A stretch of 34,185 nucleotides of DNA from Bacteroidota bacterium (GTDB lineage Bacteria > Bacteroidota > Bacteroidia > CAILMK01 > JACPUW01). The notes under the pieces are model-generated. The model did not search any database and was not told the DNA's origin. It was given only the letters and a program-made list of their open reading frames with translations. Where the stretch lies: the NCBI GenBank assembly GCA_020437725.1, contig JAGQWA010000003.1, positions 1 to 34,185 on the forward strand, given 5' to 3'. Positions 1-34,185 of the stretch are shown here, piece after piece. The translations under genes were made by a program, and so were the position numbers. How positions within the stretch are numbered: position 1 is the first letter of the stretch; each line of letters starts with the position of its first letter.

Positions 1-57
1 TTAAGCTAGACGCAAGTTTGAAGCATGATTTTGATTAGGAAATCAAATAAGAAAAAG

Positions 58-909
58 CTAAATAAACTTCCTTTTCACAGTAGCCAACAACTCATTATAC
101 AACTCATTGTCTTCGGAGAATTCGAATTTGGGCATTACTTCGAATTGTAAATACGATTTGGCTTCTGAGAAATTCTTTGACTTGTTTACAAAGTCAATGG
201 CTTTTTTGAATGCCTTGCTGTCGTTGCCAAAAAGCTCTTTGGTATAAATTACCTGTTGGTTGATGCTAATGGCTTTTTTAATATCAGAAATAGGTTGCCC
301 TGAGAACCTGGCGCTTACTTCTTTCTGTTTTTCTTTAGTAGCAGCCAATTTTTGGTGAAGCGATTGTTGCTCGGGCTTTCCAATTTTATCGTTTAAGCTT
401 TTGCCTGTTGCTACTGGACTTGGTCTTGGCGTTTCGGTTTTAGCTTCTTCTTGGCGTGTTGGCTCAGGTTTGGTTTCAACTACTGTTTCAGGTTCTGAAA
501 CCATTTCAACAGTTTCTTCAACTACTTCAACAACCGATTCCGTTTCTTCAATTACCACTTCAACCTCAGTGGGTTCTTTGGCAACATGTTGTTCTGTTTC
601 TTTTGGCTGAACTGGTTGTGGTTGTGGTGCTAGCACTTCTTGTTGCAATTGCTCGGCTTTCTCTACAATCTCAGCCATTTCTTTGTCGGCCTTTGCACTA
701 ATATCTTCAATTTCTAAATCTTCAGAGTCAATATTCTTGGCAGCGCCCAATTTTAAGCCTTGCACCTGGTCGTATAAATCAATAAGCTTTTTCTCTAACA
801 GACCCACTTCAATTGCCGGAATATCATCTTTAACACGCATGCGGCCAATTGAGCCGTGGCATTCTTCAATCAGATTTTCAAGTTTATCAAGCAATTGATT
901 CTTATTCAT
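58..909 (-). CDS. hypothetical protein (helical N-terminus, E/V/T/P-rich low-complexity linker, basic C-terminal domain)
   Basis: 283-aa ORF with ATG at 909. The central stretch is low-complexity and acidic (QPQPVQPKETEQ..., EVEVVIEETESVVEVVEETVEMV). No family motif recognised by eye. The three plus-strand ORFs inside it (401-610, 456-701, 683-898) are low-complexity antisense artefacts. Confidence 0.6.
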   Translation of the reverse strand: MNKNQLLDKLENLIEECHGSIGRMRVKDDIPAIEVGLLEKKLIDLYDQVQGLKLGAAKNIDSEDLEIEDISAKADKEMAEIVEKAEQLQQEVLAPQPQPVQPKETEQHVAKEPTEVEVVIEETESVVEVVEETVEMVSEPETVVETKPEPTRQEEAKTETPRPSPVATGKSLNDKIGKPEQQSLHQKLAATKEKQKEVSARFSGQPISDIKKAISINQQVIYTKELFGNDSKAFKKAIDFVNKSKNFSEAKSYLQFEVMPKFEFSEDNELYNELLATVKRKFI

Positions 910-1025
910 GGTAAAACCTATTAAGTATTGAGCTTATTACCATCAAAAGTAGGTGCGCTAAAAATGCCCACATAGCGAACTTATTCACCATTTGCGAATA
1001 GCATTTGGCTCTATATTTGGCGGCT

Positions 1026-1613
1026 ATGTTTCATGAACCGCACATTCAAACCGAAAAGCCACGCGGCTGGATAGAAATTATTTGTGGCCCCATGTTTTCG
1101 GGCAAAACAGAAGAACTACTAAGGCGTTTGCGCAGAGCCAAAATTGCGAACCAAAAAATGGTCATTTTCAAACCTTCTATTGACATTAGATACGGCCAAA
1201 ACAAAATCGTTTCGCATGATGCTAATTACTTTCCTTCCCTTCCGGTAAAACACTCAAGTGAGATTTTGAAAAATGCCGGTTCTGCCCAACTAGTAGCTAT
1301 TGACGAAGTGCAGTTTTTTGATGAAGATGTGGTAAAAGTGGCTGAAGAACTGGCCGTAAATGGTAAAAGGGTTATTTGTGCAGGTTTAGATATGGATTAT
1401 TTGGGTGTGCCATTTGGCCCCATGCCACAACTACTGGCTGTAGCCAATTATATTACTAAAATACAGGCCATTTGCTTGGTTTGTGGAAGCCCTGCCACCC
1501 ATAGCTTTAGAATTGCTGCCAGTAAAGACCAAGTAGCACTAGGCGAAAAAGAAAGCTATGAAGCACGTTGCAGGCAGTGTTTTAATGCAGGAATGAAAGC
1601 CAAATCTGCTTAG
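1026..1613 (+). CDS. tdk: thymidine kinase
   Basis: P-loop GPMFSGKTEEL, DEVQFF motif, and C-terminal zinc-ribbon cysteines (CLVCG ... CRQC), typical of type II thymidine kinases. The track ORF starts at TTG 1005. The in-frame ATG at 1026 (MFHEPH...) is the more likely start. Confidence 0.9.
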   Translation: MFHEPHIQTEKPRGWIEIICGPMFSGKTEELLRRLRRAKIANQKMVIFKPSIDIRYGQNKIVSHDANYFPSLPVKHSSEILKNAGSAQLVAIDEVQFFDEDVVKVAEELAVNGKRVICAGLDMDYLGVPFGPMPQLLAVANYITKIQAICLVCGSPATHSFRIAASKDQVALGEKESYEARCRQCFNAGMKAKSA

Positions 1614-2206
1614 CTTTTGCGAGCAAATGCATCGCCAAATGCTCTACCCATAATTATTACTTGCCTAAATAAAAGCGCACCAAAAATTACCAAAACAACA
1701 GCGCCAAAAAGACTTGTCCACTCTGTTTTATTGTTTAAATAGGCTTTTACTATGGTTTGGGCAAAGTATAAAACTCCAGTTGCCAGCAAACTAAAAAAGC
1801 CAATGGCAATGGTTAAAGCCAATTGATGGTTCACCAAGTCCATGCCGCGCAGTTGCTGTTTTTTGAAGTCGCCCCAGCGCATATCGGCATATTTATCAGC
1901 ACGGTAACGAGCCTTAAACTCCCAATCGCGCATATTGGCTTCGCGGGCTTTTTCTTGCGCGGCGGCTTGTCTGGCCGCTTCTCCGTAACCTGAGTTTCTA
2001 TACGATCGCATTAAATCATATTGCTCCTTGCGGCCTGGATCCATTAAAATATCGTAGGCAGCGTAAATGTCTTTGAATTTTTGGCTGGCATTTTCTTCGT
2101 CAGAAACATCAGGATGGTATTTCTTGGCCAGTTGCCTAAATGCCGCTTTTATCTCGCGCTCGGTGGCGTTTTCTTCAACTTGGAGAATAGCGTAAAGGTT
2201 TAGCAT
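1610..2206 (-). CDS. J-domain (DnaJ-like) membrane protein
   Basis: N-terminal J domain with the HPD motif (LYAILQV...AFRQLAKKYHPDV). Two hydrophobic helices in the C-terminal half (LALTIAIGFFSLLATGVLYF, LFGAVVLVIFGALLF). ATG at 2206. Confidence 0.85.
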   Translation of the reverse strand: MLNLYAILQVEENATEREIKAAFRQLAKKYHPDVSDEENASQKFKDIYAAYDILMDPGRKEQYDLMRSYRNSGYGEAARQAAAQEKAREANMRDWEFKARYRADKYADMRWGDFKKQQLRGMDLVNHQLALTIAIGFFSLLATGVLYFAQTIVKAYLNNKTEWTSLFGAVVLVIFGALLFRQVIIMGRAFGDAFARKS

Positions 2207-2326
2207 TTAGGAGGCTACAATAGTGATTACAATGATACGAAGCTGGACCAAACTCTATTTTGTTCGAAGAAATTTTAAGCTACAGGTGGTTAACGAAAAA
2301 GAGCAATAATTAGTTTAATTCTAGTT

Positions 2327-2408
2327 TTGAGTCTTGAGTGTTGAGTGTTGAGTGGTTTTAAATTTTAAATTTTGAATTTTAAATTTTGGATCTAGTTTCT
2401 AATTGCTA
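2327..2408. repeat. intergenic short-period repeat block, member of a dispersed family
   Basis: Four tandem TTGAGT(C/G) heptamers (2327-2354), then TTTTAAA/TTTTGAA periodic sequence (2355-2389), then TCTAGTTTCTAATTGCTA. Contains the reverse complement of the 13-mer AAAATTCAAAATT (2368-2380) and the 10-mers TCTAGTTTCT and CTAATTGCTA, which recur at 13759-13892 and 32538-32745. Confidence 0.7.
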
Positions 2409-2428
2409 ATCACTTCACGATACATCAT

Positions 2429-4696
2429 CTAACCTTTAATCTCATTAAGCAAATCAACTAATTCGGCATCGTTGTTTACGCCAAGTTTTTTTCTGAGATG
2501 CGATTTGTGGGTATGAATACTGCCTAATTGCTGGCCGGTTATTGCCGATATTTCTTTGTTGCTTAGACCAGAAATTTGCAATGCAGCTATGCGCAACTCA
2601 CTTTCGGTGAGCGTTTCGTTTTTGGCCAATAAATCTTGATAAAACTGGCTATTAGCTTCCTGAAATTCTAGGTTGAATTGTTGCCAGGTTTCGTTCTGCA
2701 AATTGGCCCTAAACTCCAAAAGCACCGACCTGAATTTTCTTCTAATGTCAACATTTAACTTGGCTGAAAGTTCTTCTATCTTACTCAGCAACTGACCAAA
2801 ACTCGTATTGCTCTTAGCCAGTTCGAAGGCAGTTCTTTCAAGCGCATTTTCTTTTTTTGAAATATTCTGCCTTAGCAACGAAAGTTCAGCCAACTGCGCT
2901 CTTTTAATGGCTTCGTTGCGCATTCGCTTAGTTACCAAAAACAACACGATAAAAATGAGAATAATCACCACCGAAATACTTCCAATAGCCCACAAGTTAC
3001 GCCTGGTTTGCAACAATTGATTCTCTTTGGTAAGCAGGTTTTTAGCGCTTCGTTCTCTTTCAAGTTCAAGTGTTTTATCAAGCCTACTTAGCTGTTCGTA
3101 ATAACCCAAGGATTGCGTTTTAACCCTTAGGCTATCGTATTTTTTGTAGTGAAAAAATGCTTTGTTCAGATTTTCAGCCTGTTCGTAAGCCTTTGATAAT
3201 TGAAAATGCAATTTTCTTAAGTCAACAATAAATTTTCCGTTTTTAAAGCGAGATAAATACTCATTAATGAGCGCGATTTCTTCTTCATACTTTTGGTTGG
3301 CATGCAAAATGAGAATGGCTTGTTTAAAAACTATGGTATGTCCGCCTAGTTCATTTTCATCTTTAAAGAATGCAATTAAACTATCAAGATGGTTGGCATT
3401 AGAATTTGGGTTTAAAGCAATTTGCCAGCAAAGCCATAATGCATCTAAACTCTTGCCCATGGATTTACGAACCACTGGTGGGCTTTGGGTTTGGCTATAA
3501 TGTCTATTGCGCATAAGTTGTAACGTATCTAACACATAAGCAGAAATTGCTACTCCCCTTGCCAAGTGCTTTGCAATAAGCGAATAAGTATAAACACCAG
3601 CTTGCGATAGATATGCGTAGCCATATTCATCAGGAATTGTTCTCACCTTAAACGCCCCAGTACTGCGCTCAACATAGGTTATAATTGAGTCTATGAAATG
3701 CGCATTATCTTGGAGGTCGAAATAATCAAATTCAAAAAAAGCACTTCTTAGTGCATCACTTTCAAATTTTACTTCGCCATCATGGCTTTTATGGTATTGC
3801 AATAATTCTTTGAATAGAATCTGAGCACGTTTACTATCACCTAAATCTAGATAAGCGTTTATTAATTGGGTTTTGCCCCAATATACGCCGCTCGGTAAGC
3901 CGGCTTTCATATAACCATTTACCGCGGTTTGATAATGGTCTATTGCTTTGTTTAAATACCCTGCTTTTTCAAGGCAATTACCCAAGTTCATAATGGGCGC
4001 CATTTTCATTCCATCGACAAATTTTACAACACCATAGCCCGGGCAATAAACCACGAATGAACTTTTATAATGTTGAATTTCAGCCTTGAATTTTTCGTAG
4101 TAAAATATGGCAGAGTCTAATTGCCTTTTATGATAAAAGAAGTAAGAAATATCTGTAAGAAGCCTATAGCGCAAGCCTATTTGGTTTTTGCTCTTTTCAG
4201 TTAACCGAAGGCATTTTTGCATTTGTTCAAACTCTTGCATGGCCGACCAGCCAAAGTTTTGAGAACCGGGAATTTTAAGCCAATAGTAAATGGCTTTTTG
4301 CTCGTTGTTTAATTGCGATTCATTGAGCCTTAAGTTGACTTTTTTTTCTCTAAAATGGGCCGTAATGGCTTTTAAAAGTTGGAAATTGATGGCCGTTTCC
4401 TGATTTTGCTCAGTGGAATTGGCAACTATGAAATTTGAAATTTCACCTGTATCTATCTCATGGAAACCACCACATGAATTAGGATCTGAAAACAAGTTTT
4501 GGCTATACAAACTCCATAATGGAAGTGCAGCCGAAAGTTTCTCTTCTTTATTGCCTTTATGGTAAACCACAAGCAAAGAATCAGTTAGTTGGCAAAGCGC
4601 CAAATCGTGATTAAGTGCAGTTTGCGATTTCGCATTTTGCAGCAACCCAATTACCACAATAAAGGCTAGCCCAACACCTTTAATAAGATTTTTCAT
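2429..4696 (-). CDS. membrane-anchored one-component regulator: signal peptide, large extracytoplasmic TPR-like domain, TM helix, coiled coil, LuxR-type HTH
   Basis: 755 aa, ATG at 4696. N-terminal signal-like MKNLIKGVGLAFIVVIGLLQNAKSQ. TM helix LWAIGSISVVIILIFIVLFLV. C-terminal LuxR/GerE-type HTH (LTESELRIAALQISGLSNKEISAITGQQLGSIHTHKSHLRKKLGV). No receiver or kinase domain. Confidence 0.8.
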   Translation of the reverse strand: MKNLIKGVGLAFIVVIGLLQNAKSQTALNHDLALCQLTDSLLVVYHKGNKEEKLSAALPLWSLYSQNLFSDPNSCGGFHEIDTGEISNFIVANSTEQNQETAINFQLLKAITAHFREKKVNLRLNESQLNNEQKAIYYWLKIPGSQNFGWSAMQEFEQMQKCLRLTEKSKNQIGLRYRLLTDISYFFYHKRQLDSAIFYYEKFKAEIQHYKSSFVVYCPGYGVVKFVDGMKMAPIMNLGNCLEKAGYLNKAIDHYQTAVNGYMKAGLPSGVYWGKTQLINAYLDLGDSKRAQILFKELLQYHKSHDGEVKFESDALRSAFFEFDYFDLQDNAHFIDSIITYVERSTGAFKVRTIPDEYGYAYLSQAGVYTYSLIAKHLARGVAISAYVLDTLQLMRNRHYSQTQSPPVVRKSMGKSLDALWLCWQIALNPNSNANHLDSLIAFFKDENELGGHTIVFKQAILILHANQKYEEEIALINEYLSRFKNGKFIVDLRKLHFQLSKAYEQAENLNKAFFHYKKYDSLRVKTQSLGYYEQLSRLDKTLELERERSAKNLLTKENQLLQTRRNLWAIGSISVVIILIFIVLFLVTKRMRNEAIKRAQLAELSLLRQNISKKENALERTAFELAKSNTSFGQLLSKIEELSAKLNVDIRRKFRSVLLEFRANLQNETWQQFNLEFQEANSQFYQDLLAKNETLTESELRIAALQISGLSNKEISAITGQQLGSIHTHKSHLRKKLGVNNDAELVDLLNEIKG

Positions 4697-4796
4697 AATC
4701 CTTACCCAGGTGAAATATAAGCACTAAATCAACTGGTGCAATAAATGGCTTGATTTTCAATTTCAAATAGCCAATCAAAATCCAGCCAATTGCATT

Positions 4797-5013
4797 CTAC
4801 TCTATTATCAATTTGGCAGTTTTTAATTCTGACTCAAAACTTGCAACCATCACATATTGACCTGCAGAAAGAGTTGAAACATCAATTTCGTTGTGGTAAG
4901 TTTCTAATACCATTTCGCCTTGAAGGTTGTAGATTTTAACACTCAAAATAGTTGAGTTAGCACTTACTATAACCTTATTTGACGCTGGGTTGGGATATAT
5001 TTTGAAGTTTCTA
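4797..5013 (-). other. T9SS type-A C-terminal sorting domain of the 2933-aa protein
   Basis: RNFKIYPNPASNKVIVSANSTILSVKIYNLQGEMVLE...LSAGQYVMVA...KLIIE. This is the canonical Por/T9SS CTD pattern (TIGR04183-like). Confidence 0.85.
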
Positions 5014-8000
5014 GTTTGGATTCGACTCCGCTCATCCACCGACAAGGTTGTTACTTGGCTGTATTCGAAATTACCATTGTAGTCTACTTGCTTTAGGCGA
5101 TAGTAAACAGTTGACTGACCACGGTCGACTGACGACAGACTTAAGTGGTCTGTGGACTGTGGACTATGGTCGATAAAATAATAACTGTTAACATCAGACG
5201 TTGTTCCAAAGCCTTCTACCCTTCCTATCTGCATCCAAGTTGTGCCATCAAAGCTTTTATCAATTTCGAAATGGCTGTTGTTGTACTCTTGGGCGGTTTG
5301 CCATTCAAGTTTTGCAGTTTGGCCTTCTTCAACCCAATAAGCATCAAAATTCACTAGTTCTACCGGCAATGGTGTGCCAGGGCCACCTACACCCAAATAA
5401 TAGAGATTGGTGCTAAAATCAATGGTTCGTGTTTGAAAATAAGGATCAGAACCAGTGGCTGCTGTGGTGTAAGGAGCCTGATTCCATGAAGATGAAACCC
5501 CATTTTCCCAATATCCAATTCCACTATTTGCTCTTGTTAAATTGCTTTCTTGTGCGGCGTCCCAGCCTATTTGCACCTGCACATTGTTAACCGCCGAACT
5601 CGATTGAATGGTCCATGTTTCGGTAACTACTTGGTTGGTTATTTCTGTAGTTGGAGCCGTAGGGTCTGTGTAAATTTTATCAGATACCCCAACTGAAAAC
5701 TCGGCATCGCCGCCATTAGAAATTACCACTGGCAAATAAGGATTTCGCCCAATTGGCAGAATTACCGGATCGCTTCCTATGGTGGCCTTTACTCTACCTG
5801 TTCCATTTATTTTAAGATACGAATTGGCATTTCCGTGGCTGGTTGTGCCAGTTAAGGATAAACTAAAATTGTTCAGCTCAATATCGCCTGTGTCAAGTGT
5901 AAGATTTCCGGTAATGGTTAAATCGCCTTCAAGGCTTACATCGTTACTATTTTTAATTCGCAATGCGCCCAGTGTGCCGCTGCCGCCTAATTTCTGTTTT
6001 GCCGTGCCCGACATAATGAGCACTCCGCTGCCTGATGCTGTTCCGTTTACAATTACTTCTTCAGTTACTGTTACGTTGGCATTGGTGGTTACGGTTTTAC
6101 CAGATACCACATGAAAACCCTTGTAAGTTCCAGCAATGGCAAGTGTTAAATCATGGAATACTGCAATTTTATCGGTTGAACTATTTGGTGCAGAACCATC
6201 TTTCCAAGTGGTGCCAATGTTGTTGTTACCGTCTCTTACGGTTTTAAATGGCTCTCGAGCATTTGCCAAAACCCAGCAGTTACTTAAATCCATATTGGTT
6301 AAAGTACCAGTATAACCATTGCCACTCTCGTCTGTTAATGATGTTCCTGAAGTAAAATCGAAGGTGTAGTATGCCAGCAAATCGTCTTCATCGCCATTTA
6401 ACGATGCGTACATATTGTCTTGAATTTCGGTTTGAGTTCTAGCATCGCCCCAAAAACGGAGTTCATCCAGAACGCCCGGATAAAAACCTGTTTGTTGACT
6501 TCCAATGCCGTTAATCTGGTTATTGAATGATGCTGACGCTATGGTTTCTGTTGCCACCAAAATTCCATCTACATATAATTTCCACTCATAATTTGAAGTT
6601 CCTGAAATTGATTTACAAGACCATGCCACGTGGTGCCAAGTATTTCTCTGAATAACGCCAGAATAAGTTTTGGTAATTGGGTTGAATCCATTGCCATAGC
6701 CAATTTCAATTCCAGTATCGTTATTAATAAAAATATTAGGTGGATGGCGATAACTCAACAAAGTTCCAGTTGCCTTTCCAAATAATGGCACCAATCCGCC
6801 ATTACTCGGATTATCATGTCTAAGCCAAGTTTCAATTGTAAACTCGGTACCCAACCGCAAGTTGCTTACGGCTACATAATCGTCGGAGCCGTCAAACTTT
6901 AGGGCATTTCCAGGCCCCATTAGCTGTTTTGCCAATTCTTTTGGAACAATTGGTGCAGTGCTTTTTACCCAATTTGATGTGGTATCAGTTAAACCAAAAT
7001 TAACCAGTTGACCTTTGTAAGAATTTGTAGAAACATCTGGCAAATAGGTTTCAGAAGTTTGGTCGAAACGATAGTAAGCCACCAAATTGAGTTCGTTTCC
7101 AACTAGCGATCTAAATCTGTTTTTGTTAAGGTCTTCTTCGGTTCTTAAGGCGTTCCAAATTCTCACTTCTTCGGCTTTTCCACTTAAAAACAGCGAACTG
7201 GCATTGTTTACCCATGTTCTGCCAATAGAAATAATATCGGTGCTCAAAAGAGAAAAATTGGTAAAACTTACATCAGCTTCTTTACGGCCGTCTATATACA
7301 CTTTGTAGCCAACGCCATCTTCAATAACCAAAGCGTAATGGTGCCAGTTATTATCAGTTACGGGTTTTGAATAGGCAGTTAAACCGGTGTAGGGATCATA
7401 AACACCTTCTCGGTTTACTACCCATTTATAGGTTGAACCTGTTGAGTTAATTGAAATTAAAGCACGACTATTGACTTTAGAAACGAACCAGCCTTCAAAA
7501 GTGGCATTGCTAGATGCTACTTGATTGGCTACGTTGCTAATGTCAACATAATCATTATTTCCATCAAAATAGAGCGTGTAACCTGCCGGTTCTTTTGACC
7601 GACCAATGGTATAATTATAACCTGAATGTAAATTGGAAATATTGATTAAAAACTGAATTTTATTACTGTCTATTAGATAGTTAATGTCGTTAATTGGTGT
7701 AAAATCGCCAGTATTGCCATCTCTTTCTAACAAATAATATGAAAAATCGGGAGAAGCCTGAGTCCCGAGAGCAAATGTTAGTTTAATGTTGCCGCCGTTG
7801 GTATCAACATCAAAAACATCGATTTGCCAATTGCGCTCATAGCGATGAGACACATTGCTGCTTGCCAAAATATTGTTGGTGGTTTCTACAAAATCGCCCT
7901 GCATTTTGCTCATTACTATTTTATCGCCTACATCTTGAATGCCTCCTCTTGGCATAAAAAAGCGGGTTAAAATGGCATCGAGCGTTAGCTCGTTGCGTGT

Positions 8001-11000
8001 TGAAGTAGAAATTACAGAACCAGCCCCACCGTTTTCAATTTTATAAATGAGCTCACCATAAGGTGAATCGTCAGAACCTACACCAAAATAGAACTTCTTG
8101 TTATTCATGGTAATACCAGATCTGGTTAGGTAATCTCTTCCATTTGCAGAGCTTGTTGGTGAAACACCATATTTATCCCAGAAGGTTTTTATTCGTCTTG
8201 CTGACATACTTGCCATCGATGCATAGTCAGAATCAAAGCCCGACAGTACATCGCTAGCATTCCATTCCACTTTTATTTCGGCACTTGGAATAGAATCATC
8301 GGTATCAATTACCCAGGTTTTAGAAATTCCATCTTTTGTTTGTGTCCCACTTCTAAACTTAGGGTCAGAATACAAGTTATTGTATAACCCTATTGAAACT
8401 GTATAATTTTGAGAATTACCAATGGTTAAAGGCGTATAGTTGGCATAACCTATGGGGAATGTTACTGAGTTGGTTGGCAGGGTTAGTCTAATGGTTGCCA
8501 AATCATATTTAAACTCAATATAACTGGTTGAATTTCCTACAATTGAGCCGCTAGTAAGCTCAATATCAGCATACAAATGAATTTTTCCGTTGGTAAGTTT
8601 TACTGAATCTTGAAACTGTCTATCGTTATACAAAATCACTTGTGCGCCGTTGTTTACTTCTAAGCCACAATGGCTGCCCGAACCAAAAATGTGCTGGGTA
8701 GAAGTTCCGTTCATAACCGTTTTACCTGTTCCCCTAATTTCTCCAAAGTCGAAAATGCTTTTAGCAACTTGATAGTTGGCATTCAATTCAAAATCTGCAT
8801 TATTATCTAAATAGAGAATGTTGGCGGCTTGGTCTAAATTGGCTATTACATAGCTGTTTATTACCACATTATGCAATGCCGATGTAGGATTTCGGCCATT
8901 GAGCCAAGTAAACTGCGAACCATAAGGGCCGGGGTTAACTGAAACATACGCTTGGCGTGCAAGGGGGCTAATCCAGCAAGAATTGGTATCGGCAAAATTT
9001 GTTAGTTCACCGTATGCACTTGGGTCTTTAATGTTTGGTAATGTGCTTGTGTATGATGCGTCAAAATCGAAATAATGTTTAAGCCCTGAACTAGAAGTCG
9101 CAACTGACTTGAACATGTTCTGTTGCAAGTCAGTTTGACTTCTGGCCGTGTTCCACAGCCTAAATTCATCCATATACCCGTTAAAACTTGAAGATGCTAC
9201 TTTGCCAATTGCCTTTAACCCGTAATCGTAATTTACACCTGTTTGCGTGCTAGTATGCACCAAAACGCCATCTACATATAGTTTCCACTCAGCATTTCCG
9301 CTGGTTTCTTGGCAGGTCCAAGCAATATGCTGCCAGGTGCCCGGGGTTAGTACATTAGAGATGGTTTCTGACAATTGTTCTGTGCCGTTTCCATACTCTA
9401 GTCTAATTGAATTTTGCCCAATTACATATATAGAAGGTGGAATTCTTTTAGGATAAAAAGTATAGTCTCCAGAATTTCCACCAATTACACCATATTTTGA
9501 GCTTGAAGTTGTGTTTTGGGCGTTAATCCACCCTTCTATGGTAAAGGTTTTACCCAACTGCGGATTGTTGCGAAGTGGAACATATTCATTAGTTGAAAAA
9601 CTCAATGCTTTTCCAACGCCTTTTAATAGGAGTTTATCACTATTTCCACCCAGTGGAGCGGTAGATTTTAGCCAATTAGAATTTACACCTGTATAGGCAA
9701 AATTGTAAAGCTTTCCTTGATGACCATAACCCGAAGCATCTGGTAAGTATTGCTCTTCATTTTGGTCGAACTTGTAATAGGCGCAAAGTCTTTCATTGCC
9801 TTCAAAATGCAGGTTCATGCTATCGGCAATGTGCGGCGCTTCGCGTTCTCTGCTCCAAAATTTAACCTCATCAAGCTTACCGTTAAATGCCAACCCGCCT
9901 CTTAAGCCTCCGCCTAGTCGCACTTTGCTAGAAAGTGTCCAAAGTTGGTCATTTACACCATTCGTTTTGGTTGATTCGAGTACCCCATTAATGAACATTT
10001 TAGAATACATATTCCGGTAATTTTTGGTAATGCATACATGTGTCCATTGGTTATTAGCAACGGAACTTTGGCTTTGAAGAGTTACTATATTATTTCCATA
10101 TAAAAACCTAATTTTTCCGTAAAAGAGCAAAACTGAATAGCCATGATTGTTGCCACCATCGCCATCAATAATCATAGCCTGTGTATTGTTTTGATTGGTT
10201 TTAATCCAAAACTCTATAGAAACATCATGGGTGGTGAATTGATTATATGTTTTATAGGGTTGAATAATGTCCACATAATCATCCTGTCCGTCAAAAGCCA
10301 GAGAATAGCCAGGGCCGTTATCAGATATTCCTACGGTAATTTCAGTGTTATTGGTTAGTGCAGTTCCATCAAGAAAAAATACAACGCTATCATTATAAAG
10401 ACCGTAGTCTAGGTTATTTATAATCTCAAAATCAGTTTGTTGAGCTGTTTTTTGAAGTAAATAGTATGAAGCATCATTATTGAAATTGCTTCCAAGAGCG
10501 AATGATAGGCCAACGGTTCCACTATTATTTAAAATGTCTTTTATTTCTAATTGCCAGGTTCTATTTAGCCTGTTTACTACATTGGTTGAAGCGGGAATAT
10601 TATTAGTGGTTTGAGTAAGTGACTGCCCATTGCTTAAAAAATGAATGCCATACCCATTTCTTATGCCATTGGTTTTGTACTTGGTAACGGTTAAACCATG
10701 GTGAGAGCTGGTATGAATAAGCTCGTATGCCAAGTAGCCACTTAATAAATCAGTATTAAGAGCATCAACCGGAGCTGCAGAACCACTACTATAGTTTGAA
10801 TTACCAAGTACGCCAGAAACGTTACTACCAAAGCAATAAACTTGTCCGGTTACTGTGCAGCCCAGCGAACTAAAATAGCCAGCTTTAACCCATATTACCG
10901 AGCCTTGTTTTTTATCGCCAAAATAGTAGCTCGAATTGCTTTTGCCTTTTATAACCGCTCGTGGCGTTTTGGCGTAAGTTGTTGATGAACTGCTGCCTAA

Positions 11001-13598
11001 ACCTAGCTGGTCGTAATTATTTCGTCCCCATGTAAAAACATGACCAGCATCTACCCTGGCAATAGTGTGATACATGCCACAATCAATTGATAGAACTTGA
11101 TTGCCAGAACCGTCGCCGAAGTAGGTAGTGCCATTATAATCGCCTTTTAAAACACTAACCGGCTCATTTGAAGTAGTTACACTGCCATTTCCTAATTGAC
11201 CATAAGCACAATTTCCGAACGAATAAACCTGACCGTTACTCGCCAAAATGCATGTAAAATCATATCCTGCTGATACTTGTAAAACTTCTAATGACCTATC
11301 ATCTCCAAAGTAAAATTGGCCAGAATATGAGCCTTTGAGCACTCTTACAGGTGTTCTTTGATTTGAATAATTGCCATTACCCAACTGGCCTTTGTAATTG
11401 TTACCAAAGGAATAAACAGTGCCTTTTGCAGAAACGGCCAAACTATGAGAACCACCAGCAGTAATATGCACAATAGGATCGTTTATGTCATCTCCTAAAT
11501 ATTGTGTTCCTTTATACGCGCCTTTGTGCACTCTAATTGGTGTATTTCTATAATTGGTAGTGTTGTCGCCCAATTGCCCATCACCGTTTAAACCGAAACT
11601 ATAAACTTGGCCATTTGCAGTAAGCACAATTGAATGATAATCACCTGCATCAATGGCCACAATTGGGTTTGCTGAATTATCTCCTAAATAAGTGGTTCCA
11701 TCATAATCGCCCATTTTTACTCGTACAGGTTCATATTCACTGGTGTTGTTTCCAATACCTAATTGGCCATAACCGTTACCGCCAAAAGCATACAACTTGC
11801 CGCTTTTTGTTAAAACCATAGAGTGGTTAGAACCTGCGGCCACTTGCACTACAGGATCGTTGGCGTCATCGCCTAAATAGGCAGTACCAGCATACTCACC
11901 CTTATTAACTTTTTGTATAGCTGTTTGATTGGTTGTATTGCCAATACCTAACTGGCCGGCGTTGTTTGCACCCATTCCTAAAGCAACACCAAACTCTGAA
12001 ATGCCAATAAAATGGCGGTTTACATCAACTTTTTTGGTGTTACGAGCCATAAAATAACTGCGTGCAGAAAAGGTGGTGCCTTTGCTATTGGTTGCTTTTA
12101 ATCGCACATAATACACTCTACCTGCAAGCAAATTGGTTAACTGAGCCGATTCAAATTTGGGCGTATAGCCGCTTACAGAATTTAGGGTTATTGATTCTCC
12201 GTAATTTGTGGTTAGGCCATACTCCAAAACAATACTGGTGAGCAAGCCATTGGGTTGAACCCAACAATTAATTTGAAGGCTGGTATCAGTGCAGGCCGAA
12301 ACCGGTGGAAAACGCAAATCGGGCACCGAAACATCATAACAACCCATGCTTGGATAGCCATACCTTGTAAGACCTTTTATATCTGGGTTGCCTTTATAGG
12401 TTATATCTCCTCTTGAAATAATGCCAAAAATTCTAGGATTAAGTCCGTCATCAGCAGTCATCAAAACACCATCATTGCCAATAAAATTAGACCCGCTGGT
12501 AAATGCCGAACTTATGCTGGTGTTAGAGAGATTTAAAACCACGGTTGAATTTGTAAGCACATTGCCTGAATTTCCATCGCTACTGGCGTTGTAATCTGTG
12601 CCTGATGACACAATTCCTGAACTAACGTCGGTGCCGGCATTGCTCATAAAAATGCAGCTGTTAATCATGCATTCTGCCTTGTTTCCACTCATTGAAATGG
12701 TGTAATCAGCACTTGCGCCTGTATTTTTTACCACCGAGACATTAATTACTTGCATGGTGGTTGAAACTGGACTAGAAGAATAATTGCTCTCATAAAAGAT
12801 AGCAGAACCTTTAATCTGTGCATGGTTTAGAAGCAATAAGCTATTAAGCAAAGTGGGCGCACCCCAATAGGTATAAATTGCGCCGCCATTTGCCTGCGCC
12901 TTATTATTAGTGAATACTGATTTAGAAACAGTTACCGAAGAATAAGACAGGTATAAACCGCCACCATTGTTTTTGTAGATTGAATGAGTGGCAGAACTGG
13001 TGGTTATGGCAATTGAACCCGTGTCGCTGGCATTTCCATCTTGAATAACTAAGTTTTCAAACTTGGTATCGGCGGTTAAATCAATACCAATAAATACATG
13101 GTAGCAGTTGTCGTTTTCAGAAGCTACGTTTCCAATATTTCCACTTAAAATGGTGTTGGCACCGGTTTGCTCGCCAGTAATTGAATTATAGCCGCCTTTA
13201 AGTTCAACATCGTGCCCAAATAAATAGAAGGCTTTATTTTGATTGTTGCTCGATGAATTGGGTGAGGCTGTTGGGTAATACGTTCCTTCGGCTATTCTAA
13301 TTTCATCAACATTGCTGCTCATATGCGCATTTAATGCCGATTGTAAACTAGTGTAAGCATTGCTCCATGAAGAGCCATTGTTGGTGCCTGTTGCTGTATT
13401 ATCTACATACAATATGCTTTGCGCAAATGTGAAAGAGCTCAAAAAAGCCAAAATCAAAATAGCCAAGGCTTTTTTAGATGCGGCTATTTTTTCGCCTATT
13501 TTCTTCAAGGCTTGCGATTGCAGTGATAATTTCTCTGAAAGCTCCAGACTTTTTTCTTCTTGCCCCAGTTCTTTGCTATTTGTTTTAACCTTAGCCAT
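4797..13598 (-). CDS. giant (2933 aa) T9SS-secreted multidomain surface protein: beta-helix, Fn3-like, RCC1 propeller, 2 x (sandwich + 2 LamG + beta-helix-like + sandwich), T9SS CTD
   Basis: Uninterrupted 8.8-kb ORF with ATG at 13598 and hydrophobic signal core ALAILILAFLSSFTFAQS. Domain motifs are listed in the sub-features below. All plus-strand ORFs in the track inside it are antisense artefacts. Confidence 0.9.
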   Translation of the reverse strand: MAKVKTNSKELGQEEKSLELSEKLSLQSQALKKIGEKIAASKKALAILILAFLSSFTFAQSILYVDNTATGTNNGSSWSNAYTSLQSALNAHMSSNVDEIRIAEGTYYPTASPNSSSNNQNKAFYLFGHDVELKGGYNSITGEQTGANTILSGNIGNVASENDNCYHVFIGIDLTADTKFENLVIQDGNASDTGSIAITTSSATHSIYKNNGGGLYLSYSSVTVSKSVFTNNKAQANGGAIYTYWGAPTLLNSLLLLNHAQIKGSAIFYESNYSSSPVSTTMQVINVSVVKNTGASADYTISMSGNKAECMINSCIFMSNAGTDVSSGIVSSGTDYNASSDGNSGNVLTNSTVVLNLSNTSISSAFTSGSNFIGNDGVLMTADDGLNPRIFGIISRGDITYKGNPDIKGLTRYGYPSMGCYDVSVPDLRFPPVSACTDTSLQINCWVQPNGLLTSIVLEYGLTTNYGESITLNSVSGYTPKFESAQLTNLLAGRVYYVRLKATNSKGTTFSARSYFMARNTKKVDVNRHFIGISEFGVALGMGANNAGQLGIGNTTNQTAIQKVNKGEYAGTAYLGDDANDPVVQVAAGSNHSMVLTKSGKLYAFGGNGYGQLGIGNNTSEYEPVRVKMGDYDGTTYLGDNSANPIVAIDAGDYHSIVLTANGQVYSFGLNGDGQLGDNTTNYRNTPIRVHKGAYKGTQYLGDDINDPIVHITAGGSHSLAVSAKGTVYSFGNNYKGQLGNGNYSNQRTPVRVLKGSYSGQFYFGDDRSLEVLQVSAGYDFTCILASNGQVYSFGNCAYGQLGNGSVTTSNEPVSVLKGDYNGTTYFGDGSGNQVLSIDCGMYHTIARVDAGHVFTWGRNNYDQLGLGSSSSTTYAKTPRAVIKGKSNSSYYFGDKKQGSVIWVKAGYFSSLGCTVTGQVYCFGSNVSGVLGNSNYSSGSAAPVDALNTDLLSGYLAYELIHTSSHHGLTVTKYKTNGIRNGYGIHFLSNGQSLTQTTNNIPASTNVVNRLNRTWQLEIKDILNNSGTVGLSFALGSNFNNDASYYLLQKTAQQTDFEIINNLDYGLYNDSVVFFLDGTALTNNTEITVGISDNGPGYSLAFDGQDDYVDIIQPYKTYNQFTTHDVSIEFWIKTNQNNTQAMIIDGDGGNNHGYSVLLFYGKIRFLYGNNIVTLQSQSSVANNQWTHVCITKNYRNMYSKMFINGVLESTKTNGVNDQLWTLSSKVRLGGGLRGGLAFNGKLDEVKFWSREREAPHIADSMNLHFEGNERLCAYYKFDQNEEQYLPDASGYGHQGKLYNFAYTGVNSNWLKSTAPLGGNSDKLLLKGVGKALSFSTNEYVPLRNNPQLGKTFTIEGWINAQNTTSSSKYGVIGGNSGDYTFYPKRIPPSIYVIGQNSIRLEYGNGTEQLSETISNVLTPGTWQHIAWTCQETSGNAEWKLYVDGVLVHTSTQTGVNYDYGLKAIGKVASSSFNGYMDEFRLWNTARSQTDLQQNMFKSVATSSSGLKHYFDFDASYTSTLPNIKDPSAYGELTNFADTNSCWISPLARQAYVSVNPGPYGSQFTWLNGRNPTSALHNVVINSYVIANLDQAANILYLDNNADFELNANYQVAKSIFDFGEIRGTGKTVMNGTSTQHIFGSGSHCGLEVNNGAQVILYNDRQFQDSVKLTNGKIHLYADIELTSGSIVGNSTSYIEFKYDLATIRLTLPTNSVTFPIGYANYTPLTIGNSQNYTVSIGLYNNLYSDPKFRSGTQTKDGISKTWVIDTDDSIPSAEIKVEWNASDVLSGFDSDYASMASMSARRIKTFWDKYGVSPTSSANGRDYLTRSGITMNNKKFYFGVGSDDSPYGELIYKIENGGAGSVISTSTRNELTLDAILTRFFMPRGGIQDVGDKIVMSKMQGDFVETTNNILASSNVSHRYERNWQIDVFDVDTNGGNIKLTFALGTQASPDFSYYLLERDGNTGDFTPINDINYLIDSNKIQFLINISNLHSGYNYTIGRSKEPAGYTLYFDGNNDYVDISNVANQVASSNATFEGWFVSKVNSRALISINSTGSTYKWVVNREGVYDPYTGLTAYSKPVTDNNWHHYALVIEDGVGYKVYIDGRKEADVSFTNFSLLSTDIISIGRTWVNNASSLFLSGKAEEVRIWNALRTEEDLNKNRFRSLVGNELNLVAYYRFDQTSETYLPDVSTNSYKGQLVNFGLTDTTSNWVKSTAPIVPKELAKQLMGPGNALKFDGSDDYVAVSNLRLGTEFTIETWLRHDNPSNGGLVPLFGKATGTLLSYRHPPNIFINNDTGIEIGYGNGFNPITKTYSGVIQRNTWHHVAWSCKSISGTSNYEWKLYVDGILVATETIASASFNNQINGIGSQQTGFYPGVLDELRFWGDARTQTEIQDNMYASLNGDEDDLLAYYTFDFTSGTSLTDESGNGYTGTLTNMDLSNCWVLANAREPFKTVRDGNNNIGTTWKDGSAPNSSTDKIAVFHDLTLAIAGTYKGFHVVSGKTVTTNANVTVTEEVIVNGTASGSGVLIMSGTAKQKLGGSGTLGALRIKNSNDVSLEGDLTITGNLTLDTGDIELNNFSLSLTGTTSHGNANSYLKINGTGRVKATIGSDPVILPIGRNPYLPVVISNGGDAEFSVGVSDKIYTDPTAPTTEITNQVVTETWTIQSSSAVNNVQVQIGWDAAQESNLTRANSGIGYWENGVSSSWNQAPYTTAATGSDPYFQTRTIDFSTNLYYLGVGGPGTPLPVELVNFDAYWVEEGQTAKLEWQTAQEYNNSHFEIDKSFDGTTWMQIGRVEGFGTTSDVNSYYFIDHSPQSTDHLSLSSVDRGQSTVYYRLKQVDYNGNFEYSQVTTLSVDERSRIQTRNFKIYPNPASNKVIVSANSTILSVKIYNLQGEMVLETYHNEIDVSTLSAGQYVMVASFESELKTAKLIIE
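5117..5172. repeat. 56-nt palindromic element translated in frame (copy in the 2933-aa gene)
   Basis: GACCACGGTCGACTGACGACAGACTTAAGTGGTCTGTGGACTGTGGACTATGGTCG. 48/56 identical to 14366-14421. Contains inverted repeat GACCAC/GTGGTC. Encodes ...SPQSTDHLSLSSVDRGQS... just before the conserved YYRLKQ motif. Confidence 0.65.
6410..7590 (-). other. LamG / concanavalin-A-like lectin domain pair (copies 3 and 4); boundaries approximate
   Basis: Starts GYTLYFDGNNDYVDIS and GNALKFDGSDDYVAVS. Ends AEEVRIWNALRTEEDLNKN and LDELRFWGDARTQTEIQDNM. The pattern (FDG.DDYV ... W ... [LM]DE.R.W...R) is typical of Laminin_G_3-type domains. Confidence 0.7.
9115..10315 (-). other. LamG / concanavalin-A-like lectin domain pair (copies 1 and 2); boundaries approximate
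   Basis: Starts GYSLAFDGQDDYVDI and GKALSFSTNEYVPL. Ends LDEVKFWSREREAP and MDEFRLWNTARSQTDLQQNM. Confidence 0.7.
10765..12010 (-). other. RCC1-like beta-propeller repeats (about 7 blades); boundaries approximate
   Basis: Repeating unit of about 55-60 aa: G.LY.FG.N..GQLG.GN......P..V, then YLGDD...P(I/V)V.(I/V).AG..HS..L. Examples are GKLYAFGGNGYGQLGIGNNTSEYEPVRV and GQVYSFGLNGDGQLGDNTTNYRNTPIRV. Confidence 0.8.
12040..12310 (-). other. Fn3-like beta-sandwich segment; boundaries approximate
   Basis: ...LQINCWVQPNGLLTSIVLEYGLTTNYGESITL...AQLTNLLAGRVYYVRLKATNSKGTTFS.... The YGxT...Y and L.PGT.YY.R..A.N..G pattern is typical of Fn3-like modules in Bacteroidota surface proteins. Confidence 0.5.
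12450..13420 (-). other. N-terminal right-handed beta-helix-like region (pectin-lyase fold / polymorphic-membrane-protein-like repeats); boundaries approximate
   Basis: ILYVDNTATGTNNGSSWSNAYTSLQSAL..., then NGGGLYLSYSSVTVSKSVFTNNKAQANGGAIY. These are GG[AG][IL]-type beta-helix repeat signatures. Confidence 0.55.
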
Positions 13599-13758
13599 AC
13601 ATCACCCCTATTTAATGCAAGTGCAATTACCAGCCATTAACTCTTTGGCTGGCAAATTCTAGGCTTGAGAAAACCTTAAAAAAACAAAAAATGACCTTAA
13701 GAAAAGCTTAATTTAGAAACTAATGTGTTGGAATTCAATAACTAAACTTATAACGAGC

Positions 13759-13892
13759 CTAGTTTCTTGTCTAAAAGGTGACAATTGGAAAATTCAAAAT
13801 TGAAAGTTCAAAATAGATTCAATTGCAATGATCTTGTTTGGTGTTTTGCCTAAAGTCTTTTGAAGTCTAAGGATCAAAGTCTCATTCGTGGG
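13759..13892. repeat. intergenic repeat block, member of the dispersed family
   Basis: CTAGTTTCTTGTCT (13759-13772) is identical to 32673-32686. AAAATTCAAAATT (13789-13801) is identical to 32541-32553 and 32622-32634, and to the reverse complement of 2368-2380. Followed by three AAGTCT words (13851-13890). Lies about 160-300 nt upstream of the giant gene. Confidence 0.65.
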
Positions 13893-13960
13893 TTAACTCG
13901 AACAGAGCGATAAATCTGTGGATTTGATTCTATTAGCTCATTTTGAATTTAAGCCGATTA

Positions 13961-14000
13961 CAATAAAACAGCCCTTTCCTACTGCTAGTGAAAAGGGCTG
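13961..14000 (-). terminator. intrinsic terminator downstream of the 966-aa cargo gene
   Basis: Perfect 9-bp stem CAGCCCTTT (13969-13977) / AAAGGGCTG (13992-14000). On the minus strand it is followed by TTTTATTG. It lies 55 nt past the stop at 14055. Confidence 0.75.
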
Positions 14001-14054
14001 TGCATACAGACAAACTCCCCATCTACAAGGAGATAGAAAATAAAGCAGGCAACT

Positions 14055-16955
14055 TTATTCTATTACTACTTTTTCAAATTGGAATTCTCCGTTTGAAACC
14101 ACTTTCAAAACGTAATTGCCAGCAGGTAAATGATCGAGACTTATTTGGTTAACTCCTTTTTCATTTAAAACCAATTGTCCATTTTGGTTGTACAGTGCAA
14201 CTGTTGCATTAGTAGAATTGGTGTTGAAATAAAGCACATTGGCTGTTGGGTTTGGATAAACAGTAAAGTTTCTAGTTTCGGGTTTAAAGTTTAGAGTTCT
14301 AACTTCCGAGTACTCAAAGTCGCCATTGTAGTCTATTTGTTTAAGGCGATAGTAGATGGTCGACGGACCACGGTCGGCGGACGACAGACTACCGTGGTCT
14401 GTGGACCGTGGACTGTGGTCGGTAAAATCATAACTGTGAACTAAATCACTTGTTCCATTGCCATCTACCCTTCCAATAGTTTCCCATATCAAATCTGCTC
14501 CAGATGTTGCCGATGCACGGTGGCTGAGCGAAGTCGAAGCCATTTCTATCTCAAAATGACTATTGTTCAACTCCATTGAAGTCTTCCATTTTAATTGCAC
14601 GGCCTTTTGCGCTTTATTTGCATGGTGACTGAGCGAAGCCGAAGTCACCCATTCAGCGGTAAAATCAATCAATTCAACAGGTAATGGAGAACCAGCGCTT
14701 CCCACGCCAAACCAAAGGTCGTAGGTTGGGTTAAAGTAGGCGGTTTTTGTAATAGTGTATGGATCGTTTCCGGTGGCTGCAGTTGGTGCACCAATATACC
14801 ATTGACCAATGCCTTGATACCAATGAGACAAACTAGCATTTGCTCTATTAAACCCAGCTAATTCTTCGCTTTCGGGCCATTGAACAGTAACTTGAACATC
14901 GCTAGCCACATTCAGTGGGTTTATGTACCAGGTTTTATTAACTGCATTGGCATTTAAGGCGCCAGTTTCATTTTCAGGATTTGTATAGGCACCATTTATT
15001 ATTCCAATTTCATATTCTCTATTGTCAAAATTTCCGATAGCGGGTATGTAAAGTTGCACAGGCAAGTATGGGTTATAACCTATGGGAAAAAAGCGCGTAT
15101 CGCCTCTTGTATGTGTGGCATGCAACCTTCCATTGCCATCTACCCTAATATATGAATTGCTGCTTCCGCCTGCAAATGTTGTTGCATTGCCAGCATGCAA
15201 ATTATAAGCACCAAGAACTACGTGGCCATTAGTTAAGGTAAGTTGGCCATTAACAGTTAAATCTCCACCAAGTTCTAAATTGTAATCATTGTCTATAACC
15301 ATATTTTGAACTTGTATAGCTGCCGTAGTTCTAACCACGGCCTGAGAGTTAGCTATCTTTAAAGTGCCAAAACCGGCAAATTGAACCACTCCTTCTATGT
15401 CTCCTCTAATTTCAAGAGTTATGCCATTGCTAATTGAAATTTCTGGATTGTTGTTCAAGATTAAACTCTTACAAGTAAGGTTGGCTGATATTGTAATGTT
15501 GCCATCTATTTGAGCCACTCTATTATTGTTGGGTTGGCCATTACCCCAAGCATTTCCGTTCCAAATAGTGGTGTCTATTTGTGCGGCTGGTGCAGCTTGC
15601 TTAGTAAAAACGTGTAGGTGGTGATTAACCCAAATATTTTGAGCATCGTTACCCGAAGATGCAATTACATCATTTCCGTTATAATACAAAAAAGATCCAA
15701 ATTTTAAACGGTAGTTGCTTTGTCTGGGTGGAAAGAAATTGCCTTGGTAATCCCATGTTTGAGTATTGGCATTCTTTACAAAATGGAATACGGTACCAGT
15801 GTAATTATTAGCATTGTTTATTGAAGTATCATATCCGGGTGCAGCAATTAATATGGTATCGTTGGCAATGGCCACTCCATAACTAAAATATTGAGAAGAA
15901 CTGCGATTTACTGGCGCTACTAACTTTTGAGTAATGCTCCATAAACCATTGCTTTTCTCAGCTATATATGCGGCACCTGCTCCTGCCAAGTAGTTGTTGC
16001 CGTTTTCGTCTAGCCCATCGTTTGTTGATGAAATGAGCATTGTATTATTACTAATTTCAATTTTTTCGCCAAAGTAATTACTGTCAAAATCGTTGTTAGA
16101 TTTAAGAATTTGTGTGTTTGTAAATACCAAATTTCCTGTTCCATTTCTACTTATTTCGTAAATGAGAATTCGCCCGCCGCGCCGGCTATTGTTTGCAACC
16201 CTGTTGTTTCCATATTCTCCAAGAATAAGCTGGCCGTCGTAAAACTGAATATTATTAAATAATACATCTTGATAACTAACCACATTGCTTGTTTCATAAA
16301 TAGTAGTTTCATATCCCCAATTATTATTTCCACCATTATTTCTATAATAAATATGAACGGCTAACCTTTGGTCAATAAGGTTTCCATTTTCATAGTAGGC
16401 GGCATCTCCTTCAGTTATTGCTAAAAAACTATCGCTAATGGCTACATCAGAGCCAAAAAAACCTTCTTCAATTCTGTTTATAGGTGCTGTGAGCTTTTTA
16501 ATAAAACCCCAATTATCGTTTCCACCGGTATTTTTTTGAAATATGTAAGCCGCACCCGAATGATATAACGAATCATTGCCACTGCCATTAAAATTTGCCC
16601 AATAGGTGCCCACAACCAAATAATCACCATGCATTGCCACGGCTTCACCAAACCACAAATTGGTTCCTTCTGTTGCCCTATCTGGCGCTACTAGCTTTTT
16701 AATTTGGGTATAGGTGTCATTAATCTTTTTGTATATATAAACCGCACCGCTTGAGTTAATGTCGTTTTGGTTGTTCTGATCATAATCTTGTCTTATAGCG
16801 TTGGCAATAAAATAATCTCCATGAAATTCTCCTTGCAAACCAAATAGATCTGATGAATTACATTCTTGCGGATAAAATGTGTGCGAATGAGTAAATACTT
16901 GAGCTTTAATTCCAAGAGTTGAACCGATTAAAATGAAGAGTAAAAAGTGCTTCAT
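14055..16955 (-). CDS. T9SS-secreted surface protein (966 aa): FG-GAP-like propeller N-terminal half, beta-helix/sandwich stalk, T9SS CTD
   Basis: The track ORF starts at TTG 16982. ATG at 16955 gives the signal peptide MKHFLLFILIGSTLGIKAQ. Repeated FG..VA(I/M)..D.L(V/I)(V/I)G...GAAYIF.K units resemble FG-GAP repeats. The C-terminal ~500 aa is paralogous to the tail of the 2933-aa protein. CTD (14055-14279): RNFTVYPNPTANVLYFNTNS...LPAGNYVLKVV...KVVIE. Confidence 0.85.
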   Translation of the reverse strand: MKHFLLFILIGSTLGIKAQVFTHSHTFYPQECNSSDLFGLQGEFHGDYFIANAIRQDYDQNNQNDINSSGAVYIYKKINDTYTQIKKLVAPDRATEGTNLWFGEAVAMHGDYLVVGTYWANFNGSGNDSLYHSGAAYIFQKNTGGNDNWGFIKKLTAPINRIEEGFFGSDVAISDSFLAITEGDAAYYENGNLIDQRLAVHIYYRNNGGNNNWGYETTIYETSNVVSYQDVLFNNIQFYDGQLILGEYGNNRVANNSRRGGRILIYEISRNGTGNLVFTNTQILKSNNDFDSNYFGEKIEISNNTMLISSTNDGLDENGNNYLAGAGAAYIAEKSNGLWSITQKLVAPVNRSSSQYFSYGVAIANDTILIAAPGYDTSINNANNYTGTVFHFVKNANTQTWDYQGNFFPPRQSNYRLKFGSFLYYNGNDVIASSGNDAQNIWVNHHLHVFTKQAAPAAQIDTTIWNGNAWGNGQPNNNRVAQIDGNITISANLTCKSLILNNNPEISISNGITLEIRGDIEGVVQFAGFGTLKIANSQAVVRTTAAIQVQNMVIDNDYNLELGGDLTVNGQLTLTNGHVVLGAYNLHAGNATTFAGGSSNSYIRVDGNGRLHATHTRGDTRFFPIGYNPYLPVQLYIPAIGNFDNREYEIGIINGAYTNPENETGALNANAVNKTWYINPLNVASDVQVTVQWPESEELAGFNRANASLSHWYQGIGQWYIGAPTAATGNDPYTITKTAYFNPTYDLWFGVGSAGSPLPVELIDFTAEWVTSASLSHHANKAQKAVQLKWKTSMELNNSHFEIEMASTSLSHRASATSGADLIWETIGRVDGNGTSDLVHSYDFTDHSPRSTDHGSLSSADRGPSTIYYRLKQIDYNGDFEYSEVRTLNFKPETRNFTVYPNPTANVLYFNTNSTNATVALYNQNGQLVLNEKGVNQISLDHLPAGNYVLKVVSNGEFQFEKVVIE
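14366..14421. repeat. 56-nt palindromic element translated in frame (copy in the 966-aa gene)
   Basis: GACCACGGTCGGCGGACGACAGACTACCGTGGTCTGTGGACCGTGGACTGTGGTCG. Perfect 9-bp inverted repeat GACCACGGT (14366-14374) / ACCGTGGTC (14391-14399), plus nested GTGGAC repeats. Encodes ...SPRSTDHGSLSSADRGPS.... Confidence 0.65.
14515..14543. repeat. short hairpin element inserted in frame (copy 1)
   Basis: GCACGGTGGCTGAGCGAAGTCGAAGCCAT, with stem TGGCT/AGCCA and a 12-nt loop. Translated on the minus strand as MASTSLSHRA. This peptide is absent at the equivalent position of the 2933-aa paralogue (HFEIDKSFDGTTW versus HFEIEMASTSLSHRASATSGADLIW). Confidence 0.65.
14620..14649. repeat. short hairpin element inserted in frame (copy 2)
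   Basis: GCATGGTGACTGAGCGAAGCCGAAGTCACC, with perfect 7-bp stem GGTGACT/AGTCACC and a 12-nt loop. Translated as VTSASLSHHA. Absent from the paralogue (AYWVEEGQTAKLEW versus AEWVTSASLSHHANKAQKAVQLKW). Confidence 0.65.
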
Positions 16956-16979
16956 AACGAATAAATTTTTATGACAGCA

Positions 16980-16987
16980 CAAACGTA
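16980..16987 (-). promoter_or_regulatory. candidate Bacteroidota -7 promoter box
   Basis: The minus strand reads TACGTTTG, matching the TAnnTTTG -7 consensus of Bacteroidota sigma-A promoters, about 25 nt upstream of ATG 16955. No convincing -33 TTG partner was seen. Confidence 0.3.
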
Positions 16988-17042
16988 TTTTTAGGCCTTT
17001 GGCTATGCTATTTTACAGGGTTAGCATGGCGTGAACTAAGGG

Positions 17043-17062
17043 GGTAAACAAATGGTAAACAA
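17043..17062 (-). promoter_or_regulatory. GTTTACC direct-repeat motif, site 1 (candidate operator)
   Basis: The minus strand reads TTGTTTACCATTTGTTTACC: two TTTACC words spaced 11 nt apart, about 90-105 nt upstream of the 966-aa cargo gene. Confidence 0.4.
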
Positions 17063-17090
17063 CAATTTACCACAACATACCAACATAAGA

Positions 17091-17112
17091 AAAGCCCCAG
17101 GAACGGGGCTTT
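17091..17112 (-). terminator. candidate intrinsic terminator after the histidine kinase gene
   Basis: Perfect 8-bp stem AAAGCCCC/GGGGCTTT with a 6-nt loop. On the minus strand the stem ends in TTT followed by TCTTATG, about 200 nt past the kinase stop. The U-tract is only moderate. Confidence 0.45.
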
Positions 17113-17291
17113 CTGAACAGGTTTTTCAATAAGAAAAAACGAACCCATTTTATGCATTAAAAAGCTGCGGGTATTCTAACACATAATCTGGGTTCTTAAA
17201 TAATGATGCTATCTAAACCCAAGCATGAAACAAAGGTGTTTCTATCGAGTATACTGTGAAAGAATTACGGGTAAACAGCAAGTAAGCAATA

Positions 17292-17310
17292 GGTTAAACA
17301 AAGGGTAAAC
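17292..17310 (-). promoter_or_regulatory. GTTTACC direct-repeat motif, site 3
   Basis: The minus strand reads GTTTACCCTTTGTTTAACC, starting 2 nt after the kinase stop codon (TAG at 17315-17313). A further half-site TGTTTACCC lies at 17269-17277. Confidence 0.4.
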
Positions 17311-17312
17311 GA

Positions 17313-19583
17313 CTAACCTTTTAGCTGTTCTAATGGCAATACCAAAGTAAATGTGGTTTGGCCAGGTTTGCTTTCTGCTTTTAAGGTTCCGTGGTGTTCT
17401 TTAACAATTTCTAGGCTAATAGATAATCCAAGCCCTGTACCCTTGCCAATTTCTTTAGTTGTAAAGAATGGGTCAAAGATTTTAGACATGGTGCCTTGTT
17501 CTATTCCAACGCCACTATCAGTTATTGAGAGTTTTATTTCGTTATCTAACTGCTCAGTTTTAATAACAATATTTCCTGTTTGTTCAATGGCCTGTACTGC
17601 GTTGCTAAGCAAATTCATTAGCACTTGATCAAGCTTTTCTCTGTAGCCTTCAATTATAGCGTTATCGGCAAAATCTTTCACAATTGAAATTCGGTCTTTG
17701 TAACTGCTGTGAAGCAACAACAAGCAGTTGTCTATGCTGGTATGCAAGTCAACCTTGCTAAGATTGCCTTTATCTGTTCTGGCATAAATTCTTAGTCCGC
17801 GCACTATTTCGGCTGTTCTATTGGCGCCTTTTGTGATACTATTGGTAATAAGATCTATTTCTTTAATAATCTCTTCAATCGAAGCATTTTTAGATACTTG
17901 CTCAGAATGCTTGTCTTTATTTAACAAGCTTTTTATATCGTTCAATTCCAGTTTTAAAGAGTCAATTCCGGCTTTTACGTAATTTATTGGGTTATTTATT
18001 TCATGTGCAATACCGGCAGTAAGTTGGCCTATGCTTGCCAATTTTTCGTTTTGTATAAGCTGTGCTTGTGTCTCCTTTAGCGTTTTATTAGCGGCATCTA
18101 ACTGACTAGTGCGTTGTTGCAAATTCTCTTTTTCGTTTATTAAGTTTTTATTGGTTTGTTTGAGTTTATTTCTGGTTGAAAACAAGATAAATAGAATGGC
18201 TATTAGTGCTCCCAATATGAGTAGCACTAGCATTGAAAAAAGAATAAGATTACGGTTTTGATGCTCTTTAATATTAAGCTTTTCAGTTGTTATACGACTT
18301 TTTTCTTCTGCCCTTTTAAGTTTAGCCTTTTGAAGTTTTTTCTCATTAAAGCTTTCTATAAAATTTAGCCTTTGTATAGTTTCTAAAGACACCAACGAAT
18401 CTTTTAACGCCATGTGTTTTGATAAGTGGAAGTAAGCAGAATCAGTATTTCCTTTTCGCTCATATACAAGTGAAAGCAGTTTATATGCGTTCTTTTTATG
18501 GGTAAAAAAATGGTTGCTATTGGCTAAGTAAAAACCTAACTGAGTATAATGCAAAGCGCTGTCTAGATTGTTGTTATTTATATAAGCTTCGCCCATACCT
18601 ATTAAAATAATGCACTTATTGGCGGGGGTTTTAAGCTTATAGCTTAGTTTTAATGCTTGTTTGTAGTATGCAAAAGCACTATCTAAAATGAGCTGATTGG
18701 CAAAATTCTGAGCCTTGTTGGTTAACAACTGCATTTCATGATAAGGGCTTGGTGCTCGTTTTAAATCTGTTGTGGCTTTATTATAGAAATGCAGTGCAGA
18801 ATCGTACTTCTCGGTGAAATTGTAAATAATGCCAATAAGCATGTTACTTCCAAAAATGCCTTTGAAATAGGTTGAGCTATCAGCGTAGAATTTGCCTATT
18901 TTGGCATATTTCATGGCGCGTTTATAGTCTTTTAGCTCAACGAAGCTAGAACCAATGTTTATAGCTATGTCGGCCATTTTTTGAGCCTTTTCAGTGGTGT
19001 AATTGCGGTTATACCAGCTTAGAATTTCTAAATAATTTGGAATGGCTTTGTCATGAAATCCTTGATTAAAGTCTTCTACCGCAATATTGGTAATGCACGA
19101 AATCACGTTGGTAGAATCATTTCTGGCAAGCGCCGCTTCTTTGGCCTCCATAAAAGTAAATCTGGCCGAATCGTTATACCCCAGGCGAGATTGAGCGGCC
19201 CCAATACGCATCATTAACGAGAAATACTGTTCTGTAAATGAGATAGAATGTGCTAATTTTTTAGCTTTTTGCCACTCTACAATAGCACGCTGAAACAAGC
19301 CTTGATAGAAATAGGTAAGCCCTATTGCGTTTAATGACGTTACTTGAGAGTTCGGTCTTTCTAGCGCTATAGCCAGTTGCAAGGCCTTTTGGGCAAAAAT
19401 TCTAGCACTGTCTAAATCGGTATCTAGATAGGCAAAGCTTAACCTTTGGTAGGTTTTGCAGTCGTTGCTGTCGTTTTTCTCTGTTAGGGCTTGCTTTAGG
19501 CTGTCAATTGTTACCTGTTGTGCGTTCACCATTACGGTGCCATAGCAAAAACAGAAACAAAGTATAACCCTTAAATTTTTCAC
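17313..19583 (-). CDS. sensor histidine kinase with extracytoplasmic TPR domain
   Basis: 756 aa. GTG start at 19583 gives signal-like MKNLRVILCFCFCYGTVMVNAQ. Multiple TPR-like repeats. TM helix LILFSMLVLLILGALIAILFILF, then a coiled coil. H-box LTAGIAHEINNPINY, N-box LLSNAVQAI, G1 DSGVGI, G2 GTGLGLS. Confidence 0.9.
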   Translation of the reverse strand: MKNLRVILCFCFCYGTVMVNAQQVTIDSLKQALTEKNDSNDCKTYQRLSFAYLDTDLDSARIFAQKALQLAIALERPNSQVTSLNAIGLTYFYQGLFQRAIVEWQKAKKLAHSISFTEQYFSLMMRIGAAQSRLGYNDSARFTFMEAKEAALARNDSTNVISCITNIAVEDFNQGFHDKAIPNYLEILSWYNRNYTTEKAQKMADIAINIGSSFVELKDYKRAMKYAKIGKFYADSSTYFKGIFGSNMLIGIIYNFTEKYDSALHFYNKATTDLKRAPSPYHEMQLLTNKAQNFANQLILDSAFAYYKQALKLSYKLKTPANKCIILIGMGEAYINNNNLDSALHYTQLGFYLANSNHFFTHKKNAYKLLSLVYERKGNTDSAYFHLSKHMALKDSLVSLETIQRLNFIESFNEKKLQKAKLKRAEEKSRITTEKLNIKEHQNRNLILFSMLVLLILGALIAILFILFSTRNKLKQTNKNLINEKENLQQRTSQLDAANKTLKETQAQLIQNEKLASIGQLTAGIAHEINNPINYVKAGIDSLKLELNDIKSLLNKDKHSEQVSKNASIEEIIKEIDLITNSITKGANRTAEIVRGLRIYARTDKGNLSKVDLHTSIDNCLLLLHSSYKDRISIVKDFADNAIIEGYREKLDQVLMNLLSNAVQAIEQTGNIVIKTEQLDNEIKLSITDSGVGIEQGTMSKIFDPFFTTKEIGKGTGLGLSISLEIVKEHHGTLKAESKPGQTTFTLVLPLEQLKG

Positions 19584-19627
19584 AATTCAAAAGTACAAGA
19601 GCACAATTCTCCTGCTGGCAAACAAGG

Positions 19628-19646
19628 GGTTACAAATGGTAAACAA
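19628..19646 (-). promoter_or_regulatory. GTTTACC direct-repeat motif, site 2
   Basis: The minus strand reads TTGTTTACCATTTGTAACC, starting 2 nt after the response-regulator stop (TAG at 19651-19649) and about 45 nt upstream of the kinase GTG start. Confidence 0.4.
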
Positions 19647-19648
19647 GG

Positions 19649-20686
19649 CTAAAGTGCTGCGAAATAATTATGCAAGTCTTCGCCGCCAGGTAATTCCATT
19701 TTTTTGCGCAAACGGTGGCGCGCTGTTTTAAGGCTATCCTGCGATATACCCAGAATGTCGGCAATTTCTTTTGAGCCGAGATTAAGCTTGAATAATGCGG
19801 CAAGTTTGCGATCTGATGCTGTTAAATTGGGGTGTTTACTTTCTAATTTGTTGTAAAAGTCTTGATGAACATTTTCAAAAACCTGACGAAAGCGATTCCA
19901 CTCCTTTTCTACGCTAAAACTATAGTCTATAAGGTTTACCAAGCTTCTGAACTTCTTGCTTGTAGAACTTTCAGTGCTCTTCATAATATTTTTCAACTCG
20001 ACCTTTAAATCGATTAATACCTGATTTTTTTGAATGAGTTGAAGGCTAAACGACGCTAATTCTTTTGACTTCTGTTCTAACTCTTCATTCAATTTTTCGT
20101 CAAAACCCAAGTTGCCGTTATTCTCATCGAGCTTTTGGGTTAAAATTTGATTTAACGTAGAGAGCTCAATATTAACTTCTTCTAGCTTTTGGTTTTGTTC
20201 TTCTAACTGCAAATTGCTTTGTTCCAGAGCCAATGTTCTTTCTGCAACGCGGCGTTCTAGCTCAACATTATGAGCTTCTAAACGCTGTATAAGCGACTTG
20301 TTTTGCTCTTGCAGCCTATAGACTTTATATCCGTTGTTTATTACGTTTTGAAGTTGAGATCTATCCCAAGGTTTGTTGATATAGTGATAGATTTTGCCTT
20401 CGTTTATGGCCGTAATTACATCTTCAAAATCTGCATAACCTGTTAGCAGAATTCTAATTATGGAAGGTTTCTTTTCTTTTAGCTCGGCAAAGAATTGAGT
20501 GCCTGTGCAAACTGGCATTCTTTGGTCAGAAACCACAACATGAATAAGCTCTTCGTTTAAAATACTCCAAGCTTCAGCCGCCGATTCAGCCACAAAAACA
20601 TTGAATTCGCGCTTAAACCCTGATCGAAAAACGATTAAGTTTTCTGCTTCATCATCAACATATAAAACATTAAGTTCCTTATTCAT
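19649..20686 (-). CDS. response regulator: REC domain, coiled coil, LuxR-type HTH
   Basis: The track ORF starts at TTG 20746. ATG at 20686 gives MNKELNVLYVDDE.... REC signature residues are DD (YVDDE), phospho-acceptor D in VVVSDQRMP, T in LLTGYAD and K in INKPW. C-terminal HTH: LTASDRKLAALFKLNLGSKEIADILGISQDSLKTARHRLRKKM. The C-terminal half aligns with the C-terminus of the 755-aa regulator. Confidence 0.9.
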   Translation of the reverse strand: MNKELNVLYVDDEAENLIVFRSGFKREFNVFVAESAAEAWSILNEELIHVVVSDQRMPVCTGTQFFAELKEKKPSIIRILLTGYADFEDVITAINEGKIYHYINKPWDRSQLQNVINNGYKVYRLQEQNKSLIQRLEAHNVELERRVAERTLALEQSNLQLEEQNQKLEEVNIELSTLNQILTQKLDENNGNLGFDEKLNEELEQKSKELASFSLQLIQKNQVLIDLKVELKNIMKSTESSTSKKFRSLVNLIDYSFSVEKEWNRFRQVFENVHQDFYNKLESKHPNLTASDRKLAALFKLNLGSKEIADILGISQDSLKTARHRLRKKMELPGGEDLHNYFAAL

Positions 20687-20746
20687 CAACCCCAAATTGC
20701 TGTTTGCGAATATGTGTAATTCTTGGTTTTCAAAAATTCGAAACAA

Positions 20747-22045
20747 TCAAACTTTCAGCTCTAAAATTTCCCACCAGTTATATTCACCTTCAAGTTTAAA
20801 AGTTACCAATCTTGTATGGCCTTTATCGTTGTAGAGCTCAACTAGGGCATAGGCAATTATATCATCTTTTTCGTGCTGAACTTCAACTACTTTGTACTCA
20901 AAATCAGCAGGCCATATAAAATCTTCGCACATAGATTGGTATAGTTCTAACAATTGATCAGCATCGCATTTCACATTGTTAACCATAATGGTTTCTTTGG
21001 CAAACCACATAAGTTTTTCCATGCTTTCACCCTTTTTCAAATAGTTCATGAACTCCTCAATTCTATTGGCTACGTCCATTTCTACATTTGGATGAAATTC
21101 TTCGTAAATAAAGCAGCTTACCCAACCAGATATCATTTCCTTCTCAATCTCTTGGTTGAATAATTCATTTAAAATGAAGTCGTACTTGGTTTTTGTATCA
21201 TATTCCCCTAAAAAATCTATTGCTACATTAATTGTCCCCAATTCTTCGAGCAAATTTTCGAAATGTGATTCAAGTTGTTGAGACTCAATTTTATTACTTG
21301 GTAAAAAGGTTTTATTCTCCAACAAGTTCTTTATCGAGACCATGGTTGGGTTTTCCATTGCCTTTTCAAAAGCCATCATGTTTTTCAAAAATTCATTCTC
21401 AACTTTAGGATCTATATTTCCATACCTTCCTATGGTAGCATTTTGCTGAGCTTCTAAGTTTAAGCGCATTATGGCATTTTCCATTTCAAGATCTTCATCT
21501 TGCGTCATCTCAATATCAAAAGGAACTCCATCTGCTTTGTCAAGCGCATTTTTATTCCACCAATAGTCAAATGAACTAAGCAACTCTTTGCCAAAATAAT
21601 TGGGTCTCAAGAAAATATTGCGTTCAACTCTTTTCCAACCAATTGCATCAAAATTTGGGTATTGATCCATTAGTGCTCTAACGCTATTCACTGAATCATT
21701 TAAATGACCAAGAAACTTTTTACTATTGGTTTTAGTGATTACTACTTCTGAGTTTGGGATATCTAATTTTTCTATTATTTCTTTTTTGAATCCCTGAATC
21801 TCCAGAAATTCCCTTAACCTGCTCTTAAAATCTGGAATAGCTTTAGCCAGACTTTTGTGTTTTGTAACAACAACCATTAGGCTAGGAACGTGCATAAAAA
21901 CCATGGCAAATTTGCCGCGCTCACCACCCGGAATGCGGTTTACAAACCACTCTTCTAATTCGCCGTATTCCTTTTCTTCAACTTCACCAAGTTGAATTTT
22001 ACCACTTGCATTTAAAACCTTTTGCGTTGCCCTAATTGTAAACAT
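20747..22045 (-). CDS. uncharacterised cytoplasmic protein (432 aa), first gene of the two-component operon
   Basis: ATG at 22045. No signal peptide or TM helix. Its stop lies 60 nt upstream of the response-regulator ATG. The N-terminal ~160 aa (MFTIRATQKVL...WFVNRIPGGERGKFAMVFMHVPSLMVVV...) loosely recalls DUF6933-type proteins; that is an unverified recollection. The C-terminal ~110 aa look like a small alpha+beta (NTF2-like) fold. Confidence 0.75.
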   Translation of the reverse strand: MFTIRATQKVLNASGKIQLGEVEEKEYGELEEWFVNRIPGGERGKFAMVFMHVPSLMVVVTKHKSLAKAIPDFKSRLREFLEIQGFKKEIIEKLDIPNSEVVITKTNSKKFLGHLNDSVNSVRALMDQYPNFDAIGWKRVERNIFLRPNYFGKELLSSFDYWWNKNALDKADGVPFDIEMTQDEDLEMENAIMRLNLEAQQNATIGRYGNIDPKVENEFLKNMMAFEKAMENPTMVSIKNLLENKTFLPSNKIESQQLESHFENLLEELGTINVAIDFLGEYDTKTKYDFILNELFNQEIEKEMISGWVSCFIYEEFHPNVEMDVANRIEEFMNYLKKGESMEKLMWFAKETIMVNNVKCDADQLLELYQSMCEDFIWPADFEYKVVEVQHEKDDIIAYALVELYNDKGHTRLVTFKLEGEYNWWEILELKV

Positions 22046-22250
22046 CTGCCTTATAAATTATGCATTGCTAATATACTATTTTATGTCCCGTAGCAGAGGA
22101 TTGAATAATCAATCTTCCAAATAACTCATGTTTAACTTGAACCTTTAGGTATCAAAAAATAAACCCAAGCGTCAACTAAGGCTAATTCATCACTCTAATT
22201 CATCACTTTCATTCTCCGCTCTCGCCCCTACGGCAAAGGTGTTCCCTACT

Positions 22251-22302
22251 CACTCTCATTTCTCACTCTCATTTCTCACTCTCATCTCTCACTCTCCGCT
22301 CT
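22251..22302. repeat. 4 x 13-bp tandem repeat
   Basis: CACTCTCATTTCT, CACTCTCATTTCT, CACTCTCATCTCT, CACTCTCCGCTCT. It lies immediately 3' of the amidohydrolase stop on the minus strand. It is flanked by further duplicated words: AATTCATCACT twice and CTCCGCTCTCGC twice. Confidence 0.8.
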
Positions 22303-22310
22303 CGCTCTGA

Positions 22311-25300
22311 TCACGGGTGTCCAGTTTGGCAACTACACCCAGGTCTCATTGCACTTTTGGTTTCTTCATGCCATGGAAAAGCAGCATTGTAGCCGTTTAC
22401 TTCCCAATAGAATTTGCCACGTTCTTTTGGGTGATTGCCCACTTCGTTCATGGTTTCAGTATCGTACAAACGGCCGTTGATCATTACATGAGTTATGCTT
22501 TCGGTATTTCTAATGTCGTCAAGCGGATTTTGGTCCATGATGATTAAATCGGCCAGCTTGCCTTTTTTCAACGAACCAATATCAGCACTCATGCCAATGT
22601 AATCAGCGCCGTTAATGGTAGCCGCTTTTAGGGCTTCTAAATTGGTCATACCACCTTGTTGTAAGCTCCAAAGCTCCCAATGAGCGCCAAGACCTTGCAA
22701 TTGACCATGTGCACCTAAATTCACTTTTACGCCAGCATCTGCCAGCTTTTTACAGCTTTGGCTAACCAGAATGTGGCCATTATCATACTCTTCTTGCGGC
22801 ACCATGGTTCTGTGTCGACTGCGAGAATCAATAATCTCTCGCGGATAGTATTTCAACAGCTTTTCATTCTCCCAAACATTGGTGTTTTGGTACCAATAGT
22901 ATTCGGCATTTAAACCGCCGTAGTTAACAATGAGTGTTGGCGTATAACCAGTGTTGCTGGCACTCCAAAGTTCAATAATGTCTTTATAAACTGGTGCCAC
23001 AGGAATATTGTGCTCCACACCAGTATGGCCATCCATAATCATGGTCATGTTGTGGAAGAAAGTAGAACCACCTTCAGGAACCACAAAAATGTTTTCTTCT
23101 TTGGCGGCTTGAATAACCTGCTGACGCTGGTCTCTTCGTGGCTGGTTATAACTTTTTACCGAAAGCGCTCCAAATGCTTTGGTTCGGCGAATGCTGCTTC
23201 GGGCATCTTCCAAATTGTTTACCACCGCCTTTACATCAGCTTCGGCACCGTAAAGAATAAAACCAGTTGAGAACAAACGCGGACCAACCAATTCCCCAGC
23301 TTTTTGTAGTTCTGACAAAGCAAAAACGGTTTCGGTATTTGCTGAAGGATCATGTGCCGTGGTTACACCATACGCCAAATTCGCATAAAACTGCCAGTGT
23401 TTTTGGGTAGTAAGTCCGTAGCGGAATGCACCAATATGTGCATGCACATCAACCATTCCAGGCATTATGGTTTTGCCTGTTACATCAATAACCTTGGCGT
23501 TTGCACCCACTTGCACTGTACCCGATGGGCCAATTGCCGTAATTCGATTATCAGTTATTTCAATTTCACCGTTCTTAATTACAAGGTCGCCTTCCATGGT
23601 AATAATTCGGGCACCTTTTAAAACCGTAATTCCTTTAGGCTTATCGCATTTTAGCTCAAGACCCATTTCAATGCCTTTTTCAGACAATGGAGCCACTTCT
23701 TGGTCGGCACCATCTAAAAACGTAAAACGTTCTTTTAAGTCGGTTGAAAAATACTGGTTTCCTAAAGTCCACATTACTTTATCGCTTTCTGGCGACCAAT
23801 GGATGTTGATTCCAGCGTCTTTTGCCACTTGTTGAACGGGGAGTGAGTTGGTTTTGTCGTTTAAATCGATGGTTTGGCCAGTTTCAGGAAGCGGTGCTAA
23901 GTAAACCTTGTGCAAATGCTGAAAAGCCACCCATTTATTGTCAGGACTCAACACAAAACGATTGGCGTATTTTGACGAAATATGGGTTCGCACATCGTGG
24001 CCGTGCAAATCCATGCTTTGGTATTGCTTGGTGAGATTGCCGTAATAGTCGCCCCCAGTTTGAAAGAAAATGCGCTTTCCATCTTGACTGAAAACCGGAT
24101 ACTCGCCACTTTTTGAAACCAATTGCGGATTGGTACCGTCAGGGTTCATGATGTAAATGCCTGGATTTTTAGAATAAGCATGTCCTTGCTCATTATTGCC
24201 GCCTTCTTTTCTATATACAATTCGATTATCGGGTCCAAAACTTGGCGTTCTATAAATGCCTTTTCCGCTTGTATAGGTAGTCCATTTTCCACCAGTTGAA
24301 GGACAAACCCTTATCTCGCCCAGGTTTTCATCGTTCCAGCTCACATAAACAATATGCTTTCCATCAGGCGAAAACGAAGGTTCAAACTCAAAGTCGGTGC
24401 TGTTGGTTAAGCGTTTTGGCTTTCCATCAGGCAGTTTTTTAGACCATAAATAGCCTACTGCATTAAACACCACTTGCTTGCCATTTGGTGAAGTAATGGC
24501 TTGGCGAATTACTTTGGGGTTGAAGTTTTCAGTAAAAGCAGGATTTTCAAATTCCAATGCCTTGTTGATTTGCACTTTTACATCAGCTTCGAAAGGAATA
24601 ATACTCGACTCTAAAGTTTTAATGTTGAGCTTGTTGATTTTACCGCCAGCCCAAAATACCACGTGGTCGTTGTCGGGTAACCAATTGAAATTGGTGTACA
24701 CGCCAAACAAACACCAAGCTTCCATTTGGTCTTTGTTCAACTTGTCGTAAACAGGATACTCCTGCCCAGTTTCTAAATTATGAATGTAGAGAACCGACTT
24801 GGTTCTAACCCTTTTTACGAAAGCCAGCAATTTGCCATCAGGCGAAATTTGTGGACGAGCTGCACCGCCTGGGCCGCCAGTAACACGCTCGGTTTTCCCC
24901 GTTTCTAGGTTGTAGCGGTTTATTACGTAAATCTGGTCGTTAGGGTCTTTGTTGTATTGAAAATACCCACCTGGGTACATGTCTTCGCTGTAGTAGAGCC
25001 ATTTCTTGTCGGGCGATAAGCAAGGCTCGTTTACATCTTGTTGGTCGTTTTTGCGTTTGGTGAGCTGCAAACCACTGCCACCAGTTATGTGGTACATCCA
25101 CATTTCTCCAGCGCCTAATGAGCGCTCTGATGTAAAATGCTTGCGTGCTATTAGGTAATGCTCGTCTTTCCAAATGGCGTTGTTAATGAGCCTGAAAGAC
25201 TCTGTTGTTATTTGCTTGGCATCGCTCCCATCAGCTTTCATTACCCAGATATTGTCGCCACCACCGGCATCGCTGGTAAAGGAGATGTATTGGCCATCAG

Positions 25301-25604
25301 GGCTAAAACGCGGCTGAATCTCAAACGGAATGCCCGTACGCAAGGGTGTAGCCTTTCCTCCAGAAATAGGAATCTTGTAGATATCGCCCATCATATCAAA
25401 CACAATGGTTTTTCCATCAGGACTCACGTCTAGGTTCATCCAAGTGCCTTCGTCAGTTGTGAACTCATGGGTTTTCCATTCCCAATTACCAACGGGATTG
25501 CTAACATCCCATTTAGGTGGTTTATCACCGCCTTCGTCGGCTTTAAAGCTGGTGATGATAATTGCAGCAAGTGCAAAAAGCAAAGATTTTAGAGTGGTGT
25601 GCAT
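22311..25604 (-). CDS. secreted TolB-like beta-propeller / amidohydrolase fusion protein
   Basis: 1097 aa. Signal peptide MHTTLKSLLFALAAIIITSFKA. Repeated PD40/TolB-type blades (FSPDGQYISF, ISPDGKLLAF, FSPDGKHIVYV, LSPDNKWVAF). The C-terminal ~430 aa is a metal-dependent amidohydrolase with an HxH motif (MPGMVDVHAHIG). Confidence 0.85.
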   Translation of the reverse strand: MHTTLKSLLFALAAIIITSFKADEGGDKPPKWDVSNPVGNWEWKTHEFTTDEGTWMNLDVSPDGKTIVFDMMGDIYKIPISGGKATPLRTGIPFEIQPRFSPDGQYISFTSDAGGGDNIWVMKADGSDAKQITTESFRLINNAIWKDEHYLIARKHFTSERSLGAGEMWMYHITGGSGLQLTKRKNDQQDVNEPCLSPDKKWLYYSEDMYPGGYFQYNKDPNDQIYVINRYNLETGKTERVTGGPGGAARPQISPDGKLLAFVKRVRTKSVLYIHNLETGQEYPVYDKLNKDQMEAWCLFGVYTNFNWLPDNDHVVFWAGGKINKLNIKTLESSIIPFEADVKVQINKALEFENPAFTENFNPKVIRQAITSPNGKQVVFNAVGYLWSKKLPDGKPKRLTNSTDFEFEPSFSPDGKHIVYVSWNDENLGEIRVCPSTGGKWTTYTSGKGIYRTPSFGPDNRIVYRKEGGNNEQGHAYSKNPGIYIMNPDGTNPQLVSKSGEYPVFSQDGKRIFFQTGGDYYGNLTKQYQSMDLHGHDVRTHISSKYANRFVLSPDNKWVAFQHLHKVYLAPLPETGQTIDLNDKTNSLPVQQVAKDAGINIHWSPESDKVMWTLGNQYFSTDLKERFTFLDGADQEVAPLSEKGIEMGLELKCDKPKGITVLKGARIITMEGDLVIKNGEIEITDNRITAIGPSGTVQVGANAKVIDVTGKTIMPGMVDVHAHIGAFRYGLTTQKHWQFYANLAYGVTTAHDPSANTETVFALSELQKAGELVGPRLFSTGFILYGAEADVKAVVNNLEDARSSIRRTKAFGALSVKSYNQPRRDQRQQVIQAAKEENIFVVPEGGSTFFHNMTMIMDGHTGVEHNIPVAPVYKDIIELWSASNTGYTPTLIVNYGGLNAEYYWYQNTNVWENEKLLKYYPREIIDSRSRHRTMVPQEEYDNGHILVSQSCKKLADAGVKVNLGAHGQLQGLGAHWELWSLQQGGMTNLEALKAATINGADYIGMSADIGSLKKGKLADLIIMDQNPLDDIRNTESITHVMINGRLYDTETMNEVGNHPKERGKFYWEVNGYNAAFPWHEETKSAMRPGCSCQTGHP

Positions 25605-25723
25605 TGTGCAAAGGAAAATGTTCAGACCAATTATTTGAACAAGTGCATCACTTTTACAATCAAAATGCTATCACATTTTATTTTCGAGAACAGCAAGTTA
25701 TTAAGCAATTGTAAATTCGTTTT

Positions 25724-26503
25724 GTGGACAAGATTGGTGACATAGAAATAAGAGTTATTGGCAAATCAGGTAGTAAAGAATTACATCCTGACAACTATGA
25801 CATACGCCATATTGCAAGTATTTTACAAAACGTAGAAGAACTGTTATACCCTAACAACAAAAAAGATCGTCCACTTCTAACATATAACATTCAAGAAGGC
25901 TCGGTGCGCCATATCTTCAAAACACCAGCTCAATATGTGATTGGTTTCAGTGCAGTTTTAGCTCAGGTTCAAGCGACACAATCAATCGATTTTTTAGATT
26001 TAAAAACAGCTAGGGCATTGGAGAATATACAGAAACTTAGTATTGAAAAGGATTATTCATTTGAGTTCAACACATCTGTAAATGAAGGAGTTGCTCTAGT
26101 TATTAATCCCCAAACGCATTTCTACAGAACCGAAAACATTTGGGTGGATGCTGAATTTTATTTTTATGGAATACTCACCAATGCTGGCGGAAAAAGTAAA
26201 GCCAACATTCACCTTGACACTTCAGAATTTGGATCGCTGACCTTGAATACGAATAAAGACTTTCTGGAAGGACAAGAAGAAAATCTCCTTTATAAGCAAT
26301 TTGGCGTAAGGGTAATTGGGAAACAAAATGCAGAAACCGGAGAGATTGACACAAAATCTCTTGAACTTATTGAGCTCATAGACTATGAACAAAAATACAA
26401 TTCCGAATATCTATCCACACTCATATCAAAGGCTAAAAAAAGCTGGAAGGGCGTAAAAACTGACGATTGGTTGTTTGGCTTAAGAGGAGATTATGAAGCA
26501 TAG
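25724..26503 (+). CDS. hypothetical protein (259 aa), upstream partner of the PIN gene
   Basis: The ORF opens directly after an in-frame TAA. GTG at 25724 is the only conventional start, and there is no internal Met or Cys. No signal peptide, TM helix, P-loop or recognisable HTH/RHH/AbrB motif. It overlaps the downstream gene by 11 nt. Confidence 0.65.
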   Translation: MDKIGDIEIRVIGKSGSKELHPDNYDIRHIASILQNVEELLYPNNKKDRPLLTYNIQEGSVRHIFKTPAQYVIGFSAVLAQVQATQSIDFLDLKTARALENIQKLSIEKDYSFEFNTSVNEGVALVINPQTHFYRTENIWVDAEFYFYGILTNAGGKSKANIHLDTSEFGSLTLNTNKDFLEGQEENLLYKQFGVRVIGKQNAETGEIDTKSLELIELIDYEQKYNSEYLSTLISKAKKSWKGVKTDDWLFGLRGDYEA

Positions 26504-26975
26504 CGTGTTATTAGACACCAGTTTCTTCGTTCATTTGTTGAACGATGAAGATGCATTGCACAGAAATGCCTTGGGTTATTTTAATTACTTTCTGGATCAT
26601 GAAATCACCTTAAAAATCTCAACCATTTCTATCGCCGAGTATTGCGTTAGGGGAAAAATTGATGAACTGCCATTGAGAAATCTACAAATTATTCCGTTTA
26701 ATCTTAATCACGGAAAACGCACAGGTGAATTTGCTAGAATTTTATTTGATGCTAACCATCAAAACCAGCTCAATTTGACTCCCAGAGCCATCATCCCGAA
26801 TGATTCGAAACTTTTTGCACAGGCTGATCTTGATCAAACTGTAACTCATTTTGTAACATCAGATGTGAGGTCTAACAAAACGTTTAATACCCTTAAATCT
26901 AATGAGCATCTAAAATTTGAAATAATTGATATTTCCACTCCATATAATGAGAGATTCGGCGTATTAAACTTTTAG
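26493..26975 (+). CDS. PIN-domain (VapC-like) ribonuclease
   Basis: 160 aa. The four conserved acidic residues fall in PIN-typical contexts: D8 (LLDTSFF), E49 (SIAEY), D104 (IPNDSKL) and D124 (VTSDV). The ATG at 26493 overlaps the stop of the upstream gene. Confidence 0.8.
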   Translation: MKHSVLLDTSFFVHLLNDEDALHRNALGYFNYFLDHEITLKISTISIAEYCVRGKIDELPLRNLQIIPFNLNHGKRTGEFARILFDANHQNQLNLTPRAIIPNDSKLFAQADLDQTVTHFVTSDVRSNKTFNTLKSNEHLKFEIIDISTPYNERFGVLNF

Positions 26976-27046
26976 CCAGAACTATTTTTATTCACCATAA
27001 AGACTATTTCAAGGCTATTTGCAACATTCAAATTAAAATAAACTGT

Positions 27047-27813
27047 TTAATTTGAGTATTGATACTCTATATAAAACTTATTGGCACTTCTAAATTTAAA
27101 TCTTTCGACACCAACATTTAGTTGCCGGCCACATTCATCTTTATGGTCATTGTATAGAACCTTGTTTTCATGATAATTGCAGATTTCTGAGATATAAAAG
27201 CTATTTTCTACATGCTTCACATTCTTCGAATTCCCAAGGCTATAGCTAATGAAGTTTCCGAAGTTTAATGGTGAATTCTCCTTTTCAAAAGTTATCAAAA
27301 CAGAGTCTTTTGAGTTGGGATATCTTTTGAAATTGCAGGCTTTAAAAGTGCCATTTGCAATATCAAATTTCCTTATCTTTTTTGCAGCTTTTGGGGGAAT
27401 ATATTCATGTCGATTTTGAAAAGTAGTAACCGAGTTACTTACAGAATAACCTGTCTGTGCAAGACTTGTGTTTGGCCAATTCGAGCTGATTGACGCGGAA
27501 CTCATAGTGGCCGTTGAACTGCCGCTAACAATTTGATTGTTAAATTAGTCAAAATCTTGACCATTTCTTATATAAAATGTTTTGTCTAAGTGAATCATAA
27601 TGATAGAGTCTGTCTTATTAAATATCGAAAATCCAATATCACCCATTTCTCCTCAGAAGTCATATGCAATTATGCAATTGTTGTCTTCATAAAATATGCC
27701 GTTCTCTTTTAATGTTAAATCTATCGAAGTTTTGCCTCTATAACCTGATAATATTTATATGACCCACAAGAAATTGTAAAAAGAGAAATCAATAAAATAA
27801 GAGAATTTTTCAT
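27047..27813 (-). pseudogene. decayed lipoprotein gene (one frameshift and two in-frame stops)
   Basis: ATG at 27813 opens a lipoprotein signal (MKNSLILLISLFTISCGS) that ends at TAG 27723-27721. A second frame, open from 27754, continues ...GKTSIDLTLKENGIFYEDNNCIIAYDF. It is then broken by TGA (27655-27653) and by TAA (27547-27545). That same frame runs into the track ORF 27047-27505. Confidence 0.45.
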
Positions 27814-28024
27814 TTCAATAAATAATTGAATTTAGAATTACAATACTAAGCTCCTTTTTTCAATTATTCTTAAAGTAGTTTGCAAATACAACGCATTTAT
27901 TTCCATATTACTACCATTTTTTATCGTTTTACTACACCTGACCTACAAAAGCCTTTATTTGAAGAACAAAATCCGTAATCTCCACCAAAATAAAAATGCT
28001 TGTTTTCTATTTCACAATTTCTAT

Positions 28025-28136
28025 TTCGAGTAACTAGAATTCACTCGCTACTGACAGAAATCTAGTACGTGAACTAGACCTACCCTTTATTCTAAAATCA
28101 CTTCTAATTCCAGTAACTTTCCCACATCATCTTCGT
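28025..28136. repeat. 112-bp direct repeat, copy 1
   Basis: TTCGAGTAACTAGAATTCACTCGCT...CCCACATCATCTTCGT. 108/112 identical to 29574-29685. Contains hairpins CGAGT-N11-ACTCG and TCTAGT-N6-ACTAGA. Ends 20 nt before the serine-hydrolase ATG. Confidence 0.9.
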
Positions 28137-28156
28137 CATAAATCAAACTCCATAAT

Positions 28157-29179
28157 ATGCGCTGGGTTATTGTTTTTTTGATCTTTCTAACAAGCAATTT
28201 GGCTTTTTCGCAAGGGCAACTGCAACAAAAGCTAAACCAGTATAAGGATTCTTTGCCCAATTATGGCATTGTAGCGTTGGTTGACAATGGCCAAAAACTC
28301 GATTCTGCCTCGGTGGGTTGGGCTTCTCGAAACAATGAAATTACGGTAGCTAACCGCTTTTGTATAGGCAGTGTAACCAAAATGTTTACAGCAACGGTAA
28401 TTTTAATGTTGCACGAAGATGGACTGCTAAGCCTAACTGACTCAATTGGCCAATATTTGCCCAAACATGCATTTATAGACAGTAGCATTACCATTAAACA
28501 GCTTTTGAGCCATACCAGTGGGCTAAAAGATATTGTTGATGCTAAACTTGCCAATAGGGCTTTTCTTGATCCTTATTTCGATTATTCAAACGCCTATTTG
28601 TTGCGTCTTATAGATTCAGTTGAATTTGAAAAAGGTGCTAAGTACCAATATAGCAACACCAACTATTTTCTATTGAAAATGATTGCCGAGAAGGTTACTG
28701 ACAAACCTTTTGAAAGCATTCTGCTAGAGCGAATTATTAATCCTTTGGGTCTTAAAAATACCTTTCCTTATTATGCAAAATCTACTCCCAACATGGCACA
28801 TCCCATTTTGGGTAGTCAGGATTTACACTCTTACCCAAAGCGGGGCGACAATCAGATTTCAGTTGGTTTGGGCAATATTGTTTGCACAGCCACAGATTTA
28901 AACACGTTTATACGGGCCTTGTTTATTGAAAAACGTTTACTGAAAGATAATACCCTTGCAGAAATGTGCGCATTTGCTGAACTCGGTAAAACCAAAGTTG
29001 GCCTAGGCGTTTTTGCTGAAGAATTTGGCGGCAAACCGTTTATTGGCCACACTGGCAGAACAATAAGTTATATAAGCTATGCTTTCGTTAATATAGAAAC
29101 AAGCACGAGTTGGGTATTGCTTTGCAACAATGTTAACGACCATTATATTGATGATTTAGCCGAGAAGCTGTTTGAGTAA
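28157..29179 (+). CDS. serine hydrolase of the beta-lactamase / DD-peptidase family (class-C-like fold)
   Basis: 340 aa. Signal peptide MRWVIVFLIFLTSNLAFSQ. SxxK motif (GSVTKMF), YxN motif (YSNTNY) and an HTG box (GHTGRT) in place of KTG. Confidence 0.85.
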   Translation: MRWVIVFLIFLTSNLAFSQGQLQQKLNQYKDSLPNYGIVALVDNGQKLDSASVGWASRNNEITVANRFCIGSVTKMFTATVILMLHEDGLLSLTDSIGQYLPKHAFIDSSITIKQLLSHTSGLKDIVDAKLANRAFLDPYFDYSNAYLLRLIDSVEFEKGAKYQYSNTNYFLLKMIAEKVTDKPFESILLERIINPLGLKNTFPYYAKSTPNMAHPILGSQDLHSYPKRGDNQISVGLGNIVCTATDLNTFIRALFIEKRLLKDNTLAEMCAFAELGKTKVGLGVFAEEFGGKPFIGHTGRTISYISYAFVNIETSTSWVLLCNNVNDHYIDDLAEKLFE

Positions 29180-29312
29180 GTTGGAACAACCATTATAGAG
29201 CTCATATTTTGAAGGTGATTATTGAGTCTTCGGGAATATTTATAGCTGATATCACGAACAGGACATTAAGTTCTACTTGCCTTCTAATAAATTTGATAAA
29301 ATTTAATTCCAA

Positions 29313-29567
29313 ATGAAATCTCCTATAGAACCTAAAAAGCTCATAAACATAGCCTTCCTTTTCGCAGTATTATCTGTAGTTCTGTGCTTGCTTCCAACCA
29401 GCACTACCAAGCGTACATCAAATAACATTAACACGAAAGGTGAGCTGTATTTTGCTAAGGAATCAACAGAGTACTTTCTTGACAAAACGGGCTATGGTGC
29501 AGTAGGATGTGCCATTATTTCGGCAAGCTGTTTTATTTCATTGGCATTGGTAAAGAAGCCTGATTAA
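29313..29567 (+). CDS. small hypothetical membrane protein (84 aa, two predicted TM helices)
   Basis: ATG start. Hydrophobic segments INIAFLFAVLSVVLCLL and GAVGCAIISASCFISLALV. No family recognised. An antisense ORF (29303-29485) overlaps it. Confidence 0.4.
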   Translation: MKSPIEPKKLINIAFLFAVLSVVLCLLPTSTTKRTSNNINTKGELYFAKESTEYFLDKTGYGAVGCAIISASCFISLALVKKPD

Positions 29568-29573
29568 CTGCTC

Positions 29574-29685
29574 TTCGAGTAACTAGAATTCACTCGCTTC
29601 TGACAGAAATCTAGTACGTGAACTAGACCTACCCTTTGTTTTAAAATCACTTCTAATTCCAGTAACTTTCCCACATCATTTTCGT
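29574..29685. repeat. 112-bp direct repeat, copy 2
   Basis: Same orientation as copy 1, 1549 nt downstream. It sits in the convergent gap between the small membrane ORF and the GldM-like gene, so no plus-strand gene follows it. Confidence 0.9.
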
Positions 29686-29720
29686 TTTGATTCACTACCT
29701 AAAAATCAACAAAAAAGTAG

Positions 29721-31367
29721 CTACTTAACGTCAAAATACAACGCTCCTGGTATAGACTCTGACCCTAAACCTTTAGCTGATGCTTCTATTTGATGAATGA
29801 TAAATTTATCGCCAGGGGTGGCATTATAAAAAGCTTGTTTGAGTTGTGGAGCAATGGTTCTTTCAATACACGATCCTACCACTTTTTCGCCGGTTGTCTT
29901 AATGTACTCATAACTGTATGAGTCAACCTTAAAGCGAATTCCTTCATATAAAAAATTGCCAAGCGTAGCGTTTACAACTTGAATTAGTCTTAATTCAGAT
30001 GCAGAAATGTTTCCGCCAGTTTTGTTATTTAAATTGGCTATTGGCATAGGTACTTTCATGGTTCTGAACCATTCACTTCCCTTTTGAACGTATTCACCAT
30101 TTGCATTTTTTACCGAAACTACAATCTTGCAACCTTCTCTATCTCTTTGGTTTATATGCGCCACGTATTTGCCTGGGCCCATTTTTGTTAATGTACCAAC
30201 ATGGCTGGGTTCCAAATTGGCTATAATATTGTTTGGCTCATAACCAGCAACAGAAATTTCGATTGGATTGTCGAGACCTAAAAATAGTACATTGTTTTTG
30301 GGCGCTATAATTTGGGCTTCAGATCTCTTTACTTCATAGCTAATATTGCCATAATAAGATGATATTTTACCAGTTTTTGGACTAACTAAACGCACTTCAA
30401 CTTGCTTTTGAAAAGTACCTTGGTTTGCGGCTAAGGTGCTGTATTTTCCCATTTCATTTTCTACATCAATAGCCTGGCCATCAACCAAAATCGTCGGTTG
30501 TATTCCGCCCACTTGGGCCGAAAGAAAAATGTTGGCTTCCAATTTTTCTCCAGTTGAAAGCAAGGCCTTGTTTTGCTTTATCATAACTTGAAAATCAGAA
30601 ATTTCAATTTTCCCAGCAGTTATACTACTCGTCAAATGATCTAACACCATAGCATATGATACTTGTAGGTTAACTTGAATTTGACCAAGTACGGCTAATG
30701 CACCTGCTACCGATAAGTTATTAAAAGTGGCATGTTCCCAATATCGGTCGTTGTGTTTATTTGGTTCAGGGTTATCTTCTGCTATTAATGGCAAAGCATT
30801 ATAAAGATTATCGCGCATGAGCTGTGTTGTGCCCTTTAAGCCATCGAACAAGTTGATGAAATTTACCTTGGTTTCATTTATCATTCTTTTCAAATCGCGT
30901 CCGTAGGTGTAATTTTTGTCTTTACCCGATAAAAGTTTAGTGACAGATTTGGTGTTATCGGCTTCTACCAAAATAGAACGTTTTGAACCTATATACGAGC
31001 CATTCTCTCCATTTTGCTCTCCGTATTTCTGGGTTCCTTTTACTTCAACAATTACTTTTTCTAATTGCTTTATAAAATCTGATAGGTTTTTACTTAGTTG
31101 CTCAGCTCGAATGGTTTGCTCCCAAACCTTTATGGCATTTTTATCTTCTTCTTGATATTGCACAAAGGTTTTAATGGTGTTTTGCCTTTGTGCATTGCTT
31201 TCGTTCAAAAATGCTATAGAAACTTGCTGAGATTGAGTTATGGTCATAAAGGCCCTAATCTCTGAATTTGGCGCATCTACAGTTGATTTTAAACTAGTAG
31301 CCAATAGCCAGATTGAAACTATTATTAAGGAAACAAATAGTGTAGATTTTTCAATTTTACGTTTCAT
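29721..31367 (-). CDS. GldM/PorM-family protein (orphan paralogue)
   Basis: The track ORF starts at 31472. ATG at 31367 (MKRKIEKSTLFVSLIIVSIWLLATSL) places a single N-terminal TM helix as in GldM. GldM-like blocks: WEHATFNNLSVAGALAVLGQIQVNL, NNVLFLGLDNPIEISVAGY, FRTMKVPMPIANL and ATPGDKFIIHQIEASAKGLG. No gldK, gldL or gldN lies adjacent. Confidence 0.7.
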   Translation of the reverse strand: MKRKIEKSTLFVSLIIVSIWLLATSLKSTVDAPNSEIRAFMTITQSQQVSIAFLNESNAQRQNTIKTFVQYQEEDKNAIKVWEQTIRAEQLSKNLSDFIKQLEKVIVEVKGTQKYGEQNGENGSYIGSKRSILVEADNTKSVTKLLSGKDKNYTYGRDLKRMINETKVNFINLFDGLKGTTQLMRDNLYNALPLIAEDNPEPNKHNDRYWEHATFNNLSVAGALAVLGQIQVNLQVSYAMVLDHLTSSITAGKIEISDFQVMIKQNKALLSTGEKLEANIFLSAQVGGIQPTILVDGQAIDVENEMGKYSTLAANQGTFQKQVEVRLVSPKTGKISSYYGNISYEVKRSEAQIIAPKNNVLFLGLDNPIEISVAGYEPNNIIANLEPSHVGTLTKMGPGKYVAHINQRDREGCKIVVSVKNANGEYVQKGSEWFRTMKVPMPIANLNNKTGGNISASELRLIQVVNATLGNFLYEGIRFKVDSYSYEYIKTTGEKVVGSCIERTIAPQLKQAFYNATPGDKFIIHQIEASAKGLGSESIPGALYFDVK

Positions 31368-31537
31368 AAGACCAATAAGTTTGAGCCAAATGTAGCTAAT
31401 TTTAAAGTTGACCTTGGTTACTTTTAGTTCATCAATTTCACCAGAAAATGAGAAATGATTAAATGCTTTCAAGCGACTTATATAAAGCTACTCAAAGTCG
31501 GCAGACAACCATTGCAGCACCGCAAAGTCTTACTGCG

Positions 31538-31594
31538 AATTTCAATTCGGGGCGGCCAAAAATTTCAATTCCGGGCAACCTTGAAATCAATTGC
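31538..31594. repeat. two 20-nt direct repeats plus a hairpin in a divergent intergenic region
   Basis: AATTTCAATTCGGGGCGGCC (31538-31557) and AATTTCAATTCCGGGCAACC (31561-31580) match at 17/20. ATTTCAA (31562-31568) pairs with TTGAAAT (31581-31587). Confidence 0.6.
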
Positions 31595-31639
31595 ACTTCG
31601 TTTCCCTAAAAAACTTACCATTACATTCGAGCCAACGCT

Positions 31640-31735
31640 ATGACCAAATTTTCTAAAACTGTTTTTATTGCATTAGGACTAATTGCCGTACTAGCCTTTG
31701 TTGCCGGAGTTTTATGCTTTAGTGTTTATGGATAG
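31640..31735 (+). CDS. possible 31-aa single-TM peptide
   Basis: ATG start; MTKFSKTVFIALGLIAVLAFVAGVLCFSVYG followed by a stop. Too short for the track. Supported only by the clean hydrophobic helix and its position 75 nt upstream of the next gene. Confidence 0.25.
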   Translation: MTKFSKTVFIALGLIAVLAFVAGVLCFSVYG

Positions 31736-31810
31736 TTAATAAAATGTGCTGATGTAGAGCGGTTTCAAGCACATTACCTACTTTCAAAGCCCATTTAAAA
31801 AAACAACATC

Positions 31811-32530
31811 ATGAAACTTGGCTTTCTACTTTTTGTCTCTTTTATCTCAATTGCTTCATATGCTCAAGACAGTTCTACAATTGACCTTAAGCAGGCTGAA
31901 ATAACTTTTGAAGAACTTGAATTCGACTTTGGAGAAATGTATCAGGGAGAAACCGTTTCGCATACATTTAAGTTTACCAATACCGGTAATGCGCCACTTG
32001 TAATAACAAGTACCAAGGTTAGCTGTGGCTGCACAGTTCCATACAAACCATCAGAACCAATTCAACCTGGCCAAACGAGCGAGATAGTGGTTAATTTCAC
32101 AAAATCAACTGTAGGCGAGCACAGAAAAACCATAACAATAGATGCAAATTCAAAAGTTGGAAGACATTATTTAAGCATTTCTGCTTTAGTGATTGAACCC
32201 GACAGCAATACCATAGCTGAAAAAGCCAAAGAAGAAGAATTAAAGCAAGAAGATCGCATTACCATTCAAAAAGCCCATGACAATTGCATTGCCATTTATC
32301 CAAATCCAGCTGATGACTTGTTACAAGTTGAATTGAAAGACCATATTGGCAAACCCGCCGAAATTGAGATTCTAAATGAAATGGGCCGAAGTGTGAGTAG
32401 AAAGCAAATTGCCAGCATTACTCAAGAAAGCACTAAAATTGATGTAAGCGGCTATACTCCAGGCGTTTATCTCATTGCTATAACCATTAACGGAATTGAG
32501 CCAATAACCCAGTGTTTTGTGGTGAGGTAG
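31811..32530 (+). CDS. DUF1573-domain protein with T9SS C-terminal sorting domain
   Basis: Signal peptide MKLGFLLFVSFISIASYAQ. DUF1573 signature FDFGEMYQGETVSHTFKFTNTGNAPLVITSTKVSCGCTVP. CTD: IAIYPNPADDLLQVEL...TPGVYLIAITING.... Confidence 0.85.
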   Translation: MKLGFLLFVSFISIASYAQDSSTIDLKQAEITFEELEFDFGEMYQGETVSHTFKFTNTGNAPLVITSTKVSCGCTVPYKPSEPIQPGQTSEIVVNFTKSTVGEHRKTITIDANSKVGRHYLSISALVIEPDSNTIAEKAKEEELKQEDRITIQKAHDNCIAIYPNPADDLLQVELKDHIGKPAEIEILNEMGRSVSRKQIASITQESTKIDVSGYTPGVYLIAITINGIEPITQCFVVR

Positions 32531-32537
32531 ATTGAAA

Positions 32538-32745
32538 CTAAAAATTCAAAATTTAAAGGAAACACAGTTTCTAGTCTCTAGTCACTATTCACTAATTGCT
32601 AGTCCAAAGTCCAATAGATTAAAAATTCAAAATTCAATATTTAAAGGAACCACAGTTTAGAGTTTCTGGTTTCTAGTTTCTTGTCTCAATTGGCTAGTGG
32701 CTAGTGGCTTTTCCCTATTCACTATTCACTAATTTCTAGCTATTA
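32538..32745. repeat. intergenic repeat block, two units of the dispersed family
   Basis: Unit 1 is about 32538-32606 and unit 2 about 32620-32740. Each reads AAAAATTCAAAATT..TTTAAAGGAA(A/C)CACAGTTT, then CTAGT-rich words, then CACTATTCACTAATT(G/T)CTAG. It also contains GGCTAGT twice and CACTATT(C) three times. Confidence 0.7.
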
Positions 32746-32762
32746 TTCACTATCATAGTACC

Positions 32763-33110
32763 ATGAAAATAAAAACTGTAAACGAATACTTTGATTTGGC
32801 ACCAGAAAAGAGCTTACCTCATTTAACCGAAATGAGAAATGCCTTACTAGAAATTTTGCCAAACGCTGAAGAAGTAATTAGCTACAACATGCCCACGTTT
32901 AAGCAAAAGAAATTGCTGGTTCATTACGCAGCTAGTAAAGAACACTTGGGTTACTACCCAACTCCAGGACCAATTGAAGCTTTTGCTGCCCAAATTCAGC
33001 AGTATAAACATTCTAAAGGAGCAGTTCAATTTCCTTATAATCAGCCATTGCCAATTAAACTCATTCAAGAAATGGCGCTTCATAGACTAACCGAAGTATT
33101 AGAACAATAA
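32763..33110 (+). CDS. DUF1801 (YdhG-like) domain protein
   Basis: 115 aa. The pattern VNEYF...LTEMRNALLEILPNAEEVISYNMPTFK...LVHYAASKEHLGYYP...AVQFPYNQPLP is typical of YdhG/DUF1801 proteins. Confidence 0.75.
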   Translation: MKIKTVNEYFDLAPEKSLPHLTEMRNALLEILPNAEEVISYNMPTFKQKKLLVHYAASKEHLGYYPTPGPIEAFAAQIQQYKHSKGAVQFPYNQPLPIKLIQEMALHRLTEVLEQ

Positions 33111-33183
33111 CAATTAAAGTTTACATAAGCTTCATTCTGAAATATCTGCAACCTAAATTGCAAGAATCATTAATAGCCTAGAA

Positions 33184-34185
33184 ATGAAAATCAACTACTT
33201 TGTTTTTCTCTTTACCATTATTACATCAGGTACATTAAAAGCTCAAATTTCATACGAAAACCGCGTTGAGTTCGAATTAAAAGATGGTTATACCGACGAG
33301 AAAATTTACGAATTTGGGAAGGCAGGTTTTATAATGGTTTCGCGCAGCGAAAAAGCTAATAACGGAGACTTTGAGTGGAAATTTGAACAGTTTAGTGTTG
33401 ATTTAAAGTCAGTTAAAACAAAAAGCATTTTTTTAAGCAATAAATTATCGCTTATTGAGACGTATAGAAATAATGAGCGCATACACTCTTTATTTAAAGA
33501 CCGCAAAGGCAATTTTAAACTAATTACAACAGACGCAAATAGCTTAATAATTACTGAAGCAATAGGCGAATTGCCTAAAAAAGCTTGGGTGCAAGACATG
33601 TCTGTTCTTAGCGATTATGCTTTTTTCAAAACAACCATTAAGAGAGCACCTTTCTTATTTTCTGTTAACTGGAAAACTGGTAAGAAAAAACTCATACCTA
33701 TTTCAATTGAAAACGTAAGTGCTAAGAAAACAACACTTATGAATTTTCAAGTATTAGAAAGTTCTAGCGAAGTTTTTGTTTATACCAGCGCACTAATTGG
33801 TAAGCGTAAAACCGATATACACGTTATTAGATTAAACTTTAGAGGTGAAAAAGAAGGCTCTTTTAATCTCACCAAAAACATTGATGCCAACATAATAGAC
33901 ATTTCTGCATCTAAATTAACCGACAACGAATACATATATACAGGCACCTATTCAAAAAACAACACCGCCACTTCTGAAGGAATTTTTATTTGCAAGGCTA
34001 GCAGAGATCAAGTTGCCTTTTTTGAAATGCATAATTTTTTAGATCTTGAAAATTTCTTGAAAACACAAATGATTATTAATGAGGCTATTATTAATGAAAA
34101 GGTATTTGAAATTTTTAGTTTGACACCCTCAGATAAGGTGATAGTAGAAAATTCCGAGGGAAAAAGCATAGGTTCCCTTCCTGTA
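33184..34185 (+). CDS. hypothetical secreted protein, 3'-truncated by the window end
   Basis: Not in the track. ATG at 33184, then 334 sense codons with no stop up to the last base (translated by hand). Signal peptide MKINYFVFLFTIITSGTLKAQ. The minus-strand ORF 33306-33599 is antisense to it. Confidence 0.65.
   Translation, partial: MKINYFVFLFTIITSGTLKAQISYENRVEFELKDGYTDEKIYEFGKAGFIMVSRSEKANNGDFEWKFEQFSVDLKSVKTKSIFLSNKLSLIETYRNNERIHSLFKDRKGNFKLITTDANSLIITEAIGELPKKAWVQDMSVLSDYAFFKTTIKRAPFLFSVNWKTGKKKLIPISIENVSAKKTTLMNFQVLESSSEVFVYTSALIGKRKTDIHVIRLNFRGEKEGSFNLTKNIDANIIDISASKLTDNEYIYTGTYSKNNTATSEGIFICKASRDQVAFFEMHNFLDLENFLKTQMIINEAIINEKVFEIFSLTPSDKVIVENSEGKSIGSLPV

Follow-up and report, generated by a model that had tools for sequence, protein, structure and literature searches.

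Insertion of dispersed repeats in frame into coding sequence is already known from other families. Rickettsia palindromic elements (RPE), which Ogata et al. are said to have described in Science in 2000, are reportedly about 100-150 bp in length (30-50 aa), lie in frame in genes and are confined to Rickettsia. The cyanobacterial small dispersed repeats (SDR), by report from the 2008 work of Elhai et al. (Genome Res 18:1484), are said to be mobile, 21-27 nt in length, given to nesting in one another and precise in their insertion. For SDR5 the point of insertion is between the third and fourth bases of HIP1 (PMC4390886), and SDRs have been reported from Nostocaceae only (PMC5861425). RPEs are mentioned in PMC3733652, which with PMC3116915 also covers the REP and REPIN sequences, GTAG- and CGTC-tagged palindromes that are mobilised by RAYT transposases. 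MITEs, for example Correia/NEMIS, ERIC and Nezha, are typically at least 50 bp to several hundred bp in length, with terminal inverted repeats and target-site duplications (PMC10969869).

The DNA that we discuss here, referred to as the window, is a stretch of 34,185 nucleotides from a Bacteroidota bacterium, and within it two adjacent paralogous genes encode cargo proteins of 966 and 2933 aa. The 966-aa protein carries a type A sorting domain of the type 9 secretion system (T9SS; TIGR04183 / PF18962) at residues 899-965 of 966, with a score of 45.4 bits for a cut-off of 23. Its gene includes two in-frame copies of a short hairpin element (Table 1), and these are in our judgement probably insertions of a very small non-autonomous dispersed repeat with the shape of a hairpin, the peptide encoded being a passenger. 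We infer the mobility of the element from comparison of species and of paralogues, and no site with both a filled and an empty form in one species was seen.

Table 1. Location of the genes, domain and repeats in the window
Feature	Position	Strand	Details
Paralogous cargo gene, 2933 aa	4797..13598	-	RCC1 + Laminin_G_3 + T9SS CTD; adjoins 966-aa gene
Third, degenerate copy of hairpin element	5017..5040	-	GGTGG-ATGAGCGGAGTCGAAT-CCA; 3 mismatches; 0 expected in shuffles
Heptamer hairpin in 2933-aa paralogue, equivalent loop	5110..5174	.	read as DHSPQSTDHLSLSSVDRGQST
Host gene, 966-aa protein	14055..16955	-	FG-GAP repeats + T9SS C-terminal sorting domain (CTD)
Pre-CTD beta-sandwich domain	14301..14699	-	LPVEL...YYRLKQxDxxG...YS; family alignment and AF2 model
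Heptamer hairpin, long, inverted pair of GTGGWCT-type repeats	14358..14423	.	read as DHSPRSTDHGSLSSADRGPST
Hairpin element copy 1	14514..14542	+	TGCACGGTGG-CTGAGCGAAGTCGAAG-CCA; 0 mismatches to 24-nt family pattern
Hairpin element copy 2	14619..14648	+	(T)TGCATGGTGA-CTGAGCGAAGCCGAAG-TCA; fits family pattern

Reading of the sequence and a repeat finder both give copy 1 as TGCACGGTGGCTGAGCGAAGTCGAAGCCA and copy 2 as TGCATGGTGACTGAGCGAAGCCGAAGTCA, with the general form TGCAYGGTGR-CTGAGCGAAGYCGAAG-YCA. The two are 86% identical and start 105 nt apart, in agreement with a first-pass annotation made from the sequence, which had reported two elements of about 29 nt at this spacing, and they are indeed read in the same frame of the minus-strand ORF, as MASTSLSHRA and VTSASLSHHA respectively. 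Two occurrences of the 16-mer CTGAGCGAAGYCGAAG are present in the window, where dinucleotide shuffles would lead one to expect 0.01, and as many or more were found in 0 of 100 shuffles; no intergenic copy of the element was found within the 34 kb. Each copy can form the stem-loop with a 12-nt loop that had been claimed for it, with a stem of 5 bp and two further G.T pairs on the plus strand in copy 1, and of 7 bp in copy 2, and the paired difference between them, GGCT/AGCC versus GACT/AGTC, is real. RNA folding of copy 1 is unremarkable (z = -0.25 and 0.02) and that of copy 2 is not thermodynamically remarkable taken alone (z = -1.8 and -2.0). As both hairpins are weak by themselves, the case for a structural constraint rests on the family and not on these two copies.

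The family is a large one. Genome scans found at least 120 loci with the 16-mer pattern and at least 120 with a 24-nt pattern, the latter mostly in Bacteroidota with some in cyanobacteria, and by our own estimate practically no match to the 24-mer would be expected by chance. Among the matches listed for the 24-mer scan some genomes are represented by several contigs. The unit can be written NNNNN-CTGAGCGAAGYCGAAG-N'N'N'N'N', of 24-30 nt, in which the stem of 5-7 bp is variable but complementary and the loop is conserved, and the consensus among the matches listed is (CC)GGTGN-core-N'CA(CC). The scans demanded the 16-nt core exactly, and no scanned copy departs from it other than at the Y position, for which no association with stem variant was seen. 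The variable stem position pairs in 127 of the 138 copies among the matches listed. In the flanks, positions -1/+1 form Watson-Crick pairs in 91% of copies and positions -2/+2 in 81%, the values for shuffles being 52% and 34%. The covariation score is 0.413, against 0.146 +/- 0.014 for shuffled sets, none of which reached it in 500 trials, and 0.07-0.18 for slid controls. The earlier proposal that the constraint is on a structured nucleic acid rather than on the peptide is thus upheld at the level of the family.

Most copies are intergenic, as ORFs of at least 300 aa hold 12 of 116 copies, whereas positions drawn at random from these loci fall in such ORFs in 58% of cases. A minority lie in frame within recognisable genes, and they are found in three frames, in both orientations and in genes that are unrelated to each other. 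They include genes for HsdR (L125, L129), a methylase-HemD fusion (L153), a C39-ABC exporter (L218), a GT2 (L238), a mevalonate-PP decarboxylase (L228) and a KAS (L194), and an ORF of 1148 aa in Thalassobellus; five of the six frames of the core are free of stop codons. Copies nested within other copies gave three clean cases, from three phyla, all of which fit a split at CTGAGCGA^AGYCGAAG and all of which are flush, with no duplication. Loci L032 and L092, from Nostoc, have the form CTTGTA-core-TA. A search of 2.9 million viral contigs gave only 4 stretches, so that phages do not stand out as the principal carrier.

Copies 1 and 2, those of the 966-aa gene, are both absent from the 2933-aa paralogue, which had been the basis for calling them insertions, and they are absent also from the nearest orthologue (P0002), from two syntenic genes at locus L121 of the nearest MAG (Bacteroidia), and from 17 further homologues of the domain in the family alignment. 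The gaps at the two sites are of 10 and 12 aa in the relatives, the loop with copy 1 being 12 aa longer than in these. In the DNA alignment copy 2 is an exact insertion of 30 nt relative to the paralogue and both L121 genes, seen as a clean gap of 30 columns, and there is no target-site duplication at this insertion. Alignment with these relatives shows copies 1 and 2 to be lineage-specific insertions, of about 30-36 nt and 30 nt respectively. The clean empty sites show that the stem is brought in with the element, and the compensatory changes are therefore informative on how the element propagates.

The 966-aa ORF stays open through all of its insertions, and all three of these, the third being the heptamer hairpin discussed below, are in the pre-CTD beta-sandwich domain. 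The AF2 model of this domain (pLDDT 79.8, pTM 0.74) bears out the suggestion that the insertions are in loops, here modelled with low confidence: copy 2 corresponds to residues 18-31 (mean pLDDT 57) and copy 1 to residues 53-72 (mean pLDDT 56), and the flanking strands are above 90. The loop with copy 2 is between the first two strands. A Foldseek search of this domain against PDB gave matches to Ig-like sandwiches only, which were weak (all E >= 0.006).

The first-pass annotation missed a third, degenerate copy and also a second repeat family, both of which are present in the window. The third copy is in sense orientation in the 2933-aa paralogue, the gene that supplies the empty sites for the other two, and is read as VDERSRIQ. 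It is situated in the linker from the sandwich domain to the CTD, where the paralogue is longer by 4 aa, and the first and last bases of its core have undergone a double change, from C..G to A..T, that keeps the pairing. The second family, which we refer to as the heptamer hairpin, is present in both paralogues. In the 966-aa gene it is in the third loop of the pre-CTD domain, which is about 12 aa over the family norm, and it folds with z = -5.8 on the plus strand and -2.9 on the mRNA strand. The repeat was found at 68 loci elsewhere, mainly in Cytophagales and Chitinophagales. The STRR heptamers of cyanobacteria are tandem 7-nt units dispersed through the genome, and the repeat here is similar in being made of dispersed 7-nt units, but differs in that the unit is GTGGWCT and that in the window an inverted pair forms a hairpin and is translated.

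Our suggestion for the hairpin element is that a trans-acting enzyme would copy it, recognising the folded single-stranded hairpin with its loop, and that only copies with an intact stem would propagate, which would give rise to compensatory changes. Insertion would be precise and without target duplication, the preferred targets being exposed single-stranded tips, such as the middle of another copy's loop, the top of a terminator-like hairpin or, at locus L233, the apical loop of a Flavo-1 RNA in which one copy is found. In coding DNA selection would spare those insertions that have a length divisible by 3, have no stop codon and are in a tolerant loop, and the peptide would not itself be a selected feature. 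In this genome the unit has a 5' extension, TGCAYGG, and its presence in both copies 1 and 2 suggests that they came from one local source, or that one is derived from the other. A pre-existing hairpin was considered as the target for copies 1 and 2, and is rejected, since folding of the empty sites as reconstructed does not surpass that of shuffles and gives no significant hairpin (z = +0.9 and +0.05); insertion into hairpin tips thus does not obviously explain the two coding insertions.

The alternative that survives best, although we think it unlikely, is that the hairpins are functional structured elements, RNA or DNA, that are kept for themselves, as an attenuator or terminator, a site for RNase processing or stabilisation, an antisense RNA or a protein-binding site. 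The strong covariation of the stem across the family would fit well with this, as would the compensatory change of the closing pair in the decayed third copy, and many intergenic copies form the apex of terminator-like hairpins that have runs of A and T on either side. G.T outnumbers A.C by 18 to 5 at the two stem positions that are free to vary, which hints at a strand-specific fold; this count is from the 16-mer set only, the 24-mer set having been discarded for the purpose because its pattern fixes the left arm as G. The wide conservation of the 16-nt loop could also mean that the intergenic copies have a cellular function, and this is a point against our preferred explanation. However, the absence of copies 1 and 2 from the orthologue, the paralogue and the 17 homologues indicates that the gene works without them. 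Furthermore both fold weakly, no T run is present 3' of either, the strand that is favoured is here antisense to the mRNA, and the intragenic copies elsewhere are in both orientations. An Rfam search of positions 13500-17500 of the window gave nothing relevant, and no Flavo-1 (RF01705) at E <= 1.

It is rather improbable, in our view, that there is no dedicated mobility and that events of replication or repair, such as template switching, hairpin slippage or short-patch gene conversion, account for the copies, with copy 2 a local duplicate of copy 1. In favour of such events, all three copies in the window are in the C-terminal parts of adjacent paralogues, the family often shows tandem and partial duplications and copies close together, and copies 1 and 2 have in common a 5' extension, TGCAYGG, that is outside the family consensus. 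A 28-nt pattern that includes GCAYGG was found at 4 loci only in a single metagenome scan, all unrelated, and in these the GCAC is part of the stem of a host terminator. However, only the 29-nt elements are similar between the two sites and the flanks are dissimilar, and a segmental duplication of the 105-nt interval is rejected on that ground. Slippage cannot explain dispersal over many contigs and several phyla with an identical core, albeit a core that the scans demanded exactly, and nesting is precise at one position.

The remaining alternative, that the peptides (A/T)S(T/A)SLSH(R/H)A are selected, for example as a Ser/Thr-rich loop for modification or binding, with the palindrome a by-product of codons, is very improbable and we reject it, because, although the frame is the same in both copies, the resulting peptides are alike, rich in Ser and Thr and placed in loops at the surface of a protein that is secreted, and the TSxSLSH frame recurs at L125, L153 and L140, the frame used elsewhere varies, the product being VAERSRSH or WLSEVEA in other genes and DERSRI in the paralogue, about 90% of copies among the matches listed are outside long ORFs, and the differences between the copies keep base pairing and not amino acids. 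The motif for O-glycosylation in Bacteroidota, D-(S/T)-(A/I/L/M/T/V), is absent from both peptides.

We return thus to insertion of a small mobile hairpin as the preferred explanation. A known route to new protein loops, exemplified by the Rickettsia RPEs and some REPs, would in that case extend to secreted proteins of Bacteroidota and to a much smaller unit. What stands out in this family is the conservation of a 16-nt loop across phyla, the precise nesting at the loop centre and the insertion into hairpin tips. In the literature that we searched by sequence no paper had the 14-nt core, 10-nt matches being to primers, and we found no description of the family; this could point to a mobilising activity that has not been recognised. 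A more ambitious proposal, which we think less likely than not, is of an undescribed 24-30-nt mobile element that crosses phyla, inserts precisely into the single-stranded tips of hairpins, the exact centre of its own loop among them, leaves the target unduplicated, is propagated by a widely distributed enzyme that reads the loop, and as a by-product lengthens protein loops by 8-12 residues in many genes of Bacteroidota and cyanobacteria. For annotation of genomes, the practical effect of the element is that it yields spurious "hypothetical proteins" and unexpected indels in alignments.

With regard to the known systems, the element was earlier described as a miniature REP/MITE-like palindrome that had colonised coding DNA. 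The dispersed palindrome in frame in coding DNA is well supported, but the likeness to REPs is by analogy only, and identity with MITEs is rejected, as the element is without terminal inverted repeats, duplicates no target site and is only 24-30 nt in length; what it has in common with MITEs is that it is a small non-autonomous repeat able to land in or next to genes. In the case of REPs the resemblance is that these too are imperfect palindromes of 20-40 nt, a range that includes the unit here with its 5-7-bp stem and 12-nt loop, and that they are mainly extragenic, often in inverted pairs or clusters, sometimes intragenic and translated, and have stems that tolerate G.T pairs. REPs are multi-copy within a genome, as the element may be also, with 3 copies in the 34 kb here and, among the matches listed for other genomes, several contigs of one assembly. 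The differences are that here it is the loop that is conserved and the stem that varies, and that one core is shared by several phyla, while a given REP is as a rule restricted to one species or genus. Neither GTAG nor CGTC is present as a tag in the copies in the window or in the family consensus, some sub-families having GTCA upstream instead.

Flavo-1 is similar in being a structured element of Bacteroidota, and one copy of our family overlaps the match to it at L233 (39.3 bits). It is rejected as the family of the element, since L233 is a host hairpin with the element inserted in its apical loop, outside the model. With RPEs there is in common a palindromic dispersed repeat in frame, adding a peptide that is tolerated at the protein surface as a passenger; here, however, the unit is of 24-30 nt (8-10 aa) and of unrelated sequence, the host is one of the Bacteroidota, with T9SS CTD and GldM, and the family extends to cyanobacteria and other phyla. 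The SDRs, to which the Nostoc form given above may belong, are also tiny repeats that nest and that have a short, defined target into which insertion is precise, and on comparison by description they differ in that the family here is mainly in Bacteroidota.

The in-frame insertion of hairpin elements in the 966-aa gene is real, and the reading given in the first-pass annotation is supported. The two elements of about 29 nt described there, 105 nt apart, were recovered from the window sequence (see table). They are 86% identical, and their core 16-mer CTGAGCGAAGYCGAAG occurs twice in the window against 0.01 expected from shuffles. The host gene encodes FG-GAP repeats and a T9SS C-terminal sorting domain (CTD), and both copies are indeed read in the same frame, giving MASTSLSHRA for copy 1 and VTSASLSHHA for copy 2. 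Each has the 12-nt loop proposed, on a stem of 5 bp in copy 1 and 7 bp in copy 2, and the four differences between them include the paired stem change first noticed, G..C against A..T. Taken singly the folds are unremarkable: copy 1 has z of -0.25 and 0.02, copy 2 of -1.8 and -2.0.

Repeats and gene context in the window, and features at loci elsewhere (L-numbers)
Feature	Locus	Position	Strand	Remarks
Hairpin copy 1	window	14514-14542		TGCACGGTGGCTGAGCGAAGTCGAAGCCA; 29 nt; window sequence and repeat finder
Hairpin copy 2	window	14619-14647		TGCATGGTGACTGAGCGAAGCCGAAGTCA; 29 nt; window sequence and repeat finder
Host ORF of copies 1 and 2	window	14055-16955	minus	966 aa
Third, degenerate copy	window	5017-5040	minus	GGTGGATGAGCGGAGTCGAATCCA; 3 mismatches, 0 expected
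Heptamer repeat	window	14358-14423		third loop of pre-CTD domain, 966-aa gene; translated
Heptamer repeat	window	about 5110-5174		third loop of same domain, 2933-aa paralogue; translated
TPR-LuxR regulator	window	2429-4696		downstream of cargo genes
TPR histidine kinase and response regulator	window	17313-20746		upstream of cargo genes
GldM-family T9SS component	window	29721-31472
Phe_leader match (Rfam)	window	17085-17158	minus	upstream of 966-aa gene
Cargo C-terminal domains	L121	12056-12805; 18282-19031
Flavo-1 RNA (RF01705)	L233	1853-1951		near threshold
Inverted pairs of units of about 50 nt	L205; L207; L232	1560-1960; 5820-6160; 1300-1700
ORF with heptamer repeat	L256	3101-5806		902 aa
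Type I restriction R subunits	L125, L129			in-ORF copy
Methylase-HemD fusion	L153			in-ORF copy
C39-ABC exporter	L218			in-ORF copy
GT2 glycosyltransferase	L238			in-ORF copy
Mevalonate-diphosphate decarboxylase	L228			in-ORF copy
Ketoacyl synthase	L194			in-ORF copy
1148-aa Thalassobellus ORF	L115			in-ORF copy; no Pfam match

Copies 1 and 2 are shown to be lineage-specific insertions. Absence of both peptides from the adjoining 2933-aa paralogue, on which the proposal of insertion was based, is confirmed by BLASTP gaps of 10 aa and 12 aa precisely at the peptides, and P0002, the nearest orthologue (Bacteroidia MAG; 48% identity, 98% coverage), has the same two gaps. Synteny extends to its locus, L121, where a 934-aa gene precedes a 2011-aa cargo gene and two-component genes lie upstream as in the window. 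In four-way protein and DNA alignments the 966-aa gene alone carries the inserted segments. Comparison with orthologues, proposed as a way to find empty sites, gave them in P0002, the L121 genes and 17 more homologues of the domain. In the DNA alignment the more N-terminal insertion stands out as a clean gap of 30 nt (sense strand TGACTTCGGCTTCGCTCAGTCACCATGCAA), and the loop holding the other one is 36 nt longer than in the relatives, 29-30 nt of this being element. No flanking duplication was seen around the insertions, and similarity between the two sites stops at the element edges. The empty sites have no hairpin, as judged by DNA alignment and folding of reconstructed sites, and thus the stem travels with the element.

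The motif is also present elsewhere, as had been anticipated. Scanned for in one genome per species, the core 16-mer is at no fewer than 120 loci, and the 24-nt pattern GGTGN-core-NCA, derived from the window copies, is likewise at 120 or more, with a chance expectation that we estimate as essentially zero. Flanks of the listed 16-mer matches are far from random, recurring forms being GTCATC-core-GAT, GCCTGCC-core-GG, GTCACC-core-GG and GGTGG-core-CCACC. The listed 24-nt matches are mostly from Flavobacteriales, Bacteroidales, Cytophagales and Chitinophagales, with several from cyanobacteria and a few from other phyla. Stem covariation is shown to be family-wide. The free stem position N..N' is paired in 127 of 138 listed copies (GC 68, AT 26, CG 18, TA 8, GT 7), and in the unbiased sample of listed 16-mer matches the two core-flanking positions are Watson-Crick in 91% and 81%, against 52% and 34% in shuffles. 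The covariation score among listed matches is 0.413 against 0.146 +/- 0.014 in shuffles (0/500 reach 0.413), and slid partners give 0.07-0.18. The compensatory difference between copies 1 and 2 is therefore one case of a general rule.

When intergenic and intragenic copies are counted, as the first-pass annotation had suggested, the family is found to avoid long ORFs, with a minority inside them: ORFs of at least 300 aa hold 12 of 116 listed copies, whereas 58% of positions drawn at random from these loci fall in such ORFs. The in-ORF copies elsewhere are in three frames (TSxSLSH, VxERSRSH and WLSEVEA) and both orientations, and the peptide is therefore not the conserved feature. The core is stop-free in 5 of 6 frames.

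Family copies are clustered, tandemly and partially duplicated, and nested. Right-half tandem duplications (CGAAGYCGAAG-stem) are present in L130, L148, L207 and L125, and nesting is up to three deep, each copy in the loop centre of the outer one (L195, from a Saprospiraceae MAG, L035 and L092). The nesting is shown to be precise, as all three clean cases (Patescibacteria MAG, Nostoc and Saprospiraceae MAG) fit a 24-nt unit at the exact outer-loop centre, CTGAGCGA^AGYCGAAG, without duplication. Several copies top terminator-like hairpins with outer stems made of unrelated host sequence, and in L233 a 22-26-nt copy is inserted in place of the apical loop of the Flavo-1 hairpin (39.3 bits; gathering score 42). 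Some genomes have a longer unit, about 50 nt in length, with the element at its tip. This unit, recorded as AAGTGAGCAC-GGTGA-core-TCAC and as ...TAGACTTAAAGTGAGCAC-GGTGA-core-TCAC, is resembled by the TGCAYGG extension of the window copies and also occurs as inverted pairs 160-230 nt apart. The element is rare yet present in viral or proviral DNA, the 24-nt pattern being in only 4 stretches of IMG/VR viral contigs (L312-L315).

With regard to the protein, the 133-aa pre-CTD domain was modelled with AlphaFold2 from a 20-sequence alignment. The result is a predicted beta-sandwich (mean pLDDT 79.8, pTM 0.74) for which Foldseek gave weak Ig-like sandwich matches only. The insertions are at model residues 18-31 and 53-72 (mean pLDDT 57 and 56), between strands of pLDDT 90-97, and the model thus shows them occupying loops, as predicted.

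The third copy is in the 2933-aa paralogue in sense orientation, opposite relative to the gene to copies 1 and 2. Its translation, VDERSRIQ, lies in the linker that leads to the CTD, a stretch in which the paralogue has 4 extra aa. The closing pair of the copy's core, the first and last bases, is changed jointly from C..G to A..T. The heptamer repeat, unrelated to the core hairpin family, is GC-rich; its GTGGWCT heptamers are arranged as an inverted pair, which folds into a strong hairpin (z = -5.8). Its motif is at 68 loci elsewhere, dispersed in Cytophagales and Chitinophagales genomes and including many contigs of Chryseosolibacter histidini, also Algoriphagus and Flavisolibacter. It is in frame within long ORFs of L256, L244, L296 and L300; that of L256, which we take from sequence alone to be MutS, has it near the C-terminus, translated SPQSTDH.

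The kinase and regulator arrangement of the window is kept in L121. The C-terminal domains of the adjoining L121 cargo genes are about 90% identical, which suggests gene conversion or recent duplication in that MAG; identity for this domain in the window's two paralogues is about 46-52%. The weak Phe_leader match (25 bits, gathering score 55, E = 0.47) is most likely due to chance.

We suggest that the element may be non-autonomous, copied by a putative trans-acting activity reading the folded single strand and conserved loop. Spread would be limited to copies with an intact stem, exposed single-stranded tips would be preferred targets, and within genes selection would leave only in-frame, stop-free insertions in loops. 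Among listed copies G.T pairs modestly outnumber A.C pairs (18 against 5), which suggests that the CTGAGCG strand, antisense to mRNA in the 966-aa gene, is the folding strand.

Of the label "REP/MITE-like" given at first, the REP part is no more than an analogy and the MITE part does not apply: the element has neither the TIR nor the TSD of a MITE, nor the GTAG / CGTC tag of a REP. The core sequence was not found in any paper of the literature searched. The layout of the inverted pairs is like that of REPINs, and the phenomenon matches that seen with the RPEs of Rickettsia and with the intragenic REPs that PMC3733652 catalogues. Elhai's cyanobacterial small dispersed repeats, reported from Nostocaceae alone (PMC5861425), by description resemble the element: their size is similar, they nest, and they insert precisely (PMC4390886).

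Follow-up and report, generated by a model that had tools for sequence, protein, structure and literature searches.

PIN-domain proteins of the VapC type make up the largest toxin-antitoxin superfamily, and their known partners are small DNA-binding antitoxins. The canonical VapBC antitoxin is about 70-90 amino acids (aa) long and carries an N-terminal DNA-binding domain of the AbrB, RHH, Phd/YefM or HTH type. Type II examples include VapBC15, VapBC11 and VapC20 of M. tuberculosis, together with the Shigella/F-plasmid MvpAT-VapBC system (structures 3tnd and 9h6a). NetFlax described non-canonical toxin-antitoxin pairs in which PIN toxins occur with antitoxin domains that are novel or promiscuous, PanA among them (PMC10440598). 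Here we describe a two-gene operon, A-B, found in a 34,185-nucleotide stretch of a Bacteroidota contig (the window, which denotes the whole of the DNA that was analysed). A-B is probably an autonomous, horizontally transferable bicistronic module of VapBC-type build with a new kind of partner.

The coordinates and start codons of the two genes and the extent of their overlap agreed exactly with a preliminary description of the locus, as did the location of the pair on the plus strand between minus-strand genes (22311-25604 and 27047-27505). The features of the operon are collected in Table 1.

Table 1. Features of the A-B operon, in window coordinates.
Feature	Coordinates	Strand	Remarks
Bacteroidota sigma-A "-7 box" (TAAATTCG)	25712..25719	+	consensus TAnnTTTG; ends 4 nt before the GTG of A
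Gene A, 259 aa	25724..26503	+	GTG start
A residues 1-139, N-terminal alpha/beta (two-layer sandwich-like) region	25724..26140	+	AF2 secondary structure
A residues 140-222, five-stranded OB-like beta-barrel	26141..26389	+	AF2 model, weak Foldseek matches
A residues 241-259, C-terminal tail	26444..26500	+	low-confidence, probably disordered
A/B overlap, 11 nt (ATGAAGCATAG)	26493..26503	+	last codons of A and ATG of B; read as translational coupling
Gene B, 160 aa	26493..26975	+	ATG start; proposed toxin/effector, VapC-like PIN-domain nuclease
Span of the four PIN catalytic acidic codons	26514..26864	+	checked directly in the window sequence
D8 codon	26514-26516	+	
E49 codon	26637-26639	+	
D104 codon	26802-26804	+	
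D124 codon	26862-26864	+	

The predicted structure of B, together with its conserved residues, identifies it as a VapC-like PIN nuclease. The AF2 model (pLDDT 91.6) was matched by Foldseek to the VapC structures 9h6a, 3tnd, 4chg, 5wzf and 6a7v, with E values of ~1e-5 to 1e-3 and TM scores of 0.55-0.72. The four acidic residues that had been read from the sequence as catalytic (D8, E49, D104 and D124) are indeed present; they sit in conserved DTSF, AEYC, PRAIIPND and TSD motifs and are invariant in a 45-sequence family alignment. The window's B scores 18.9 bits against the Pfam PIN model (PF01850), below the threshold of 23.6, and the assignment therefore rests on the fold and on relatives that pass. 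More than 2,800 homologues of B were found. Compared with typical VapCs, B is ~25-30 aa longer, with a C-terminal extension and an insertion at about residues 85-100.

Protein A belongs to an uncatalogued family and is proposed to be the partner that neutralises or regulates the PIN nuclease. Its homologues number more than 1,600, nearly all of them 259 aa long, and form 688 representatives at 50% identity. A is acidic (pI about 5.2-5.3). As originally noted, it lacks internal Met and Cys residues and a P-loop, and no domain of the HTH, RHH, AbrB or Phd type is recognisable in it. The comparison with characterised families that had been called for produced no match in sequence searches of Pfam, NCBIfam, PADLOC or the PDB, 100 diverse family members included. 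A sub-threshold Pfam match to DndB (E = 0.0099) was not reproduced by any other of the 100 members scanned and was rejected.

The AF2 model of A is of moderate confidence (pLDDT 73) and suggests a large partner of a new, non-DNA-binding kind, in which an alpha/beta domain and an OB-like barrel are followed by a disordered, arginine-bearing tail (Table 1). Within the N-terminal region, which has weak Foldseek matches to ferredoxin-like designed proteins, D26, G59-S60 and Q103 are near-invariant in a deep alignment. The predicted barrel is the most conserved block of the family, with the highest information content in a 100-sequence alignment; conserved positions include E144, Y146, Y148, G149, the AGGK loop at 154-157, H163 and Y190. 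Foldseek matched the barrel weakly to the OB-fold modules of RPA32/RPA14, IF1, the ExoVII large subunit and the DNA ligase OB domain (E values of at least 6e-3, TM scores of ~0.2-0.25 on the query). These modules share no sequence similarity with the barrel of A, for which a ligand-binding function is only predicted. A DNA ligase or capping-enzyme identity for the whole protein was rejected, as the matches concerned (4d05, 6gdr and phage ligases) have TM scores of ~0.2 and rmsd values above 11 A and look to be driven by the OB domain alone.

The C-terminal tail of A has pLDDT values below 50 at residues 241-244 and 246-259, and W241, W249 and R254-G255 are conserved within it. The conservation of R254 stays at 90% or more when mean identity falls to ~35%, and the residue is also kept in a divergent Bordetella pair whose genes do not overlap. 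We propose that this tail is the PIN-binding, neutralising segment. Covariation between A and B was measured as APC-corrected mutual information (Neff ~81). Positions encoded by the overlap ranked highest, serving as an internal control, and the rest of the signal was diffuse; the covariation of A251 with B86 and B125 is weak evidence for this role of the tail.

The preliminary description had regarded A and B as a coupled pair and suggested looking for synteny between homologues of A and PIN genes. This synteny proved essentially absolute, also in relatives only 22-35% identical, and the pair is borne out as a functional, co-inherited unit. Both genes with the identical 11-nt overlap were present in 79 of 87 loci identified through A and in 65 of 66 full metagenome pairs, and divergent lineages retain an overlap of 11 or 4 nt. 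When the search was seeded with B, A was intact upstream in 65 of the 69 loci that had an intact B and enough upstream sequence. The other four comprised two alignment-start artefacts, one locus misclassified by the filter (L178) and one homopolymer frameshift (L135); A was absent from none, and no intact B without an upstream A was seen among the 69. Pairing holds at 33-52% identity, and a Bordetella plasmid carries the non-overlapping pair at 22-30% identity (hhalign probabilities of 98% for A and 99.3% for B). In all, pairing and overlap are kept in more than 140 loci across phyla. Nonsynonymous divergence of the two genes is correlated (pN(A) vs. pN(B), r = 0.90), A pairs exclusively with one PIN subfamily, and no third gene recurs beside the pair.

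Both genes are under strong purifying selection, with dN/dS values of 0.06 (A) and 0.09 (B) and saturated synonymous sites; these values and the numbers of homologues show that A and B are real genes. Across 68 loci A is free of indels, and its conservation exceeds that of B. The two genes decay unequally. B is broken while A is intact in at least 11 loci, through nonsense mutations (L042, L053, L065 and L087), frameshifts (L073 and L085), deletions (L009, L041 and L067), an IS insertion (L069) or an inserted gene (L081); some of these loci come from metagenome-assembled genomes (MAGs) and could reflect assembly errors, although at least L053 is from an isolate genome. The reverse, a broken A with an intact B, was seen only in L074, and the same MAG has a second locus (L047) with an intact A. 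The asymmetry of 11 to 1 has a binomial p of ~2e-4. Judged from these sequences, the pattern suggests that A keeps B in check, in the manner of an oversized antitoxin. The original reading of the pair as a non-canonical toxin-antitoxin module finds indirect genetic backing, in that B decays with A kept and an intact B was never found without A; the toxicity of B itself is presumed.

Conservation between loci upstream of gene A is limited to ~25 nt. In 53 of 66 homologous loci the motif TAnnTTTG begins at -12 or -13 from the start codon of A, with an A-rich tract upstream. In Flavobacterium, the -7 element lies at -12 to -5, 4-5 nt before the transcription start (PMC6847099, PMC9723704). Given the 4-nt spacing in the window, the A-B mRNA is predicted to be leaderless. 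The start codon of A is mostly GTG across the family. Alignment of the 66 upstream regions revealed the -7 box and the A-rich tract alone, with no conserved palindrome or operator. As A has no DNA-binding domain and the promoter no conserved operator, classical antitoxin autoregulation is probably missing from the module. No intrinsic terminator was called after gene B. A type III or RNA-antitoxin module, or one controlled by a riboswitch, was not supported: Rfam gave no match at threshold within 25300-27700, and the pair contains no tandem repeats.

The distribution of A-B points to horizontal mobility. It is patchy, with 320 matches in a search of ~185,000 species genomes. The pair spans orders of Bacteroidota, as well as Ignavibacteria, Balneolales and a few phages, and is present on phage contigs and one plasmid. 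When phages, plasmids and E. coli were searched for a proteobacterial branch, the single Bordetella plasmid was all that was found. One copy from Ignavibacteria and one from Flavobacteriales share 91% identity, and the sequences flanking the pair are unrelated between loci; within a genus, synteny in Lutibacter indicates vertical inheritance. In the window, the pair and the following ~1.1 kb have a GC content of 28-36%, vs. 42-47% upstream, which fits acquired DNA. A-B is a self-contained, horizontally mobile two-gene operon that carries its own conserved promoter.

Its resemblance to VapBC lies in a downstream VapC-like PIN fold with four conserved acidic residues; an upstream, overlapping partner gene in a bicistronic operon; an acidic partner with a disordered, conserved, arginine-bearing C-terminal segment; and mobility, patchy distribution and preferential decay of the toxin gene. 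The neutraliser-first gene order, the acidity of A and its disordered conserved tail match type II logic. The differences are as follows. A is three times the usual size and largely folded; in place of an AbrB, RHH, Phd or HTH domain, none of which was detected by Pfam in 100 members, it has the predicted alpha/beta region and OB-like barrel; a conserved palindromic operator is not seen; of the two proteins it is the partner, not the toxin, that is the more conserved; B is longer than typical VapCs; the mRNA is predicted to be leaderless and mostly GUG-initiated; and both proteins are far more conserved than is usual in conflict systems. A-B is like the NetFlax pairs in combining a PIN/VapC-like toxin with a partner that is not a classical DNA-binding antitoxin and in having been found through conserved two-gene synteny, but A is exclusive to its PIN subfamily rather than promiscuous. 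No evidence was found that the A family is among the antitoxin domains described by NetFlax, and it has no Pfam match, DUF4065/PanA included.

These features suggest how the module might work. Transcription from the sigma-A promoter abutting the start codon would yield the leaderless mRNA, from which A would be translated first and B by coupling through the overlap. B would act as a Mg2+-dependent VapC-type PIN endoribonuclease, its target probably being tRNA or rRNA. A would bind B and hold it inactive, most likely through a tail (W...W...R254-G255) that reaches into the acidic active site of B, as the tails of VapB proteins do. The large, constrained body of A probably binds a conserved ligand on which the release of B depends, either nucleic acid or some factor from the cell or a phage. 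The earlier view of A as a sensor/antitoxin fusion would be in keeping with its predicted extra globular domains, the OB-like barrel among them; a sensing role for these domains is conjectural.

An unlikely alternative is that A-B is an abortive-infection or anti-phage defence system, in which A serves mainly to sense phage nucleic acid or protein by binding it with the OB-like barrel, and licenses the PIN effector upon infection. This overlaps with the toxin-antitoxin reading, since many toxin-antitoxin modules act in defence, and differs in taking defence as the selected function. The patchy, transfer-shaped distribution with inter-phylum near-identity would be expected of such a system, as would carriage by phage contigs and a plasmid and the layout of a nuclease effector with a large partner. 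The best full-length structural match of A is also a phage protein, of the DUF6575 type (Foldseek BFVD, E = 2e-8, 265 aligned columns), although this match, obtained from the pLDDT 73 model of A, has a TM score of no more than 0.30 and its rmsd is 11.6 A. DUF6575 has been reported as a new defence-associated domain in a functional screen in E. coli (Vassallo et al. 2022, PMC9519451). In sequence searches none of 100 A-family members matched DUF6575, which is not among the 25 Pfam families listed for them; no single Pfam family was matched by more than one member. We regard the model-based likeness as a lead, not as a relationship.

The genomic neighbourhood argues against a defence function. 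The preliminary description had placed the pair between a decayed gene and a repeat-bracketed cassette, in a setting where defence or addiction modules accumulate, and had asked whether such loci are enriched in defence islands. Neither was borne out. No flanking repeats or element ends above chance were found at the pair, nothing is conserved downstream of B, and the neighbours are ordinary chromosomal genes. Across 77 loci no defence-island enrichment was found; only ~4-5 of 149 neighbouring proteins matched defence models, mobile-element genes were not enriched, and Pfam assigned the neighbours mostly metabolic and housekeeping functions. With no recurring third gene and with unrelated housekeeping flanks, the A-B locus is not a defence island. 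Neither A nor B matched PADLOC-DB v2 at E values up to 1. Typical arms-race genes, moreover, do not show such strong purifying selection or such a lack of indels, and if A were merely an activating sensor its loss should be tolerated as often as that of B, which was not observed.

It is more doubtful still that A and B form a cooperative two-subunit ribonuclease, with A as the OB substrate-binding subunit and B as a PIN catalytic subunit that is harmless alone, A targeting B to a conserved RNA for accessory RNA processing or quality control. Such an enzyme would account for the housekeeping-like conservation of both proteins (low dN/dS at saturated dS, and an A without indels), for a folded A that is more conserved than B and most so in the OB-like barrel, and for the housekeeping neighbours and vertical inheritance within Lutibacter. 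It is a poor fit to a pair that occurs in a small minority of genomes, has clearly been transferred horizontally and is carried by phages and a plasmid, as a core function should not be. From such an enzyme one would also expect the two genes to be lost about equally often, or the larger one faster, whereas B has been lost ~11 times with A intact and A almost never with B intact. Chance adjacency or mis-called ORFs can be dismissed with near certainty, as all that speaks for them is that the window's B falls short of the Pfam PIN threshold, and they are refuted by the pairing and overlap in over 140 loci, the purifying selection and the confident PIN fold.

The module of VapBC-type build with a new kind of partner therefore remains the reading that we prefer. 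A bolder version of it, which we hold only tentatively and think improbable as a whole, is that A founds a new class of large sensor-antitoxins, in which the ligand of the highly constrained barrel is a conserved nucleic acid or a factor of the cell or a phage, the arginine tail plugs the PIN site, and binding or displacement of the ligand releases the VapC-like RNase. Were this so, Bacteroidota and neighbouring phyla would share a widespread abortive-infection or stress module that had gone unrecognised, the conservation of both proteins would reflect their meeting an invariant host target, and the control logic would extend to the leaderless, mostly GUG-initiated mRNA.

One PIN subfamily is thus tied to a large, folded, uncatalogued protein that is under stronger constraint than the nuclease itself, and the family comprises hundreds of clusters at 50% identity, which extend across several phyla, phages and a plasmid. 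Should A prove to be the neutraliser, it would represent a new antitoxin architecture and offer a tractable case of a toxin-antitoxin-like module that is both mobile and conserved like a housekeeping gene. Thousands of "hypothetical proteins" from marine and sediment Bacteroidota would thereby acquire a name and a function that can be tested. Leaderless mRNAs are rare in this phylum, and A-B, as an operon whose mRNA is predicted to be leaderless and is mostly GUG-initiated, would be a conserved example from nature. Two apparent fusions of A (P0337 and P0359), in which a truncated A is joined to unrelated histidine-kinase/response-regulator or beta-lactamase sequence, are read as truncations or chimeras.

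Re-reading of the window bore out the preliminary description of the locus: a 259-aa ORF opened by GTG and without internal Met or Cys (A) overlaps by 11 nt, on the same plus strand, an ORF for a PIN protein with acidic residues D8, E49, D104 and D124 (B). That description had also proposed to test whether homologues of A adjoin PIN genes elsewhere, and they do: in 79 of 87 fetched loci A (always 780 nt) runs into B through the very same 11-nt overlap. Homologues of A number more than 1,600, nearly all exactly 259 aa and ~70-75% identical, in Flavobacteriales, Cytophagales, Chitinophagales/Saprospiraceae, Bacteroidales, Pedobacter, Balneolales and Ignavibacteria; an exhaustive profile search gave, at 50% identity, 688 representatives whose length is 250-265 aa in almost every case. 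A and B form an obligate, coupled pair, and were the sole recurrent genes when 961 flanking ORFs were clustered. The next-largest cluster (7 loci) was entirely within-genus Lutibacter synteny, flanks were otherwise unrelated housekeeping genes, and neither repeats nor conserved sequence mark the element's ends. Divergent A lineages (33-52% identity) retain the PIN partner with an overlap of 11 or 4 nt. In one divergent lineage (L099) A, 34% identical to that of the window, is an orphan with no PIN gene downstream and a Toprim_2 gene nearby, so that A may have a B-independent role in some lineages.

Features of the window and of homologous loci
Feature	Sequence	Positions	Strand	Remarks
A ORF	window	25724-26503	+	GTG start, 259 aa
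B ORF	window	26493-26975	+	ATG start, 160 aa
-7 box TAAATTCG	window	25712-25719		ends 4 nt 5' of start codon
PD40/amidohydrolase protein gene	window	22311-25604	minus	one side of pair
Orphan ORF	window	27047-27505	minus	152 aa, other side of pair, no Pfam match
Low-GC stretch	window	25600-28150		
Tandem repeat	window	27790-27845		25-nt unit, 2.2 copies
Kinase, regulator and DUF6933 genes	window	17313-22045	minus	upstream of amidohydrolase gene
Very large ORF	window	4797-13598	minus	2,933 aa
Nonsense mutations in B	L042, L053 (isolate genome), L065, L087			A full-length
Frameshifts in B	L073, L085			A full-length
Deletions in B	L009, L041, L067			A full-length
IS4-like insertion in B	L069, Mariniphaga MAG	6868-8182		after residue 32, A intact; ~1.3 kb, transposase ORFs
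T9SS-cargo gene inserted in B	L081, Flavobacteriaceae MAG	3402-4331		A full-length
Orphan A	L099	1006-1788		
A-B pair	L093, Bordetella bronchiseptica plasmid pA, NZ_CP132331.1	34497-35762		12-nt spacer replaces overlap

The window copy of B scores below the Pfam PIN threshold (18.9 vs 23.6 bits); several relatives pass the PF01850 threshold or bear the NCBI name VapC. Its AlphaFold model is confident (pLDDT 91.6), and Foldseek matched it to VapC toxin structures 9h6a, 3tnd, 4chg, 5wzf and 6a7v (E ~1e-5 to 1e-3, TM 0.55-0.72). The four acidic residues, which fall within DTSF, AEYC, PRAIIPND and TSD motifs, are invariant in a 45-member alignment.

A, which the preliminary description could not recognise by eye, was equally unfamiliar to database searches. 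Pfam returned nothing but a sub-threshold DndB match, NCBIfam and PADLOC zero matches, PHROGs only matches of E > 0.2, and PDB-sequence profile searches nothing meaningful; when 100 diverse members were scanned singly, no Pfam family was matched by more than one. Its model, of moderate quality (pLDDT 73), divides into an alpha/beta region at the N-terminus (residues 1-127), a barrel of five strands (140-220) and, at the C-terminus, helices that lead into a tail of low confidence (241-259). The barrel gave weak Foldseek matches to OB folds (RPA32/14, IF1, ExoVII and the ligase OB domain; E >= 6e-3). In the close A clade Met (0.36%) and Cys (0.05%) are nearly missing, whereas neighbouring proteins contain 2.2% and 0.9%; the deep family is less depleted (1.2% and 0.34%), and B is Met-poor too (0.34%). 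Oxidation resistance, internal-start avoidance and sulphur economy are possible reasons for the depletion.

Both genes are under purifying constraint that is tighter on the putative antitoxin than on the nuclease. Synonymous sites have reached saturation (median pS 0.75), with pN at 0.15 (A) and 0.18 (B), and pN of the two genes is correlated (r = 0.90); dN/dS in 159 unsaturated pairs is 0.059 (A) and 0.091 (B), and A has zero indels across 68 loci. The gene tree is at odds with taxonomy, an Ignavibacteria A+B copy sharing 91% identity with one from Flavobacteriales and 86% with those of Chitinophagales and Cytophagales, and GC content in the window is 35-36% in the pair vs 42-47% in the upstream gene. 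Saturation, low dN/dS, tree-taxonomy conflict and GC shift together indicate that the module is old, horizontally moving and unusually strongly constrained.

The main functional evidence is asymmetric decay. Among loci found through A, B alone is inactivated at 11 (see table) and A alone at one (L074, in a MAG where another locus, L047, keeps A intact), which after scaling by gene length gives a binomial p of ~2e-4; both genes are broken at L061. Because seeding with A could mask cases of A loss, a reciprocal B-seeded scan was performed: A was absent from 0 of 69 loci with intact B and sufficient upstream sequence, and the only candidate disruption, a frameshift within a run of seven adenines on a 1.7-kb contig (L135), may be an assembly error. 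This pattern is the one expected if B were harmful without A.

L047 and L074, from one Lutibacter MAG (DAIQBF01), have decayed complementarily, L074 by a nonsense codon in A with B intact and L047 by C-terminal truncation of B with A intact; this would fit trans neutralisation between copies. At L081, a 309-aa ORF opens at B's own start, its first ten residues (MMNSVLLDKS) resembling the B N-terminus, and runs on into a secreted T9SS cargo-like protein, while B resumes downstream at residue 12, an unusual route to disruption of a nuclease gene.

The model with the most support is that of a toxin-antitoxin-like module of the VapC type, working like VapBC, with a new partner architecture; unlike a VapBC antitoxin, A is not a small DNA-binding protein. 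Free B would be a toxic RNase that A binds and inhibits, most likely through its disordered tail, in which W241 and R254-G255 are kept even where mean identity is down to ~35%, and also in the Bordetella pair, whose genes do not overlap. The highly conserved barrel (E144, Y146, Y148, G149, G155-G156, H163) would probably bind a ligand controlling release. Covariation between A and B ranked overlap-encoded residues first, an internal control, and gave only hints joining A251 to B86 and B125.

On a rival reading the pair would be dedicated to anti-phage defence, and A would be its sensor. The predicted viral structure that best matched the A model over its full length was a DUF6575 phage protein (E = 2e-8, but TM 0.30); DUF6575 was reported as a new defence-associated domain from an E. 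coli screen (PMC9519451), and the modelled resemblance serves as a lead only. The defence-island setting suggested by the preliminary description did not materialise, as defence models match only ~4-5 of 149 neighbours, and a purely activating sensor does not predict asymmetric decay. Nor does a cooperative two-subunit RNase predict decay biased to B. Chance adjacency is refuted by the recurrence of the pair.

Sequence conservation upstream of A spans only ~25 nt. At 66 loci anchored on the start codon, an A-rich tract precedes the Bacteroidota sigma-A -7 box (TAnnTTTG), which starts at -12 in 41 and at -13 in 12; in these 53 of 66 loci the box stops 4 nt short of the start codon. The Flavobacterium -7 element lies at -12 to -5, 4-5 nt from the transcription start, and just ~5.5% of mRNAs in that genus are leaderless (PMC6847099, PMC9723704). 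With this spacing the transcript is predicted to start at the start codon itself, making the operon putatively leaderless. The start codon is GTG at 48, ATG at 17 and TTG at 1 of the 66. Since leaderless translation usually prefers AUG and leaderless mRNAs are rare in Flavobacterium, the GTG start of such an operon would be unusual. No conserved palindrome was found upstream of A at these loci and A has no DNA-binding domain, which argues against classical antitoxin autoregulation.

New antitoxin families turn up regularly. Several features are unusual, and for these reasons the pair merits experiment: the partner has a size and fold of its own and is more conserved than the toxin, a mobile module is constrained as tightly as housekeeping genes are, the predicted mRNA is leaderless and mostly begins with GUG, and the family is broad. 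It matches no PADLOC system, and no description of it was found in the PIN superfamily classification (PMC5499597) or NetFlax (PMC10440598).

The sole proteobacterial instance found is the Bordetella plasmid pair (L093), whose A and B share just 22% and 30% identity with the window proteins but are recognised by hhalign with probabilities of 98% and 99.3%. The plasmid is 39 kb and non-mobilizable; of the 16 genes annotated in the 10 kb viewed, 15 encode hypothetical proteins, for which reason it is possibly a phage-plasmid. The pair was absent from GenBank phages and E. coli genomes, and present on five IMG/VR contigs, where genuine phage genes surround it (primase/helicase, Erf, baseplate hub, tape measure, HNH and methyltransferases).

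Genes upstream of the window's amidohydrolase gene encode a TPR-histidine kinase (ORF of 756 aa), a response regulator whose C-terminus is LuxR/sigma-70 region 4-like, and a DUF6933 protein of 432 aa; no connection to the pair was seen. The orphan 152-aa ORF did not recur at other loci. Together with the pair and a ~650-bp AT-rich spacer holding the tandem repeat, it makes up a low-GC stretch (28-36% vs 42-47% upstream) that is possibly a single acquired block.
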